This document shows, piece by piece, positions 1 to 64,000 of a stretch of 64,000 nt of DNA. A program made the translations under genes and the position numbers. The stretch covers positions 480,001-544,000 of the forward strand of contig OY970320.1 of the NCBI GenBank assembly GCA_963716745.1, read 5' to 3'. Below the pieces are notes generated by a model. The model saw only the letters and a list, made by a program, of their open reading frames with translations, ran no database searches and was not told where the DNA came from. Source of the stretch: an uncultured Gemmatimonadaceae bacterium. Its GTDB lineage: Bacteria; Gemmatimonadota; Gemmatimonadetes; Gemmatimonadales; Gemmatimonadaceae. Each line of letters starts with the position of its first letter. Position 1 is the stretch's first letter.

Positions 1-316
1 GCATCGCGATGTCCTTCACGAGCTGCTTGAACTCGTCGGTGCGCGCCACGAAGTCGGTCTCACAGTTCACTTCCACCATCACGCCCACTTTGCCGTTGTG
101 ATGGATGTAGTGCCCGACCGACCCTTCGCTGGCCGCGCGGCCCGCGCGCTTCTCGGCCTTCACGATCCCCTTGGCGCGAAGATGTTCGGCGGCCTTATCC
201 ATGTCGCCGTTCATCTCCTGCAACGCCTTCTTGGCGTCCATCATGCCCGCGCCGGTGCGCTGGCGGAGATCCTGTACGTCCTTCGCGCTGATGTCCTTCT
301 TCCCCGTCATTGTCAT
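1..316 (-). CDS. tsf: Elongation factor Ts (N-terminal part, runs off window)
   Basis: Manual translation: [32 protein letters not shown]...[11 protein letters not shown], the EF-Ts signature; lies downstream of rpsB. Confidence 0.97.
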
Positions 317-473
317 TCGTCCTGCACGCCCAAGGCGTGATTCGAAGCGATGCGCCGGCACAGCCCGCGGCACCGCGTAGTTCCTCGTGAGAACGCCGCC
401 GGCGAGAGGCCGGCGGCGTAGACAGTTTACCAAATATAACGGCCCGGCACGAGTCCCCGGGTGCAGCCCTAGT

Positions 474-1388
474 CTACTCGGCCGCCTCTTCAGTTGTCCC
501 TGCGTCGGAGGATTCGGCCGCATCCGCGGCCGGCTCACCCGGTTCACCCGTCTTCAAGCGCGCGGCGATCGCTTCCGGCTTCGCCCGGCGGCGGCGCGTG
601 CGCTTGCGGCGCTTGCGGTCGCCATCATCCGCCGGCTCGCTGCCGCGGTCGGAGCTGTACGTCGTCGCGCCCTCTTCATCCTCGAGCTCTTCATGCTTCG
701 GCGCTTCGCGGCGGGCTTCCCCGATCGCGTTCGCCAGTGTCTGCGTGATCAGCTCCACACTGCGGATCGCGTCGTCGTTGCCAGCGATCGGCACCGTGAT
801 CAGGTCCGGATCCGCGTTCGTGTCCACGATCGCCACGATCGGGATTTTCAGCTTGTTCGCCTCGGTGACGGCGATCTTCTCCTTGCGGGAGTCGATCACG
901 ATCATCAGGCCCGGCAGGCGGCCCATGTTCTTGATGCCCGAGAGGTACTTCGCGAGCTTCTCCTTCTCGCGGTTCATCATGAGCTGTTCTTTCTTCGTGT
1001 AGTTCCCGAACTCGCCGCCTTCCTCGCTCCCCGCCTCGAGGTCCTTGAGGCGGCGGATCTGCTTCTTCACCGTCTGGAAATTGGTGAGGAGGCCGCCGAG
1101 CCAGCGTTCGGTCACGAACATCGCGCCGCACTTCTCGGCCTCGGCCTGCACGATGCCCTTCAGCTGCTTCTTGGTGCAGACGAAGAGCACGCCGTCGCCC
1201 TTCAGGATCGTGTCGCGGCACATCTTCTGCGCGAGGTCGATCTGACGGAGCGTCTTCTGGAGGTCGATGATGTGGATGCCGTTGCGCTCGGCGAAGATGA
1301 ACCGGCGCATCTTGGGATTCCAACGGCGGGTCTGGTGCCCGAAGTGGACCCCGGCAGCGAGCAATTGCTCGAGGGTGGGTGACGTCAT
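474..1388 (-). CDS. rpsB: 30S ribosomal protein S2
   Basis: [19 protein letters not shown] and DTNADPD...GNDDAIRS motifs; start taken at MTSPT. Confidence 0.98.
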
Positions 1389-1399
1389 TCGCTTTTCAT

Positions 1400-1490
1400 C
1401 CTTCCTGGTTGAGTCCGCCGTTCCCGTCGGCGCTTTAGTGGACCGGGTGGAACCCGGCACCCCCACCGCAGCTCGGGGAACGTGTGAGAT
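1400..1490 (-). promoter_or_regulatory. rpsB leader (S2 autoregulatory, t44-like RNA)
   Basis: Minus strand reads CACACGUUCCC...GGGGUGCC...GGGAACGGCGGACUCAACC directly before rpsB; CGUUCCC/GGGAACG closing stem and GGGGUG motif resemble the S2 leader. Confidence 0.7.
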
Positions 1491-1535
1491 GCGCGGGAGC
1501 GACGGACAGTCCGCCGCTCGCCGCGAGTGAACTGT

Positions 1536-1928
1536 TTACCGCTTGCTGAACTGGAACCGCTTGCGCGCCTTCGGACGGCCCGGCTTCTTGCGCTCCACCG
1601 CGCGCGCATCGCGCGTCAGGAGTCCGAGGTCACGCAGCTTGCGACGGTGCACTTCATCGATCTTCACGAGCGCGCGCGCGGCGGCGAGCCGCAGCGCACC
1701 GGCCTGACCGCTCACACCACCGCCCTCGATGGTCGCCTTCACGTCCCAGCGGCCGAGGTTGTCGGTGATCGTGAATGGCTGCTGGATGGACGACACGAGC
1801 GTGGGCCGCGGGAAATAGTCGCCGAGCGTGCGCCCGTTGACATCCCACTTGCCCGAGCCCGGGCGCAGATAGATCCGGCAGACGCTTTCCTTGCGGCGAC
1901 CGATCGCGTGCGTGACGTCAGCCATCAC
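1536..1928 (-). CDS. rpsI: 30S ribosomal protein S9
   Basis: [16 protein letters not shown] and C-terminal RKRFQFSKR. Confidence 0.98.
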
Positions 1929-2383
1929 TTGCTCTCGCTGTTCTTGAGGTTGAGGACTCTCGGCTGCTGTGCGACGTGCGGATGCTCCGCGCCGGCGTAC
2001 ACCTTGAGCTTGAGGCGGAGCTTCTGGCGGCCGAGCGCTGTTTTCGGCAGCATGCCGAACACAGCCTTCTCGATCACGCGCTCCGGATGCTTCGCGAGCA
2101 TGGACGCGTACGGCGTGAACCGCTCGTGGCCCATGTAACCGGTGTGGCGGAAGTAGCGCTTCTGCTCCGCCTTGCGGCCGGTGACGCGCACCTTGGACGC
2201 GTTGATCACAATGACGTGATCGCCGGTGTCCATGTGGGGCGTGAAGATGGGCTTATGCTTGCCACGGATGATGCGCGCGACTTCGGTGGCGAGGCGCCCA
2301 AGGACGAGGTCCTCGGCGTCCACCACGAACCAGTTCGCGGTGATATCCGTCGGTTTGGCTGAGAAGGTCTTGTTCATAGACAT
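1925..2383 (-). CDS. rplM: 50S ribosomal protein L13
   Basis: WFVVDA...LGRLA...[22 protein letters not shown] motif. Confidence 0.98.
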
Positions 2384-2413
2384 AGTAGGGGACGGCATTT
2401 GGGACAGACTTAC

Positions 2414-2442
2414 AAGCTAGTTACGCTGGTAAGTCGTGTCAA
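2414..2442 (-). promoter_or_regulatory. Sigma70-type promoter of rplM operon
   Basis: TTGACA (2442-2437), 17-bp spacer, TAGCTT (2419-2414). Confidence 0.7.
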
Positions 2443-2483
2443 CTCCACGAGATAGTGGGATTGTGGTCCCACTGACTCAACCC

Positions 2484-3266
2484 CTACCGGAAGTGGTAGT
2501 CGATCCCCGCCCGGAGCACGTTCAGGCTCACCGCCGCCGAGTGCGTGAACATGACGTTCGGGTAGGTGTTGGTCCCACCTTCCCCGTCGGACGACGTCAA
2601 GTTGTCGCTCGTTCCCGACATGGTGCCCAGACTCGCGTAGAGATACTCGAATCGCACGGACCACTTGCTCGCGGGGCCGAGCAGATACTCGGCGCCGGCG
2701 CCCAGCGTCCAGCCGGTCTGTGCCGAGGATTGCGACGCGGACTCATCGGCGCTCGCGTTTGTGTCGGTGAAGTGCTCCGTGTATTTCACGGTGCCGAACG
2801 TAACGCCGCCGGCGCCGTAAAAGAGCCACTGTGGCGTGGCGTAGCCGAGCCGAATGCGCGCCGTGCCGAGCGAGCTGGCCTTCACGGTCTGATCGATCGT
2901 GAAATCGGCGTCGCAGCAGGGGTAGGTGCCCGTATTGCTATGCGAACTGCTCACGCTGAGCGCGCTGTAGTCGACCTCGAAGCCCAGCACCCATTGCTTC
3001 GCGACGAGGTTATAGCCGGCGCTGAGGCCCGCGGTGAGGCCGCCGGGCGAGGCGCTGTTCGTGCCGGCCGCGTTGATAGGTGCGAGGCTCGAGGTCGGGA
3101 AATAGTCCTGGGCGGGATCCGTGACGGTCTCGGTCGTCTTCGTCGACCCGAGCCCGTAGCCGGCAACCGCACCGACGTAGAAACCGCCGAACGCGGACTG
3201 GGCGTGCGTGCCGGTCGTGAGGGCTGCGAGCACGGTGATGGCGAGCGAGAGACGGGCGGATCGCAT
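2484..3266 (-). CDS. Outer membrane beta-barrel protein (Omp31/RopB-like)
   Basis: Signal peptide, FGGFYVGAVAGYG, GWTLGAGAEY and C-terminal RAGIDYHF. Confidence 0.85.
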   Translation of the reverse strand: MRSARLSLAITVLAALTTGTHAQSAFGGFYVGAVAGYGLGSTKTTETVTDPAQDYFPTSSLAPINAAGTNSASPGGLTAGLSAGYNLVAKQWVLGFEVDYSALSVSSSHSNTGTYPCCDADFTIDQTVKASSLGTARIRLGYATPQWLFYGAGGVTFGTVKYTEHFTDTNASADESASQSSAQTGWTLGAGAEYLLGPASKWSVRFEYLYASLGTMSGTSDNLTSSDGEGGTNTYPNVMFTHSAAVSLNVLRAGIDYHFR

Positions 3267-3331
3267 GAGACGCTCCAAGGCTGGGTACGGATAGAACGTG
3301 CGGCGTCGCGCTTCCGTTGCGTGTGAGTCGC

Positions 3332-3832
3332 TCATTCCATTTCCACGAGGGTCGCGCCCTTCTCCACGGCATCGCCGGGTGCGACGCGCACGGCCTTCAC
3401 GACGCCGGCGCCGTGGGCGCGCAGTTCGTTCTCCATCTTCATCGCCTCCATTGCGATGAGCCCCTGTCCCGCTTCCACCGTGTCGCCGGCTCTCACGTGC
3501 ACGCGCACGATGAGGCCGGGCATGGGCGCGAGCAGCGGCACGGGACCCGTGGGTCCAGCCGCCGCGGCGGTGAGATCGCGGATGGTGCGCGTGCGCTCGT
3601 CGAGCGCTTCCACGTCGTAGCTGAAGCCGTCCATCCAGAGCGTGTAGGCGCCGCGTCCCTTCCGCGCGCGCACGACCACGCGATGCACCTCGGTGCCGAT
3701 GGTGACGAGACGCACCGGCGTACCTTCCACCGCGCGTAGAGTGGCGGCCCGCTCAGCGCCCTCCACGGTAGCGCGACCCGGCTCCAGATCCACCGTGATC
3801 CGTGTGCCGCGCACATCAACGATGTACTTCAC
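3332..3832 (-). CDS. Biotin carboxyl carrier subunit of acyl-CoA carboxylase
   Basis: APMPG and EAMKMENE biotinylation motif. Confidence 0.93.
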   Translation of the reverse strand: MKYIVDVRGTRITVDLEPGRATVEGAERAATLRAVEGTPVRLVTIGTEVHRVVVRARKGRGAYTLWMDGFSYDVEALDERTRTIRDLTAAAAGPTGPVPLLAPMPGLIVRVHVRAGDTVEAGQGLIAMEAMKMENELRAHGAGVVKAVRVAPGDAVEKGATLVEME

Positions 3833-5100
3833 GCGGCCTCCGGGACGAGTTCGCACACGGTCTCGACGTGCGCCGTCTGCGGGAACATGTCGAAGCAGAC
3901 GAGCGAGGCGATCCGCCAGCGCGGCAGCCGCGCGAGGTCGCGCGCGAGCGTCGCGGGGTCGCAGCTCACGTAGACCACGGCGCGCGTCTCGGCGGCGCCG
4001 GTCTCGAGCAATGTCGTGATGGCGGCGTCGACGCCGGCGCGCGGTGGGTTCAGCACGATCACGTCGGCGGGCAGCGCGTCAGCGAGCATGTCCTCAACGC
4101 GCGCCGCGACCACGCGCGAGCCAGGCGGCAGGCGCTGTGCGCACCACGCGGCCGCATCCTCGTCGAGTTCGATCGCCGTGACGCGCACGCCGACGGACGC
4201 GGCGGCGGCCGCGGTCTCGCCGAGTCCGGCGTAGGCGTCCACGAGCGTCGCGGGCCGGTGCGCCATCGCGCGTTCCAGCGCGTGCCGCTGGAGCGCGGGC
4301 GCCATCGCCGCGTTCACTTGTGCGAAGCTCGCTCCGGGCGCGCCGGTCGCGCCGCGGTGCCCGATGCGGCGCCGCACGCCGCCCTCCGGCGTCCACCAGA
4401 GCGACGCGATCGAGGCGACGCGCGCGAAGAACTTGTCGCTCGCCGGCCAGGACAGTCCGCCCTCGAGCGCGAACGATGCGTGCTCGCCATCGATGCGCAC
4501 CGCGCCGCGCAGCTCGATCGCATCGGGAAGATCGGCGCCATGCGCGAGCACGTCGCGCCACACGGCGAGGATCCGCTCGTCGGTGATCGGGCAGTCCTCG
4601 AGCGCGAACACGCGGCCGGGCGCGTCGTACGGATGCATGCCGGCGTACCATTGCGCGCCGCGGCGGCGCATCGCGAGCGTGAGCTTGCCGCGGTACCGCC
4701 ACGTCGCGGGCGACGGACGCACCTCGGGCGGCGCCACATCACGGTGCCCGATGCGCTTGAGCGAGTCGCTCACGATGCGCGCCTTCACGGCGCGCTGTGC
4801 GTCGTAGGAGAGGTGCTGGATCTGGCATCCGCCGCACTTGTCGCGCGTGTAGTGCACGCACCGCGCGTCCACGCGGTCGGCCGAGGGCGCCTCGAGCGAC
4901 CGCAGTGCGCCGCGCGCGAAGCGCGGACCCGGAACGAACTCGATGACCGCGCGATCGCCGGGCGCGGTGCGCGGCGTGAAGACCACGAGCCCCTCGTGGC
5001 GGCTCACGCCGTCGCCGCCCGCGGCGATCGCGGTGACGTCGAGAACAGCGGAGGTCGACTGTCGGCTGTCGGCTGTCGGCGAACGGCGGTGGGTCCTCAT
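3829..5100 (-). CDS. rlmD: 23S rRNA m5U methyltransferase (RlmD/TrmA family)
   Basis: TRAM domain, C...CGGC, NPPRAG, YVSCDPATLARD, DMFPQTAHVE. Confidence 0.85.
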   Translation of the reverse strand: MRTHRRSPTADSRQSTSAVLDVTAIAAGGDGVSRHEGLVVFTPRTAPGDRAVIEFVPGPRFARGALRSLEAPSADRVDARCVHYTRDKCGGCQIQHLSYDAQRAVKARIVSDSLKRIGHRDVAPPEVRPSPATWRYRGKLTLAMRRRGAQWYAGMHPYDAPGRVFALEDCPITDERILAVWRDVLAHGADLPDAIELRGAVRIDGEHASFALEGGLSWPASDKFFARVASIASLWWTPEGGVRRRIGHRGATGAPGASFAQVNAAMAPALQRHALERAMAHRPATLVDAYAGLGETAAAAASVGVRVTAIELDEDAAAWCAQRLPPGSRVVAARVEDMLADALPADVIVLNPPRAGVDAAITTLLETGAAETRAVVYVSCDPATLARDLARLPRWRIASLVCFDMFPQTAHVETVCELVPEAA

Positions 5101-6608
5101 TCGCGGAGGGCCTCGCGGCGAGCGGCGATCTGCCAGGCGTCGGCGGACGCGGAGGAAGGCGAAGCGGATGACGGAACGCGACGCGACGTGCGCTCCTCTT
5201 CGGCGAGCAGCGCGGCGGCGATCGCGGCGGCGAGGTCGCCGCCAGCGGGCGGTGCCACGCTCGTCAGCGACGCGAGCCGCCGCTCGAGCCACTGGATGTC
5301 GATCGCGCCCTTCCGGAAATCGTCGTCCTCCATCACGCGCAAGTGGAAATCGCGCGAGGTCTCGACGCCCTCCACCGTGAGCTCGAGCAGCGCGCGATGC
5401 ATGCGCGCGATCGCCGCGTCACGCGTGGGCGCCCACACGATGAGCTTCGCGAGCATCGGATCATAGTGCAGACCCACTTCCGTGCCGATCCCGATGCCGC
5501 CGTCCCAGCGCACACCGGGTCCGCCCGGCAGCCGCAGGTACGAGATGCGGCCGGTGGACGGCAGGAAATCGTTGGCCGGGTCCTCGCTCGTGATGCGGCA
5601 CTCGATCGACCAGCCGCGCGGCGTGAACTGCTCCTGCGTGAACGGGAGCCGCTCGCCGCGTGCGATGCGCAGCTGCCACTGCACGATGTCGATGCCCGTG
5701 ACGAGTTCGGTGACCGGATGTTCCACCTGCAGCCGGGTGTTCATTTCCAGGAAATAGAAACTGCCGTCGCGGTCGAGCAGGAATTCGCAGGTGCCGGCAT
5801 TCACATAGCCGGCCGCGAGCGCCGCCTTCACCGCGGTGTCACCCATGCGCTTCCGCAACTCCGGAGTCACGGCCACGCTTGGCGCTTCTTCGATCATCTT
5901 CTGATGGCGCCGCTGCACCGAGCATTCGCGCTCGCCAAGCGAGAGCATCGTGCCATGCATGTCGCCGAGCACCTGGATCTCCACATGGCGCGGCCCGCTG
6001 ATGTATTTCTCCACGTACACGGCGTCGTCGCCGAAGGCGTTCTTCGCCTCGCGCCGCGCGCTGTCGAGCGCGCCGGCGAGTTCGCTCTCGGCCTTCACGA
6101 CGCGCATCCCCTTCCCGCCGCCGCCGGCCGCCGCCTTGAGCAGCACCGGATAGCCGAAGCTCTTCGCGATGCGCGCCGCTTCCGTGGCATCGCGCAGCGG
6201 CTCGGCGGTGCCGGGCACCACCGGCACGCCGGCCTTCATAGCGAGCGTGCGTGCGGCGGTCTTGCTCCCGAGCGCGGCGATCGCTTCGGGCGGCGGGCCG
6301 ACGAACACGAGACCGGCGTCACGTACCGCGCGCGCGAAATGCTCGCGCTCGGCAAGGAATCCGTAGCCTGGATGGATCGCGCCGGCGCCGGTGCGCTTCG
6401 CAGCCTCGATGAGCTTGTCGGCGCGCAGATAGCTCTCGGTGGATGCGGCCGGGCCGATCGCGACGGCCTCGTCCGCCTCTCGCACGTGCGGCGCGCCGGC
6501 GTCGGGCTCGCTGTACACCGCGACCGATCGCAGCCCCAATTCCTGGCACGCGCGCACGATCCGCAGCGCGATCTCGCCGCGATTCGCGATCAGGACCTTA
6601 TCGAACAT
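5097..6608 (-). CDS. accC: Biotin carboxylase subunit
   Basis: KVLIANRGEIA, HPGYGFLAE, GGGGKGMR, EMNTRLQVEHPVTE. Confidence 0.95.
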   Translation of the reverse strand: MFDKVLIANRGEIALRIVRACQELGLRSVAVYSEPDAGAPHVREADEAVAIGPAASTESYLRADKLIEAAKRTGAGAIHPGYGFLAEREHFARAVRDAGLVFVGPPPEAIAALGSKTAARTLAMKAGVPVVPGTAEPLRDATEAARIAKSFGYPVLLKAAAGGGGKGMRVVKAESELAGALDSARREAKNAFGDDAVYVEKYISGPRHVEIQVLGDMHGTMLSLGERECSVQRRHQKMIEEAPSVAVTPELRKRMGDTAVKAALAAGYVNAGTCEFLLDRDGSFYFLEMNTRLQVEHPVTELVTGIDIVQWQLRIARGERLPFTQEQFTPRGWSIECRITSEDPANDFLPSTGRISYLRLPGGPGVRWDGGIGIGTEVGLHYDPMLAKLIVWAPTRDAAIARMHRALLELTVEGVETSRDFHLRVMEDDDFRKGAIDIQWLERRLASLTSVAPPAGGDLAAAIAAALLAEEERTSRRVPSSASPSSASADAWQIAARREALRE

Positions 6609-7104
6609 CGCGCGGTTCCAGGGCAGTCGCGAGGATGCGCTCCAGCGGCGCGCGCGCGAATTGCGTGCGGCCTACGAAACTGAAACGCACGATGCGTTTG
6701 GCGTCGATCAGGAAGCAGGCGGGATGCGCAATGTTGAACGCGTCGAGTCCGATGGGGTGCCACACACCGTACTGTTTGATCACGGCGCGGTCCGGATCGC
6801 AGAGCAGCGGGAACGGATAGCCCTTCTTCGATCCCTTAATGGCGTCGCCCATCCGCCCGCACGATTGCGGCAGGATCGCGGCGATGCCGATCGTGGCGCG
6901 CTCATAGAGCGGCCACTCGTCGCGCAGCTCCCCGAGCTGCCCGCGGCAGTTGGGTCACCAGAATCCGCGGTGGAAGACAAGCAGGAGCCCGGACCGCTCA
7001 CGCAGCAGGTCCGCGAGCGACGTGCGCTCGCCGCTCGCGGCGTCGGTGAGCGTGAACGGCGGCGCCGTGTCGCCAATGTGGAGCGTCGCGCTCGGCCCGG
7101 CCAT
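6598..7104 (-). CDS. AhpC/TSA peroxiredoxin-like selenoprotein (UxxC), 168 aa
   Basis: ATG at 7104 overlaps the upstream stop; reads [19 protein letters not shown]...LVFHRGFW-TGA(6957-6955)-PNCRGQL... in frame with ORF 6598..6852; hairpin follows the TGA. Confidence 0.88.
6921..6945 (-). promoter_or_regulatory. Putative bacterial SECIS element
   Basis: GCAGCUC-GGG-GAGCUGC 7-bp stem with G-rich loop starting 14 nt after UGA, extended by a CGC/GCG lower stem. Confidence 0.75.
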
Positions 7105-8654
7105 CAGAGCGGGATGTTGCCATGCTTCTTCGGTGGGTTGCGGTCGCGCTTCGCGCGCAGCGTCTCGAGCGCATCGATGAGACGCGGGCGCGTCTCCCGA
7201 GGATCGATGATGTCATCCAGATAGCCGCGCCCCGCGGCGATGTACGGATGCGCGAACTTCTCGCGATACTCGTTGATCTTCTGCTCGGTGGCGGCCTCGG
7301 CATCCTTGCTCTCCGCGATCTCCTTGCGGAAGAGGATCTCCACCGCGCCCTTGGGACCCATGACCGCGATCTCGGCGGTGGGCCATGCCAGATTGAAGTC
7401 GCCGCGGATGTGCTTGCTGCTCATGACGTCGTACGCGCCGCCGTACGCCTTGCGCGTGATCACCGTGAGCTTGGGCACCGTCGCCTCGCAGTACGCGTAG
7501 AGCAATTTCGCGCCGTGACGGATGATGCCGTGGTGCTCCTGCGCGACGCCGGGCAGGAAACCCGGCACATCCTCGAACGTGATGATCGGGATGTTGAACG
7601 CATCGCAGAAGCGGATGAAGCGCGCGGCTTTGATGCTCGCGTCGATGTCGAGCACGCCAGCGAGCACGGCCGGCTGGTTCGCGACGATGCCCACCGAGAT
7701 CCCGCCCAGGTGTGCGAAGCCGCAGAGGATGTTGCGCGCATAATCGCCGTGCACCTCATAGAACGTGCCGTCGTCCACGACGCGGCGCAGCACGTCGTGC
7801 ATATCGTACGGTTTGTTGGGATTGTCGGGCACGACGTCCAGCAACCCTTCGTCGCGGCGATCGCGCGGATCGGTGCCGGCGCCGCGCGGTGCCTCGCTGA
7901 GATTGTTCGGCGGAATGAAGTGCAGCAGATCGCGGATCGCACCAAGACATGCGAACTCCGAATCGTGCGCGAAGTGCGCGACGCCGCTCATGCTCGCGTG
8001 CGTGTCGGCGCCGCCGAGCTGCTCCATCGTTACGTCTTCGTGCGTGACGGTCTTCACGACGTTCGGGCCGGTCACGAACATGAAGGACGTGCCGCGCACC
8101 ATGTACACGAAATCGGTGATCGCCGGCGAGTACACCGCGCCGCCCGCGCAGGGGCCGAGGATCGCCGAGATCTGCGGCACCACGCCGCTCGCGAGCGTGT
8201 TGCGCTTGAAGATCTCCGCGTAGCCGCCGAGGGAGACGACGCCCTCCTGGATGCGCGCGCCGCCGGAATCGTTGAGGCCGATCACCGGTGCGCCATTGCG
8301 CACGGCGTGATCCATTACCTTGCAGATCTTCTCGGCGTGCGATTCGGAGAGCGAGCCGCCGAAGACGGTGAAGTCCTGCGAGAAGACGTACACGAGCTGA
8401 CCGTGCACGCGGCCGTACCCGGTGACGACGCCGTCGCCGTACGGGCGCTGCTCTTCGAGACCGAAATCGGATGAGCGGTGGACGACGAAGCGGTCGAGTT
8501 CGACGAACGTGCCCTCATCGAGGAGCACATCCAGCCGCTCGCGCGCCGAGAGCTTTCCCTTGTCGTGCTGCGCTTTGAGGCGGGCGGCACCGCCGCCGAG
8601 TTCACTCTCGGCGCGGCGTTTCTCGAGGAGTTCGAGCTTCTCTCGCATGCTCAT
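7104..8654 (-). CDS. Acyl-CoA (propionyl/methylmalonyl-CoA) carboxylase carboxyltransferase subunit
   Basis: [45 protein letters not shown]. Confidence 0.95.
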
Positions 8655-8702
8655 GGCCAAAACCTAGCGTCGGAGCCTGTCGGCCGCGAGCGTGGACCTC
8701 AC

Positions 8703-8806
8703 GACTGACGGGAAGCGGGAAGCGGGAAGCGCCGCGGAATGCGAGAACTGACGAGGGCTCCTCGTTCGTTCTCGCGTCCCGCGGCGCTTCCCGCTTCCCG
8801 TCAGTC
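8703..8806. repeat. ~100-bp imperfect inverted repeat with (GGGAAGC)n arms, downstream of rpsA
   Basis: GACTGAC(GGGAAGC)3GCCGCGG...CCGCGGC(GCTTCCC)2GTCAGTC. Confidence 0.8.
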
Positions 8807-8832
8807 TCGCTGGACTGCGGAAGCCAGATCCA

Positions 8833-10614
8833 CTAATCGTCTATAGAGTCCATCGCATCCGCCGGCACTTCCACGATCGCTTCCTCGGATTCCATCGGGA
8901 TCACCTTCGAGGGCGTTTCGGGGCGCGGCGGCTGGTCTTCGGGAACGTTCGTGACGGCGAGCACGATGCGGCGGTGGATCGGGTCCACCTCGAGGATGCG
9001 GAGGTCGAGATTCATCGTCTCGTACACCGCGTCCGCCGGATTCGTGACGGGCTTGCCGACGCTCAGTTGCGAGATCGGCACGAAGCCCTCGATATCGTTG
9101 CCGATATCGACGACGACGCCCTTGTCCATCAAGCGCACGACCTTGCCCGGCAGATCGGTGCCCACCGGGTACGTCTCGCCGATCTTGAGCCACGGATCCT
9201 CGACCGCCTGCTTGAGGCCGAGCGAGATCCGCTTGTTGTCCGCGTCGATGTTCAGGATCACGACATCCACCGCGTCGCCCTTCTTCACGACTTCCGACGG
9301 GTGCTGCACACGCTTGGTCCAGCTCATGTCGGAGATGTGAATCAGTCCGTCGATGCCGGGCTCGATCTCCACGAACGCGCCGAACGACGTGAGGTTGCGC
9401 ACTTTGCCGTTGAGGCGCGTGCCCACCGGGTACTTGTACGGCAGCACGACCCACGGATCCTGCTCGGTCTGCTTCATGCCGAGCGAGATCTTCTCCTCGT
9501 TCGGATCGACCTTGAGCACCACCGCCTCGATCACTTCACCGATCGACACGAGCTTGCTCGGGTGGCGCACATTGCGCGTCCAGCTCATCTCGCTGATGTG
9601 CACGAGGCCCTCGATGCCGGGCTCGAGCTCGATGAACGCGCCGTAGTTCGTGATCGATACGACCTTGCCCTGCACGCGCGTACCCACCGGGTACTTGTCC
9701 GCGACGTCCTTCCACGGATAGCTCTGCAGCTGCTTGAGCCCGAGCGAGATGCGCTCGCGCTCCCAATCGATGTCGAGGATCTTCACCTCGAGCTCGGCGC
9801 CGATCTGCACCATTTCCGACGGGTGCGAGATGCGACCCCACGACATGTCGGTGATGTGGAGAAGACCATCCACGCCGCCGAGGTCGATGAAGGCGCCGAA
9901 GTCCGTGATGTTCTTCACGACGCCCTTCCGGATCTGGTCCTTCTGGAGCTCCTTCATGAGCCGCTCGCGCTTGCCCGCGCGCTCGACTTCCAGGATCACG
10001 CGGCGCGAAACGACGATGTTCCGGCGGCGCTTGTTGAGCTTGATGATCTTGAACTCGTACTTCTGGCCGAGGAGCTCGTCGATGTTCGGCACGCGGCGGA
10101 GCGCGATCTGCGAACCGGGCAGGAACGCGTCCACGCCCATGAGGTCGACGACAACGCCGCCCTTGATCTTCTTGACGAGCGTGCCTTCCACCGGCTGATC
10201 CGACTCGTACGCCATGCGGATCTTCTCCCACACGCGCATGAAGTCGGCTTTCTTCTTGGAGAGGACGACCGAGCCTTCGTTGTCCTCGAGATGCTCGAGC
10301 AGGACCTCGACTTCGTCACCGGGCTTGAGGTCGGGGAAGTCCTTGAACTCCTCCAACGGCACAGCGCCCTCGGACTTGAAGCCGATGTCGAGGATGACCA
10401 TGTTGTCGCGGATCTCCAGGACCGTGCTCTTGACGATCTCGCCTTCGTCGATCGAGGCGAGGGTCCCGGCGTACAGTTCGATCATCGCCGCTTCTTCGTC
10501 GGCGGAATACTCGTCGTCGTCCCAGCGATTGTCGCCGTGCGCGAGCAGGCGGAGCTGCCCCTTCATGGGGTCTTTGCGCGGGGTGTCGATCGTGTTCTCT
10601 TCGAGTTCGGGCAT
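8833..10614 (-). CDS. rpsA: 30S ribosomal protein S1
   Basis: Six S1 repeats (FGAFIDLGGVDGLLHITDMSW etc.). Confidence 0.98.
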   Translation of the reverse strand: MPELEENTIDTPRKDPMKGQLRLLAHGDNRWDDDEYSADEEAAMIELYAGTLASIDEGEIVKSTVLEIRDNMVILDIGFKSEGAVPLEEFKDFPDLKPGDEVEVLLEHLEDNEGSVVLSKKKADFMRVWEKIRMAYESDQPVEGTLVKKIKGGVVVDLMGVDAFLPGSQIALRRVPNIDELLGQKYEFKIIKLNKRRRNIVVSRRVILEVERAGKRERLMKELQKDQIRKGVVKNITDFGAFIDLGGVDGLLHITDMSWGRISHPSEMVQIGAELEVKILDIDWERERISLGLKQLQSYPWKDVADKYPVGTRVQGKVVSITNYGAFIELEPGIEGLVHISEMSWTRNVRHPSKLVSIGEVIEAVVLKVDPNEEKISLGMKQTEQDPWVVLPYKYPVGTRLNGKVRNLTSFGAFVEIEPGIDGLIHISDMSWTKRVQHPSEVVKKGDAVDVVILNIDADNKRISLGLKQAVEDPWLKIGETYPVGTDLPGKVVRLMDKGVVVDIGNDIEGFVPISQLSVGKPVTNPADAVYETMNLDLRILEVDPIHRRIVLAVTNVPEDQPPRPETPSKVIPMESEEAIVEVPADAMDSIDD

Positions 10615-10766
10615 GAAGTACGGTTCTCCAGATCGCGGATTTTTTCCTTCGCCGCGCCGAGGATGGGGTGAATTCCTGCTTCGTCGGACGACGGAGCGGG
10701 AGAGCCGTTAAAGGTAAGGGACGCCTGCGATTACTGCAACGGGCGTGAGTCGTGAGTCGTGCGTCA

Positions 10767-11630
10767 TCAACGATTCCCGACTCCCAACTCCCGAGTAGTC
10801 GCCCGCACCACGTGGCCGCCGCGGTCGCTCGACGGCGCCTCGCGCTCCGGGAAGAAGCGATCTCGCATCTTCATGGGGCCCAGGTCGTCGATCGCGAGGA
10901 ATCCCATTGCGCGCAGCTTTGCGTGCAGCGCGTTCGTCTCGAAGTAGCTCTTGAGACTCTCGCCCAGCGCGGCGACTCTCGCCGCGAGCGCTTCGTGACG
11001 CGCCGCGTACTCGGTGCCCGCTTCGCCGGGCGGATTGCCATAGTCGAACACGACCTCGGCGCCGCCGGGCAGCGACGCAATGTACTTCAGCGTCGTGTCG
11101 ACGGCGGCCTCGGTGAGGTACGGCACGACACCGAGCCACGTGAAGAAAGCGGGCCGCGCCCGATCGAAGCCATGAGCGGCCAGCGCGTCGCCCAGTGTCT
11201 CCCGCTCGAAATCGATCGGCACGAAAGTGAGAGACGACGGGATCGCGATCCCGGCCGCGGCGAGTTGCTCGCGCTTCCACTGCTGCGTGGCCGCGTAGTC
11301 CACCTCGAATACGCGCATCGGCGAACCGGCGGGCGCCCGGTACGCGTACGTATCGAGGCCGGCGCCAAGCACCACGAGCTGCCGCACGCCGCGCGCGATC
11401 GCGGCCGCGAGCGCATCCTCCGCGAAGCGCGTGCGGATGGCGATGTAGGTGCGCATGCCGCGCCGCTCGGGCTCGTCCCTCGCCTTTTGGATGAGAGCGT
11501 CGGCGTATTGGCCGAGGATCCGCACGGCGAGCGGATCGGAGAAGATCCGGCCGCCCTCGAGCACCTGATGCGCGGCGCGATGCCCCGCGGCGCCGAGCGC
11601 GGTGCGGCTCGCCTGCCCGGGCTCGACCAC
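10767..11630 (-). CDS. SAM-dependent methyltransferase (LCM / O-methyltransferase family)
   Basis: SRTALGAA..RA, IRTRFAED, QLVVLGAGLDT, WLGVVPYL; GTG start overlaps the cmk stop. Confidence 0.88.
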   Translation of the reverse strand: MVEPGQASRTALGAAGHRAAHQVLEGGRIFSDPLAVRILGQYADALIQKARDEPERRGMRTYIAIRTRFAEDALAAAIARGVRQLVVLGAGLDTYAYRAPAGSPMRVFEVDYAATQQWKREQLAAAGIAIPSSLTFVPIDFERETLGDALAAHGFDRARPAFFTWLGVVPYLTEAAVDTTLKYIASLPGGAEVVFDYGNPPGEAGTEYAARHEALAARVAALGESLKSYFETNALHAKLRAMGFLAIDDLGPMKMRDRFFPEREAPSSDRGGHVVRATTRELGVGNR

Positions 11631-12337
11631 TAGCGCCCGCGCACGGCCCGCGCGAAGGCCACGATGCGCGAGACCTGTTCCTCCTGCGTGAGGTACGTCG
11701 TGTCGATCATCATCGCTTTCGCCGCCGGCACGGACTGTGCGGCGTCGCGCGCGTCGCGCTGCACGAGCCGCTCGGTCTCCTCCGCGATCTCGGCGTCGTG
11801 CGGCGCGCGGCGCAGGCGCTGCATGAGGCGGCGCCGCGCGCGCTCCCACGGATCGGCGACGAGGTAGATCTTCGCGTCGGCATTCGGAAAGACCGTCGTG
11901 CCGATGTCGCGTCCGTCCACGACCACGTCACGTTCGTCCGCGGCGTCGCGCACGCGCGCGTTCACCCAGTCGCGCACGCGCATCATGCGCGCCACTTCGG
12001 ACACGTGCTGCGTCACGCCCGCTCCGCGGATCGCCTCCTCCATCGAGTGCCCGTCGCGCACCGGCACGTACGAACGGCCGGCCGGCGCGAGCGTGATCCC
12101 GGCCGCCGCGCGCAGCACATCGTTCTCGGTGAGCGGCGCACCGGGCGCGGCCTCGAGCGCCGCGGCGGTCGCGGCGCGGTAGAGCGAGCCCGAATCGATG
12201 TGGAGGAAGCCGAGCTCGTTCGCGACCCACTGCGCGGTGGAACTCTTTCCCGACGCGGCAGGTCCGTCGATCGCGACGACGAACGGCGCACCGGGCGCGC
12301 GCACGCGCGGCGAGAACGGCGGCGTGGGCGACGTCAT
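11630..12337 (-). CDS. cmk: Cytidylate kinase
   Basis: AIDGPAASGKSS, DSGSLYR, VDGRDIGTTVFP. Confidence 0.96.
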   Translation of the reverse strand: MTSPTPPFSPRVRAPGAPFVVAIDGPAASGKSSTAQWVANELGFLHIDSGSLYRAATAAALEAAPGAPLTENDVLRAAAGITLAPAGRSYVPVRDGHSMEEAIRGAGVTQHVSEVARMMRVRDWVNARVRDAADERDVVVDGRDIGTTVFPNADAKIYLVADPWERARRRLMQRLRRAPHDAEIAEETERLVQRDARDAAQSVPAAKAMMIDTTYLTQEEQVSRIVAFARAVRGR

Positions 12338-13593
12338 GCGGTGATCGCCGCGCGCATGTCTTCCCAGAACGACGGGTACGAGACGGCCACGCAGTCGCGG
12401 TCATCGATCGTGATCGTGCTCTCGGGCAGCGCGGCGAGCACGCCGAACGCCATTGCGATGCGATGATCGCCGTGCGTGATCACGGCGCCGGAGAGCGGCG
12501 CGCCGGAGCCAGTCACGGTCATCCCATCCGGCCGCTCCTCTGCCGCAATGCCGATCGCGCGCAGGTTCGAGACGACGGCGCTGATCCGGTCGCTCTCCTT
12601 CGCGCGCAACTCCGCGGCGCCGGTGATCACGGTCACGCCGCTCGCGCGCGCGGCCACGCAGGCGAGGAGCGGCAGCTCGTCGATCATACACGGCACCGTG
12701 TCGCCGCCCACTTCCACCGCGTGCAGTCCCGACGGCCACGCGAAGATGGACCCGATGTCCTCCCCGCCCTGCGGCGCGCTCACGTGGAAATCGATGTGCG
12801 CGCCCATTTGCTGCAGCGCCCGGTAGAATCCGATGCGCGTGGGATTGAGGCACACGTCGGCGACCGAGAGCGCGCCGCCGCCGGCGAGCACGGCGAGCGC
12901 CGTCATGTACGCGGCCGACGATGGATCGCCCGGCACGCGGAGATCGAACGGCGCGAGCCGAGCCACGGGCTCGAGGCGCACGACATCGCCCACGACATCC
13001 ACGTCCACGCCCGTGGCGCGCAGCAATCGCTCGGTGTGGTCGCGCGAACGGCCGGGCTCGCGCAGCACCACCGGCACGCCGGCCACGAGACCCGCGAGCA
13101 GCACCGCGCTCTTCGCCTGCGCGCTCGCGGTCTCGGTCTCCCACTTGAGCGCTCTGAGCGCGCCGCCCTGCACGGTCATTGGGAGATGCTCGCCGTCCTC
13201 GAACGTCACGCGCGCGCCCATCGCTTCGAGCGGCCGCGCGACGCGCGCCATTGGACGGCGGCTCAGGCTCTCGTCGCCGGTGAATCGCGCACGGAACGAT
13301 TGGCCGGCCACGACGCCCGCCATCAGTCGCGCGGTGGTGCCGCTGTTCCCGCAATCGAGATCGCGCGCCGGCGCCGTGAGCCCGCGGCGCCCTCGCCCCA
13401 CGATCGCGATGTCCGCGCCGAGCGGCGGCACCGCCACGCCGAGCGAGCGCAGAACGCTCGCCGTGCTCTCGATGTCGGCGCTCTCGAGAATGCCGTGGAT
13501 GTGCGACTCGCCATCGGCGAGCGCGGCGAGGATGAGCGCGCGATGCGAGATGGACTTGTCGCCGGGCACGTGCACGATGCCGCCGACGATCAT
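12334..13593 (-). CDS. aroA: EPSP synthase
   Basis: VPGDKSISHR, DCGNSGTT, ELRAKESDR, DHRIAM. Confidence 0.96.
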   Translation of the reverse strand: MIVGGIVHVPGDKSISHRALILAALADGESHIHGILESADIESTASVLRSLGVAVPPLGADIAIVGRGRRGLTAPARDLDCGNSGTTARLMAGVVAGQSFRARFTGDESLSRRPMARVARPLEAMGARVTFEDGEHLPMTVQGGALRALKWETETASAQAKSAVLLAGLVAGVPVVLREPGRSRDHTERLLRATGVDVDVVGDVVRLEPVARLAPFDLRVPGDPSSAAYMTALAVLAGGGALSVADVCLNPTRIGFYRALQQMGAHIDFHVSAPQGGEDIGSIFAWPSGLHAVEVGGDTVPCMIDELPLLACVAARASGVTVITGAAELRAKESDRISAVVSNLRAIGIAAEERPDGMTVTGSGAPLSGAVITHGDHRIAMAFGVLAALPESTITIDDRDCVAVSYPSFWEDMRAAITA

Positions 13594-14437
13594 GCGCCGC
13601 CTCCGGCGCGCCGGCGCCAGTCGCGCGCCGGCCTCCCAGAGTCGCCGCGATGCTTGCCGCATCGTGCGCGCGCAGCGCGCGCGCGGAGCTCGCCGAATCG
13701 CGCGATCCGAGCCCGCGAGCGCGCAGATCGAGATCCGCCGGCGCGACGGCGAGCAGCGGCGCCCACATCTCGAGCGGGCTCTCGGCAAGTCGCGCCGTGT
13801 CGCGCGCGCCGGGGCCCGCGGCCGACGGCTCGATGCCGCGCGCGTCCAGCGATCCCGCGAGCGCGGTCGGCGACGAGCTGCGGCAGATGGCTCACCCACG
13901 CCATGAGCCGGTCGTGCTCGTCGGCGGAGCGATAGTCGAAGCGCGCGGCGCCGGCGGCACGCCAGAGCGACTCGGCGGCGGCCCGCACGCGCTCGCTCGC
14001 GCGCGTCTCGATGCTCACCGCACAGCCCTTGAAGAGGTCGGCGCGCGACGCCGCGAATCCGCTGAGGTGCGAACCCGCGAGCGGATGCGTGCCGATCACG
14101 CGCAGGTTGAGCGACGGTGCGACTTTGAGTTCGAGCGCTTTGGAGCGCTGCAGACTGCCGGTGTGCAGCACCACCGCCTGCGGCGCGAGCACCATCGCGT
14201 CGGCCGCGATCGACGCCGATCTTGAGCTAACGGCACGGCGACCACGACCATCGACGCGCCTTGCAGCGCCGCGCGCAGGTCCGCGCTCACGGGGATACCG
14301 GCGGCGACTGCGAGATCGCGATCGGCGGCGGACTCACTCCACGCACGCACCGGTGTGCCCTGCGCCGTGAGTGCGCGCGCGAGCGAGCCGCCGATGCAGC
14401 CCAGTCCGACGATGGCGACCGGACCGGCGGACGTCAT
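13590..14437 (-). CDS. tyrA: Prephenate/arogenate dehydrogenase (several apparent frameshifts)
   Basis: VAIVGLGCIGGSLA Rossmann motif in one frame, GTHPLAGS and EHDRLMAWVSHLPQL in another. Confidence 0.8.
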
Positions 14438-15280
14438 CGCAGCGCGCTCTCCAGCGCGGTGCCCGCGTTGGTGGACTCGTCGCGGTACTTCACGATCACC
14501 GGCGTCGCGAGCGAAAGGCCCTGGATCTGCTCCCCACCCTTGCCCGATGCGTCGCGCGCCGGGGACGACCACTGCACCCTCGGGGATCTCGAGCGGCCCG
14601 TCGCCCGCGCGGTAGATCTTCTCGTGCACGAGATCGTACACGGGCGTGCCGCGCGTGAGCAGCACGCCGGGCGCGAGCACCGCGCGGCGCCGCACCACCG
14701 TGCCCTCGTACACGCCGCAATTCCCGCCGATGAACGCGTCGTCTTCCACGACCACCGGCGCCGCATTCACCGGCTCGAGCACGCCGCCGATCTGCGCTGC
14801 CGCGCTCAAGTGCACGCGCTCGCCGATCTGCGCGCACGATCCCACGAGCGCATGCGAATCCACCATCGTGCCGGCGCCCACCCACGCGCCCGCGTTGATG
14901 TACATCGGCGGCATGCACACCACGCCGCGCGCGAGATGCGCGCCGCGCCGCACCGTGGAGCCGCCGGGCACGATGCGCACGCCATTCTCCAGCGGGATGT
15001 CCTGCGTCGGCAGCGTGTGCTTGTCGTAGAACTGGAAGGGCGAGCCCTCGATGGGCGACATATCGACGACGTCCCCCAACTTGAACGCGAGCAGGATCCC
15101 CTGCTTCACCCACGCGACGGCGTGCCACACGCCGTCGCGGTCGCGCTCGGCGGCGCGCACCTCGCCCCGCTCGAGTGCATCGAGCAGTTCGTCGATGGTG
15201 CGTTCCGCCTCGGCGGGCGGATGGTCGCCCGCGGCGACGATCGCCGTGATCGCGGCCTCGAGTTCCGGAGATCCGCTCAC
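14434..15280 (-). CDS. dapD: Tetrahydrodipicolinate N-succinyltransferase (frameshift near 14530)
   Basis: WVKQGILLAF, GTMVDSHALVGSCAQIG, IGGVLEP; C-terminus VIVKYRDE lies in the adjacent frame. Confidence 0.9.
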
Positions 15281-16169
15281 GAGAGCGCTCCCGCCGTCAC
15301 GAGGGCCGCGCGCACCGCCGGCTCGTTCGACGCGAGCATCGGAACGAGAGGCAGCCGCACGATGTTCTGGAGTCGGCCCATCATCGCGAGCCCCGCCTTC
15401 ACTGGCAGCGGATTCGATTCCACGAACGCCGCGTGCATCCACGGCAGCAGCTTCTCGTGCGCCGCGCGCGCGGCGGCGTAATCGCCATCGCGCGCGTGCT
15501 CCACGAGCTGCGCCATCAATTTCGGCGTCGCGTTCGAGATCACCGAGATGATCCCATCGCCGCCGGCGGCCATCACGCGAGCGTGAGGCCATCGTCGCCC
15601 GAGAGCACGGAGAAATCGGCCGGGCGATCGCGCAGGATATCCTGGATCTGCCCGAGATTGCCGGACGCTTCCTTCACCGCGACGATGTGCGGGATCGCGG
15701 CGAGGGCGAGCGTGGTCTTCGCTTCGATGTTGCTCCCCGTGCGCCCGGGCACGTTGTAGACGATCACCGGGAGATCGGTCGCGCCGGCGATCGCCTTGTA
15801 GTGCTCGATGATCCCGCGCTGCGGCGGTTTGTTGTACATCGGGCTCACGTGCAACAGGTGCGTCGCGCCCGCCGCCTTCATCTCCTTCGACATCGCGATG
15901 GCGCGCTTCGTGTCATTGGCACCGGCGCCCGCCATGATCGGCACGCGGCCGCGCGCCTGCTCCACCGTGATCTCCACCACGCGCCGATGCTCGGCGGGTG
16001 TCATCGTCGCCGCCTCGCCCGTCGAGCCGCACGGCACGAGGAAATGGATCCCCTCGGCGATCTGCCAATCGACGAGCGCGCGCAGTGCCGCTTCGTCCAC
16101 CGCGCCATCCGCGCGGAACGGCGTAACGAGCGCCGTGCCGCAACCGAAGAGACGTTTGCCGGTCGTCAT
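15277..16169 (-). CDS. dapA: 4-hydroxy-tetrahydrodipicolinate synthase (frameshift near 15576)
   Basis: GSTGE, YNVPGRTG, KEASG, SNPLPVK split over two ORFs. Confidence 0.92.
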
Positions 16170-16855
16170 CGTTCCGCTCCCATGAGATCGCGCATGGTGA
16201 ACACGCCGTGCCGGCCCACGAGCCACGCCGCCGCGGTGAGCGCGCCCTCCGCGAAGACGCGGCGATCCCGCGCGACGTGCGTCAAGTGGATCTCCTCATG
16301 TTCGCCGTCGAACGTCAACTCGTGAACGCCCGTCACCGTTCCCGTGCGCACGCTCTCGATCGGTATCTCGCCGCCGAGCGCGGCGCCGACGGCGCGCGCG
16401 AGCGCCTTGGCCGTTCCGGAGGGCGCATCGACCTTGGACGTGTGGTGCGTCTCCACGATGCGCGCGCCGAATCCGTGCGCGCGGCTCGCGAGCTGCGCGA
16501 GGCGCTCCGCGACCTCGAGATAGATCGCGACGCCGAGCGCGAAGTTCGGCGACGCGAGCATCGCGCCATTCGCCGACCGCACCTCGCGCTCCACGCGCTC
16601 CCGCTCCGCGTCCCAACCGGTGGTGCCCACGACCACGGGCACGCCCGCGCGGGCGCACGCGATCGCGTTCGCCGGCGCCGCCGCCGGTGTCGTGAATTCG
16701 ATCGCGACATCGGCGCCGCCAAGACTCTCGCGCGTGATGGCCGCGTGCACGCGGCCGAGCACGGCCACCACCGGCCAGCCGCGCGCGGCGGCCGCCTCGT
16801 TCACGGCGCGCCCCATCTTGCCGTCGCCGATGATCGCCACCCTCGGCGCGGTCAC
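16166..16855 (-). CDS. dapB: 4-hydroxy-tetrahydrodipicolinate reductase
   Basis: GDGKMG, VVGTTG, ETHHTSKVDAPSGTA. Confidence 0.93.
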   Translation of the reverse strand: MTAPRVAIIGDGKMGRAVNEAAAARGWPVVAVLGRVHAAITRESLGGADVAIEFTTPAAAPANAIACARAGVPVVVGTTGWDAERERVEREVRSANGAMLASPNFALGVAIYLEVAERLAQLASRAHGFGARIVETHHTSKVDAPSGTAKALARAVGAALGGEIPIESVRTGTVTGVHELTFDGEHEEIHLTHVARDRRVFAEGALTAAAWLVGRHGVFTMRDLMGAER

Positions 16856-18210
16856 GCGCCCTTCTCCGCGCCGAAGAATTCCGCGTGCAGCGCGCGCATC
16901 GCGTTCTCCATCGCGGCGGCGTCCACCACGAGCGTGAGATTGATCCCCGTGGCGCTCAGCGAGATCATGTGCACCGCCGTGCCGCCGAGCGCCCCGAGCG
17001 CGCGCGCCATGGTCGTCGCGCCGTCGCCCATCCCCGCGCCCACGATCGCGACGATCGCGCGCGAGCGCTCGAGCGCCACGTCGCCGAGCGCGCGCAGCTC
17101 CACGAGGATCTCGTCGAGGCGCGAGGCGTCGTCCGTGGTCACCGACACCGAGACCTCGGACGTCGCGACGACATCCACCGCCGTGCGATGCCGCTCGAAC
17201 ACTTCGAAGATGGTGCGCACGACGCCCGTGGCGAAGAGCATGCGCGGCGTGCGCACCTTGATGATCGACACGCCCGGCTTGCCGGCGATGGCCGTCACCG
17301 CGCGCCGCGGCGCCTCGGCGGTGATGCGCGTGCCCTTCCCCTCGGGGCGACGCGCGTTCAGCACGAACACGGGGATGCCGCGCTGCACGGCGGGTGCGAT
17401 CGTGCTCGGGTGCAGCACCTTCGCGCCGAACGCGGCGAGCTCGGCCGCCTCGTCGAAACGGATCTCTTCGATGAGCCGCGCGCCGCGCACCACGCGAGGG
17501 TCGGCGCTCAGCATGCCGTCTACATCGGTCCAGATCTCGATCGCGTCGGCGCCGATCGCGGCGCCGAGGAGCGCCGCGGTGTAGTCGCCGCCGCCGCGCC
17601 CGATCGTCGTGGTCACACCGGCGGGGCTGCGGCCGATGAAGCCGCCGAGCACCGGGATGCGCGACTCCCGCACGACCGGCAGGATCACATCGCGCGCCTG
17701 GCGCGCGATATCGTCCACTCGCGGCACCGCGCGCGTATGATGGTCGTCCGTCGCCATCACCGTGCGCGCGTCCACGAGATCGGCGGCGAGTCCGCGCTCG
17801 CGGAACGCCGCGTGCACGAGCGTGCTGCTGAGCAATTCGCCCTGCGCCGCGATGGCGTCGAGACTCCGCGGCGTGAGGTCACCGAGCACGCTCAGCGCCT
17901 CCGCGAGATGCGCGACTTCGTCGCACATGGCGCTCAGTTCCGCGCCGGTCTCGCGCGCGGACGCCTTACCGAGAAGCGCCTCGCATTCGTGCAGATGTCG
18001 CGCGCGCAACTCCTCGACGCCGGACAGCGCGACGATGAGCTGGCCGCGCGCCGCCTGCTCCGCGATCGCGAGGAGCGCGTTGGTCGTGCCGCCGAGCGCG
18101 GAGACGACGACCACCGGCGCGCGACTGGCGCGGGACCGCGTGATCGCGGCGGCGCGATCGATGGCCGACGCATCCTGTACCGACGTGCCGCCGAACTTGA
18201 GGACGATCAC
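16852..18210 (-). CDS. lysC: Aspartate kinase
   Basis: LKFGGTSV, GRGGGDYTA, WTDVDG, ACT domains. Confidence 0.94.
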   Translation of the reverse strand: MIVLKFGGTSVQDASAIDRAAAITRSRASRAPVVVVSALGGTTNALLAIAEQAARGQLIVALSGVEELRARHLHECEALLGKASARETGAELSAMCDEVAHLAEALSVLGDLTPRSLDAIAAQGELLSSTLVHAAFRERGLAADLVDARTVMATDDHHTRAVPRVDDIARQARDVILPVVRESRIPVLGGFIGRSPAGVTTTIGRGGGDYTAALLGAAIGADAIEIWTDVDGMLSADPRVVRGARLIEEIRFDEAAELAAFGAKVLHPSTIAPAVQRGIPVFVLNARRPEGKGTRITAEAPRRAVTAIAGKPGVSIIKVRTPRMLFATGVVRTIFEVFERHRTAVDVVATSEVSVSVTTDDASRLDEILVELRALGDVALERSRAIVAIVGAGMGDGATTMARALGALGGTAVHMISLSATGINLTLVVDAAAMENAMRALHAEFFGAEKGA

Positions 18211-19276
18211 GCGCGCACGATCCCGCGCGCCACGGCAAGCTCGGCGTTCAGCACCGAGGCGCCCGCCGCGCCGCGCTGGATGTTGTGGCCGAGCGCAACG
18301 AGCCGCAGGTCGAGTATCGGATCGCGGCGCACGCGGCCCACGGTGACCGTCATGCCATTGCCCGCGTTCACATCGTGCTTGTGTTGGGGACGCGCATCGT
18401 CGCGCGTAACAACGACCGGTCGCGCCGGCGAACTCGGCAGGCCGAGCGAATGCACTTCGCCCTTCCACTGCTCGAGCGCAGCGATCGCGTCGTCCGCGGA
18501 GCGCACGCTTGGCGAGCTTCACCGCGAGCACCGTCATGTGACCGTGCTCGACGGGCACGCGCGTGACCTGCGCGCTCATGGCGATCGGTGCCGCGGCGAC
18601 CGTGCCATTCGCGAAGTTCCCGAGCATCTTCGGCGTCTCCGACTCGATCTTCTCTTCTTCGCCGCCGCCGATGAACGGGATGACGTTGCCGAGGATGTCG
18701 AGCGAGGGAACGCCCGGATATCCCGCGCCCGACACCGCCTGCAGCGTGGTGACGAAGCACTGCGTGACGCCGAACGCGCGATGCAACGGTGCGAGCGCCA
18801 TCGCGACCACGGAGGCCGCGCAATTCGGATTCGTGATGATCGCGCCGCTCCACTTCCGTTGTTTCCGCTGCGCGTCGAGCAGGCCCAAGTGGTCGGGGTT
18901 GATCTCCGGAATGAGCAACGGCACATCCGGCTCCATGCGGAAATTGCGCGCATTGCTCAGCACCACCCGGCCCGCGCGGGCGAAGGCCGATTCCACATCG
19001 CCGGCGATGGTCGAGTCCAGCGCCGAGAACACGAGCGGCGCGCGCACGACCGCCGGATCGCACGCGAGCACCTCGAGCCGCGCGGCGTTCGCGCGGGAGT
19101 TCGCCGGCCAGCCAGCGAGCGGCCGCGCCGTACGGCTTGCCCGACGACCGCTCGGACGCGGCGAGTTCCGCGAGCTCGAACCACGGATGCGCCGCGAGCA
19201 GCCGCACGAAGGCTTGCCCCACCGCGCCCGTCGCGCCGAGCACGGCCACGGGGATCTTGCGGGCGGGCGCGTTCAC
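18207..19276 (-). CDS. asd: Aspartate-semialdehyde dehydrogenase (frameshifts near 19085 and 18505)
   Basis: [31 protein letters not shown] across three frames. Confidence 0.9.
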
Positions 19277-20268
19277 GGGGCGAGCAGGGTGCGCACGATC
19301 TTCACGTACGCATCCACCGCGGCGCGCAATTCACGCACGTCGATGAATTCGTCCGGCGTATGCGCCACATGGATCGAGCCGGGACCGAACATCAGCGGCG
19401 TTCCCCACCGCCCGAGCAGCGGGATGTCGCTCGTATACGCGACCGGCGCCGAGGGGAAATCCGGGATCGTGTGGAATTTCTGCGCGGGAATGAACGAGCC
19501 GTACTCGATCTCGGCCTTTCCCGCGGCCCATTCCTCGAGTTTGCGTTTCACGTCGTGCACGTCGCCCACGAGGCGGAACATGAGCTCCACTTCGGCGCGA
19601 TCGGGGATGATGTTCGCCTCGGTGCCGCCGTGGATCGTGCCGATGTTCACCGTCGTCGCGCCGAGCACGCTGTCGGTGGGCAGATCGATGCGCTTGAGCG
19701 TGGGCAGCAGATCGAGCATCGGCTCGATCGCCGACTGTCCGAGCTCCGGATACGCCGAGTGCGCGGCGCGGCCCTTCGTGCGGAGCGTCGCGCGCAGCGA
19801 ACCTTTCGCGCCGCTCGCGAGCCGGCTCTCGGTGGGCTCGCCGTTCACGAGGAAGCGGCTCGTGGCGGGCAAGTGATTCGCCGCGCGCGCGCCGTCCGAT
19901 CCCTTCTCCTCGCCCACGACGAGCAGAAGGTCCACGCGCTCTTCGCCCTCGGTGGCGAGGCGGTCGGCCGCGGCCAACATTGCGGCGGCGATCCCTTTCG
20001 CGTCGCACGCGCCGCGACCCTTGAGCTGATTGCCGTCGAGCACCGGGCGAATGAAGGGCGGCACGGTGTCGAGGTGCGTGGAGAGCGCGACGCCGCCGCC
20101 ACTACGCGTCGCCCACACGTTGCCGCGTCCCTTCGAGACCTCCTGCACGTGCACATTCCACCCGCGAGCGACGAGCCAGCGCGTCACGAAATCGACGGCG
20201 GGACCCTCGGCGCCGGTGGGCGACTCGAGCGCGATCAGCTCGGCGGCGAGCGCGACGACATCGGTCAT
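19273..20268 (-). CDS. M20 family deacylase (DapE/ArgE-like)
   Basis: [29 protein letters not shown]; first gene of the dap cluster. Confidence 0.85.
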
Positions 20269-20316
20269 GGGAGGGAAAGCTACTTCGAAGGCACAGGGCG
20301 CGCCTCTCCCGGCATG

Positions 20317-20937
20317 CTACTCCGGCGGCGCCGCCAGCGGCCAATATCCCCGCACACCGCGCACGAGCATGGACGCGCCGCCCCAACTCATGGTGCCCAG
20401 GAGTACTCCGAGAATGGCGCTCATCATCACTACGGTGACCACGCTGATCCACGCGAGGAAGCCGGGCGATTGGACCATCGCCATCGACTGCTCCTGCACG
20501 GCCTGTTGCGCCGCGCGCGAGGCGGAGTCGGTCGGCTGCAGCCGCTGCAGCGCCGGCGGCAGGACGGGCGGCGGCGAGCGCTTCTGTTGTGCGCGCACGC
20601 TGTCCATCACCTGGGAGAGATAGCCCGGCGGAAGCTTGGAAAAGCCGTATCCGAATAGCACGGCGCCCGCTGCGGCGCACATCATGCACGCGGCAAGCCA
20701 GGCGGCGGCGCGCGAGGCCCTCCGTCCACGCCGGGTCTGCACGGCAACGAGCACGAGGACCCCGAGGAATCCCGCGAGCCCGAGCCCGCGCGAATAGCGG
20801 ATCGTGATGTAAGTGAGTACCACGCCCCCCAGTAGCGCGAGCACGCGTGAGAACGTCCAGGCCGCGGACGATGCGGCGACGGGCCGTGGCGGGAACGGTG
20901 CCGGATTGCGCGTGGGCTCAGGCGGGATGATGTTCAT
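20317..20937 (-). CDS. Hypothetical membrane protein
   Basis: Several hydrophobic helices. Confidence 0.65.
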   Translation of the reverse strand: MNIIPPEPTRNPAPFPPRPVAASSAAWTFSRVLALLGGVVLTYITIRYSRGLGLAGFLGVLVLVAVQTRRGRRASRAAAWLAACMMCAAAGAVLFGYGFSKLPPGYLSQVMDSVRAQQKRSPPPVLPPALQRLQPTDSASRAAQQAVQEQSMAMVQSPGFLAWISVVTVVMMSAILGVLLGTMSWGGASMLVRGVRGYWPLAAPPE

Positions 20938-21062
20938 GCCCGCAAGACGACCATTGGCCCCCGTCCGGAACTCGGCGCCCGAGCAACGCTCTCGCGGCCC
21001 GGCGCGTATTCCTGTGTTCCCGGCAAGAATCCCCCGTTCCACTCTGGAGCAGCGCCACTCTC

Positions 21063-24000
21063 ATGATCCCACATCGTCCGATCGCCTTGGCCATTCTCGC
21101 TGCCGGGCTGCTGGTCGCCCCAGCATCGGTCAACGCGCAGCAGCCCTCCACCACCCTCGACTCGGCGACCCTGTCCTTCTTCGGCTGGCGCAACGTGGGC
21201 CCCGCCGACATGGGCGGACGCGTGGCGGACATCGCCGGCATCCCGAGCCCGTCCAAGACGTTCTACGTCGCCGCGGCCGGCGGCGGCATTTGGAAGACCA
21301 CGAACGCGGGCACGACCTTCCGCCCGGTGTTCGACTCGCAGCGCGTGGTGTCGATGGGCGCGCTCGCGATCGCGCCGTCGGATACGAACCAGGTGTGGGC
21401 CGGCACCGGCGAACAGAACACGCGCAATTCGATCTCGCCCGGCGGCGGCATTTACAAGAGCACCGACGGCGCGAAGACGTGGAAGCTGATGGGCCTCGAG
21501 AAGACGCAGCAGATCGGGCGCATTGTGGTGCACCCGACGAATCCTGACATCGTCTACGTTGCCGCACTCGGCCACGCGTGGGACGCGAATCCCGAGCGCG
21601 GCCTGTACAAGACCACCGACGGCGGCAAGACCTGGCAGCTCATCAAGTTCGTGAGCGATAAGGCGGGCTTCATCGATGTCGCGATGGATCCCAGCAACCC
21701 CGACATCCTGTACGCCACGAGCTACGAGCGCGTGCGCGGACCGTGGTTCCTCAAGAGCGGCGGCCCGGGCAGCGCGCTCTGGAAGACCACCGACGCCGGA
21801 AAGACCTGGACGAAGATCGAAGGCGGCGGGTTCCCCGCGACGATGCTCGGCCGGATCAACGTCGCGGTATCACGCAGCAATCCGAACGTCGTATACGCGC
21901 TGGTGGAAGCGGACTCGATCCGCACGGCGAACCACGCGCTGTTCTCGCCGGCGAGCGATTCCGTGACGGCCAAGGTGAAGGCGCCGGTGAAGCAGCGCCT
22001 GCTCAGCGGACTCTACCGCTCCGAGGACGCCGGCAAGACCTGGCGCTGGATGAACGACAGTGACGTGCGCCCGTTCTATTACTCGCAGGTGCGCGTCGAC
22101 CCCAAGCTGTCGAACCGCGTCTACTGGTCCTCGACGCCGGTGAATTTCTCCGATGACGGCGGCAAGACGGTGCGCACGGCGACGAACGGGATCCACGTGG
22201 ACCATCACGCGATGTGGATCGATCCGAACGACGGCGAGCACTTCGTGGTCGGCGACGACGGCGGCGTGTCGCAGACGTGGGACCGCGGCGGCAACTACGA
22301 TTTCCTGAACAAGATCGTGATCGGCCAGTTCTATGAAGTGAGCTACGACTTCGCGGTGCCGTATCGCGTGTGCGGCGGCCTGCAGGACAATGGCAGCTGG
22401 TGCGGACCGAGCCGCAAAGTGCGCTCGGCGATCACCAACTTCGACTGGTTCACCGTGGGCGGCGGCGACGGCTTCTACACGGCGCAGGATCCCAGCGATC
22501 CGAACATCATTTACGCCGAGTCGCAGGGAGGCAATATCCGCCGGCTCGACTATCGCACGGGCGAGAGCAAGCCACTGGTGAAGCCGTCGTGGCGTCCGAC
22601 GTACTTGCTCGTGGAGGACTCGATCCTCACCGATCGCGGCGACAGCACGAAGCCGGCGACGTCGGCGCAGAAGAAGCATTTGTCCGACCTCCGCGCCATG
22701 CAGGTGCGGGACTCGATGGACCTCGACATGCGCTTCAACTGGAACACGCCGTACTTCATCTCGCCGCATTCGCCGAGCACGATCTACGTCGGCGGTAATC
22801 GCGTTCTGCGGTCCAGCGATCGCGGCGAGAATCTCGTGGCGATCTCACCGGACCTCTCCACGCGCGACGCGGCGAAGATCCGTTGGAGCATCGATTCCAC
22901 CGGCGGCATCACGAACGACGCGACCGGCGCCGAGACCTACGGCACGATCACGACGCTGGCGGAGTCGTACATCCAGCCGGGGCTGCTGTTCGCGGGCACC
23001 GATGACGGCAATGTGTGGATCTCGCACAACGATGGCGCGGCGTGGGAGAATCTCACCGGGCGTTTCCCGGGCGTGCCGCCCAAGACCTACGTCGTGCGGA
23101 TCGAGCCGTCGCACGCCGACAGCGCGACGTTCTACGTGGCGTTCGAGGGTCATCGCACCAACGATTTCGCGCCGTATCTCTACATGACCACCGATTTCGG
23201 GAAGACGTTCAAGTCGATCGTGGCGAACCTGCCCACGGGCGGCCCGGACTTCCTGCACGTGATCCGCGAGGATCCGGTGAACAAGGACCTGCTGTACGTG
23301 GGCACCGACGTGGGCGCGTACGTCTCGCGGAATCGCGGGCAGAGCTGGCAGAAGTTCATGACGTCGCTGCCCACGGTGCCCGTGCACGATCTCAAGATCC
23401 ATCCGCGCGATCATGATCTCATCGCGGCGACGCATGGCCGCGGCATCTGGATCGCGGATGTGTCCGTGCTCCAGCAGCTCAATGACAGCAACTCGACGAA
23501 GGATGCGTACCTGTTCGCGCCGCGCACGGCTCGCGCGTTCGGCGAGGCGCCGGGCGCGGAGATCTCCGAGGGCCAAGGCACGTTCCAGGCGCGCAACCCG
23601 CCGTACGGCGCGGAGATCTCGTACCGGTTGGCGGGCGGCACGGCGAAGGACACCGTGAAGATCGTGATCACGAACTTGAAGGGCGACACGATCACAACGC
23701 TGAACGGCCGCGGCGGCGTAGGGATGCATCGCGTGACGTGGGACCTGAACGGCAAGCCGCCCAAGGCGAAGCCGCTCACGCCTGCTGGGCGCCGCGACAG
23801 TCTGATCACGGCCGGGAAGATCGATCATGTGCTCGATTCGCTCGAGAAAGCGGGCACGGCCACGAAGGCGGAGCTCGCGATCATTCGTGATCACATTGAC
23901 AAGGGCACGATATTCGACCTGTTGGGCGGCGCCGGCGGCGGCGGTGGCGGCGCGGGACGCAACACCGAGCGCTCGGGCGAAGGCCCGTTGCCGCGCGGAG

Positions 24001-24350
24001 TGGCAGGCGCCGGCCGTCGCGGCGGCGCGGCGGATACGACGAAGAAGGCCGGCGCGGATACGGCGAAGGCCGCGGGCGGCGCGGGTGCCGGCGGCGGTGC
24101 TGGTGCCGCGGAGCCGACCGTGAGCGAAGATGTGGCGCGTGAAGTGTTGACGGCGCTCCGCGCGGCGAAGGCGCTGCCCGGCGGCGGATTCGGCGGCCGG
24201 CGCGGCGGCGGACCCGTGGAAACGGGCGACTACATGGTCACGATGACATGGAAGGGCTCGGCGCAGCATCAGGTGCTGCGCGTGGAGAATCTCGTGGGCA
24301 GTGGAACGCAGATGGCGCCCGAGGATGACGAGGATCCGTTCGATCCGTAG
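21063..24350 (+). CDS. Secreted BNR/Asp-box (sortilin/VPS10-like) beta-propeller protein
   Basis: Signal peptide, WRNVGPADMGGRV, many [ST]xDxGxTW Asp-boxes. Confidence 0.9.
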   Translation: MIPHRPIALAILAAGLLVAPASVNAQQPSTTLDSATLSFFGWRNVGPADMGGRVADIAGIPSPSKTFYVAAAGGGIWKTTNAGTTFRPVFDSQRVVSMGALAIAPSDTNQVWAGTGEQNTRNSISPGGGIYKSTDGAKTWKLMGLEKTQQIGRIVVHPTNPDIVYVAALGHAWDANPERGLYKTTDGGKTWQLIKFVSDKAGFIDVAMDPSNPDILYATSYERVRGPWFLKSGGPGSALWKTTDAGKTWTKIEGGGFPATMLGRINVAVSRSNPNVVYALVEADSIRTANHALFSPASDSVTAKVKAPVKQRLLSGLYRSEDAGKTWRWMNDSDVRPFYYSQVRVDPKLSNRVYWSSTPVNFSDDGGKTVRTATNGIHVDHHAMWIDPNDGEHFVVGDDGGVSQTWDRGGNYDFLNKIVIGQFYEVSYDFAVPYRVCGGLQDNGSWCGPSRKVRSAITNFDWFTVGGGDGFYTAQDPSDPNIIYAESQGGNIRRLDYRTGESKPLVKPSWRPTYLLVEDSILTDRGDSTKPATSAQKKHLSDLRAMQVRDSMDLDMRFNWNTPYFISPHSPSTIYVGGNRVLRSSDRGENLVAISPDLSTRDAAKIRWSIDSTGGITNDATGAETYGTITTLAESYIQPGLLFAGTDDGNVWISHNDGAAWENLTGRFPGVPPKTYVVRIEPSHADSATFYVAFEGHRTNDFAPYLYMTTDFGKTFKSIVANLPTGGPDFLHVIREDPVNKDLLYVGTDVGAYVSRNRGQSWQKFMTSLPTVPVHDLKIHPRDHDLIAATHGRGIWIADVSVLQQLNDSNSTKDAYLFAPRTARAFGEAPGAEISEGQGTFQARNPPYGAEISYRLAGGTAKDTVKIVITNLKGDTITTLNGRGGVGMHRVTWDLNGKPPKAKPLTPAGRRDSLITAGKIDHVLDSLEKAGTATKAELAIIRDHIDKGTIFDLLGGAGGGGGGAGRNTERSGEGPLPRGVAGAGRRGGAADTTKKAGADTAKAAGGAGAGGGAGAAEPTVSEDVAREVLTALRAAKALPGGGFGGRRGGGPVETGDYMVTMTWKGSAQHQVLRVENLVGSGTQMAPEDDEDPFDP

Positions 24351-24372
24351 GCGATGCGTAGTGAGTGAATGA

Positions 24373-24403
24373 CAAAGGGCCTCCCGATTTCGGGAGGCCC
24401 TTT
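24373..24403. terminator. Bidirectional intrinsic terminator (original terminator of the tRNA operon)
   Basis: CAAAGGGCCTCCCGA-TT-TCGGGAGGCCCTTT hairpin between the BNR gene and the att copy. Confidence 0.8.
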
Positions 24404-24406
24404 GCG

Positions 24407-24461
24407 CAATGCCCAGGGCGGGACTCGAACCCGCACTCCGTTGCCGGAAGGGGATTTTAAG
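24407..24461 (-). repeat. att site copy (3' half of tRNA-Leu)
   Basis: Identical to 35276-35330; identity ends exactly after the anticodon loop CTTAAAA. Confidence 0.97.
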
Positions 24462-24545
24462 CGGCTGGCCCGGGGGGTCGGGAGAACATTACGGTTCCGT
24501 AGGAGCGCACAACAGGGCACCGGGGGGTACTCGCCGGAGGGTGTT

Positions 24546-24582
24546 GCGCCCATTCGAGCGCCCCATCGATTCGCACCCCTTC
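24546..24582 (+). repeat. Putative integrase arm-binding repeats (left arm)
   Basis: GCGCCCATTC, GCGCCCCATC and GCACCCCTTC; matches the repeats at 35218-35239. Confidence 0.7.
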
Positions 24583-24873
24583 CGCGCCGAGGTGCTGCGT
24601 GAGCACCCACGCGCGCTACCCGCACGGATTTCGTCTCGCCGCCGAGCTTCCCGCCGCCCCCGGCGCGCGGCGAGTCGAGGTCGCGTACTTCGACGCCACC
24701 GCGCGCGCGATCACCATTCGACGTCACCACAGGCCTCCCCACGACGCAGGACGCGCACGCGTTCGCGAAATGGGTCACGCGCTGTTCCGGCGTGCGCCGA
24801 CTCTCCGCACGGCGCGCTTGCACTTCTGCACGCGCTCTTGAAGTCCGAACCCACGCTCACCCCGAGGTAGATC

Positions 24874-25611
24874 ATGCGCATCCCGTTCATCTCCCCGCCC
24901 CGCGCGGCACCGACGACTCCACGTGGGCCGCCAGCGCGCCCGAGGACGATCAGGTCACGATACTCACCGCGCGGCTCGACGGCGCACGCGACGCACGCGA
25001 TACCGCCGCCGCGACGATCACCACGCTCCGCGCCGAGCGCGTGAAGCTCGCCTCGGTGGGCACCGACGCCGAGGCCGTCGTCGCGCTCGGCGACGCCATC
25101 AAGGCGCACGAGGATCAGCATGCGCTCGCCACCGAGGTGGCCGAGGCGCTGGAGGCCGAGTTGGCTCCGCTCCTCGCCGAGCAAGCCGCCGCACAGCGCA
25201 CGACCGCGCGCGCCGAGGCCGAGGAGCGCTATGCGAGTGGGCGCGCGGCGGCCATCGCATTCCGCGCCGCGCTCGATGACTTCCTCTCGGCGATGTGCGC
25301 CGAAATCGAGCGACATATCGCGGCGATCGATGCCGCCGACGCGTCGCTCGGTCACGCGGCGTTCGTGTTGAACGCGCACGGTGGCGCGGTGCCCGCCTCT
25401 CTCGGGGAGCTCGTCGCCATTCACGGCGGGCCTCGTCGGCGAACTGCGGCGGATCCCGGCGCGCTTCGCGGCCGAAAGGGCGCGCGTGGAGGGCACCGCG
25501 CGCGCGGAAGCGCACGCGGCGGCGTGGAAGGCCGAGCGCGAGGAGGAGCGGCGGCGCGTGATGGCCGAACGCCCAACGCCGCACGCCGGAGGCCCACCGC
25601 GCGCGGCATGA
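24874..25611 (+). CDS. Ala-rich coiled-coil hypothetical protein (apparent frameshifts)
   Basis: GAGG RBS before ATG 24874; helical segment in frame 24792..26141, C-terminus in frame 25381..25611. Confidence 0.5.
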
Positions 25612-25670
25612 CCCAGCACGGCTCCCGATGGTTCACGATCGATGCTTTCCCCTATGACAAGGAGCACCAC

Positions 25671-26141
25671 ATGAGCGGCAATTCAGCGGTGGCGTTCGCG
25701 AACAAGCTCGCGGGCGCGCAGATCAGCAAGGACACGCCCCTCACCACCCGCGCGCGCGATTTCACGTGGACGGTGCGGTTCTCGGACGGGAAGAAAACGG
25801 TCGTCGACTTGGCCTCGGCCCTCGCGATCGCGAAGGCAATCGACGCAGGCACGCGCACCGTGAAGGCGGCGGTGAGCGTGAGCGAGACGGTGGCGCTCGC
25901 GACGCGCCACGTGTGCTCGGTGGAAGTCGGCGTGGCCGAGCCGGGCGCGGTGAAGGAGACGCAGATCGGCTCCGTGAAGTTCAGCGACGGCACCGAGATG
26001 AACGTGACCTCGGAGTCGATCGCGGCCGTGATCAGCGCGATGACGGGCGGCGACGAGGGGGTGGAGATGGTCACGATCGGCTCGCGACAGATCGTCGCGA
26101 ACGTGGCGCAGATCGTGAGCGCGGCGCGGCCCGCGTCGTGA
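25671..26141 (+). CDS. Hypothetical protein with an internally duplicated V[RK]FSDG domain
   Basis: AAGGAG RBS; 156 aa; two similar ~55-aa halves. Confidence 0.75.
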   Translation: MSGNSAVAFANKLAGAQISKDTPLTTRARDFTWTVRFSDGKKTVVDLASALAIAKAIDAGTRTVKAAVSVSETVALATRHVCSVEVGVAEPGAVKETQIGSVKFSDGTEMNVTSESIAAVISAMTGGDEGVEMVTIGSRQIVANVAQIVSAARPAS

Positions 26142-26231
26142 TCGTGTACGACACGCGTCCCGGTTCGCCGCGTGGAGGGGCGGCCGGGCGCGTGGCAGTT
26201 CGCGCTTCTTCACTCTCACGCGAGGTGCACC

Positions 26232-26321
26232 ATGCCCGAGCAAGACGATAGCCCGAGCTTCAACTACGTGCCCGACGTGCCGCCGATCGTGGATCCGCCA
26301 CCGGACGATCCGCCGTCGTGA
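26232..26321 (+). CDS. 29-aa Pro/Asp-rich small protein
   Basis: GAGGTG RBS, MPEQDDSPSFNYVPDVPPIVDPPPDDPPS, GTGA overlap with the next gene. Confidence 0.5.
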   Translation: MPEQDDSPSFNYVPDVPPIVDPPPDDPPS

Positions 26322-26598
26322 TCGCTGAGCGCACGGTGGCGATGAGCCGGACGCGGTGCGAGTGGGCGATGCGGCACGAGGGACAACTAACCGCCCTCGC
26401 GCTCACCTTCGCGAGCACCATCGCCATCGTGCACGGCGACGTCGAGGTGAATGCGAAGCAAGCCACGGGCGTGCTTTCGCTCGCGCTCTACGTGGGCGAT
26501 CCGTGGGCCGCTCCTCGTGCGTGCGATCGGGCCGGGACGCCGACGCGGCGGTCGCCGCGACGGCCGCGCTGTTCGCGCATCCCGAGGCGCACGCGTGA
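26318..26598 (+). CDS. Hypothetical protein (apparent frameshift)
   Basis: GTGA overlaps at both ends; N-terminus from ORF 26318, C-terminus from ORF 26356..26598. Confidence 0.4.
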
Positions 26599-26991
26599 CG
26601 CCCTCGCGCTCTGTCTACGGCGCGTTCAGCGTCCCCGCCGAGGAGGGCGAGTACGCGCCGGAGCGCGTGACGTTCGCGCCGCCCTTCCCCGCATTGATCG
26701 GCTACAACGCGGCCGACTACACGGTGCGCACCGTGGGCGTCACCGTCATCGCGCCAGATGCGAGCGCGCCGCCCGTGCTCGATGTGTGGCTCCTCGACCC
26801 CGACGCGGATCCCGCCGAGGATGCGAGTTGGACGCTCTGGCCGGGCGCGATCGATCCGAGCGCGCGTCGGCGGCCGGGTGCTCCTCGGTACGCACGTCGG
26901 CGTCCAACTCCGCGCGCGGAGTTGTGGCACCCGCGCCCGGCTCGCGGTGCGCGCGCGATTCTTGGAGGACTTCCCGCCGTCGTGTAGCTGA
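26595..26991 (+). CDS. Beta-rich hypothetical protein (apparent frameshift)
   Basis: MTPSRSVYGAFSVPAEEGEY...VLDVWLLDP; likely continues in frame 26758..26991 (VGVQLRARS). Confidence 0.45.
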
Positions 26992-27002
26992 CGCTCCTCC
27001 GT

Positions 27003-27254
27003 TTACTTGTGGAAGATTGCAACCACCACGCCCGCCACCGTCGCGACGAAGATGGCGATGGTGGCCCACACGAGCCGCGCGTTGAGCTTTGCCGTCGTCT
27101 CGTCGTACGCGCGGATGCGCTCGGCGATGGCCTTCGTGCACTCCACGGGGACACGTAAGAAAGCTTGCATGACTTCCGCATCGCCCACACTCGGCATTGC
27201 CTTCACCTTCGCCAGCGCGTCGTCGATCGAGGCGAACAGCTTCGCGTTGTCCAT
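27003..27254 (-). CDS. Small protein with C-terminal TM helix
   Basis: Amphipathic helix then LVWATIAIFVATVAGVVVAIF. Confidence 0.7.
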   Translation of the reverse strand: MDNAKLFASIDDALAKVKAMPSVGDAEVMQAFLRVPVECTKAIAERIRAYDETTAKLNARLVWATIAIFVATVAGVVVAIFHK

Positions 27255-27290
27255 CGGGCCCTTTGTTGAAGGTGGAAGCCGAGCGCGCGC

Positions 27291-27512
27291 CTAGAAGTGC
27301 GACCCCGAGTACCACGCGCTCAGGACGAGCCACGCGATCACGCCGAGGAAAATCACCGCCACCGCGCACCCAACGAGATGCACCGGGTCGCTCAGGTTGA
27401 TGCCGGGCGGCTTCGCGGGCGTCGGCGGCTTCATCGGGTGGCCGCACTTGGGACAGCTCACCGCATCGCTGGAGATTTCGGTGCCGCACGACGGGCACGG
27501 GATGAGGGGCAT
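27291..27512 (-). CDS. Zinc-ribbon membrane protein
   Basis: MPLIPCPSCGTEISSDAVSCPKCG plus C-terminal TM. Confidence 0.85.
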   Translation of the reverse strand: MPLIPCPSCGTEISSDAVSCPKCGHPMKPPTPAKPPGINLSDPVHLVGCAVAVIFLGVIAWLVLSAWYSGSHF

Positions 27513-27534
27513 GGGTCGAGTGTGAGAGTGCGCG

Positions 27535-27825
27535 CTATCGGGGCGGCGCGACGGGCGGAGCGGCGGGCACACCGACGGGCTTGTCGGCGCTGTCGAGCAG
27601 TTGGCACTCGGGGCCACGCCCGTCGAGGGTCGTGACGAATCCGTCCGAGTAGATCCACGTGACCCGCTTCGGCTGGCGCTGTAGCCGCTCGGCCACGCCG
27701 GATTGCGGGAGCGCGAGCATGGCGGCGTCGCACGAGCCATAGGTGCGCCCATCCACCGCGACATGCGGCCCGCACGCACCAAGCGCGACGGTGACGATCG
27801 CTACGCCAACGATGGATCGATTCAC
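27535..27825 (-). CDS. Putative lipoprotein
   Basis: Signal peptide with LGAC lipobox; GGAG RBS upstream. Confidence 0.7.
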   Translation of the reverse strand: MNRSIVGVAIVTVALGACGPHVAVDGRTYGSCDAAMLALPQSGVAERLQRQPKRVTWIYSDGFVTTLDGRGPECQLLDSADKPVGVPAAPPVAPPR

Positions 27826-27895
27826 TCGGAGACTCCCTCGGCGCGGGTGCGGGAACGTGCGCCGCGCCGAAGCCGCTGTCTAGGGCGGTGCGCGA

Positions 27896-28543
27896 TCACG
27901 CGGGGAGTTCGCGCGGCTTGGGCGCGTGGATCTCCGCGAGGAGCGCCCCGAGTCGTTCCCCGTCCATCAACTCGATGCCGTGCTCATTTGCGAGCGCGAT
28001 CGCCGGGCCAGTGAACTCGACCGTCGTGACGTAAATCCCGCGCTCGGCGCGGTGATGCACCGCCAGCATGCCGATGAATTTCTGCATGTCGGGCGACCCG
28101 ACGCGAACGCCCCGGCCGAGCCGCTTGCACTGGACGACGACACTTCGGCCGCTCGGATCGATCGCCGAGAGATCGGCGGCGAGATCACCCGGCCGCCCGA
28201 CGTGTCGCACGTTCCGATACCCGAGGTCGGTGAGAAGGTCACCGATCGCGTGCTCAAACTCGGGCGGCGTAAGGCCGAACATGTCGTTCAGGTAACGCAG
28301 ATGCGAGCGTCGCCGTGCGCGCCACGCCTTCCGCGCGCGATACCCCGCGTAGGCGAGCGCGGCGAGGAGGATCCACGCGGCGACCTGTACGAGCGCCGGA
28401 TGGCCCGATCGGGCTTCGAGATTCTGGAACCACACGGCCGCGACAAGCACCGCCATCCACACCGCCGCGAGCGCGATGCCGAGCGTGATGATCCAACCGA
28501 AGATCGCGCTTTCGTGGCGCGTCAAGCGGCGGCGGCGACTCAT
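27896..28543 (-). CDS. Membrane-anchored Mrr-family restriction endonuclease
   Basis: Two N-terminal TM helices; LTPPEFE...LGY...ADL...VVVQCKR Mrr_cat motif, FT..AIALA, ELMDGERL. Confidence 0.88.
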   Translation of the reverse strand: MSRRRRLTRHESAIFGWIITLGIALAAVWMAVLVAAVWFQNLEARSGHPALVQVAAWILLAALAYAGYRARKAWRARRRSHLRYLNDMFGLTPPEFEHAIGDLLTDLGYRNVRHVGRPGDLAADLSAIDPSGRSVVVQCKRLGRGVRVGSPDMQKFIGMLAVHHRAERGIYVTTVEFTGPAIALANEHGIELMDGERLGALLAEIHAPKPRELPA

Positions 28544-29004
28544 GGCCGATGATGCTGCGCTCGGCACCGCGCGGCTAGAGGCGCGATAGACGCGATCGAC
28601 GGCGCGATCGCGGCCCGTCCTACGTCAACGTCGGGGCACGCGGCACAGGTTTACAGATGACACCTTACACGAGCGATGGTGTGATTCCACGACTTACACG
28701 CTCGATGTTCTCGGCTCGCGCTGGCGGCGTCCACTGTCGCTATGCGTCGCCCGCGACAGCCCTTGAAACGTCGCGGGATTCAGAAAGTGACCCCTCGCCG
28801 GAATCCGCTACTGCGACCCGGGCGCGATCATCGGCCCGCGCCGCGATTGCGAGCGTGCCCCGACGAGGCGATCTCTGCCCTCGTACGTCGCCGAGGCGGT
28901 ACTGATCCGCCCTCGGGGGCGAAGATGGCGGGACACACGGTGTCCGGCGCGGCACACGCGGGAAAGTCGCACCTAGTCGGAACCCGCCACGCCACGACGC
29001 TTGC

Positions 29005-29604
29005 TCAACCGAGGAACGAGACGCGCCCCGGCATGAAGACGTCGCCATTCTCATGAAACCTCCAGAGCGTGAACGCCGAGCCGCTCATGATATGCGCCTG
29101 AACGCCCATTACGATCCCGGCCAGCTCTTCTGCGCGCACCGTGAGCGCATTGAACTCGGCCGCCGTGTAGTCCAGAAGCGCCGGATTGTCGGGCGTGCCC
29201 GCGGCCCCGAACGCATGGCCGCTGACGCGTGAGAAGTCCGTGTCGCTCTCGGATCCCCACCCGACGTACCAGTGGCGGTGTAGCACGTTGTTCCGATCCT
29301 TAATCAGGCGATCGAGTCGGCCGAACACGTTCGCCATAATCTCGGCGTCGCGCTCCCCGGTGAATCCCGCCCGGCACTCCGCGACAACCTTGCAGAACTT
29401 CTTGAACACCGCCCCGGCCGTTTTCTTCGTGAGCGCGGCGCGGTCGATCGGCTGGAAGCGTCGGGAGTGCAATGTCGGAGCCGTGGTGATGGTCATCGCC
29501 ATCGTGGCCACCACGCGTTCGAACATGACCGCGAAGCGACCGATGGCTTCGTAGATCTCCCTTTCTTGCCGCACTCGGATTGCTTGCCGCTCAGTCTCGT
29601 CCAT
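29005..29604 (-). CDS. HEPN-domain protein (putative RNase)
   Basis: All-helical; N-terminal AIGRFAVMFE helix and RNNVLH (Rx4H) motif. Confidence 0.7.
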   Translation of the reverse strand: MDETERQAIRVRQEREIYEAIGRFAVMFERVVATMAMTITTAPTLHSRRFQPIDRAALTKKTAGAVFKKFCKVVAECRAGFTGERDAEIMANVFGRLDRLIKDRNNVLHRHWYVGWGSESDTDFSRVSGHAFGAAGTPDNPALLDYTAAEFNALTVRAEELAGIVMGVQAHIMSGSAFTLWRFHENGDVFMPGRVSFLG

Positions 29605-29615
29605 GACTCGGCGGC

Positions 29616-30260
29616 CTAGGCCTTGCGTTCTCCGCCCGCCGTGATCGCGCGCGCCACTTCGGAATCCGGCTCCGCTCGCGCGGGCGCAACCCCCTTGGGG
29701 GGCGAGAGTCGAGCGCGCGCTTTGACGCAGATCTCGTCCAGAAACCCCTTCGCCTCGGTGATCTCAGTTGCGAATCGCTTATGCTCGCCGGACGGCAGAT
29801 ATGAACGGTCGGCGGACGGGTCATGCGCATACGCCAGGCGCCTGCTCAGCCAAAGGAGGCGCTGAGTCGCAAATGCCGCGCGCATGGGGCCGCCCGGCAC
29901 GGCCGGCGCGAGGCGATTGAGCCGTTCGAGTTCCCACTCGAACCAACCCGAGGCTTCTCGAAGATTGGCGAGGGCGGTATGGCCCTCAATTTCCTCAAGT
30001 CTAACCATCAGAGTGACGCAGAGGGCTTCGAGCGCCTCCGCGTCGTTGCGTCGCGCCCCTTCAGCTTCCTCGCGTGCGACCCTCGCACTCTCCTCGGCGC
30101 TCTTGGCCAGATCGCGCGTGAGCCGTACGTACCACCATGTGAGCAGAACGAGAGCGACCGTCGCGGTGGCCGAAACCGCACCCGCGTTCGCGTTCAATCC
30201 GTTCACGAGCGCGGCGAGCACGCCGACGGCGAAGCGGTAGATCGTCTCGATGACGTTCAA
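29616..30260 (-). CDS. Hypothetical membrane-anchored protein
   Basis: TM helix AVSATATVALVLLTWWYV followed by coiled coil; TTG start overlaps the repressor stop. Confidence 0.7.
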   Translation of the reverse strand: MNVIETIYRFAVGVLAALVNGLNANAGAVSATATVALVLLTWWYVRLTRDLAKSAEESARVAREEAEGARRNDAEALEALCVTLMVRLEEIEGHTALANLREASGWFEWELERLNRLAPAVPGGPMRAAFATQRLLWLSRRLAYAHDPSADRSYLPSGEHKRFATEITEAKGFLDEICVKARARLSPPKGVAPARAEPDSEVARAITAGGERKA

Positions 30261-30922
30261 TGGCCCTTCCGCTTCGGCGGCTTCCCCTTCCCTCTCGGCT
30301 TCGCGGGCGGCCGCGTCGCCAGCGATGCCACGCGGGGGGGCTTTGTCGGCGTCCGGCTCGGCCTCGACGGGACGCCCGCGTGCGTGAGCATTGCCGCGAG
30401 TTGTCCCGGGTTCATGTCGCGCGCTTGTTTCACCCTCGCGAGCACGCGTGCGCGGCCGCCCGGCAACTTGAGCGCGTCGGCCAGCGCGGCGGCGAAGTCC
30501 ATCCGGTGCCTACTGCTCGTCACCGCCACCCGGTGCCGCACGCTGGCCGGAACATTCGGCGCGGCTAGCCCCACGGCGGCGCAGAATCGAGCGAACGCCT
30601 CGGGGAGCGTGAGCAACAGGAACTGATCGACGTCGTCGATCTTGCCGAGGGCCGCGACGCCCTCGGCCCACAGCGCGACGTCCGGCCCTCGGCCCTCGCC
30701 TCGGATGAGCCACGTGAGATCCACAGCGTACGCGCCGGCGATCTTGTCGAGCACGTCGGAGCGCGGCCGTGTTTCGCCGAACCCCGGCTCCTCCGGGCGC
30801 TTGACTAGCCGCGCCAACGTCGCCAGCGCGACGCCCGATCGCGCCGCCGCCGCGCGGATGCTCCCTCTGTCGTAGAGGTCAATCAGGGAACGCACGCGGG
30901 GGCCGAGGAGGTCGTCGCTCAT
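30257..30922 (-). CDS. XRE/CI-like HTH repressor
   Basis: SIRAAAARSGVALATLARL...PRSDVLDKIAGAYAVDLTWLIRGEG. Confidence 0.8.
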   Translation of the reverse strand: MSDDLLGPRVRSLIDLYDRGSIRAAAARSGVALATLARLVKRPEEPGFGETRPRSDVLDKIAGAYAVDLTWLIRGEGRGPDVALWAEGVAALGKIDDVDQFLLLTLPEAFARFCAAVGLAAPNVPASVRHRVAVTSSRHRMDFAAALADALKLPGGRARVLARVKQARDMNPGQLAAMLTHAGVPSRPSRTPTKPPRVASLATRPPAKPRGKGKPPKRKGH

Positions 30923-30929
30923 CTTAGAG

Positions 30930-30964
30930 TTGCATGTTTATGTGCGGAATGATACACTGTATCA
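30930..30964 (+). promoter_or_regulatory. Rightward promoter with overlapping palindromic operator
   Basis: TTGCAT-17bp-TACACT with TGn extension; TGATACA-C-TGTATCA palindrome at 30950-30964. Confidence 0.75.
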
Positions 30965-31042
30965 CGCGGCCGAATCCGTGCCGCGCTGACTCAAGATCGC
31001 GCTGGCGAGAGCGGCGCGCAACAGCGAACCGAGGGAGGCCCG

Positions 31043-31228
31043 ATGCCGAAGCTCCAACACCCCGAGTTGGTCGCCACCCGCTTCACCAAGACGCAACGCC
31101 GGGAGATCGACCTCGTGGCGACGCGCGAGCAGAAGAGCGTGGCGCGGCTCCTCCGCGAGATCGTCGTGCCCGCGATTGCCGAACGACTCACGCGCGCGAG
31201 CGGTGAGCGACAACGGGACGCCGCCTAA
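31043..31228 (+). CDS. Small ribbon-helix-helix-like DNA-binding protein
   Basis: GGAGG RBS; VATRFT-helix-KSVARLLRE pattern; divergent from the repressor. Confidence 0.7.
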   Translation: MPKLQHPELVATRFTKTQRREIDLVATREQKSVARLLREIVVPAIAERLTRASGERQRDAA

Positions 31229-31286
31229 CACAAAGCCCCGCCGTGCGGGCGGGGCCGAGTGCCATCATCGACAGGAGATCACGCTC

Positions 31287-31610
31287 ATGCCGACACCGAC
31301 GAACTTAAACGAATCCCCGGACGCGTCAAGGGCGGAACCGCCCTTGCTGTTGCGCAACGTTGCGCACGCCGACGTGCCGCGCGTCACCGCGTACTTCAAG
31401 CCGTTCCCCGGTCGCCCGCGTGGTGGATGGTTGATCGTCGAGTACTGTCCGTACTGCGGTGCGACCGGGAAGAAGGCGCACGTCCACGGCGCGAGTGATC
31501 CCGACGATCCCAATTTCCCCGGCGGTGGGTTGCGCATCGCGCACTGTCTCACCGGGCCGCCGCGCGACTACGACCTCGTCGTCGCGCCGATCGCGGAGGT
31601 GACGCCGTGA
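31287..31610 (+). CDS. Zn-binding phage-type protein (CxxC...HxH...HC)
   Basis: AGGAG RBS; CPYCG..AHVHG...RIAHC; GTGA overlap with the helicase. Confidence 0.7.
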   Translation: MPTPTNLNESPDASRAEPPLLLRNVAHADVPRVTAYFKPFPGRPRGGWLIVEYCPYCGATGKKAHVHGASDPDDPNFPGGGLRIAHCLTGPPRDYDLVVAPIAEVTP

Positions 31611-33136
31611 CGATGTTCCAGAACACCGACATCGGCAATGCCGAACGCCTTGATGCGCTTCATGGCATGAACCTCCGCTACGTGCCCGCGTGGAATCGAT
31701 GGCTCGTGTGGGACGGCAAGCGGTGGGCGGTGGATGATATGCGCCGCGTGCGCGAACTCGCGAGAGACACGATCCGGAACATCGTGAATGACGCGCTGGC
31801 GACGGCCGACCTCGACGAGCGGAACAAAGTGCTCACGTGGGCGAAGCGCTCCGAAAGCGACGCGGCGATCGCCGCGATGCTCCGCGCGGCCGATACGCTC
31901 CCGAGCTTCAAGATCGCGCCGGACGCGCTCGATGCGAAGCCGTACCTCGTCTCGTGCGCGAATGGCACGTTGGATCTCCGACTCGGGATCCTGCAACCGC
32001 ACCGGCGCGAGGACTACATCACCAAGCTCATCCCCATCGCGTACGACGCCAATGCGAAGTGCGAGCGGTGGCTCCGGTGGCTGTTGGAGACGTTCGGCGG
32101 TGATTGTGATCTCATCGACTACGTGCACAGGGCGGTGGGCTACAGTTTGACGGGCGACACGGGCGAGCAAGTGTTCTTCTTCGCCCACGGCCCCGCGATG
32201 GGCGGCAAGAGCACGTTCCTCTCCGTGCTGGCCGCGATCGCGGGCGAGAACGCGATCGCGGCCGCGTTCGATCTCTTGCTGGAACAGCGCGGCGGCGGCC
32301 CGCGCAACGACATCGCGCGGCTCGCCGGGATGCGCGTCGTCACGGCGGTGGAGGCGGGAGAGGGCCAGAAGTTCAACGAGCCGATCGTGAAGCAGTTGAC
32401 CGGGCGCGACACGATCTCGGCGCGCATGCTCTACCGCGAGGCGTTCGATTTCAAGCCCACCTTCAAGCTCTGGATCGGCGCGAACCACAAGCCCGTGATC
32501 AAGGACAGCGACAACGGCATCTGGCGGCGTGTGCAGATGATCCCGTTCGTCAACGTCGTGCCGCCCGAGCGGCGCATCAAGGACATCGAGGCCGTGTTGC
32601 TCCGCGACAAGGAGGGGATCTTCGCGTGGGCCGTCGCCGGAGTGGCCGCATGGCTCGCGGTCGGGGGCCTGAAAGCCCCGGAGGCCGTGACCCTCGCCAC
32701 CGAGGAGTACCGCACGGAATCAGACATCCTCGGCCAGTTCATCGATGAGATGTGCGAGCGGGGGCCGGGGTTCTCGGAGAGTGCGACGGTACTGCACGGG
32801 GCCTACCGGAAGTGGTGGGACGACAACGGCCATCGCGCCTTCATGAACCCCACCAAGTTCGGGCGATCGCTGGAGGAGCGGGGCTTCGCGCGCGTGGAGG
32901 GAAGTGGACATCACGAGCCCGTCCGGCGCGTTGGGCTTCGCCTCTTGCCGCCGGGAGGTGCCTCTACAGCGAATCGGGGGACAGTTGGGGACAGTACACC
33001 CCCGGTTGCGGGAACCCCCCATACGCGCGCGCGCGCGCACACGGGGCTTTACGCAAACGGCCCCCAACTGTCCCCAACTGTCCCCCGCGATGATGCAGAA
33101 CAGCTAGACATTGATCACGATCGGGGGGCCGCGTGA
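31607..33136 (+). CDS. P4/D5-family SF3 helicase (primase C-terminal type)
   Basis: D5_N TDIGNAERL..WLVWDGKRW, Walker A GPAMGGKST, VKQLTGRD, NHKP, GIWRR. Confidence 0.93.
   Translation: MTMFQNTDIGNAERLDALHGMNLRYVPAWNRWLVWDGKRWAVDDMRRVRELARDTIRNIVNDALATADLDERNKVLTWAKRSESDAAIAAMLRAADTLPSFKIAPDALDAKPYLVSCANGTLDLRLGILQPHRREDYITKLIPIAYDANAKCERWLRWLLETFGGDCDLIDYVHRAVGYSLTGDTGEQVFFFAHGPAMGGKSTFLSVLAAIAGENAIAAAFDLLLEQRGGGPRNDIARLAGMRVVTAVEAGEGQKFNEPIVKQLTGRDTISARMLYREAFDFKPTFKLWIGANHKPVIKDSDNGIWRRVQMIPFVNVVPPERRIKDIEAVLLRDKEGIFAWAVAGVAAWLAVGGLKAPEAVTLATEEYRTESDILGQFIDEMCERGPGFSESATVLHGAYRKWWDDNGHRAFMNPTKFGRSLEERGFARVEGSGHHEPVRRVGLRLLPPGGASTANRGTVGDSTPPVAGTPHTRARAHTGLYANGPQLSPTVPRDDAEQLDIDHDRGAA
32975..33087. 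repeat. Putative replication origin: perfect 21-bp inverted repeat of GGGGACAGTT iterons
   Basis: CGGGGGACAGTTGGGGACAGT (32975-32995) and its reverse complement (33067-33087) flank a (CG)n tract. Confidence 0.75.
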
Positions 33137-33834
33137 AGGGCCGCCGACCGCCCGAGGATGATCTGCCGTGGGGCTTCGATGACTGGAGCGCCGATCAGAA
33201 GCGCGCCTACCGGGAGGCGCGTGCTCGGGACAATGGCCAGTCCGGACGGCAAACCGCCGAGGAGCGCCGCCTCGCACGCGCCGCCAAGCGCCGCGCCGCG
33301 ATCGTCGCGACCGCGATCTTGGCGGGCGAGCACGGCGTGACGCAGAGCGATCTGCGGCGGCTCGGCCGTCGCAAGGGCTACGGCGGTCGGTGCATCTGGA
33401 CGGATCAACTCACGCAATCGCTCGTCGCCGAGGGCGTGCTCCTCGTACGGCCCGCGAGTTCGCGGCGGTTCTTCGCCGCGCCCGGCGCGACGGCGGAACG
33501 CGGAGCGATGAGCTCACCGGACACCGAGCGGCACGACGGCACACCGACGTCGCACGCGAACGACCCATCGCTCGGCCCGGTGCCCGCGTCGCTGTTCGCG
33601 CCCGTTGACGAGCACCGGCGTGACCGTGATGCAGATGAACATCACGACGCCGATGATGCTGAGCATCATGCCGCCGAACCGCCGCGCCGCGTGAAGCCAC
33701 GCGACACCGCACCGCTCACGGAGAAGTCCACGGCGGCCGACGTGTGGCGGATGCTTAACGCCATCACCGAGGCGAAGGTCGCCGCCGCCGCCGCGAAGCG
33801 CGCGGCCGATCGCGAAGGCGGTGCGCATGAGTAA
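33133..33834 (+). CDS. Hypothetical protein (possible winged-helix N-terminal half)
   Basis: Overlaps both neighbours; AILAGEHGVTQSDLRRL...LVAEGVL. Confidence 0.55.
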   Translation: MKGRRPPEDDLPWGFDDWSADQKRAYREARARDNGQSGRQTAEERRLARAAKRRAAIVATAILAGEHGVTQSDLRRLGRRKGYGGRCIWTDQLTQSLVAEGVLLVRPASSRRFFAAPGATAERGAMSSPDTERHDGTPTSHANDPSLGPVPASLFAPVDEHRRDRDADEHHDADDAEHHAAEPPRRVKPRDTAPLTEKSTAADVWRMLNAITEAKVAAAAAKRAADREGGAHE

Positions 33835-34105
33835 GCCCGCACCGATCGCCGCCGTCGTGGCCGACGTGCTTCGCCAGTTGCGCGCCGATCAGCCGGACGT
33901 CGCATACGGCCCGGTGCTCACGCCGCGCGAGGCGGCCGCGTACTTGCGGATGAGCGAGCGTGGCCTCCAAGATCGCGCCGACATTCCGCGCGTGGACATT
34001 GCGGCACCCGGCACCGAGCGCGCGATGTGGCGCTACCGCCGCGCGGATCTGGAAACCTTCATCGCCAAGCGGCTCCTCAACGCTTGGAAGGAGCCCGCCG
34101 CATGA
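33827..34105 (+). CDS. Excisionase-like HTH protein
   Basis: LTPREAAAYLRMS...WRYRRADLETF (HTH_17 pattern); ATGA overlap with the integrase. Confidence 0.85.
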   Translation: MSKPAPIAAVVADVLRQLRADQPDVAYGPVLTPREAAAYLRMSERGLQDRADIPRVDIAAPGTERAMWRYRRADLETFIAKRLLNAWKEPAA

Positions 34106-35211
34106 TCTCCAAGCATGGCGTCAACTTCCGCATCCGCGTCCCGCGCTCCGATCGCCGCATGGTGAAGATCAGCACGGGCACGGCGCATCGTGCCACCGCG
34201 TCGGCGATGAAGTCGATGGTCACGGCGCTCCGCGCGCGGCACGCGTGGCCGATCCTCGATGCGATCTGCGCGGGCGATCGCACGCTCGGCGAAGTGTACG
34301 ACAGCTACCGCACCGATCCGCGGCTCGCCGCGATGACGGCGGCGCTCGATGATCTGGACTTGGAGCCACTCGTCGCCGAGTGGAGCACCTACCTCGTCGC
34401 GCGCGGCACGCAGAGCGCGGCGCGCTACGTGAGGCAAGTGCGCGCGTTGGTCGAGAAGGATATCCCGTTCCCGCGTTCCAAGTTCACGCGCAAGACGATC
34501 TCCGAACATCTCGCCGAGCGCACCGTGTCGGGCTCCACCAAGAACCGCGATCGCGTGGCGCTCGCGCAGTTCGCGCGCTTCTTGGTCGAGCGCGACGTGC
34601 TCGCGCACAACGTCGTGAAGGACGTGCGCGCCGCCAAGCCAAACCCGGCGCGGATGATCTACTTGGAGCGCGCGCAAGCTCAGGCGCTCGTGAAGGCGCT
34701 CCCGCAACCGTTCCGCGCGCTGGAGGCGCTCATGCTCGCGACGGGCATCGAGTGGCAAGCGGCGGCGCGGCTCACGCGGCGCGACATTGATCTCGACGCG
34801 CGCACGGTGCACGCGCAGGGATCCAAGAACGCGTGGCGGAACCGCGAGGTGCGCATCGTCGCCGAGTGGGCGCTCCCGGCGATCACCGAGCACGTGCGCA
34901 CGCTCTCGCCGAGCGCGCCCGTGTTCTCGATCACACACAAGGCGGCGCTCAACGCGCACCACGACGCGATCAGCACGCTCAAGATGCCGCCGTCCACGCT
35001 TCACGATCATCGGCACACCTTCGCCGTCCAAGCACTCCGCGACGGCTTGTCGCCCACGACCGTCGCGCGGCAACTCGGGCACGCGAACGCGTACCTCGTG
35101 TTCACGACCTACGGGCGGTTCACCGTGGACGCGCGCGATTACGCCGCGCCGATCGCTCAGGCCGAGGAGGCCGAGCGGCCCGCGCTCATGCTGAAAACGG
35201 GGGAAAAATGA
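34102..35211 (+). CDS. Tyrosine recombinase/integrase (atypical, TGIE instead of TGxR)
   Basis: GSK, LHDHRHTFA, LGH and TYG motifs; adjacent to att/tRNA. Confidence 0.92.
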   Translation: MISKHGVNFRIRVPRSDRRMVKISTGTAHRATASAMKSMVTALRARHAWPILDAICAGDRTLGEVYDSYRTDPRLAAMTAALDDLDLEPLVAEWSTYLVARGTQSAARYVRQVRALVEKDIPFPRSKFTRKTISEHLAERTVSGSTKNRDRVALAQFARFLVERDVLAHNVVKDVRAAKPNPARMIYLERAQAQALVKALPQPFRALEALMLATGIEWQAAARLTRRDIDLDARTVHAQGSKNAWRNREVRIVAEWALPAITEHVRTLSPSAPVFSITHKAALNAHHDAISTLKMPPSTLHDHRHTFAVQALRDGLSPTTVARQLGHANAYLVFTTYGRFTVDARDYAAPIAQAEEAERPALMLKTGEK

Positions 35212-35217
35212 CAACGT

Positions 35218-35239
35218 GCGCCCCATCCAGCGCCCCATC
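35218..35239 (+). repeat. Putative integrase arm-binding repeats (right arm)
   Basis: GCGCCCCATC x2 with 12-bp period. Confidence 0.7.
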
Positions 35240-35278
35240 GCGTGCGAAGTTACGCGAGGTGAGCGGCGCTAACTTCAA

Positions 35279-35360
35279 TGCCCAGGGCGGGACTCGAACC
35301 CGCACTCCGTTGCCGGAAGGGGATTTTAAGTCCCCCGCGTCTACCTTTCGCCACCCGGGC
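35279..35360 (-). tRNA. tRNA-Leu(TAA), integration target; CCA not encoded
   Basis: GCCCGGG acceptor stem, GGGGA-CTTAAAA-TCCCC anticodon arm, long variable arm, GGTTCGAGTCC. Confidence 0.97.
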
Positions 35361-35425
35361 CTTTCGAAGAACAAGACGGGAGCGGCCGGATTCCGACCGC
35401 TCCCGCCATGCTTCAGACGCTCGAG

Positions 35426-35498
35426 AGCGGGAAACGGGACTCGAACCCGCGACCCCAACCTTGGCAAGGTTGTGCTCTACCAACTGAGCTATTCCCGC
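35426..35498 (-). tRNA. tRNA-Gly(GCC); CCA not encoded
   Basis: GCGGGAATAGCTCAGTTGGTAGAGC...AACCTTGCCAAGGTT...GGTTCGAGTCCCGTTTCCCGCT. Confidence 0.98.
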
Positions 35499-35506
35499 GT
35501 GAGAGC

Positions 35507-35535
35507 AAGTTAGTCCGCGGCGGAAATCACGACAA
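35507..35535 (-). promoter_or_regulatory. Promoter of the tRNA-Gly/Leu operon
   Basis: TTGTCG-17bp-TAACTT, 8 nt before tRNA-Gly. Confidence 0.65.
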
Positions 35536-35552
35536 GAGCCCAACAACGCACA

Positions 35553-35589
35553 CGGGGCGCGCCGCTCATTCTCGAACGGCGCGCCCCGC
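35553..35589 (-). terminator. Hairpin terminator after the SGNH gene
   Basis: GGGGCGCGCCG...CGGCGCGCCCC. Confidence 0.55.
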
Positions 35590-35612
35590 TTTCATTCACG
35601 CTGCGAAAGTGC

Positions 35613-36863
35613 CTATGGCGACGGCAGCAAGGGAACGCTCGTGCCGTACTTCGCGTTCACCGAATCGATCATCAACCCCGCGATCAACTGGTGCGCAAGC
35701 AGGCTCGGATGAATGCCGTCGAGCGTGAAGTAATTGCCGAACGTATTCGTGGGTGACAGGAGATTGGGGAACGCCGGAATGTCGCCCGACATCTTGAGTT
35801 CCAGCAGCGAGGGATTCACGTCCACATAGGCCCAGCCGAGCGAGTCGGCCTTCGCCTTGATGTACACGTTGTAGTTGTGCACGGCGAGCTGCACGGCCGG
35901 CACCTCGACGGAATCGAGCACGTAGATCTGCCCGAACAGGCCGTCGAGCGGGTACGGTCCCGCGGTGGGCGTCGCCTTGCACGTGATGTTCGGGCGGTGC
36001 GTACTGTCCCGGATCGCCCCCGCCAGCTGGAAATTGATGAGCGGCACCGGATTGGCGCACGAGGCATCCACGGTCGTGACCGCACCGGCCGCGGCGTCGA
36101 ACGCCGCCTTCACCTGCGGAACGAAGAGCAGATCCGCATGGAAGAGCAGCGGCGCGTTCGTCACGTCCACCACCGCGAAGAGCGCACCGCCCTTGAGCGA
36201 CGGGATCGCACGCAGCCCGTTCACGTCGGCGAGATAATTCTTCACGAACGTGGCCTGCGACGTGACGCCCGGCGACACACCGGGCACCGGCACCAGCACG
36301 CCGCTCAGCGCGGCGGGGAGTACGTCGTTGTTGCCGATCCACATCGAGACGAACGTCGGCTGCGCCTGCGCCGCGCGCGAGACCTGTGTGCCGCCGCCCA
36401 GAATGAACTGGGTGAGCGCGTTCGAGTTCGCGGTCGTGAGCGACACCGGATCGATGGACGCCGCGCCCGGCACGGCCACGTTGTTCACCACCGGCGTGAC
36501 CGACGTCGCGACTCGCAGGTAGCAACTCAAGGCCGTTGAGGGCGGGAAGCCCGGCGGCGTGACACGGTGCGACGGGAACGTGTCCACCGGCGGCGCGCAG
36601 CCAGGATACTGGATCGCCGGGATCGCGAACCGCGTGCCCGCCTGCTGCGCGAAGAGCACGGGGTACGATTCACTCTGCGTCACGCTGTTGATCCCGCCAC
36701 CCTGGTAGCCGGCGGTGATGCTGTTCCCGAGCGATACGTAGCTCTGGAAGAGCGGGTCCACTGCGACCTCTTTCGTGATCTGCTTCGAATCGGTACATCC
36801 GGTGATCACGGCCGCCACGATGAACGCGACCGCGCCACCCACGAGATATTGCTTGCGAGCCAT
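35613..36863 (-). CDS. SGNH/GDSL hydrolase lipoprotein
   Basis: Lipobox ITGC, GNSITAG, WIGNND, DGIHP. Confidence 0.88.
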   Translation of the reverse strand: MARKQYLVGGAVAFIVAAVITGCTDSKQITKEVAVDPLFQSYVSLGNSITAGYQGGGINSVTQSESYPVLFAQQAGTRFAIPAIQYPGCAPPVDTFPSHRVTPPGFPPSTALSCYLRVATSVTPVVNNVAVPGAASIDPVSLTTANSNALTQFILGGGTQVSRAAQAQPTFVSMWIGNNDVLPAALSGVLVPVPGVSPGVTSQATFVKNYLADVNGLRAIPSLKGGALFAVVDVTNAPLLFHADLLFVPQVKAAFDAAAGAVTTVDASCANPVPLINFQLAGAIRDSTHRPNITCKATPTAGPYPLDGLFGQIYVLDSVEVPAVQLAVHNYNVYIKAKADSLGWAYVDVNPSLLELKMSGDIPAFPNLLSPTNTFGNYFTLDGIHPSLLAHQLIAGLMIDSVNAKYGTSVPLLPSP

Positions 36864-36893
36864 CGGCGATTCTCCCGTATTCAAAGGTGGCGG

Positions 36894-38286
36894 TTAGAAA
36901 TTGGCCTTGAGACTGACCGACAGGATGTTGGCGGACAGCTGGTACCATCCGGTGTTCAGGTCGGCCGCGGTCTGCGATTCACTCGTTCGATTCACGATGC
37001 GGCCGCGCCGTCCCTGCGTGTTCACGTATTCGTACGCGGCGTCGAGGGTCCACGTCGCGCCCAGCGGCGCGCCGATCCCCAGCATGATGTTCTCGCGATT
37101 CTGGTCGGGGAGCAGCGGCGTCACGGTGACATCCGGCACCGGCGTGCTCACGTAGCTCAGCCCGACGCGTCCCTTGAGCCCCGATGCGAACGCGTGCTCC
37201 GCGCCTGCGCGAATGGTCCACGAATTGTTGTAGTCCTGGATCAGGTTCTGGCTGTCCGGGGCCGCGGGGCCGGTGAACTGCAGGTCGATGTTCTTGAACG
37301 CCGAGAAGCCGGTCACCTGGTAGTCGAGCTCGAGCAGCCAGTTCGTGAAGCCCGTGTACGCGATGCCCAGTTCACCCTGCCACGGGTGATCGAGCTGCGT
37401 CGTCGCGCCCTGCGAGACGAGCGGACCGCCCACGAGGAACTGCGGCGTGAGCAGCGCGTCGAGCGGCGTGCCGGCTGGAACGCCGGGGAAATGCCGGCCG
37501 CGGGCACGACGAGGCCCGTCGTCACCTGCGTGAAGTTCGCCTTCCCGTTGTCATACTTGAAATTCAGCTGCGAGAGATAGCGCGCACCCACCTGCCAATC
37601 GGACCCGACCTTCCCGTGCACGCCCAGCGAGAATCCAGCTCTGCGTCGACGATCCGGTCACGGTCGCGAGGCCGAACTGCGTGAACTGCGGAATGCCCAG
37701 CATGCCGAACGTGACGCCCGGCTGCGCGAGCTGCGACGAGAGATCGAGCGCTTCCTTGAGCTGCACGGTGGAGTAGCCGAACACGAATCCGGCGCCCACC
37801 GACCAATCCTTGGTGATCTGGTACGCGAAGTTCGGCTGCACGTAGATCGTCGCGAGCGCCGCCTTCTGGCCGATGAAATTCCCCTGGAAGCCGTTCGGCC
37901 ACTGCGACGTGAGCCCGAACGGCGCGTAGACGCCGAGTCCTGCCGCCCATTTGTGCGACGGCGTGGTGTAATTGACGAAGATGTTCGGCGGGAAGGCCGG
38001 CGGCACGGCGCCCGGCGTCGAGGTACCCGTGGTGTCGGAGGTGAAGCCGCCGCGCACGTTGATCCACGCGGCGCCGAAGTACGAGCGACCAGCCGGAGAG
38101 TTGGGTCGTGGCGGCCGGGTTCCAGTAGATCGCCGACGGATCATTGCACGGCGCGGCGGTCACCGCCTGTCCGCGCGCGAGGGCGCACGACCCGATCTCG
38201 TTCAGCTGGAATCCTTGCGCTTGGACGACCGCGGGCATCACACCGGCCAGCAGCGCGACGCACCAAGCAGCACGGGCGAGTTTCAT
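36894..38286 (-). CDS. FadL/OmpP1-family outer membrane fatty-acid transporter (several frameshifts)
   Basis: GFQLNE, PSAIYWNPA, GLGVYAPFGL, PLLPDQNR and terminal F across frames. Confidence 0.85.
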
Positions 38287-38416
38287 CTGCGTCCTCCTTC
38301 GCGGGACGAGGGGCCGCCGGAAGCGACCGTCGGAAATGGTATCGTGCGAGCGAATGCCGGCCATCGGCGCATAACAGTACCTCTCAATCCGCCGTTCGTA
38401 CAGTCCCGCTGAATCA

Positions 38417-39577
38417 CTACCGTGTCACGGCCGGCGCACCGATCGACGCGCCGGCCGACGCACGGGCGATCCGCCACTTCCCTGCGCGGCCGAATCGCAC
38501 TTCGAAGTCTCGGTGTACGGCGGCGGCCGCGCTCGCGAGCGACTCGGCGGCACCGCTCGCGATCGCACACCCGCCCCACCCCGCCCCGGTGAGACGCGCG
38601 CCCGTCACGCCGGGTTCACGCATCACCCGCTCCACGAACCAGTCGAGCTCCTCGCACGAACATTCGTAGTCGCGGCGAAGTGATTCGTGACTCGCGAGCA
38701 ACTCATCGCCCGGGATCTCGCCGCTGCGCTCGAGCGCCGAGACCACTCGCCCGACGCGGCGCGTCTCGGTCACTACGTGGCGTGCCCGGCGATCGAGCGG
38801 CGCGGGCAGCCGTGCGTCGGTCACCTGCTCCGGCGTCGCGGCCGCGAGCGAGGCTAGGCCCGGATCGGCGCGGCGCAGCAACGCGAGCGCGCCTTCGCAT
38901 TCCGCGCGACGCTCATTGAAGGCCGCGCCTCGCAGCTCGCGCGACACTCCCGTGTCGAATATCAGAACGTCGCCGGCGAACGGCACCTCGGCGGTGTTGG
39001 CCGTGTCGCACCAGATGCGCAGCGCGTGGCCTTCGGTCGCGAGCGCGCACACGAGCTGATCCATGATCCCCACGGCGACGCCCACGAACTCCTCCTCGGC
39101 GCGCCGCGCGCACATCGCCAGTGCGCAATGCGACACGTCGCGGCCGCTCGCACGCGCGAGCGCGAGACCGCACGCGATCTCGAGCGACGCCGAACTCGCG
39201 AGCCCCGCGCCGGTGGGCACGTCACTCACGATGGCGAGATCGGCGCCCGCGAGCGTCACGCGTTCGCGCACGAGCTGCATGGCCACGCCCGCGGGATAAT
39301 CCCACCATTTCCCGGCGGCACGCGCATCGACCAACGGGAATTCGCCCGCCTCGCTCCGCGTCGCACTCACCGCGCGCACGGTGTTGCCACCGTTCGCCCG
39401 CGCCGCGACCCACGTGCGCTCGCCGATCGCCATCGGCAGCACCTGGCCGCCGTTATAGTCGGTGTGTTCGCCAATGAGATTCACGCGCCCGGGCGCCGAC
39501 GCAATGACACTCGGCGCGCCGCCGAACGTGCCGCTGAACAGTGCCGCGGCGCGATCGGCGCCGCTTACCGCGGTCAC
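38417..39577 (-). CDS. galK: Galactokinase
   Basis: APGRVNLIGEHTDYNGG, PTGAGLASSA, GARLTGAGWGG. Confidence 0.93.
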   Translation of the reverse strand: MTAVSGADRAAALFSGTFGGAPSVIASAPGRVNLIGEHTDYNGGQVLPMAIGERTWVAARANGGNTVRAVSATRSEAGEFPLVDARAAGKWWDYPAGVAMQLVRERVTLAGADLAIVSDVPTGAGLASSASLEIACGLALARASGRDVSHCALAMCARRAEEEFVGVAVGIMDQLVCALATEGHALRIWCDTANTAEVPFAGDVLIFDTGVSRELRGAAFNERRAECEGALALLRRADPGLASLAAATPEQVTDARLPAPLDRRARHVVTETRRVGRVVSALERSGEIPGDELLASHESLRRDYECSCEELDWFVERVMREPGVTGARLTGAGWGGCAIASGAAESLASAAAAVHRDFEVRFGRAGKWRIARASAGASIGAPAVTR

Positions 39578-41382
39578 GGCCGCGCGCCCAGCCCGTGCAC
39601 GGCGTACCACGCGCACCACGCGACGAGCCCCGCGAGCGCGGCGTCGCCGCCGTTCGACAGCGCGTTGCCCTCGGCGTCGACGAATTCGGCGGCGAGCCCG
39701 TTGTCGAGTGGCGCGCGCCGCAGCCACTTGAGCGCGGCCGCGGCGTCGGGCCCCACGAGCATCGCGCAGCGCCGAGCGAGCGGTTCGCCGCCGGGCGCGG
39801 AATTCGCCTCGGCGCTCTCAGTCGCCGCGCGCAGCGTGCGGCGGTACACCGAATCGTGCCGCTCTACCGCGTCGTACAGCGGCAGCCAGTACGCCGACGC
39901 CGTCGCATCTTCCGCGAGATCGTGCTTCCCCGCGAGGTCCACCGCCGACGCGAACACCACTTTGCCGTCGCGCTCCACCGCGAAATGACGCCGCAGCGCC
40001 GCGCGCACCGCTTCCGGATCCTGCACCGTGCGCGCCGTTTCCTCATCGAGCGTGCGCTTGAATACCTCGAGCGCCACCGCCGCCACGGCATTGCCGTGCA
40101 GCGCATACGGGAATGCCGCCGGCCGCCCCGCGAGCGTGACCTCGGTGCGGAAGAGCGGTATATGCTCGTCCCGGCGCGCGTTCAGATCCTCCCACGCGTT
40201 GTACAACGTGTCGGCGACTACCGGTTCTTCCACGAGTGCGTCATCGCCGGTATCGCGAATGTAGCGGTCCGCCGCGAGCGCGAACGCGGTCACACCCTCG
40301 AGCGAGAATCCCGGCTCGAACAGCGTGCCGTCCATGTAGTGCGTGCCGTTCCCGGGCGCGTAGCCGTGCAATTCGCCCGCGCGGAGCAGCAGCTCGCGCG
40401 CGAATGGCGCATCGGCGAGCTGCACCGCCGGCAGCGTCCACGACAGCGCCTCCCAATCGGTGACGGTGATGCCGCGCCCGTTCCACGGTGCGCGCGAGCG
40501 CACGAGGTAGAAATGCGCGTCGTCGATCGCGCGGCCGCACGCGTAGAAATAAGCGAACAGCAGGTTCCGGTTGATGAGCCGGTCGATCCCATCGTGACCG
40601 ACGGTCTGCTCCATGCCCTGCAGCGCGTCGCGCGTGATGGTGAGCAGTTCGCTCCAGCCGCGCCGCCGCATCACTTCCACCGTGGCCTCGGCGCCATCGC
40701 GCTCGGGGCCGGCGGCGATGTAGAACGCCGTGCTCACACTCGCACCGGGGGCCACGGCGAGATCGCGATGGAGCGCGAAGCGCGGCCTACTCGACGCATC
40801 CGTCTCAATGCGCGCGTCGCCGTCGGCGGCGATGGCGAGCGCGGCGAGTCCGGGCTGTGCGCTCCCTTCGAGCACCACCACCTGCCCGGGCGCGCTCACG
40901 ACGCGATGCGCATCATCGGCCGCACGCGGGCTCCGCACCCGCAATTGGCGATGGCCGAGCGTCCCCTCGAGCGACAGCGTGATGCGGCGCTCGTGCTTGC
41001 CGCGATTCTCCACCGCGAGCGCGTACACGGCGCCGGCAATGTCGGCGTCGCGGCCATGCGGCGCGAATACGGTGCCGCGCAGCACGAGACCGTCTACGCT
41101 GCAGGAGAACGTCGGCAGCCATCCGCTCGCGCGCTCCCAGGCGAGCGCTTGCGCGCCGATCGGGCGCTCCTCGCCATCGATGCGCAGCACCGGACGCATG
41201 AGCGGCGCGTGCGCCCCGCCCAGGAATTCGGCATCGCCCGCGAACTCCAGCGCCGCGCGGGCGCCGCGATGGAGCAGGCCGAGCGCGTGGAGTGAGGCGT
41301 CGGCCGGATGGATGCACGGCAGGGCGAGCCAATGATTGCCCGTCACCTGCCACGGCACATCGGGGATCGGGATCGGAGGCAC
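39574..41382 (-). CDS. Putative glycoside hydrolase, (alpha/alpha)6-barrel type (GH125-like)
   Basis: Long ORF with beta-sandwich then helical region, upstream of galK; family call is by resemblance only. Confidence 0.5.
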   Translation of the reverse strand: MPPIPIPDVPWQVTGNHWLALPCIHPADASLHALGLLHRGARAALEFAGDAEFLGGAHAPLMRPVLRIDGEERPIGAQALAWERASGWLPTFSCSVDGLVLRGTVFAPHGRDADIAGAVYALAVENRGKHERRITLSLEGTLGHRQLRVRSPRAADDAHRVVSAPGQVVVLEGSAQPGLAALAIAADGDARIETDASSRPRFALHRDLAVAPGASVSTAFYIAAGPERDGAEATVEVMRRRGWSELLTITRDALQGMEQTVGHDGIDRLINRNLLFAYFYACGRAIDDAHFYLVRSRAPWNGRGITVTDWEALSWTLPAVQLADAPFARELLLRAGELHGYAPGNGTHYMDGTLFEPGFSLEGVTAFALAADRYIRDTGDDALVEEPVVADTLYNAWEDLNARRDEHIPLFRTEVTLAGRPAAFPYALHGNAVAAVALEVFKRTLDEETARTVQDPEAVRAALRRHFAVERDGKVVFASAVDLAGKHDLAEDATASAYWLPLYDAVERHDSVYRRTLRAATESAEANSAPGGEPLARRCAMLVGPDAAAALKWLRRAPLDNGLAAEFVDAEGNALSNGGDAALAGLVAWCAWYAVHGLGARP

Positions 41383-41440
41383 GGAACGAACATAACGCGC
41401 GGTTGTACACGGTGCGATGCGCGCGTTACACTTCCCTCTC

Positions 41441-42526
41441 ATGCTTCGCACTCTCTGCGCCGCGTTCGCGATCCTTGTCGCCGTGCCATCGCTCGCCGCG
41501 CAGGCATCGCTCGGCCCGAGCGACGATGCCACGATCGCACCACCCGGCGTCGTGCGCGCGCGGATCGGCAACTCGTGGAACAGCTACTACGAGACCCTCA
41601 CTCAGGGGCCGCAGTCGGCCAATGGGTACGTGCAGGTACGATATACGACGCTCAGCGCCGAGTTCGGCATCGCGCCGCGACTCTCGCTGATCGCGGTCGC
41701 GCCGGAAGCCGGCACGCTCGCGGCCACGGAGTGGCGGTCGAGCTACGGCTTCCAAGTGGACTCGTTCGTGAACACCTCGCACAACGGGATCGGCGATTTC
41801 GAGGTCGGCGCGAAAATCCAATGGCTGCGCGGCCCCGGTGAGTACGAGCGGCTGAACCTTACCGGTGTGCACGTGCGGAGCTCGCTCTCAGGATCGTGGC
41901 GGTTCGCCACCGGCACGGGCGACTATCCCGAGGTGCCGTTCAATGTGGGCACGGGCAGCCTGCGGCCCGCGTACACGCTCGGGTCCCAAACCGATCTCAT
42001 GATCGGCCACATTTTCTGGATCACCGCGGCGGGGCGCTATATCGCGCCGCAGAGCGCCACGGTGCCGGTGCTCGTGCATCCGCCGGGGCTGCCGCTCTCG
42101 AACATCTACGGCGTGATGGACGCGCAGGTGAGTGGCGGCAACTCGTACGTGCTCGAGGCGACGCCGCGCGCGGTGCTCGGCCCGTATTTCATGGTGGGAT
42201 TCCAGTACCAATATCTGAACAAAGCCGCGAACTCATACGTCGGCATGAAGACGGACACGATCGCGGGCAATCCGGTGGTCGTCAATGCCGCGACGCTCAA
42301 TGCGGCAAGCGCCGGCACGGCGCAAACGCTCTCCGGGATGATCACGTACTCCACCGTGGCGAGCTATCTCGAGCGCGGCGCCGGATTCCCGATCGAAGTG
42401 AGCTACCAGCACGTCTGGACGGTGAGCGCGACAGGCGCGACGCCGCCGAACGCGATCACGGACGTGGTGACGATCCGCTTTTGGGCAAGGCTCTGGGGCG
42501 GCTGGAAGCCGCAGCCGAAGAAGTAG
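41441..42526 (+). CDS. Exported hypothetical protein, likely beta-barrel
   Basis: Signal peptide, GIGDFEVGAK, alternating beta strands. Confidence 0.65.
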   Translation: MLRTLCAAFAILVAVPSLAAQASLGPSDDATIAPPGVVRARIGNSWNSYYETLTQGPQSANGYVQVRYTTLSAEFGIAPRLSLIAVAPEAGTLAATEWRSSYGFQVDSFVNTSHNGIGDFEVGAKIQWLRGPGEYERLNLTGVHVRSSLSGSWRFATGTGDYPEVPFNVGTGSLRPAYTLGSQTDLMIGHIFWITAAGRYIAPQSATVPVLVHPPGLPLSNIYGVMDAQVSGGNSYVLEATPRAVLGPYFMVGFQYQYLNKAANSYVGMKTDTIAGNPVVVNAATLNAASAGTAQTLSGMITYSTVASYLERGAGFPIEVSYQHVWTVSATGATPPNAITDVVTIRFWARLWGGWKPQPKK

Positions 42527-44205
42527 CCTCCGCGCCGCGTGCCGCGGCACTCGCCAGCAATTCCTTCGCATGCGCGCGGCTCACCGCGCTCTCGGCATCG
42601 CCGCCGAGCATGCGCGCGATCTCGGTCACGCGTTCATCGGCGTCCACCACGCGTGTGTCGGCGGTGGTGATGCCGCCGCGTGCGCCCTTGCTCACCACGA
42701 TGTGATGGTGCGCCCGCGCGGCGATCTGCGGCAGATGCGAGATCGCGAGCACCTGATGGTGCGCAGCGACTTTGCGCATGGTGTCGCCCACTTGGAGGCC
42801 GACGGCGCCGCCGATGCCGGCGTCCACCTCGTCGAACACGAGCGTGGGCACTTCGTCGAGGCGCGCGAGGATGGTCTTGAGCGCGAGCATCACGCGCGAG
42901 AGTTCGCCGCCCGACGCGACGCGCGCGAGCGGGCGCGCATCGTGGCCCACGTTGAGCGCCACGCGGAACTCCACATCCTCGGCGCCCGTGGCCGCGATCT
43001 CCGCGCGCGGCGCGAGCGCGGCGCGGAAGTGGCCGTCGGGCATGCCGAGTTCGGGGAGGATCGCGTCCACCTCGCGCGCGAGACGCGCCGCGGCCTCGAC
43101 GCGCTTCTCGCTGAGCGCCGCCGCCGCGGTAGCGAGCGCGGCCCGCGCGGCATCGCGCTTCGTTTCCAGCTGGCGCAGGTCGAGCGAGGCGGTATCGACG
43201 AGATCGAGTTCGGCGCGGGCTTTGCGCACCGTCTCGATCGCCTCTTCCACGGTGGGTCCGTACTTCTTGAGCAGTTTGAACAAGCAGATCGCGGCGCGCC
43301 TGCACCGCTTCGAGCCGTGACGGATCGAGATCCACGCCGCGCGCGTACACATCCAGCTCGCGCGAGAGTTCCTGCAGCGCGTAGAAGCCGTTATCGAAGA
43401 TCTCCTGCAGCCGCGCGAGCGACGGATCGATACGCTGGATGTTCGCGAGCGAGCGCTGCACGTGCGCGAGCTGCGTGAGCGCCGAGGCCTCCTCGCCCTC
43501 GAGCGCCGCCGCCATGCCCGACGACAAGGTGCGCAGTTCGTCCGCGTGCTCGAGGCGGCGTGCCTCGTCCTCCAGCTTCGCTTCTTCGCCGGCGACGAGT
43601 TTAGCGTCCTCCAGCTCGCGCACGAGATGGCGCAGATAGTCGGCGCGCCGCTCGGCCTCAGCGCGGCGAGACGTGAGTTGCTCGATCTCGCGCGTGACCC
43701 CCGAGAGCGTTTCGTGCGCCGTGCGCACGCGCTGCGCGAGTGGCGATGCACCGCCGAACAGATCGAGGATGCGGCGCTGCGATTCGACATCCAGCAGCGA
43801 CTGCGCCTCGTGCTGCCCATGGAGGTTCACCAACGCGCGGCCGATCTCGGCGAGCACGCCGGCGGTGACCGTACCGCCGTTCACCCACGCTCGCCCGCGG
43901 CCGCTCGCCGCGATCTCGCGCTTGAGCACCACCGTAGTGCCATCCATCTCGACGCCGCGCTCGTCGAGCAGCGCGAGCAATTCGCGCCGCCCTTCGGCGT
44001 CGAACACGCCTTCCACCGTCGCCTTGTCGGCGCCCGTGCGGATGAGATCGGCGCTCGCGCGCTCGCCGAGCAGCAGCGCCAACGCGCCGACAATGATCGA
44101 TTTCCCCGCGCCCGTCTCGCCGGTGAGCACGTTGAAGCCGCCGGCGAGCGGCAGCGTGAGGCCGTCGATGATCGCGAAGTTGCGGATGCGCAGTTCGATG
44201 AGCAC
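42456..44205 (-). CDS. recN: DNA repair protein RecN (frameshift near 43285)
   Basis: LTGETGAGKS, HGQHE, ASGGELSR, FDEVDAGIGG, SHLPQIAA. Confidence 0.94.
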
Positions 44206-44207
44206 GG

Positions 44208-45065
44208 CTAGACCTCGTCGCGTTCCGGCAGACCGCCCCAGCCAAGCTTCCGGCGCATGCGCGCGAAGAACGATCCGTCGCGGAAGCGGACGACGAGCAC
44301 CGGCCGGTCGGCGCGGCGCACGGAGAGTGAATCGCCCGGCACGAAGGTAGTGCCTACCTGCCCGTCGATCGTCACCAGAAGTTCATCCGGCGAATCATCC
44401 GCTTGCAACAGGATGTCGGCGGTGGGCGCGAGCACCACCGGCCGCACCGCGAGCGTATGCGGCGAGATCGGCGTGAGAATGATCGAATCCACCGTGGGCA
44501 CCACCACGGGCCCGCCCGCGGAAAGACTGTACGCCGTTGAGCCGGTCGGCGTGGCGACGATGAGCCCATCGGATGCGAACGCGCCGATGAGTTCGCCGTC
44601 CACCGTGGCACGGAGCCGCACTACGCGCGCGCGCCCGCTCTTGTGCAGCACCACATCGTTCAGCGCGCGCCACCGTGTGTCGGGCTCGCGATTGGTGCGT
44701 GCCTCGAGCGCCATGCGCGGCTCCACGATGAAATCGTTCGCCGCGAGCAGGGTGAGCGCGCGGTCGAGATCCTCGCCGCCGGTGGCGGTGAGAAAGCCGA
44801 GGCGCCCGAGGTTCACGCCGAGGATCGGCACTTGGCGCGCGCCCACGAGCCGCGCGCCGCGCAGCATCGTGCCGTCGCCGCCAAGCGTGAGCAGTATGTC
44901 GATGCGTGTGGCGGCATCGAGGCGCTCGGCGCCGGGCGCCGCGCCGGCAATATCCTCCTCGAGCACGAGCGTCATGCCGAGTTGCGGCGCGCGCGCGGTG
45001 AGGAGTCGCAAGATGGCCGGGAGTCCCTCGTAACGAAGGTTCCCGACGACGCCGATCCGCGTCAC
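44208..45065 (-). CDS. nadK: NAD+ kinase
   Basis: LGGDGTML, NLGRLGFL, TPTGSTAYSLSAGGP. Confidence 0.95.
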   Translation of the reverse strand: MTRIGVVGNLRYEGLPAILRLLTARAPQLGMTLVLEEDIAGAAPGAERLDAATRIDILLTLGGDGTMLRGARLVGARQVPILGVNLGRLGFLTATGGEDLDRALTLLAANDFIVEPRMALEARTNREPDTRWRALNDVVLHKSGRARVVRLRATVDGELIGAFASDGLIVATPTGSTAYSLSAGGPVVVPTVDSIILTPISPHTLAVRPVVLAPTADILLQADDSPDELLVTIDGQVGTTFVPGDSLSVRRADRPVLVVRFRDGSFFARMRRKLGWGGLPERDEV

Positions 45066-46942
45066 CCCGCCACCGCTTCGCTCTCGAGCAGCGCGCGCAC
45101 GCGGGCCGCGATGCCGGCGGCATCGAGGCCGGTCCACTTGAGTTGCACTTTACGGGGCGCCTGCTCGATGAACCGGTCGGGCACGCCGTGCACGCTCACG
45201 CGGATCGCCGGGTCGATCGCGCCGATCACGCTCGACATGTACGCGCCGAAGCCGTTCACCACCGTGCCCTCTTCCACTGTGAGGATGTTCCGGTGCGTCG
45301 CGGCGATCGCGTGCAGCGTCACCTCATCGTACGGCTTGATGAAGCGGCAATTCACCACGGTGAGATTGAGTCCTTCGGCCGCCAGCGCCTTCGCCGCGGC
45401 GAGCGCCGGCAGCACCATCGTGCCGGTGGCGAGCACGGCGAACTCCTTGCCCTGGCGCAGCACTTCCCATGTCGCGAAGGGCGTCGCCGGGATGTCGTAC
45501 GCCTTCACCGGCGCGTCCGGCACCGCGTCGCGCGGATAGCGCAGCGCGAAGGGGCCCGAGGTATGCGCGAGCCCCGAGCGCAGCAGCGCGATCATCTCGG
45601 TGCCGTCCTTCGGCGCCGTGACCACCATGCCGGGCACCGCGAGCAGATACGCGATGTCGTAGAGGCCCATGTGCGTCGGCCCGTCTTCGCCCACGAGACC
45701 CGCGCGATCCATCGCGAAGATCACCGGCAGCTTCTGGATGCCCACGTCGTGGATGATGTTGTCGTACGCGCGCTGCAGGAATGTGGAATAGATCGCGCAC
45801 ACCGGGCGCTGTCCGCCCGCCGCGAGACCCGCCGCGAACGTCACCGCATGCCCCTCCGCGATGCCCACATCGAAGAACCGCTCCGGATATGCCTTGGCGA
45901 AGATGCCCGCGCCCGTGCCGGCGGGCATCGCGGCCGTGAGTACGACGAGCTTTGGCTCGATGGCGCCGAGTTCCGTGAGCGCCTGGCCGATCACCGCGGT
46001 GTACGCCGGATTCGCTTGCGACGGCTGCTTCTGCTTGCCGGTGGCCGGATCGTGTCCCGCCGGCAGCGCATGCCACTTCTCGTGATGCTCGCCCGCGGGG
46101 AATCCCTTTCCCTTCTTCGTGATCACGTGCACGAGGCGCGGGCCGTGCAGGGACTTCACCGCCGATAGCGTGTCCACGAGCATGTCCATATCGTGGCCAT
46201 CCACGGGGCCGAAGTAGCGGAAGCCGAGTTCCTCGAAGAGCACGCCGGGCGTGAGGAAATTCTTGACGCTCTCCTCCCACCGCTTCACGAGGTGACTCAC
46301 CGCCGGGAACTCGCTCACCATGCTCCCGATCTTCTCGCGCAGCCGGTTGTAGATGGGATTGCGCTGCACGCTGTTCAGGTAGCGCGAGATCGCGCCGACG
46401 TTCGGCGCGATCGACATGTCGTTGTCGTTCAGGATGACGATGATGTCGCGTCCGCTCGCGCCGGCGTTGTTCAATCCCTCGTACGACAATCCGCTGGTGA
46501 GCGCGCCATCGCCCAGGATCGCGACCACGCGATGGTCCTGGCCCGCGAGATCGCGCGCGACGGCGAAGCCGAAGGCCGCCGAGATCGCGGTGGCCGCATG
46601 ACCGGCACCGAAGGAATCGTAAGGGCTCTCGTCGCGCTTGAGGAATCCGGAGATGCCGCCTTCCTGACGGAGCGTCTCGAACTCCGCCTTCCGCCCCGTG
46701 AGCATCTTGTGCGGGTATCCCTGATGGCCCACGTCCCACACGAGCTGGTCGCGCGGCGTGTCGAACACGTGATGCAGCGCCACCGTGAGCTCCACGACGC
46801 CCAGTCCCGCGCCAATGTGGCCGCCGGTGCGCGAACAGGAATCGATCAGAGCGGCACGCACGTCATCCGCGAGCACGCGCAGTTCATCGCGCGTGAGCGG
46901 CTTGAGATCGGCGGGCAGATTGACGCGGTCGAGAACGGACAT
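45062..46942 (-). CDS. dxs: 1-deoxy-D-xylulose-5-phosphate synthase
   Basis: WDVGHQ, GDGAL, DVGIAEGHAV, DRAGLVGEDGPTH. Confidence 0.97.
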   Translation of the reverse strand: MSVLDRVNLPADLKPLTRDELRVLADDVRAALIDSCSRTGGHIGAGLGVVELTVALHHVFDTPRDQLVWDVGHQGYPHKMLTGRKAEFETLRQEGGISGFLKRDESPYDSFGAGHAATAISAAFGFAVARDLAGQDHRVVAILGDGALTSGLSYEGLNNAGASGRDIIVILNDNDMSIAPNVGAISRYLNSVQRNPIYNRLREKIGSMVSEFPAVSHLVKRWEESVKNFLTPGVLFEELGFRYFGPVDGHDMDMLVDTLSAVKSLHGPRLVHVITKKGKGFPAGEHHEKWHALPAGHDPATGKQKQPSQANPAYTAVIGQALTELGAIEPKLVVLTAAMPAGTGAGIFAKAYPERFFDVGIAEGHAVTFAAGLAAGGQRPVCAIYSTFLQRAYDNIIHDVGIQKLPVIFAMDRAGLVGEDGPTHMGLYDIAYLLAVPGMVVTAPKDGTEMIALLRSGLAHTSGPFALRYPRDAVPDAPVKAYDIPATPFATWEVLRQGKEFAVLATGTMVLPALAAAKALAAEGLNLTVVNCRFIKPYDEVTLHAIAATHRNILTVEEGTVVNGFGAYMSSVIGAIDPAIRVSVHGVPDRFIEQAPRKVQLKWTGLDAAGIAARVRALLESEAVAG

Positions 46943-46960
46943 CAGGGGTACGGTTCGGGT

Positions 46961-47842
46961 TCAGCTGGGACGCGCCACCGAGTAGCGCGCGAGATACGCG
47001 AGCTCCTCGGCCTGCACGCCGCCGGCCGTGAGCGCGGCGCATGCTTCCTCGGCGAGCGCGGCCGCGCGCGCGCGCGCTCCATCCACTCCGAGCAGCGCGG
47101 GATAGGTGCGCTTGCCGCGCTCCGCATCCCGCCCCGCCGTCTTGCCGAGCGCCTCGGTGGTGGCCGTGGCGTCGAGCACATCATCCGCGATCTGGAACGC
47201 GAGGCCCACCGCCTCGCCGTACTTCGTGAGCGCCTCCATGCCTCCGTCGCTCACCGATGCCGCGAGTCCGCCGATGCGCACCGCCGCGCGGATCAGCGCG
47301 CCGGTCTTCGCGCGATGGATCCGTTCGAGCTCGCGCACGCTCAGATCGCGCCCTTCCGTCTCGAGGTCGAGCAACTGACCGCCCACCATCCCGCCCGCTC
47401 CCGAAGCACTCATGAGCTCACGAACAATGGCGCGTCGCGGGGCACCGGGCAACCCGAGCGCGAGCGCGCCTTCGAGCGCCGCGCGGGCCGCGAGCGGCAC
47501 CATCGCCACGCCCGCCACTGTGGCCACCGGCGCGCCATATACGACGTGCGTCGTCGGCCGGCCGCGTCGCACCGCATCGTCGTCCATGCACGGCAGATCG
47601 TCGTGCACCAGCGAGTAGGCGTGCACCACCTCCACCGCGCCGGCGAGGAGCGTCGCGTTCGCGGTGCCGCCGCAGGCGCGGTACGACGCCAGCACGAGCA
47701 GCGGACGGAGCCGCTTCCCCTCCCCGAGCAGGCTGTAGCGCACCGCCTGCCCCACGACGGGAGGCACGTTCGCGAGCGCGCGGTCGCAGAGGGCGAGGAG
47801 CGCGGCATCGACCGCGGCGCGGTCGCCCGCCAGCGAGGTCAA
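46961..47842 (-). CDS. ispA: Farnesyl/geranylgeranyl diphosphate synthase
   Basis: GKRLRP, SLVHDDLPCMDDD, FQIADDVLD. Confidence 0.93.
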   Translation of the reverse strand: MTSLAGDRAAVDAALLALCDRALANVPPVVGQAVRYSLLGEGKRLRPLLVLASYRACGGTANATLLAGAVEVVHAYSLVHDDLPCMDDDAVRRGRPTTHVVYGAPVATVAGVAMVPLAARAALEGALALGLPGAPRRAIVRELMSASGAGGMVGGQLLDLETEGRDLSVRELERIHRAKTGALIRAAVRIGGLAASVSDGGMEALTKYGEAVGLAFQIADDVLDATATTEALGKTAGRDAERGKRTYPALLGVDGARARAAALAEEACAALTAGGVQAEELAYLARYSVARPS

Positions 47843-47846
47843 GCGC

Positions 47847-48053
47847 TCAGTCGCCGGCGAGCGAGACGCCGCCGTCGGCCTTCTCGACCAGCCGCTGCAC
47901 CTTGCCCTCGGCGTCCGCGAGCGCAGCGGCGGCGAGCCGCAGCTTCTCGACGCCCTCCTCGAACAGCGTGAGCGCGCGGTCGAGCGGCATCTCCTCCCGC
48001 TCGAGTTGCGCGACGATCGCCTCGATGCGCGCGAGATCATCTTCGAATGCCAT
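47847..48053 (-). CDS. xseB: Exodeoxyribonuclease VII small subunit
   Basis: FEDDLARIEAIVAQLE...LFEEGV. Confidence 0.92.
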   Translation of the reverse strand: MAFEDDLARIEAIVAQLEREEMPLDRALTLFEEGVEKLRLAAAALADAEGKVQRLVEKADGGVSLAGD

Positions 48054-48056
48054 CGG

Positions 48057-49218
48057 CTACTCCGTGGGTCCGTCCGACGTGGCGCGCACCGCGCCGTCGC
48101 GCAGCACGAGATCGAATCGCGCGCCGTGCGGGAGTGCCGCGGCGCTGGTGATCGGGTGGTGCGTCGCGGCGTCGCGCGCCACCGCATAGCCGCGCTCGAG
48201 CGTCGCCAGCGGACTGAGCGCATGCAAACGTCCTCCCGCCGCACCGAGCGAGGCGCGGCGCCGTTCGAGTCCTCGCGTCGCCGCGGTGCGAATATCGCGC
48301 TGCGCCCGAGTGACGCGCTCGCGCATCGCGGTGGCGCGCCGCACGAGCGCCGCGCGCAGACGTGATGCGCGCTGCGACATGTCGCGCCGCAGCGCCGCGA
48401 CGTCGGGCACCGCGGCCTCGGCGGCCGCACTTGGCGTGGCCGCGCGCAGGTCGGCCACCAGGTCGCAGAGCGAGATGTCCGTCTCATGGCCTACCGCACT
48501 GATCGTAGGCACCAGACACGCCGCGAGCGCGCGCGCGACCGCTTCCTCGTTGAACGCCTGCAGGTCCTCGCGAGAACCACCGCCCCGTCCCACGATCACG
48601 ACGTCCGCCTTGCCCCAGCGGCCGACGCGCTCGATCGCCGCGATGATCTCTTCCATGGCGCCCTCGCCCTGCACCTTGGCCGCGACCACCACGATCGTCA
48701 CACTCGGACAGCGCCGCTTGATCACCGTGACGATGTCGTGCAGCGCCGCGCCGTCGGGACTCGTCACGACCGCCACGATCCGCGGTATCTGCGGGATCCG
48801 GCGTTTGCGCCCGGGCGCGAGCAGCCCGTCGCGCGTCGAGGCGTGCACGCGCCAATTCGAAGCGCCGCCGCCACAATCCTTCGCCGGCCGCTTCCATCGC
48901 CGTCACGACGAAGCTGAATTCCCCAGTCGCTTCCCAGAAATTCACCTTGCCGTACGCACTGATCTGGTCGCCGACGGCCGGCGGCGCGGGGATGCGCGAC
49001 GTGGCGTACTTCCACACTTTGCATCGCAGCGTGGCGTCGCCGTCCTTGAGCGTGAAATACCAATGGCCGTTGCGATGCGGCTTGAACTCCACCACTTCGC
49101 CGCGCAGCCAGAGCGCCTCGAACGCGCCCTCGATGATCTCCTTGGCCGCGCCGAGGAACGCGCCGACTCCCAGCGCGCTCTCGGCAGTGGCGCCGGGAAG
49201 CGACGCGCGCGCGGTCAT
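48057..49218 (-). CDS. xseA: Exodeoxyribonuclease VII large subunit (frameshift near 48850)
   Basis: [34 protein letters not shown]. Confidence 0.92.
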
Positions 49219-50102
49219 GCCGTGGCGCTCCGCTCCGCGGCGCGCACCGTGTTCTGCAGCAGCATCGCGATCGTCATCGGGCCCACGCCGCCCGGCACGG
49301 GCGTGATCTTCGAGGCCACCGCGCTCGCGCTCGCGAAGTCCACGTCGCCCACGAGCCGCGTGCCGTTCTTGGCGGTGGCGTCCGCGATCCGGTTGATGCC
49401 CACATCGATCACCACCGCACCCGGCTTCACCATGTCACCCGTGACCATGTTCGGCTTGCCCGCGGCCACGATGAGGATGTCGGCGCGGCGCGTGTGCGAC
49501 GCGAGATCCTTCGTCGCGCTGTGGCACACGGTGGTCGTCGCGTTCGCGCCTTCGCGCTGCTGCACCATGAGCGCCATCATCGGCTTGCCCACGATGTTGC
49601 TGCGCCCTACGATCACGCACTCGGCACCCTTCGTTTGCACGCCGCTGCGGATGAGCATCTCGAGCACGCCGGCCGGCGTGCACGGCACGAAACCGTCGCG
49701 CTCGCCAATCAGATTCTTCCCGACGTTCACCGGATGGAATCCGTCGACATCCTTCTCCGGCTTGATCGCGCGGATGATCGCGTCCGGATCGATGTGCTTG
49801 GGCAGCGGCATCTGCACGAGGATCCCGTGGATCGCCTTGTCGGCGTTCAGCGCCTGCACCTGCGCGAGCAGCGCCGCCTGCGTCGTCTCGGCGGGCAACC
49901 GGATCGTCACCGAGTGCATGCCGGCCTCTTCGGTCGCCTTCCCCTTCGCGCGCACGTAGACGGCGCTCGCGGGATCCTCGCCCACGAGCACCACCGCGAG
50001 CCCCGGCCTCACGCCGCGCGCGATGAGCGCGCGCGCTTTCTCCGCGGCCTCGGTGCGGATCGCGAGCGCGATCGCCGTGCCGTCGATCCGCTCAGCGGGC
50101 AA
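49215..50102 (-). CDS. folD: Methylene-THF dehydrogenase/cyclohydrolase
   Basis: [33 protein letters not shown]. Confidence 0.96.
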
Positions 50103-51675
50103 AGTCCACCGCCCTTTGCTCACGGATCGTGACCACCTTGATCTGCCCGGGATATTGCAGCTCGCCCTCGATGCGGCGCGCGATCTCCTCGGTGAGCGAC
50201 GTCATACGTTGCTCGTTCACCATGTCGGAATTCACGATCACGCGGATCTCGCGGCCCGCCTGGATCGCGAACACCTTCTCCACGCCGGTGTAGCTGGACG
50301 CGATGCGCTCGAGTCCCTCGAGGCGCTTGACGTACGTCTCGAACGCCTCGCGCCTCGCGCCCGGGCGCGATCCCGAGATCGCGTCGGCCGCCTGCACCAG
50401 CACTGACATCTCGCTCTCGTGCGGCACGTCGTCGTGGTGCGCCGCGATCGCGTTCACCACGAGCGGATGTTCGCCGTAGCGCGTGGCGACTTCCACGCCG
50501 AGCTGCACGTGCGTGCCCTCGTGCTCGTGCGTGAGCACCTTGCCCACGTCGTGCAGCAGCGCCGCGCGCTTCGCCATCACGACATCCAGCCCGAGCTCCG
50601 CCGCCATGATGCCGGCGAGGTGCGCGACCTCCTTCGAGTGCTGCAGGATGTTCTGGCCGTAGCTCGTGCGCCACCGCATGCGGCCGATGAGCTTCACGAG
50701 TTCCGGGTGGATCCCGTGCGCGCCGAGTTCGTACGCCGCCTGCTCGCCGAGCTCCTGGATCTGTGCGTCCACTTCCTTGCGCGCCTTGGCGACCACCTCT
50801 TCGATGCGCCCTGGATGGATTCGCCCGTCGGCGACGAGCTTGGACAGCGCGTTGCGCGCGACCTCGCGCCGCACCGGTTCGAACGCCGAGACGACCACCG
50901 TGTCGGGCGTATCATCGATGATGACGTCGACACCCGTGGCCAGTTCGAACGCGCGAATGTTCCGCCCTTCGCGGCCGATGATGCGTCCCTTCATCTCATC
51001 GTTCGGGAGCGCCACGCTCGACACGCTGATCTCCGACGTGTGCTCACTCGCGATCCGCTGCACGGCGAGCGCGACGATCTTCTTCGCCTCGCGCTCGGCG
51101 TTGCGCTTCGCGTTCTCACGGATCTCGCGGATCTGGTTCGCGGCCTCCGCCTGCGCTTCTTCGGCGAGCCGCGCGATCAGCTCCGACTTGGCGGTCGCGG
51201 CGGACATCCCGGCCAGCGACTCGAGGCGGTGCCGTTCCTCGGCGACGAGCTTCTCGAGTTCGAGCGCGCGATCCTCGATGAATTTCTCGCGGCGGCCGAG
51301 GTCCGTCGCGCGACGGCCGATCTCCTTGTCGCGCCCTTCGATCATGTCGAGCTTGCGGTCGAGCGTCGTGTCGCGCTCCTGGATCCGGCGCTCCGCGGCC
51401 TGGATCTCCTCGCGACGCTTGTTCCCCTCGAGCTCCCACGCCTCGCGCAGGCGGATCGTCTCTTCCTTGCCGGCGACTACCGCGGATTTCCGCAGCGTCT
51501 CGGCCTCGCGGCTGGCGTCCTCGAGAATGCGGCGCGAGGTCTCCTCGGCGGTGGCGCGGGCGGCGACTTGCGCTTTTCGCTCAGCGCGGCGGCCAGAGGA
51601 CCTTCCGATGAAAAAAAAGACCGCGGCGGCGACAAGAACTGTCCCGAGCGCGGCCAAAAGCGCGGCATTCTGCAT
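50092..51675 (-). CDS. rny: Ribonuclease Y
   Basis: N-terminal TM, KH domain [15 protein letters not shown] domain LLHDVGK. Confidence 0.97.
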
Positions 51676-51836
51676 GCGATACGACTCCAGCGCGGTCGAG
51701 CCGCGCAAAATGGGGTCACACGTCGGCCTGGCGACTCACCGCGATCAACCCCGAACGGCCGGTCGGGCGCCGACGTAGGGCGCGGGATGGGGCGTTCATG
51801 GTGCTGACCGGACCGGAAAGCCATCGGGCCGGGTAC
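51676..51836 (-). ncRNA. ssrS: Probable 6S RNA
   Basis: Between zapA and rny; 51806-51826 pairs with 51677-51697, inner stem 51769-51776/51720-51727, central bubble; own promoter. Confidence 0.65.
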
Positions 51837-51843
51837 CTGCTCT

Positions 51844-51872
51844 AACCTACGAGAGCCGCCCGCCTTTCACAA
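51844..51872 (-). promoter_or_regulatory. Promoter for 6S RNA/rny
   Basis: TTGTGA-17bp-TAGGTT. Confidence 0.6.
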
Positions 51873-51878
51873 TGCCAC

Positions 51879-51958
51879 GGCGGGCTGTTGGCTGTCGGCT
51901 GTCGCCTGCGTTCGCCGTTCGCAGTCCGCCGGCCACAGCCGACAGCCGACAGTCCGCC
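51879..51958. repeat. Inverted repeat built from GGCTGTC/GACAGCC heptamers
   Basis: GGCGGGCTGTTGGCTGTCGGCTGT...ACAGCCGACAGCCGACAGTCCGCC directly after the zapA stop. Confidence 0.75.
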
Positions 51959-51959
51959 G

Positions 51960-52247
51960 TTATCTTTTTCCCGGCGGCAGCATCCTCTTCACCTCGGCGC
52001 TGAGTGCCTTCAGCTCCTCGGCGAACTGCACCCGCATCGCCCGCTCCTTGAGCAGTTCGTCCGTGATCTGGAGAGCGCCGAGGATGGCGGCCTTGCGGGG
52101 ATCGGCGGCGGCGCCGGCGCTCTGCACCGACCGGATCGCGTGATCCACGATCCTCGCGGCGGCGTTGGTGTGCTCCGGCGGATCGTCGCTGCGCAGCGTG
52201 TAGTCCTCGCCGACGATCGTGACCTTCACGGAGTTCTTCTTGGTCAT
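51960..52247 (-). CDS. zapA: Cell division protein ZapA
   Basis: VKVTIVGEDYTL...KAAILGALQITDEL. Confidence 0.88.
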   Translation of the reverse strand: MTKKNSVKVTIVGEDYTLRSDDPPEHTNAAARIVDHAIRSVQSAGAAADPRKAAILGALQITDELLKERAMRVQFAEELKALSAEVKRMLPPGKR

Positions 52248-52531
52248 CGCTCGGCTCCCTGCTGGCGGAGGAAGCGCACGCGGTCGAGCAGTTGTTTGGT
52301 GCGCTTCTTCGCCGCGTCGAGCCGGTGCTTGAGCTCGCGGTTCTCCTTCTCGAGCGCGTCGATGCCGGGGCCGGTGCCGAGATGCTTGAGCGCACCGGGC
52401 GCGACTTCCTTCAGGCGCGCCTCCGCCTCGTGCGCGCGGCGGCGCCACGCGGCCATCTCGTCCCCGAGGGCGCGAATGAGTTGGTCGAGTTCCTGCAGTG
52501 CGGCCTGGTCAGGTCGTTCGCTGTCGGACAC
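52244..52531 (-). CDS. ZapB-like coiled-coil protein
   Basis: Coiled coil between pheT and zapA. Confidence 0.6.
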   Translation of the reverse strand: MSDSERPDQAALQELDQLIRALGDEMAAWRRRAHEAEARLKEVAPGALKHLGTGPGIDALEKENRELKHRLDAAKKRTKQLLDRVRFLRQQGAER

Positions 52532-54931
52532 CGAGCTCTCCGTCGAGGGATTTGATCACCTTGTCGCGCCGGCCGGCGATCTCCTTCTCCTTGAGAGTGC
52601 GTTCCGGATGACGGAACGTCAATCGCCACGCGAGGCTGCGCATCCCGGCTGGTACGCCCGTACCGCGGAACTCGCTGAGCAGCTCGAGCGACTCGAGCAG
52701 CTCGCCGGCGGCGTTGCGCATCACCTGCTCCACCCGCGCGATAGGCATGTCGTTCGCGACGAGGAGCGAGAGATCGAAGCTGGCAGACGGCGTCGTGGCG
52801 AGCGGGCGGTAACGGCGGACTTCGGCAGGGCCGCTCTCGGCGCTAGGCGCCAGGCGCTTGGCGGGCGTGTTGTCCACCTGCATGAGCGTGAGTCCCACGC
52901 CGAACGCCGGCGCAGCCCACACGGGCGCGTCGAGGGTGAGGCGCAGGATCACACCTCGCCTCTCGCCGTTCACGATGATCTGCCAGAGTTCCGGCGCGGA
53001 TGATCCGCGGAATTCCACGGCGGCGCCAGGGAACGCCGCGCTCACCATGACTTCCGCGAGCGCGCGCGCATCCCATTCATCGAGGTCGGGCGGCTTGGGT
53101 TCAGTGAAGTGCGGCGGACGGCGGTGCCCCATGATCAGCGCGGCGGCGCGCATCTCCTCGCGCGGCAGCGGCCCTTCGCCCGGCGCGAACGCGGCGCCGA
53201 TCTCGAACAGGCGCACATCGCGATGCATCTGCGCGAGATTGTGCTCGCCCGCACGCACGAGCGACTCGATCACGTAGCGCCGCAGATACGGCTCGTCGGC
53301 GGCCAACGGATTCGTCACCCGCACATAGCCCTCGGCGGCGCCTTTCACGAACGGCAGCGGCCGCGCTTCGAGCAGGCCCGCCGCCACGAGCGCGTCGCGC
53401 ACGCGGCGACTGATGATCTCCACCGGCGAATCCGGCACCGCGCTCGGGCGGAACGCGCGGAGGTCGCCTGGCAGCGCGTCGTAGCCGTGCAGGCGCGCGA
53501 CCTCTTCGAGCAAGTCGACCGCCGCAGTGACATCGGGCCGCCAACCCGGAACGATCACCGCGAGTTGCTTCGCGCCGCGCGTCCGCGACCTCGAAGCCGA
53601 CGCTGCGCAGCAGCTGCGCGATGCGCGGCGTGGGGAGCGACTCGCCGAGCATCGCGCCGATGCGCTCCGGATCCAGCTCGATGCGCACGCGCGGCCGGGC
53701 CCGCGGATGCAGGTCCACCGGGGCGCCCTCCACGGATCCACCCGCGAGCGCGAGCAGCATGCGCACGGCACGCACGAGCGCGCGCGGAGGCAGTTCGGGA
53801 TCCACGCCGCGCTCGAAGCGATAGCTCGCGTCGGTGGTGAGACCGAGCGCACGCCGTGTGCGCCGAACGGCGGTCGCGTCGAAGTTCGCGACCTCGAGGA
53901 AGATGTCCGTCGTCGAGTCGGTCACCTCACTGTCGCGCCCGCCCATGACGCCGCCCACCGCCTGCGCGCGCTCGGCGTCCGCGATCACCGTCATGCTCTC
54001 ATCCAGCGTGCGCGCGACGCCGTCGAGCGTCGTGAGCTTCTCACCGGCTCGCCCGCGACGGATGATCACGCTCGCGCCCGCGAGCTTCGAGACGTCGAAC
54101 GCGTGCATCGGCTGCCCGAGCTCGTGCAGCAGGTAATTCGTGACATCCACCACGTTGTTGATCGAGCGGCTCCCCACGGCCGTGAGGCGCTCAACAAGCC
54201 ACGAGGGACTCGGCCCCACTTTCACGCCGCGGATGACGACGCCCATGTAGCGCGGCGCGCCCGCGGGATCCTCGAGCACGACGCGCACGCCGCCCGCCGC
54301 CGCCTCGCCCGCGTGATGCACGGCAGGCTCCACCTCGACCGCCTCGACGCCGGCGAGCTCGGGCAGCCGCACTTCGCCATCGGTCGCCGCGGCGAGCTCG
54401 CGCGCGATGCCGAAGTGCGAGAGGAGATCGGGACGGTTCGGCGTGACGTCGATCACGATACGCGTGTCGCCCACCGGCATCGCCCTCAAGAATGGCGTGC
54501 CAGGCGCCGCGTCGGTCTCGAGCTCGAGGATGCCGACGTGCTCATCGGAGAGTCCGAGCTCGCGCGCCGAGCAGAGCATGCCGTTCGAGATCGCGCCGCG
54601 GATCTTCCGCTTCTCGAGCTTGAGCCCGCCCGGCAGCGTGCTGCCCGCGGGCGCGAACGGATATTTCTTGCCCGCGGTCACGTTCGGCGCGCCGCATACC
54701 ACGTCGAGCAGCTCGCCCGTGCCGGCGTCCACTTTCGTGACCGAGAGGTGATCGGAGTCCGGATGCTTCGCCGCCTCCACGACGAGGCCGATCACCACCT
54801 CGCGCAGATCGTCGCGCAGGCGCACGAGCTCGTCCACCGGGCAGCAGCGCGCGGTGATGAGATCGCGCATCTGCTCGGCGGTGAGCGGCGCAGTCGATGA
54901 ACGACTGCAGCCACGCGTGCGATGCGTTCAT
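52509..54931 (-). CDS. pheT: Phenylalanine-tRNA ligase beta subunit (frameshifts near 54890 and 53580)
   Basis: [28 protein letters not shown] and FDX-ACB C-terminus. Confidence 0.93.
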
Positions 54932-55957
54932 GGCGCGAACTGCTCGAGCACGGCGATGTCCGAATCGTACAGCAAGCGGATGTCGGGAATGCCGTAGCGC
55001 GCGAGCGCGATGCGCGCCGGCCCCATGCCGAACGCCCATCCGCTGTAGCGCGACGGAGTCGATGCCGGCGTTGTCGAGCACCGCGGGATGCATGAGGCCG
55101 GAGCCGAGGATCTCGATCCAGCCGGTGCCCTTGCACGCGGCGCAGCCCGCGCCGTGGCACACGCCGCACGTCACGTCCATCTCCGCCGACGGCTCGGTGA
55201 ACGGGAAATAGCTCGGCCGGAAGCGCGTCTTCGTCTCGCCGAAGAAGCGATTCGCGAAATGCGTGAGCGTGGCTTTCAGATCGACGAAGGAGATCCCTTC
55301 ATCGACCGCCATCCCTTCGAGCTGCGCGAACATCGGCGCGTGCGACGCGTCGAAGAAATCGCGGCGGTACACGTTGCCCGGCGCGAGGATGCGAATGGGC
55401 GGCGAGTACGATTGGAGCGTGCGCACTTGCACCGGCGAGGTATGCGTGCGCAGCAGCGCGCCGCTCTCGAGGTACAGCGTGTCGTGCATGTCCATCGCCG
55501 GATGATCGGCGGGGAAATTCAGCGCGCCGAAGTTGTACCACTCCGTTTCCGCTTCGGGGCCGGTGGCGATCGTGAATCCGATCTCGCGGAAGATCGCCTG
55601 GATCTCCTCGAGCACGACCGTCACGGGGTGCTTCGCGCCGCGCCACACGCGCCGCGGCGGCATGGTCGCGTCGAGCGCGGGCCCCGCGGGCGCCGCCGCA
55701 GCGAACGCCGCCGCGCGCGCATCGAGCGCCGTCTCGAGCGCCTGCTTCACACGATTCGCCGCCGCGCCCGCCTCGCGCCGCTCGGCCGCCGGCAGCGTGC
55801 CGAGCGTACCCATGAGATCCGTGAGCCGCCCGCTCTTGCGACCGACGAGCGCAGTGCGCGCCGCCGTGAGCGCATCGGCCGAGTCGGCCGCCGCGATCAT
55901 CGCGAGTCCGTCCCCCTCGAGGACGCGTGCCGACTCCTGGAATTCTCCGAGTGTCAT
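54928..55957 (-). CDS. pheS: Phenylalanine-tRNA ligase alpha subunit (frameshift near 55050)
   Basis: [31 protein letters not shown]. Confidence 0.95.
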
Positions 55958-56059
55958 GTGACTCCAAGATGCGTCACGGCGGCAGTCGCGACAATGTCGC
56001 GCCTGCCGCCGCACCGAAGTCCGCCTTCTAACGTCTAGGTCTAGCGTCTAGGTCTGCAG

Positions 56060-56422
56060 TTACGCCGCCGTGACCGCCGCGCGCGCCTTGTCCGCGAGCA
56101 CCCCAAAAGCTACGGGATCATGCACCGCGAGATCCGCCAGGATCTTCCGGTCTACTTCCACGCCCGCCTTCTTGAGCCCGTGCATGAACACGTTGTAGCT
56201 CATGTCGTGCTGCCGCGCGCCGGCGTTGATGCGGATGATCCAGAGCTTCCGGAAATCGCGCTTCTTATTCTTGCGGTCGCGGTAGGCGTACTTCCAACCG
56301 CGCTCGACGTTCTCCTTCGCGGCCTTCCATAGCTTCGAGCGCGCGCCGAATCCGCCGCGCGCGGCCTTCATGATCCCCTTCTTCCGCTTCAGGCGGACGA
56401 CATTCGATTTGACGCGAGGCAT
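56060..56422 (-). CDS. rplT: 50S ribosomal protein L20
   Basis: MPRVK...YRDRKNKKRDFRKLWIIRINA. Confidence 0.98.
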   Translation of the reverse strand: MPRVKSNVVRLKRKKGIMKAARGGFGARSKLWKAAKENVERGWKYAYRDRKNKKRDFRKLWIIRINAGARQHDMSYNVFMHGLKKAGVEVDRKILADLAVHDPVAFGVLADKARAAVTAA

Positions 56423-56432
56423 GGGAGTCTCC

Positions 56433-56627
56433 TTACGCCTGAATGAGGCGCTTGATGCGCTTCTGGTCGCCCGGCGTCGCGATCGTGCCGGGACGGCGAG
56501 CGTGCCGCTTCTTCTTCGACGTCTTCTTGGTCAGGATATGGCTTCGGCCGGCCTTGCCGCGTTTGATCTTGCCGGAACCGGTCAGCTTGAAGCGCTTCTT
56601 CGCGCCTTTGTGCGTCTTCATCTTCAT
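56433..56627 (-). CDS. rpmI: 50S ribosomal protein L35
   Basis: [13 protein letters not shown]. Confidence 0.97.
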
Positions 56628-56640
56628 CGGTCGGTCAGCC

Positions 56641-57156
56641 TCACTTGGGCGCCAGGATCAGCGTCATGTTCTTGCCTTCGAGTTTCGCATCCGTTTCGAT
56701 CTTCGAGATGTCCGCCAGGTCCTTCACCACCCGGTCGAGCACGACCTTGCCGAGCTCGGGGTGAGCGAGCTGCCGCCCGCGGAACATCATCGTGACTTTC
56801 ACTTTATTGCCTTCGCCCAGGAAGCGGCGCGCGTGCCGGGTCTTCGTATCGAAATCATGATCATCGATGCCCGGCCGGTACTTCACTTCCTTCAGGTGAA
56901 TGACGTGCTGTTTCTTCTTCGCGATCCGCGCCTGCTTGGCCGCTTCGAACTTGAACTTGCCGTAGTCCATGATGCGGACCACGGGCGGCCGCGCGGTCGC
57001 GGCGACTTCCACCAGATCGAGCCCGGCCGCTTCCGCTTGCGCGAGTGCGGCCTCGAGCTCGAGGATCCCCAATTGGCTCCCATCGGCGCCGATCACACGC
57101 AACGGACTGATGCGGATCTGACGATTCACTCGTACGCGCTTCGTGCTGTCCTGAAT
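56641..57156 (-). CDS. infC: Translation initiation factor IF-3 (ATT start)
   Basis: AGGAG RBS 9 nt before ATT at 57156; [20 protein letters not shown]. Confidence 0.95.
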
Positions 57157-57181
57157 GGGCGCTGCTCCTAATTGAGAAGAC

Positions 57182-57332
57182 AAAAAAATCGCGGACACCA
57201 CTCTCCGGAGTCCGCGATGGACGGCACGCCGCCCCGAAAACGCGGGCGCTGGCCGACCGACGACTCCTGCAGCACACCTCGCCAGAGCGAGGGCCGGAGG
57301 GTGAGAGCGGTGGTCGCCGCTCTACTTACTCT
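57182..57332 (-). promoter_or_regulatory. L20-type leader with terminator/antiterminator upstream of infC
   Basis: AAGUAGAGCGG..CCGCUCUCACC 5' hairpin; AUCGCGGAC...GUCCGCGAU terminator followed by a U-tract; promoter TTGACT-16-TAAATT at 57373-57346. Confidence 0.7.
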
Positions 57333-57369
57333 ATTGTGACTGCGGAATTTAGCGCGCTCCGTCTCGAAG

Positions 57370-58719
57370 TCAACGGCCGCTGACTTTCACGGCACCCTTC
57401 TTCATGCCGCCACTCGCCAAGTAATCCACGGTGAGGCTCGCCAGCGCGCGCACGCCCACGGGCAGCGCCGCTTCGTCGGCGAAGAAGTAGGGCGAATGAT
57501 TGGGCGGCGCCGTGGTCGGGTCGGTGCCCGGCGGCACGACGCCCAGGAAGAAGAACATGCCCGGGATCTTCTCCGCGTACGCCGAGAAGTCCTCACTCGG
57601 CGTGAGCGGCGTCATGTCGGCGTCCACCTTGGAGCCGGCCACGCGGCGCAACGATGGCAGCATCTTCGCCACCAGCGCCGGATCGTTGATCGTCGGCGAG
57701 TAGCCGCCCTCGACTTCGGTGGTCGCCGTCGCGCCCGCGCTCGCCGCGATCCCTTCCGCGGTGCGCTTCACAAGCTCCGCGATCTGCTTCTCCATGCCCG
57801 GCACGAAGGTGCGCACGGTGCCGATCATCACCACACTGTCGGGGATGATGTTCCCGCGATTGCCGCCATTGATGGCGCCCACGGTGATCACCGCCGCGCC
57901 CTTTCTGAGGTCGAGCTCCCGGCTCGTGATCGTCTGCAGTCCGAGCACGATCTGGGACGCCACCACGATGGGATCCACGCCGCGCCATGGTTGCGCACCG
58001 TGCGTCTGCTTCCCGTGTACCACGATCTTGAGTCCTGCGGCGCTCGCCATGAGCGAGCCGGGGCGCAGATCGATGTCGCCGGTGGTGTTGGTCCACACAT
58101 GCAGGCCGAAGATCGCCTCGGGCGACGGATTCTCGAGCGCGCCGTCCTTGATCATCGCCGATGCGCCGCCGGTCTCGCCGGCGGGCGGCCCCTCCTCTGC
58201 CGGCTGGAAGATGAATACGACGGTGCCCGGCAGATCGGCCTTCATTCCGCTGAGCACGGTCGCGACGCCCAGCAGGATCGCGACGTGATTGTCATGCCCG
58301 CACGCGTGCATCACGCCCACTTCCTGTCCGTTGTACTGGGCCTTCACGGTGGACTTGAACGGCAGGTCCACCTGCTCCGTCACCGGCAGCGCGTCCATGT
58401 CCGCGCGCAGCGCGACCACGGGGCCCGGCTTCCCGCCCACGAGCACGCCCACGACACCGGTGTGGCCGACCCCAGTGCGCACCGAGAGCCCGAGCTTCGT
58501 GAGCTGCGCGGCGACGAGTGCACTCGTGCGGAATTCGCGGTTCCCCAGCTCCGGGTGCTGATGGATGTCGCGCCGCCACGCGATCACTTGCGGCATCACG
58601 GTGACGGTCGCCTTGTCCACCATCGCGCGCAGCTGCGCGGTGTCGGAGTGCTGCGCGCTCAGCGGCGCGGCGACGACGAGCGTGGCGAGTGCGAGCATAG
58701 TGCGGACGCGGACCATCAT
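57370..58719 (-). CDS. M20D amidohydrolase (exported)
   Basis: HPELG, LRADMDALP, MHACGHD, FQPAEEG, SEDFS. Confidence 0.92.
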   Translation of the reverse strand: MMVRVRTMLALATLVVAAPLSAQHSDTAQLRAMVDKATVTVMPQVIAWRRDIHQHPELGNREFRTSALVAAQLTKLGLSVRTGVGHTGVVGVLVGGKPGPVVALRADMDALPVTEQVDLPFKSTVKAQYNGQEVGVMHACGHDNHVAILLGVATVLSGMKADLPGTVVFIFQPAEEGPPAGETGGASAMIKDGALENPSPEAIFGLHVWTNTTGDIDLRPGSLMASAAGLKIVVHGKQTHGAQPWRGVDPIVVASQIVLGLQTITSRELDLRKGAAVITVGAINGGNRGNIIPDSVVMIGTVRTFVPGMEKQIAELVKRTAEGIAASAGATATTEVEGGYSPTINDPALVAKMLPSLRRVAGSKVDADMTPLTPSEDFSAYAEKIPGMFFFLGVVPPGTDPTTAPPNHSPYFFADEAALPVGVRALASLTVDYLASGGMKKGAVKVSGR

Positions 58720-59600
58720 GGAGCCTCCGGAGCGAGCGAGTATGCCTTGCCATCATGCACGAGCCGGCCGTTCGACACGGTGGCATCGTGCTCGAAGATC
58801 AGCCGCCATCCTTCCTCGAACGCGCGCCGCAGGATGACGCGCTTGGTCTCGAGCGTGACGAGCGGCTCCACATCGTATCCCATGATCCACGGAAGCGGGA
58901 GGTGCGAGGCCGTGGGCACGAGGTCCGCCAGGAAGAACGCATGCTCGCCGCGCGAGGAAAGCAGGATCCCCTGATGATGCGGCGTGTGACCGGGCGTGGG
59001 GATCACGCGCACTCCCGGCACGATCTCCTTCTCGCCTTCCACGAGATCGGCGCGCCCCGCTTCGACGACCGGCGCGAAGTTGTGCGGGAAATAACTCGCC
59101 GCCGTGCGCTCGTTCGTGTCCGCCGCGTACATGTACTCGCCGCGCTGCATCACGTAGCGCGCGTTCGGGAAGGTGAGCTTCACGTTCCCCGCCGCGTCGC
59201 GATACGTGTTCCCGCCCGCGTGATCGAAATGCAGATGACTGTCGATCACCAGCACGACGTCCTCGGCCGTGTGGCCCGTCTGCGCGAGCGCCGACTCGAG
59301 CATCGTGCGGCCGCCTTCGCCGGCGTTCTCGATGCCATAGATGTCGATGAACTTCTCGGATTCCTTGTTCCCCGCCCCGGTGTCCACGACGATCAGTCCC
59401 GCGTCGTGCTCGATGAGCATGCAGCGCATGCCGAGCTGGATGCGGTTGCGCGCGTCCGCGGGGATGCGCCGCTCCCAGAGCGGCTTGGGCACGACGCCGA
59501 ACATCGCGCCGCCGTCGAGCCGCTGGCCGCCAGCCTGCAGCAGGTGCACGGTGTACGCTCCCACCGTGATGCGCTCGACCAACGGTGTGGGCGCCGTCAT
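58716..59600 (-). CDS. MBL-fold metallo-hydrolase
   Basis: LDGGAMFGVVPK, SHLHFDHAGG, GHTPHHQ. Confidence 0.9.
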   Translation of the reverse strand: MTAPTPLVERITVGAYTVHLLQAGGQRLDGGAMFGVVPKPLWERRIPADARNRIQLGMRCMLIEHDAGLIVVDTGAGNKESEKFIDIYGIENAGEGGRTMLESALAQTGHTAEDVVLVIDSHLHFDHAGGNTYRDAAGNVKLTFPNARYVMQRGEYMYAADTNERTAASYFPHNFAPVVEAGRADLVEGEKEIVPGVRVIPTPGHTPHHQGILLSSRGEHAFFLADLVPTASHLPLPWIMGYDVEPLVTLETKRVILRRAFEEGWRLIFEHDATVSNGRLVHDGKAYSLAPEAP

Positions 59601-60511
59601 GCGGAGCCATCCTCGCGCACCGGGCCAGGCATCCCCGAGAGGCGCGACCGGTTGCCGCGCGCGCGCGCGCCCAGGAATTGCTGCAGATCGCTCCACGTAT
59701 TGCACTCGCGCTCGCGAACCACGCTGAGCATCCGCAACAGGATCTGCGCGGTGGCGTGTGCGTCGCCCATCGCGCGGTGGCGCGCCTCGTTCGCGACGCC
59801 GTAGTGATGCGAGACCGCGTCGAGCCGGCGGCTGGGCAGATAGGGGAGCACGCGTCGCGCGAGCTTCACCGTGCAGAGCTTGGGCCCGCTGAGACGGCGT
59901 CCAGTGGCGCGTTCCACTTCCGCGCGCACGAAGCGCCAGTCGAAATCGGCGTTGTGCGCGACGAAGACGTGGCCCTTCATCACGCGCAGGAGATCATCCA
60001 CGATGTCGGCGAAGCGCGGCGCATCCTTCACCATGTCCCACGAGATGTGCGTGAGCGAGGTGATGAAGGACGGGATCGGCCGTTCTGGATTCACGAGCGT
60101 GTCGAACGTTTCGGCGAGCTGGCCATCGCGCACGACGACGACGGCGATCTCGGTGATACGATCGCCTCCAGTTGCTTGCATGCCAGTGGTCTCCACGTCG
60201 ACCACTGCGTACGTGAGACTTGCCAGCTCCTTCTTCGCGGCGGACCGCGGCGGTCGGCTGTGGGCTGTCGCCGGCGGAACAGCAACGGCAACGACATCGG
60301 CGCACAGTTGCCAACGGCCCTCGGCGTCGCGCGCGAACTCCGGGCGGTCGGCGAACAGGGCCAGCGCCATCTGCTCGGCAACCACTCTCGGCGCGCCGGG
60401 CATCTGGCACACGTATTCAATGAGTGGCACCGCGTGCGCGGGCCCGCGCGCGAGCAGCTCGAGGGCGCGCTCGGTGAGCAGCGTCTCGGCGGGGCGCGCG
60501 GTCACGCCCAT
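59597..60511 (-). CDS. DEDDh 3'-5' exonuclease (DNA Pol III epsilon family)
   Basis: VDVETTG, VAHNADFD, HRAMGDA. Confidence 0.9.
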   Translation of the reverse strand: MGVTARPAETLLTERALELLARGPAHAVPLIEYVCQMPGAPRVVAEQMALALFADRPEFARDAEGRWQLCADVVAVAVPPATAHSRPPRSAAKKELASLTYAVVDVETTGMQATGGDRITEIAVVVVRDGQLAETFDTLVNPERPIPSFITSLTHISWDMVKDAPRFADIVDDLLRVMKGHVFVAHNADFDWRFVRAEVERATGRRLSGPKLCTVKLARRVLPYLPSRRLDAVSHHYGVANEARHRAMGDAHATAQILLRMLSVVRERECNTWSDLQQFLGARARGNRSRLSGMPGPVREDGSA

Positions 60512-61741
60512 GGATCGGCGCGCTCCAGCGGCAGCGTCATGCAGCGCGGTCCGCCGCCGGCGCGCACGAGTTCCGCGCCCTCGAAGGTGATCACCGCGCG
60601 CTCACCGTCCTTCAGCCGCTCGTCGCCGGCCAGCAACGATGCGCCGCTCACGGCGCGGAAGCCCATCTTCTCCATCTCGGCGATCGTCGTCTCATTGCGC
60701 GAGTACGACAGCACCACGCCCGGCCGCACCGCGAAGAAATTGCAACCGCTTGCCCATTGCTCGCGCTCCTGCACGATGCGCCGCTCACCGCCGCAGAACA
60801 CCGGCTCCATGGGCAGGCTCACCGCCTGCAGCGCGGCAAAGATGTTGGGCATCTCCTTCATCTGCTGCTGCCCTTTGCGCCGGTGCAAGATCGAGAGGCG
60901 CTCGGCGCCCACGAACGCCGGCGCGAAGATCGAGCAGAGTTCGAGGTCGAGCTGCGTGAACACCATGTCCAGATGGATCGCCGTCGTCTCCGTGGGCATG
61001 ATGACGATGATCACGTCGGTGACGGTCGTCTCCGTGAAGAATTTCTCTGTGATCGTGTCGATCGCCGCCGGGACTCGTGCGCTCGCTGAATCCCAAGAGC
61101 ACGGTGTCGGAGCGCAGCGGATGCACGTCGCCGCCTTCGAGCGTGTAGTTGTGCCGGCGCTCGGCGGCGCCGTCGTACATGATGCCCTTGTTCGCGAGCG
61201 CGGGATGGTAGCGGAAGAGTGCTTTCATGAGCAGCTCTTCCGACCAGCGCGCGCCATAGCGCATCGACCCGATCATCACGTGCTCGCCGACCACCATCGC
61301 CGTGTCGCGCGTGAAGAAGAGATTCGGCAGCGGCGGCAGCATGTAGCCCACCTCGTTCAGCGAGCGCGCGAGCGGGCCCGGATCCTCGGCCTCGCCCTCG
61401 ATGAGCATCTGCACGAGTTCGGCGGGCGGACGCTGCGCGATCTTCGCGGCGAGCGGCGACGACCCGACGATCTCGGCCGTCTCACGCATGAGCAATTCGC
61501 GCGCTTCGGCGTTCGCGGCGACCTCACCCAGAAGGTCGCGCACGAAGTGCACCTTGGAAAAGCGTTCCAGGATCGCGACGAACCGCCGGTGCTCGCGCTG
61601 CGCGGCCTCGACGTCGATGATGTCATCGTAGAGGTAGTCGTCGCGGGTGGCGGGGGTGACGGCGAGGAGCTCGGGCCCGGGCGTGTGAACGAGGACCGAC
61701 CCCAGACGGCCGATCTCGGAGGTGATGTGGACGGGCATCAC
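60502..61741 (-). CDS. arcA: Arginine deiminase (frameshift near 61075)
   Basis: SEIGRL, PNLFFTRD, LEGGD, HLDMVFT, GGGPRCMT. Confidence 0.9.
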
Positions 61742-61840
61742 CGAAGATAATCCGGAAGCAGGGTGGGCGGAACGAGCGCCGGCGCGCTGGACGGGCGCCA
61801 GGAGCGAAGCCGCTAGCGATGCGGGCGCGGAGTTCTTAAC

Positions 61841-61858
61841 TTGTGAACAATTTCACAA
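61841..61858. promoter_or_regulatory. Rex operator
   Basis: TTGTGAA-CAAT-TTCACAA, perfect Rex consensus 12 bp before rex. Confidence 0.9.
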
Positions 61859-61870
61859 ACCTCCCCTGCC

Positions 61871-62494
61871 TTGAAGCGCATCGCCGATTCCACCGTTCGC
61901 CGGCTCTCCCTGTACCTCCGCTTCCTCGAGGATTTCGAGGCGAAGGGACTCGCGACCATCTCGAGCAATGAGCTCGCCGCGCGCGGTGGCACCACCTCCG
62001 CCCAGGTCCGGAAGGACCTCTCCTTCTTCGGATCGTTCGGCAAGCGCGGGCTCGGCTACTCCGTGCCCGAACTCGAGCGCCGCCTGCGCCGCATCCTCGG
62101 CCTCGAGCGCGAATGGAGCGTCGTGATCGTCGGTGCCGGCAAGATCGGCGCGGCGCTCGCGCAGTACAGCGGATTCCGCGAGCGGGGCTTCAAGATCCTC
62201 GCCGTCTACGATGAGGATCCCGCCAAGATCGGAAGGAAGGTGGATGGCGTGACCGTGCGCCCGATGTCCGACCTCGCGCGCGACGCCGCCAAGCATCGCG
62301 CCGACATCGCGGTCCTCACCGTGCCCGGCACGGCCGCGCAACATGTGGTGGACATCGTGGTCGCCGCCGGCATTCGCGCCGTGATGAATTTCGCGCCCGT
62401 GCAGCTCAACGTGCCCGACAATGTGACGGTGAAGGATGTGAACATGGCGATGGAACTCGAAGGCCTGTCCTTCGCCCTCACGAACCAGGGTTAA
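61871..62494 (+). CDS. rex: Redox-sensing repressor Rex
   Basis: RRLSLYLR, QVRKDLSFFGSFGKRGLGY, VGAGKIG, NFAP. Confidence 0.96.
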   Translation: MKRIADSTVRRLSLYLRFLEDFEAKGLATISSNELAARGGTTSAQVRKDLSFFGSFGKRGLGYSVPELERRLRRILGLEREWSVVIVGAGKIGAALAQYSGFRERGFKILAVYDEDPAKIGRKVDGVTVRPMSDLARDAAKHRADIAVLTVPGTAAQHVVDIVVAAGIRAVMNFAPVQLNVPDNVTVKDVNMAMELEGLSFALTNQG

Positions 62495-63320
62495 GCGCGA
62501 CGAACAGCCGCGCGAAATCCGCCGGCGAGAGCGTTTCCGGCCGGGCTTCGGGCGCGATCGCGATCCCTGACAGCAATGCATCGGCGGCCGCCGCATCGAG
62601 CGACGCGACCGAGCGCAGCACCCGCGCCATCTGCTTCCGCCGCTGCGCGAACACCGCTTGCACCATGCGGCGGAATCGCTCCTCCTGCGGCGGCGGCACC
62701 GCCGTGTCGTCGCGTGGCGTGATGCGCACGACGGCACTCTCCACCTTCGGCGGCGGTTTGAACGCGCCCGCCGGCACGCCGAACAGCAGCTCCACGCGGG
62801 CCAACGTCTGGAGCGTCACCGAGAGCGCGCCGTACGTCTTGGAGCCCGGCGGTGCGGCCATCCGCTCCGCCACCTCACGCTGCACCAGGAACACCGCGCG
62901 CGTAGGCCGCGGCGCACGCAGCGCGTGGAAGATGATGGGCGTGGTGATGTAGTACGGCACGTTGCCGATCAGCACATAGCGCCCGCCGGCGAGCGCGCCG
63001 AGGTCCTGCGCGAGCACATCGCCTTCTATGATGCGCACGCGCGGCTCCGACTCGTACCGCTCGCGCAGCGCCGCGGCGAGCGCACGGTCGATCTCCACCG
63101 CGATCACGTGACCGGCGCGCGACACGAGCTGGGACGTGAGCGAACCGCGCCCGGGGCCGATCTCGATCACCGTGTCGTTCGCCGTGAGTTCCGCCGCGTC
63201 GGCGATCCGCGCGAGCAGTTTGGGATCGCTCAGGAAATGCTGGCCGAAGCGCTTGAGCACCGGCGGCGCGCCGGATCGCTTCGCGCCGGGCTTCTTCGCG
63301 CCGCTCCGCTTGGGCGGCAC
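62478..63320 (-). CDS. rsmA: 16S rRNA dimethyltransferase RsmA/KsgA
   Basis: KRFGQHFL, EIGPG, GNVPYYIT, FKPPPKVES. Confidence 0.95.
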   Translation of the reverse strand: MPPKRSGAKKPGAKRSGAPPVLKRFGQHFLSDPKLLARIADAAELTANDTVIEIGPGRGSLTSQLVSRAGHVIAVEIDRALAAALRERYESEPRVRIIEGDVLAQDLGALAGGRYVLIGNVPYYITTPIIFHALRAPRPTRAVFLVQREVAERMAAPPGSKTYGALSVTLQTLARVELLFGVPAGAFKPPPKVESAVVRITPRDDTAVPPPQEERFRRMVQAVFAQRRKQMARVLRSVASLDAAAADALLSGIAIAPEARPETLSPADFARLFVALNPGS

Positions 63321-64000
63321 TCAGCTGCGCACGAGCACGACGGCGAGGTCGTCGCGCTGCAGCGCCTCGCCCGTGTGCTCGGCGAGCTCGTCGAACACGC
63401 GCTGCACGATCACACTCGGGCTCTCGGTGCGGTAGCGGCGCACGATGTCGAGCACCGGCTGCTCGCCGAGGCGCACGCCGAAGCGATTGCGCGCGTCGGG
63501 CACGCCGTCGGTGAACAGCAACAGGAGATCGGCGCCGGACACCCACGGGCGCTTGCTCGCCGTTGGCGTGCTCTCCACCATACCAAGCGGCGGGTCGAGG
63601 GCCGGCAGTCGCTCGGCGTTCCCGTTGCCCGACACGTGATACGCGTGTGGATGGCCGGTGTTCGCGTAGCGGAGCGATCCGAAATCGCGATCGATGATCC
63701 CATAGAACGTGGAGATGAACATCTCCGTCGTCGCGAGTTCCTCACGCAGCGTGTAGAGCAGCGCGTTGAGCATCTCGCCCGGATCGCCAGCCGCCTGCGC
63801 GTGGATGGCCGACGCGCTCATCGCGAGCGCCATGATGAGCGCGGCACGATAGCCGTGGCTCGACACGTCGCCGATCATGACGCCGGTACGGCCGTTGCCG
63901 AGCCGGAACAGGTTGTAGAAGTCGCCGCCCACGCTCTCGGCGGGCATCACGCGCGCGGCGGCCTGCGCCTCGGGCGCCACCACGTCCACGCTGGGCAGGA
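63321..64000 (-). CDS. PP2C/SpoIIE-family phosphatase (partial)
   Basis: VGGDFY, GDVSSHG, FTDGV, DDLAV. Confidence 0.9.
   Translation of the reverse strand, partial: LPSVDVVAPEAQAAARVMPAESVGGDFYNLFRLGNGRTGVMIGDVSSHGYRAALIMALAMSASAIHAQAAGDPGEMLNALLYTLREELATTEMFISTFYGIIDRDFGSLRYANTGHPHAYHVSGNGNAERLPALDPPLGMVESTPTASKRPWVSGADLLLLFTDGVPDARNRFGVRLGEQPVLDIVRRYRTESPSVIVQRVFDELAEHTGEALQRDDLAVVLVRS

Follow-up and report, generated by a model that had tools for sequence, protein, structure and literature searches.

The 64,000-nucleotide stretch of DNA analysed here (the window) carries an island of 10,869 bp, which is inserted in the 3' half of a tRNA-Leu(TAA) gene and leaves that tRNA intact. We consider it fairly probable that this island was recently acquired by site-specific insertion and is a self-replicating element of phage-type modules without transfer machinery of its own, i.e. 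a 'hitcher' that depends on a helper and resembles phage satellites. It is satellite-like rather than shown to be a satellite, and nothing positive speaks for a satellite lifestyle.

Insertion at the tRNA-Leu(TAA) gene

The island is bounded by two identical direct repeats of 55 bp, attL (24407-24461) and attR (35276-35330), whose starts lie 10,869 bp apart, as the preliminary description had it. attR lies at the intact tRNA-Leu(TAA) gene on the minus strand (35279-35360, anticodon 35326-35328; a tRNA-Gly(gcc) gene stands at 35425-35498), and attL is a copy of the 3' part of that gene. Since the repeat corresponds to tRNA positions 31-82 plus 3 nt beyond the 3' end, it begins at the edge of the anticodon loop, again as first described. 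An empty attachment site, which that description had proposed to seek in related genomes, is present in a sister species (G002), where the sequences to the left of attL and to the right of attR, 93% identical to those in the window, join at one exact 55-mer. The repeat is thus not due to chance, and the element is a discrete and recent insertion. Its helicase is absent from all five same-genus genomes searched, and its proteins are absent at the tRNA-Leu loci fetched from four same-genus genomes (G001, G003, G004 and G005); the G001 contig stops beside the tRNA, and the empty junction of G002 is evidence separate from this four-genome scan.

Candidate arm-type sites are found near both repeats on the forward strand, GCGCCCATTC with GCGCCCCATC at 24546-24567, 84 bp inside attL, and two exact copies of GCGCCCCATC at 35218-35239, 36-58 bp before attR. 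The left site belongs to a repeat family (D7) that matches 35217-35240 at 88%, and of the four exact GCGCCCCATC copies that the 64-kb window contains, three lie no more than 100 bp from the att cores.

Gene content of the island

The core of the island is a rightward, forward-strand array that is intact and tightly translationally coupled, with start/stop overlaps at 31607/31610, 33133/33136, 33821/33834 and 34102/34105. These overlaps, together with Pfam, PHROGs and NCBIfam matches, confirm the coupled operon of Zn protein, D5 helicase, xis and int that had been proposed. The first gene (31043-31228), which has a coding signal and the ribosome-binding site GAGGGAGG upstream, encodes a 61-aa protein that has no family match and whose sequence pattern, read by eye, looks like a Cro/Arc-like RHH fold. 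A GC-rich hairpin of nine pairs (31234-31256), found in a scan for terminator-like structures, separates it from the Zn gene and is possibly an attenuator; only the minus strand carries its T-run. The Zn gene, read from its ORF and ribosome-binding site, most likely starts at 31287, a small correction, and encodes a 107-aa Cys/His protein (31287-31610; CPYC...HVH...HC), for which the sole Pfam hint is well under cut-off and which is not homologous to the small ORFs that precede the helicase genes in the relatives. The 509-aa helicase (31607-33136) is of the P4-family D5_N/SF3 type (Pfam D5_N 1.9e-35, DUF5906, Pox_D5) and scores 273 bits against TIGR01613 (cut-off 108.7). It is without a primase domain, and the primase-helicases in PHROGs align to it only from their position ~330 on. 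Between helicase and xis lies a 233-aa ORFan (33133-33834), possibly winged-helix, for which two large protein searches returned itself and one low-complexity match; its model is poor (pLDDT 51.7) and an Atlas lead to MarR (0.82) is under the trust level. It occupies the slot that holds a small terminase in some relatives, and it has no similarity to their TerS or to terminases.

The last two genes of the array encode an excisionase/AlpA-like HTH_17 protein (33821-34105; Pfam HTH_17 2.1e-7), homologues of which, at 45-58% identity, immediately precede the integrase at 4 of 12 integrase-clade loci, and a 369-aa tyrosine integrase (34102-35211, alternative start 34027; Pfam Phage_integrase 3.8e-8, phrog_1 3.4e-33). 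The integrase retains Lys, Arg-II, His and Tyr, and has Glu at the Arg-I position (codon 34750-34752), opposite the TGxR arginine in an alignment to P2 integrase 5c6k. As most substitutions at this position abolish the activity of Cre (PMC2943603), present-day mobility is not assured. Glu or Asp is found here in 27 of 29 homologues, and the acidic residue is a clade trait, seen also in a complete phage, rather than a private lesion. IntCTnDOT and IntDes likewise miss the first arginine of RKHRH at its usual place, and in IntDOT another arginine downstream takes over the Arg-I role (PMC8138268). The present clade likewise has two invariant arginines directly after the catalytic lysine and differs from these enzymes in its acidic residue, a case not met in the literature consulted on non-canonical Arg-I recombinases.

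A divergent repressor/RHH switch had also been described, and the two divergent genes are indeed present; the repressor match is weak and the RHH fold is the one read by eye above. The repressor gene (30257-30922, minus strand) encodes a 221-aa protein without an S24 peptidase domain, weakly assigned as a CI-like HTH repressor (Pfam HTH_3 0.002, below cut-off; phrog_3037 transcriptional repressor 4.8e-5). The same minus-strand operon holds a 214-aa protein with an N-terminal membrane helix (29616-30260; weak coding score, no family match), whose gene begins at 30260 and shares its first 4 nt with the repressor gene, which stops at 30257, and a 199-aa helical-bundle protein (29005-29604) with a conserved R-N-x3-H-R motif and one homologue at 38% identity. 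The model of the latter (pLDDT 72.7, pTM 0.72) is without a Foldseek match at E<=0.001, its comparison to HEPN chains (Z 5.6-6.7) falls inside helical-bundle noise and its Atlas score of 0.95 is to unnamed bacterial clusters; it is possibly HEPN-like. The divergent control region (30923-31042) contains a 13-bp palindrome, GATACAcTGTATC (30951-30963), overlapping a -10-like TACACT 17 nt downstream of TTGCAT. Because a consensus promoter scan reported nothing at 30923-31042, the promoter and operator that we read there by eye are put forward as putative.

Of two leftward cargo cassettes previously listed, the first stands, with its Mrr nuclease, and the second (29005-30260) is part of the repressor operon. 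The first, on the minus strand, encodes an 83-aa protein with a C-terminal membrane helix (27003-27254; strong coding score of 0.46 per codon, hydrophobic tail from the translation), a 73-aa zinc-ribbon protein, also with a C-terminal membrane helix (27291-27512; Pfam Zn_Ribbon_1 9.2e-8 and Zn_ribbon_3 1.5e-7, scored on the longer ORF 27291-27782, the start at 27512 coming from the coding score), a 96-aa protein with a signal/lipoprotein-like N-terminus (27535-27825; coding score, no family match) and an Mrr-type, type IV restriction-like endonuclease with two N-terminal membrane helices (27896-28567). The nuclease matches (Pfam Mrr_cat 6.1e-25, PADLOC mREase_IV 5.4e-17, and phrog_17577 restriction endonuclease 1.7e-5) suggest defence cargo. 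A 437-bp spacer (28568-29004), with no coding signal in any frame and with the short direct repeat CTTACACGnnCGATG twice, 29 bp apart, probably carries the cassette promoter and possibly contains an origin.

At the left end, the forward-strand ORFan at 24792-26141 (449 aa, or 366 aa from 25041) has a helical N-terminal part, an Arg/Gly-rich linker and a repeated C-terminal domain. Its coding signal covers 24900-25350 and 25600-26050 with a dip between, it has no family match and a search of 5.8 billion proteins returned itself only. The stretch at 26318-26987 on the same strand is doubtfully coding by sliding codon log-likelihood and has no family match; a change of frame near 26450-26550 points to either one gene with a frameshift or two short genes. 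The 'orphan operon' once drawn over 24792-26987 therefore keeps coding signal in parts and is partly doubtful as coding DNA, and the frame changes in its two ORFs, at 25376-25550 and near 26450, may reflect decay.

Neither the 34 ORFs compared with PHROGs nor the 35 element ORFs compared with Pfam (38 scanned) matched a capsid, portal, terminase, tail, lysis, relaxase or FtsK family, which upholds the earlier statement that capsid, portal, terminase and conjugation genes are not recognisable. The same two collections revealed no pseudogene fragments of structural genes, and no hijack or packaging gene is recognisable in the element. The host genome (89.8% complete) has no match to TerL_ATPase, Terminase_6N, Phage_capsid or Phage_portal, the four Pfam families searched. 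Judged from its genes, the element can probably excise and replicate itself and is without visible means of transfer.

Relatives and known systems

The two modules have phage relatives. The nearest helicase, at 50% identity, adjoins TerS, TerL, portal and head-morphogenesis genes, and a podophage of 41.7 kb has an integrase 40% identical to the present one, so that both modules are phage-derived; a RecE/RecT-type phage-like insert with an integrase of the same clade occupies the same tRNA in another genome (G052). Synteny, which the preliminary description had suggested seeking in related genomes, extends to a helicase followed by a co-oriented integrase in 7 of the 18 relatives' loci fetched. 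Two helicase-clade relatives (L023 and L024) have a small-terminase gene between helicase and xis, and an 8.1-kb integrase-clade relative (L118), in which int is the last gene, has TerS and a scaffold-like gene and, beyond these, no head, packaging or tail PHROG match. Six integrase-clade elements of 5.5-10.2 kb are bounded by tRNA repeats of 42-55 bp, among them one of 7.8 kb that occupies the same tRNA-Leu(TAA) and has a repeat of 55 bp. As further clade members are plasmid-like (Rep_1) or plain cargo islands, common modules do not imply a satellite. The modules are common to phages and same-order small islands, two kinds of which have small terminases, and the link of the present element to phages is indirect.

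The satellite-typical size, tRNA target and P4-family helicase noted at the outset are borne out, the last by TIGR01613 above its cut-off, and the expectation that no described PICI, P4 or cfPICI family would fit also holds. By the SatelliteFinder definitions the element is assignable to no P4-like, PICI or cfPICI family (PMC10085698). It has three of the five core components of the PICI model (int, HTH_17 regulator/xis and replicase), a 'Type C' set that the authors left out as non-specific, and resembles PICIs (median 9.5 kb), the phage-inducible chromosomal islands of SaPI and EcCICFT073 type, in its ~10 kb size, integrase, small HTH regulator, primase/replicase-type gene of its own and accessory cargo of defence type, and in being without tail or lysis genes (PMC10085698). 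Unlike PICIs it has no small terminase and no capsid-morphogenesis gene. The integrase, which in PICIs stands at the start of the element, here ends the replication array and adjoins att. P4 hijack genes are likewise absent, as are those of cfPICIs. The element resembles P4 in its replicase, whose C-terminal domain places it in the P4 phage/plasmid primase family (TIGR01613), in its ~10-11 kb size, its place in a tRNA-Leu gene and its defence-type cargo; it differs in having no psu, delta, sid or epsilon homologue (Pfam, PHROGs), no primase half in the replicase and a CI-like plus RHH regulation. P4-like elements are described mainly from Enterobacterales (PMC8628076).

The xis-int-last layout had been taken as a possible mark of an undescribed family, a view that is not supported. 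The actinomycete element pSAM2 has a rep-xis-int operon and PhiRv2 has rep immediately upstream of xis-int (PMC2440964); with its recurrence in the 7 of 18 relatives, the gene order is therefore not unprecedented. Like the present island, pSAM2, of 10.9 kb, has its replication gene, xis and int as a unit beside a tRNA att, and it is kept integrated by a repressor (PMC2440964), whereas the present element is without its FtsK-like transfer gene, Nudix Pif, GntR KorSA and Pra activator, replicates by an SF3 helicase instead of the rolling-circle RepSA and lives in a host that is not actinomycete-like. Marine VEIMEs/tycheposons, small integrative elements known from virions and vesicles, many of which have no capsid-remodelling genes and are packaged as concatemers, share with it small size, integrase, primase/helicases, AlpA/excisionase-type genes and many ORFans (PMC9618062). 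VEIMEs are, however, defined by physical recovery from virions, and a helicase scan of viral contigs gave no relative and so no sequence tie to them.

Competing explanations and a model of the island's life

A genuine phage satellite from a family not yet described, which we hold to be distinctly less probable though a serious contender, would use at least one of the ORFans (33133-33834, 24792-26141, 31287-31610) to redirect helper packaging or capsid assembly, and a helper protein would lift the repressor, as with SaPI Stl. Size, tRNA target, int/xis, P4-family helicase and the absence of structural genes all fit, as do a repressor without an S24 domain, TerS at the matching place in relatives of both modules and the defence cargo typical of satellites (PMC9122126). 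Against this, no hijack gene is recognisable, the ORFan is unlike TerS, no helper, cos or pac site was identified, the host genome lacks matches to the four packaging/capsid families and the integrase clade extends to plasmid-like and plain cargo islands. Conversely, the helicase's phage neighbourhood, the integrase's kin in a full phage and in the G052 insert, the Glu at Arg-I and the left-end frame changes could point to an immobile prophage remnant, stripped of late genes and retained for a useful Mrr cassette. We regard this as improbable: exact repeats and an empty site in a 93%-identical sister leave little time for decay, Pfam and PHROGs show no structural pseudogenes, the core array is intact and coupled, the acidic Arg-I is shared by the clade and a complete phage, and six repeat-bounded relatives are just as small. 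The element does not look like a decayed prophage. Gene order, ~11 kb size and tRNA target match pSAM2 (PMC2440964), and yet an AICE-like element, or an integrative mobilizable one that travels by conjugation, is very unlikely, as Pfam and NCBIfam reveal in no ORF a relaxase, a Nudix or GntR regulator or a translocase of FtsK/TraSA type, an SF3 helicase takes the place of a rolling-circle Rep and an adjacent FadL-type outer-membrane protein gene (Pfam) indicates a diderm host, not an actinomycete.

For the favoured reading, a helper-dependent hitcher, we propose that, while the island is integrated, the leftward repressor (30257-30922) is expressed with the two cargo genes of its operon and closes the rightward promoter in the 120-bp control region. 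Once it is inactivated, one transcript would yield RHH protein, Zn protein, helicase, ORFan, Xis and Int through translational coupling; since a self-cleavage domain is missing from the repressor, its inactivation is likely to involve an anti-repressor, which an infecting phage may supply. Xis and Int would recombine the two 55-bp cores, probably helped by the GCGCCCCATC arm repeats, and the excised circle would be replicated by the helicase with priming from host or helper. Transfer to a new cell would depend on outside machinery, most probably packaging in the capsids of some phage, and in the recipient Int would put the circle into tRNA-Leu(TAA). The host would thereby gain a membrane-bound Mrr-type nuclease cassette and several unnamed genes, probably with an anti-phage role.

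A recent insertion in tRNA-Leu(taa)

The right-hand boundary of the element falls in the minus-strand gene of tRNA-Leu(taa) (35279-35360), with that of tRNA-Gly(gcc) (35425-35498) beyond it on the same strand; both were recognised by ARAGORN and by Rfam, the latter giving no other RNA match. The exact 55-nt direct repeat noted in the preliminary description was recovered as the one exact pair returned by the repeat finder, with copies at 24407-24461 and 35276-35330, 10,869 bp apart. The right copy corresponds to tRNA positions 31-82 and three bases past the 3' end, the anticodon being at 35326-35328, so that the repeat starts at the edge of the anticodon loop. An empty attB had been proposed as a check in related genomes, and it is present in the sister species G002: when the other five genomes of this genus were searched at the DNA level, the match to the left flank (93% identity) stops at window position 24461, that to the right flank begins at 35276, and the two overlap by exactly 55 bp, leaving a single exact core between the attL-side and attR-side flanks. 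The element is thus a discrete, recent insertion, and its G+C content is not distinct from that of the flanks.

The helicase is absent from all five same-genus genomes, and the tRNA-Leu loci fetched from G001, G003, G004 and G005 yielded no match to any element protein, the G001 contig ending beside the tRNA. At the same position G004 carries 233 bp of unrelated sequence without a repeat. The G005 tRNA-Leu(taa) locus (L027:670-1586) has an 868-bp insert, unrelated in content to the element and lying between 49-bp duplicates of the tRNA 3' part, so that the same attB has been used by another element, later reduced to a stub. Of the four exact copies of GCGCCCCATC in the window, three are no more than 100 bp from an att core and share one orientation; these three are plausible candidate arm-type integrase sites. 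Left of attL lies the gene of a 1,095-aa BNR/Sortilin-repeat protein (21063-24350), which has many paralogues, at 64-70% DNA identity, in the host genome and its relatives.

The host genome is a single 3.29-Mb contig of 67% G+C in which four phage packaging and capsid Pfam families have no match. Besides the element integrase, its only recombinases are two Xer-like proteins and one fragmented integrase. The fragmented gene, three adjacent integrase-family pieces in different frames at G000:C1:2775921-2776472, outside the window, is probably the broken integrase of another, older element.

Gene organisation and cargo

Six-frame ORFs abound in this GC-rich DNA, with 160 of 40 aa or longer overlapping 22000-38000; their coding potential was therefore judged by a codon model fitted to 463 long ORFs from the same genome. 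The plus-strand array reads rightward from an RHH-like 61-aa ORF (31043-31228) through a 107-aa Cys/His protein (31287-31610), the helicase (31607-33136), a 233-aa ORFan (33133-33834) and the HTH_17 protein taken as xis (33821-34105; Pfam 2.1e-7) to the integrase (34102-35211; Pfam Phage_integrase 3.8e-8, phrog_1 3.4e-33), and its last five genes, from the Cys/His protein onwards, are coupled by overlapping stop and start codons. A GC-rich 9-bp hairpin at 31234-31256, between the RHH gene and the remainder of the array, might act as an attenuator and lower the transcription that reaches the replication and excision genes. In the 120-bp control region TTGCAT and TACACT can be picked out by eye, 17 nt apart, and a palindrome of perfect 6-1-6 symmetry (30951-30963) covers the -10 element; a consensus promoter scan reported no promoter in this region.

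Leftward from the control region runs the gene of a 221-aa protein with a weak HTH_3 match (0.002, below cut-off) and similarity to phrog_3037, 'transcriptional repressor' (4.8e-5), followed by two unnamed genes (29616-30260 and 29005-29604) and, beyond a 437-bp spacer, a second leftward cassette encoding an Mrr_cat nuclease with two membrane helices (Pfam 6.1e-25, PADLOC mREase_IV 5.4e-17) and three small membrane or zinc-ribbon proteins. A HEPN identity for 29005-29604 is a lead only: Foldseek gave nothing at E<=0.001, and the HEPN Z scores of 5.6-6.7 fall among those of many unrelated helical bundles. At the left end (24792-26987) the coding signal is on the plus strand and switches frame twice, at 25376-25550 and 26450-26550, inside long ORFs. 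This suggests frameshift mutations or assembly indels, and the completeness score of only 89.8% for a closed genome is compatible with indel errors. The protein of ORF 24792-26141 retrieved itself alone in a protein search, and its PDB matches at E 0.05-0.08 were disregarded.

The ORFan at 33133-33834 occupies the slot in which some relatives carry a small terminase (TerS). A word-based search found the protein itself only, a full HMMER search added one low-complexity match, and there was no sequence match in the PDB; its single-sequence model (pLDDT 51.7) was too poor for a structure search. A MarR reading was set aside at an Atlas score of 0.82, under the trust level. Neither BLASTP against the Terminase_4 protein of a relative nor profile comparison with Terminase_2 gave any similarity, and a very divergent TerS is possible.

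The lack of capsid, portal, terminase and conjugation genes, part of the preliminary description, holds in both family searches: capsid, portal, terminase, tail, lysis, relaxase and FtsK-type families were found neither in 34 ORFs compared with PHROGs nor in the 35 element ORFs that, with three flanking genes, made up the 38 of the Pfam scan. Across Pfam, PHROGs and NCBIfam, the element ORFs with family matches are the helicase, integrase, xis, Mrr, Zn-ribbon and HTH proteins only.

Two modules with separate relatives

The helicase contains D5_N, DUF5906 and Pox_D5 domains (Pfam) and scores 273 bits against TIGR01613, 'phage/plasmid primase, P4 family, C-terminal domain' (cut-off 108.7). It aligns only to the C-terminal part, from about residue 330, of PHROG primase-helicases of about 770-855 aa, and so has no primase domain. 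Homologues occur in 7 of 41 related genomes and 16 of 301 genomes of the order, both counts including the host; the best identity is 50% among the 301 order genomes, 43-44% at the 21 loci from metagenome contigs and 42% at the four from genome_contigs, where one 42% match belongs to a Planctomycetota MAG, and viral_contigs gave no helicase relative. No close relative of the whole element was found in any of these four collections. In the 18 helicase loci fetched from related and order genomes the helicase alone is conserved, and tblastn of all element proteins against helicase loci gave, beyond the helicase, weak integrase matches at three metagenome loci and one Mrr match. Small ORFs upstream of the relatives' helicases were considered as counterparts of the Zn protein and rejected, as there is no homology.

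A co-oriented integrase follows the helicase in seven of the 18 loci (L021, L023, L024, L025, L026, L074 and L076), six of which adjoin a tRNA gene; L025 lies between 52-bp tRNA-Ser repeats at a distance of 7,248 bp. L023 (Terminase_4 and phrog_83) and L024 (phrog_4044) carry small-terminase genes between helicase and xis. The nearest helicase homologues are two copies in the order genome G173, at 50% identity with equal scores and about 53 kb apart (L072 and L073; G173:C2 around 49473-50810 and 102532-103869). L072 lies in a phage block with TerS (phrog_51), TerL (phrog_2), portal (phrog_145) and head-morphogenesis (phrog_3517) genes, and the pair could represent two related prophages or a large duplication.

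Integrase homologues were found in 35 of the 301 genomes of the order, the host included. A tRNA directly adjoins the integrase in 11 of 12 fetched loci (tRNA-Met in six, tRNA-Leu(taa) in four, tRNA-Leu(caa) in one), an xis homologue of 45-58% identity is also present in four, and six integrase loci end in 42-55-bp tRNA repeats. The contents of these islands vary. L117 (7,811 bp), at tRNA-Leu(taa) as in the window, carries a Rep_1 rolling-circle replicase and XamI-type restriction, L119 (10,194 bp) MmeI-type restriction-modification and Rep_1, L122 (5,502 bp) a MacB-type permease and L124 (7,402 bp) a DsbA-like protein. At tRNA-Met in G120, L120:1553-11711 (10,114 bp) holds a subtilase and a putative Gabija-like pair, in which a UvrD helicase adjoins an OLD-family ATPase-TOPRIM nuclease. 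L118:2892-11040 (8,107 bp; tRNA-Met of G301) has TerS (Terminase_2), a scaffold-like protein (phrog_673) and the integrase as its last gene, with no match to other head, packaging or tail PHROGs, and is a better satellite candidate than the window element. L121, another tRNA-Leu(taa) locus, carries RecE/YqaJ-type recombination genes followed by xis-int, an order resembling that of the uncultured podophage MW202627.1 (41.7 kb), whose integrase is 40% identical to that of the window. By sequence comparison the int-xis module is common to phages, plasmid-like islands, cargo islands and one terminase-bearing mini-element. The D5 helicase is absent from the other integrase-clade loci, indicating that the element is a mosaic of this int-xis module and a phage-type helicase module.

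By sequence alignment, the integrase lacks the first catalytic arginine (Arg-I, TGxR) at its usual place: opposite the TGAR arginine of the P2 integrase (PDB 5c6k) it has Glu217 (GAG 34750-34752; TGIE). Arginine occupies Arg-I in 91% of tyrosine recombinases according to PMC2943603, and in all six helicase-clade integrases. Among 29 homologues in the order (L085-L113) the position is Glu in 19, Asp in 8, Thr in 2 and Arg in none, and the podophage integrase (L126:13882-14994) has Asp, so that an acidic residue in 27 of the 29 and in the podophage appears to be a clade trait. The other catalytic residues are kept in the 28 sequences aligned (Lys242 in 28, Arg304, the Arg-II residue, in 27, His327 in 26 and Tyr337 in 25, with three gaps), and Arg246 and Arg248, just after Lys242, are invariant (28/28). 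As the insertion is clean and recent, the acidic residue is probably compatible with integrase activity. Alternative active sites in tyrosine recombinases are an idea raised in PMC2943603, and PMC8138268 reports that a downstream arginine substitutes for Arg-I in IntDOT and that Arg-I is shifted in IntDes. Such alternative layouts could be tested in this clade, which has Glu or Asp at Arg-I and at least one clean, recent insertion associated with it.

Relation to known mobile elements

Set against the SatelliteFinder definitions, as outlined in PMC10085698, the element has at most three of the five PICI components and no P4 or cfPICI hijack gene. Of the PICI model it has the integrase, candidates for the regulation module (alpA, merR or stl) in the HTH_17 (2.1e-7) and weak HTH_3 proteins, and a primase-replicase component, although the protein is helicase-only; neither a small terminase (34 ORFs in PHROGs, 35 in Pfam) nor a capsid-morphogenesis gene (PHROGs, Pfam) was found. 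Integrase, AlpA and primase alone ('Type C') are called non-specific by the SatelliteFinder authors (PMC10085698). Of the two parts of the P4 alpha primase-helicase, the C-terminal P4-family domain is present (TIGR01613, 273 bits) and the primase half is absent, and the psu-delta-sid operon and epsilon of P4-like satellites were not found in it (Pfam, PHROGs, NCBIfam), nor were the capsid, portal, head-tail connector/adaptor and large terminase that cfPICIs encode for themselves (Pfam, PHROGs).

In pSAM2 (10.9 kb) the genes rep, xis and int stand in this order beside a tRNA att site, and PhiRv2 is similar (PMC2440964). The element shares this unit (31607-35211, then attR and the tRNA) but the conjugation and regulation genes of pSAM2 and PhiRv2 are absent; the FtsK/TraSA-type translocase, GntR Kor repressor and Nudix Pif of AICEs were not found (Pfam, NCBIfam). 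The architecture judged unusual at the outset is therefore real, yet neither unique nor unprecedented, given pSAM2 and the helicase-then-integrase order in 7 of 18 loci. Closest in spirit are the marine VEIMEs, which PMC9618062 describes as small, integrase-bearing elements with primase/helicases and many ORFans, often without capsid-remodelling genes; these are defined by recovery from virions.

The evidence fits an excisable, self-replicating island that would need outside machinery for cell-to-cell movement. A look-up of sequencing runs in which reads across the circle junction might be sought listed none for 26000-35200. Conjugative mobilisation as the means of that movement has no support. 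A phage route is most likely by analogy, because both modules have phage and terminase-bearing relatives and the cargo looks defensive. In its present state the element is unlikely to derive from a decayed prophage: its 55-bp repeats are exact, its coupled core array is unbroken, and no structural, packaging or lysis genes or remnants of them were found (Pfam, PHROGs); moreover, relatives recur in a 5.5-11-kb size class. A satellite lifestyle for the island is possible but unproven. The fullest version of it would make the element a working member of an undescribed capsid-less phage-satellite lineage in this little-studied high-GC diderm order, in which a helper protein would remove an Stl-like repressor, packaging would proceed via an ORFan factor unrelated to known terminases, and the integrase clade would catalyse with an acidic Arg-I residue, a relocated R246 or R248 acting instead; taken as a whole, we regard this as rather unlikely.

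None of these findings is unexpected in kind. The family models now in use (P4, PICI and cfPICI) miss such elements, and the catalogue of small helper-dependent islands is here extended to a lineage without described ones. With one integrase clade serving phages, a terminase-bearing mini-element, rolling-circle plasmid-like islands and defence islands, the comparative set provides a system for studying the reshuffling of modules for integration, replication, packaging and defence.
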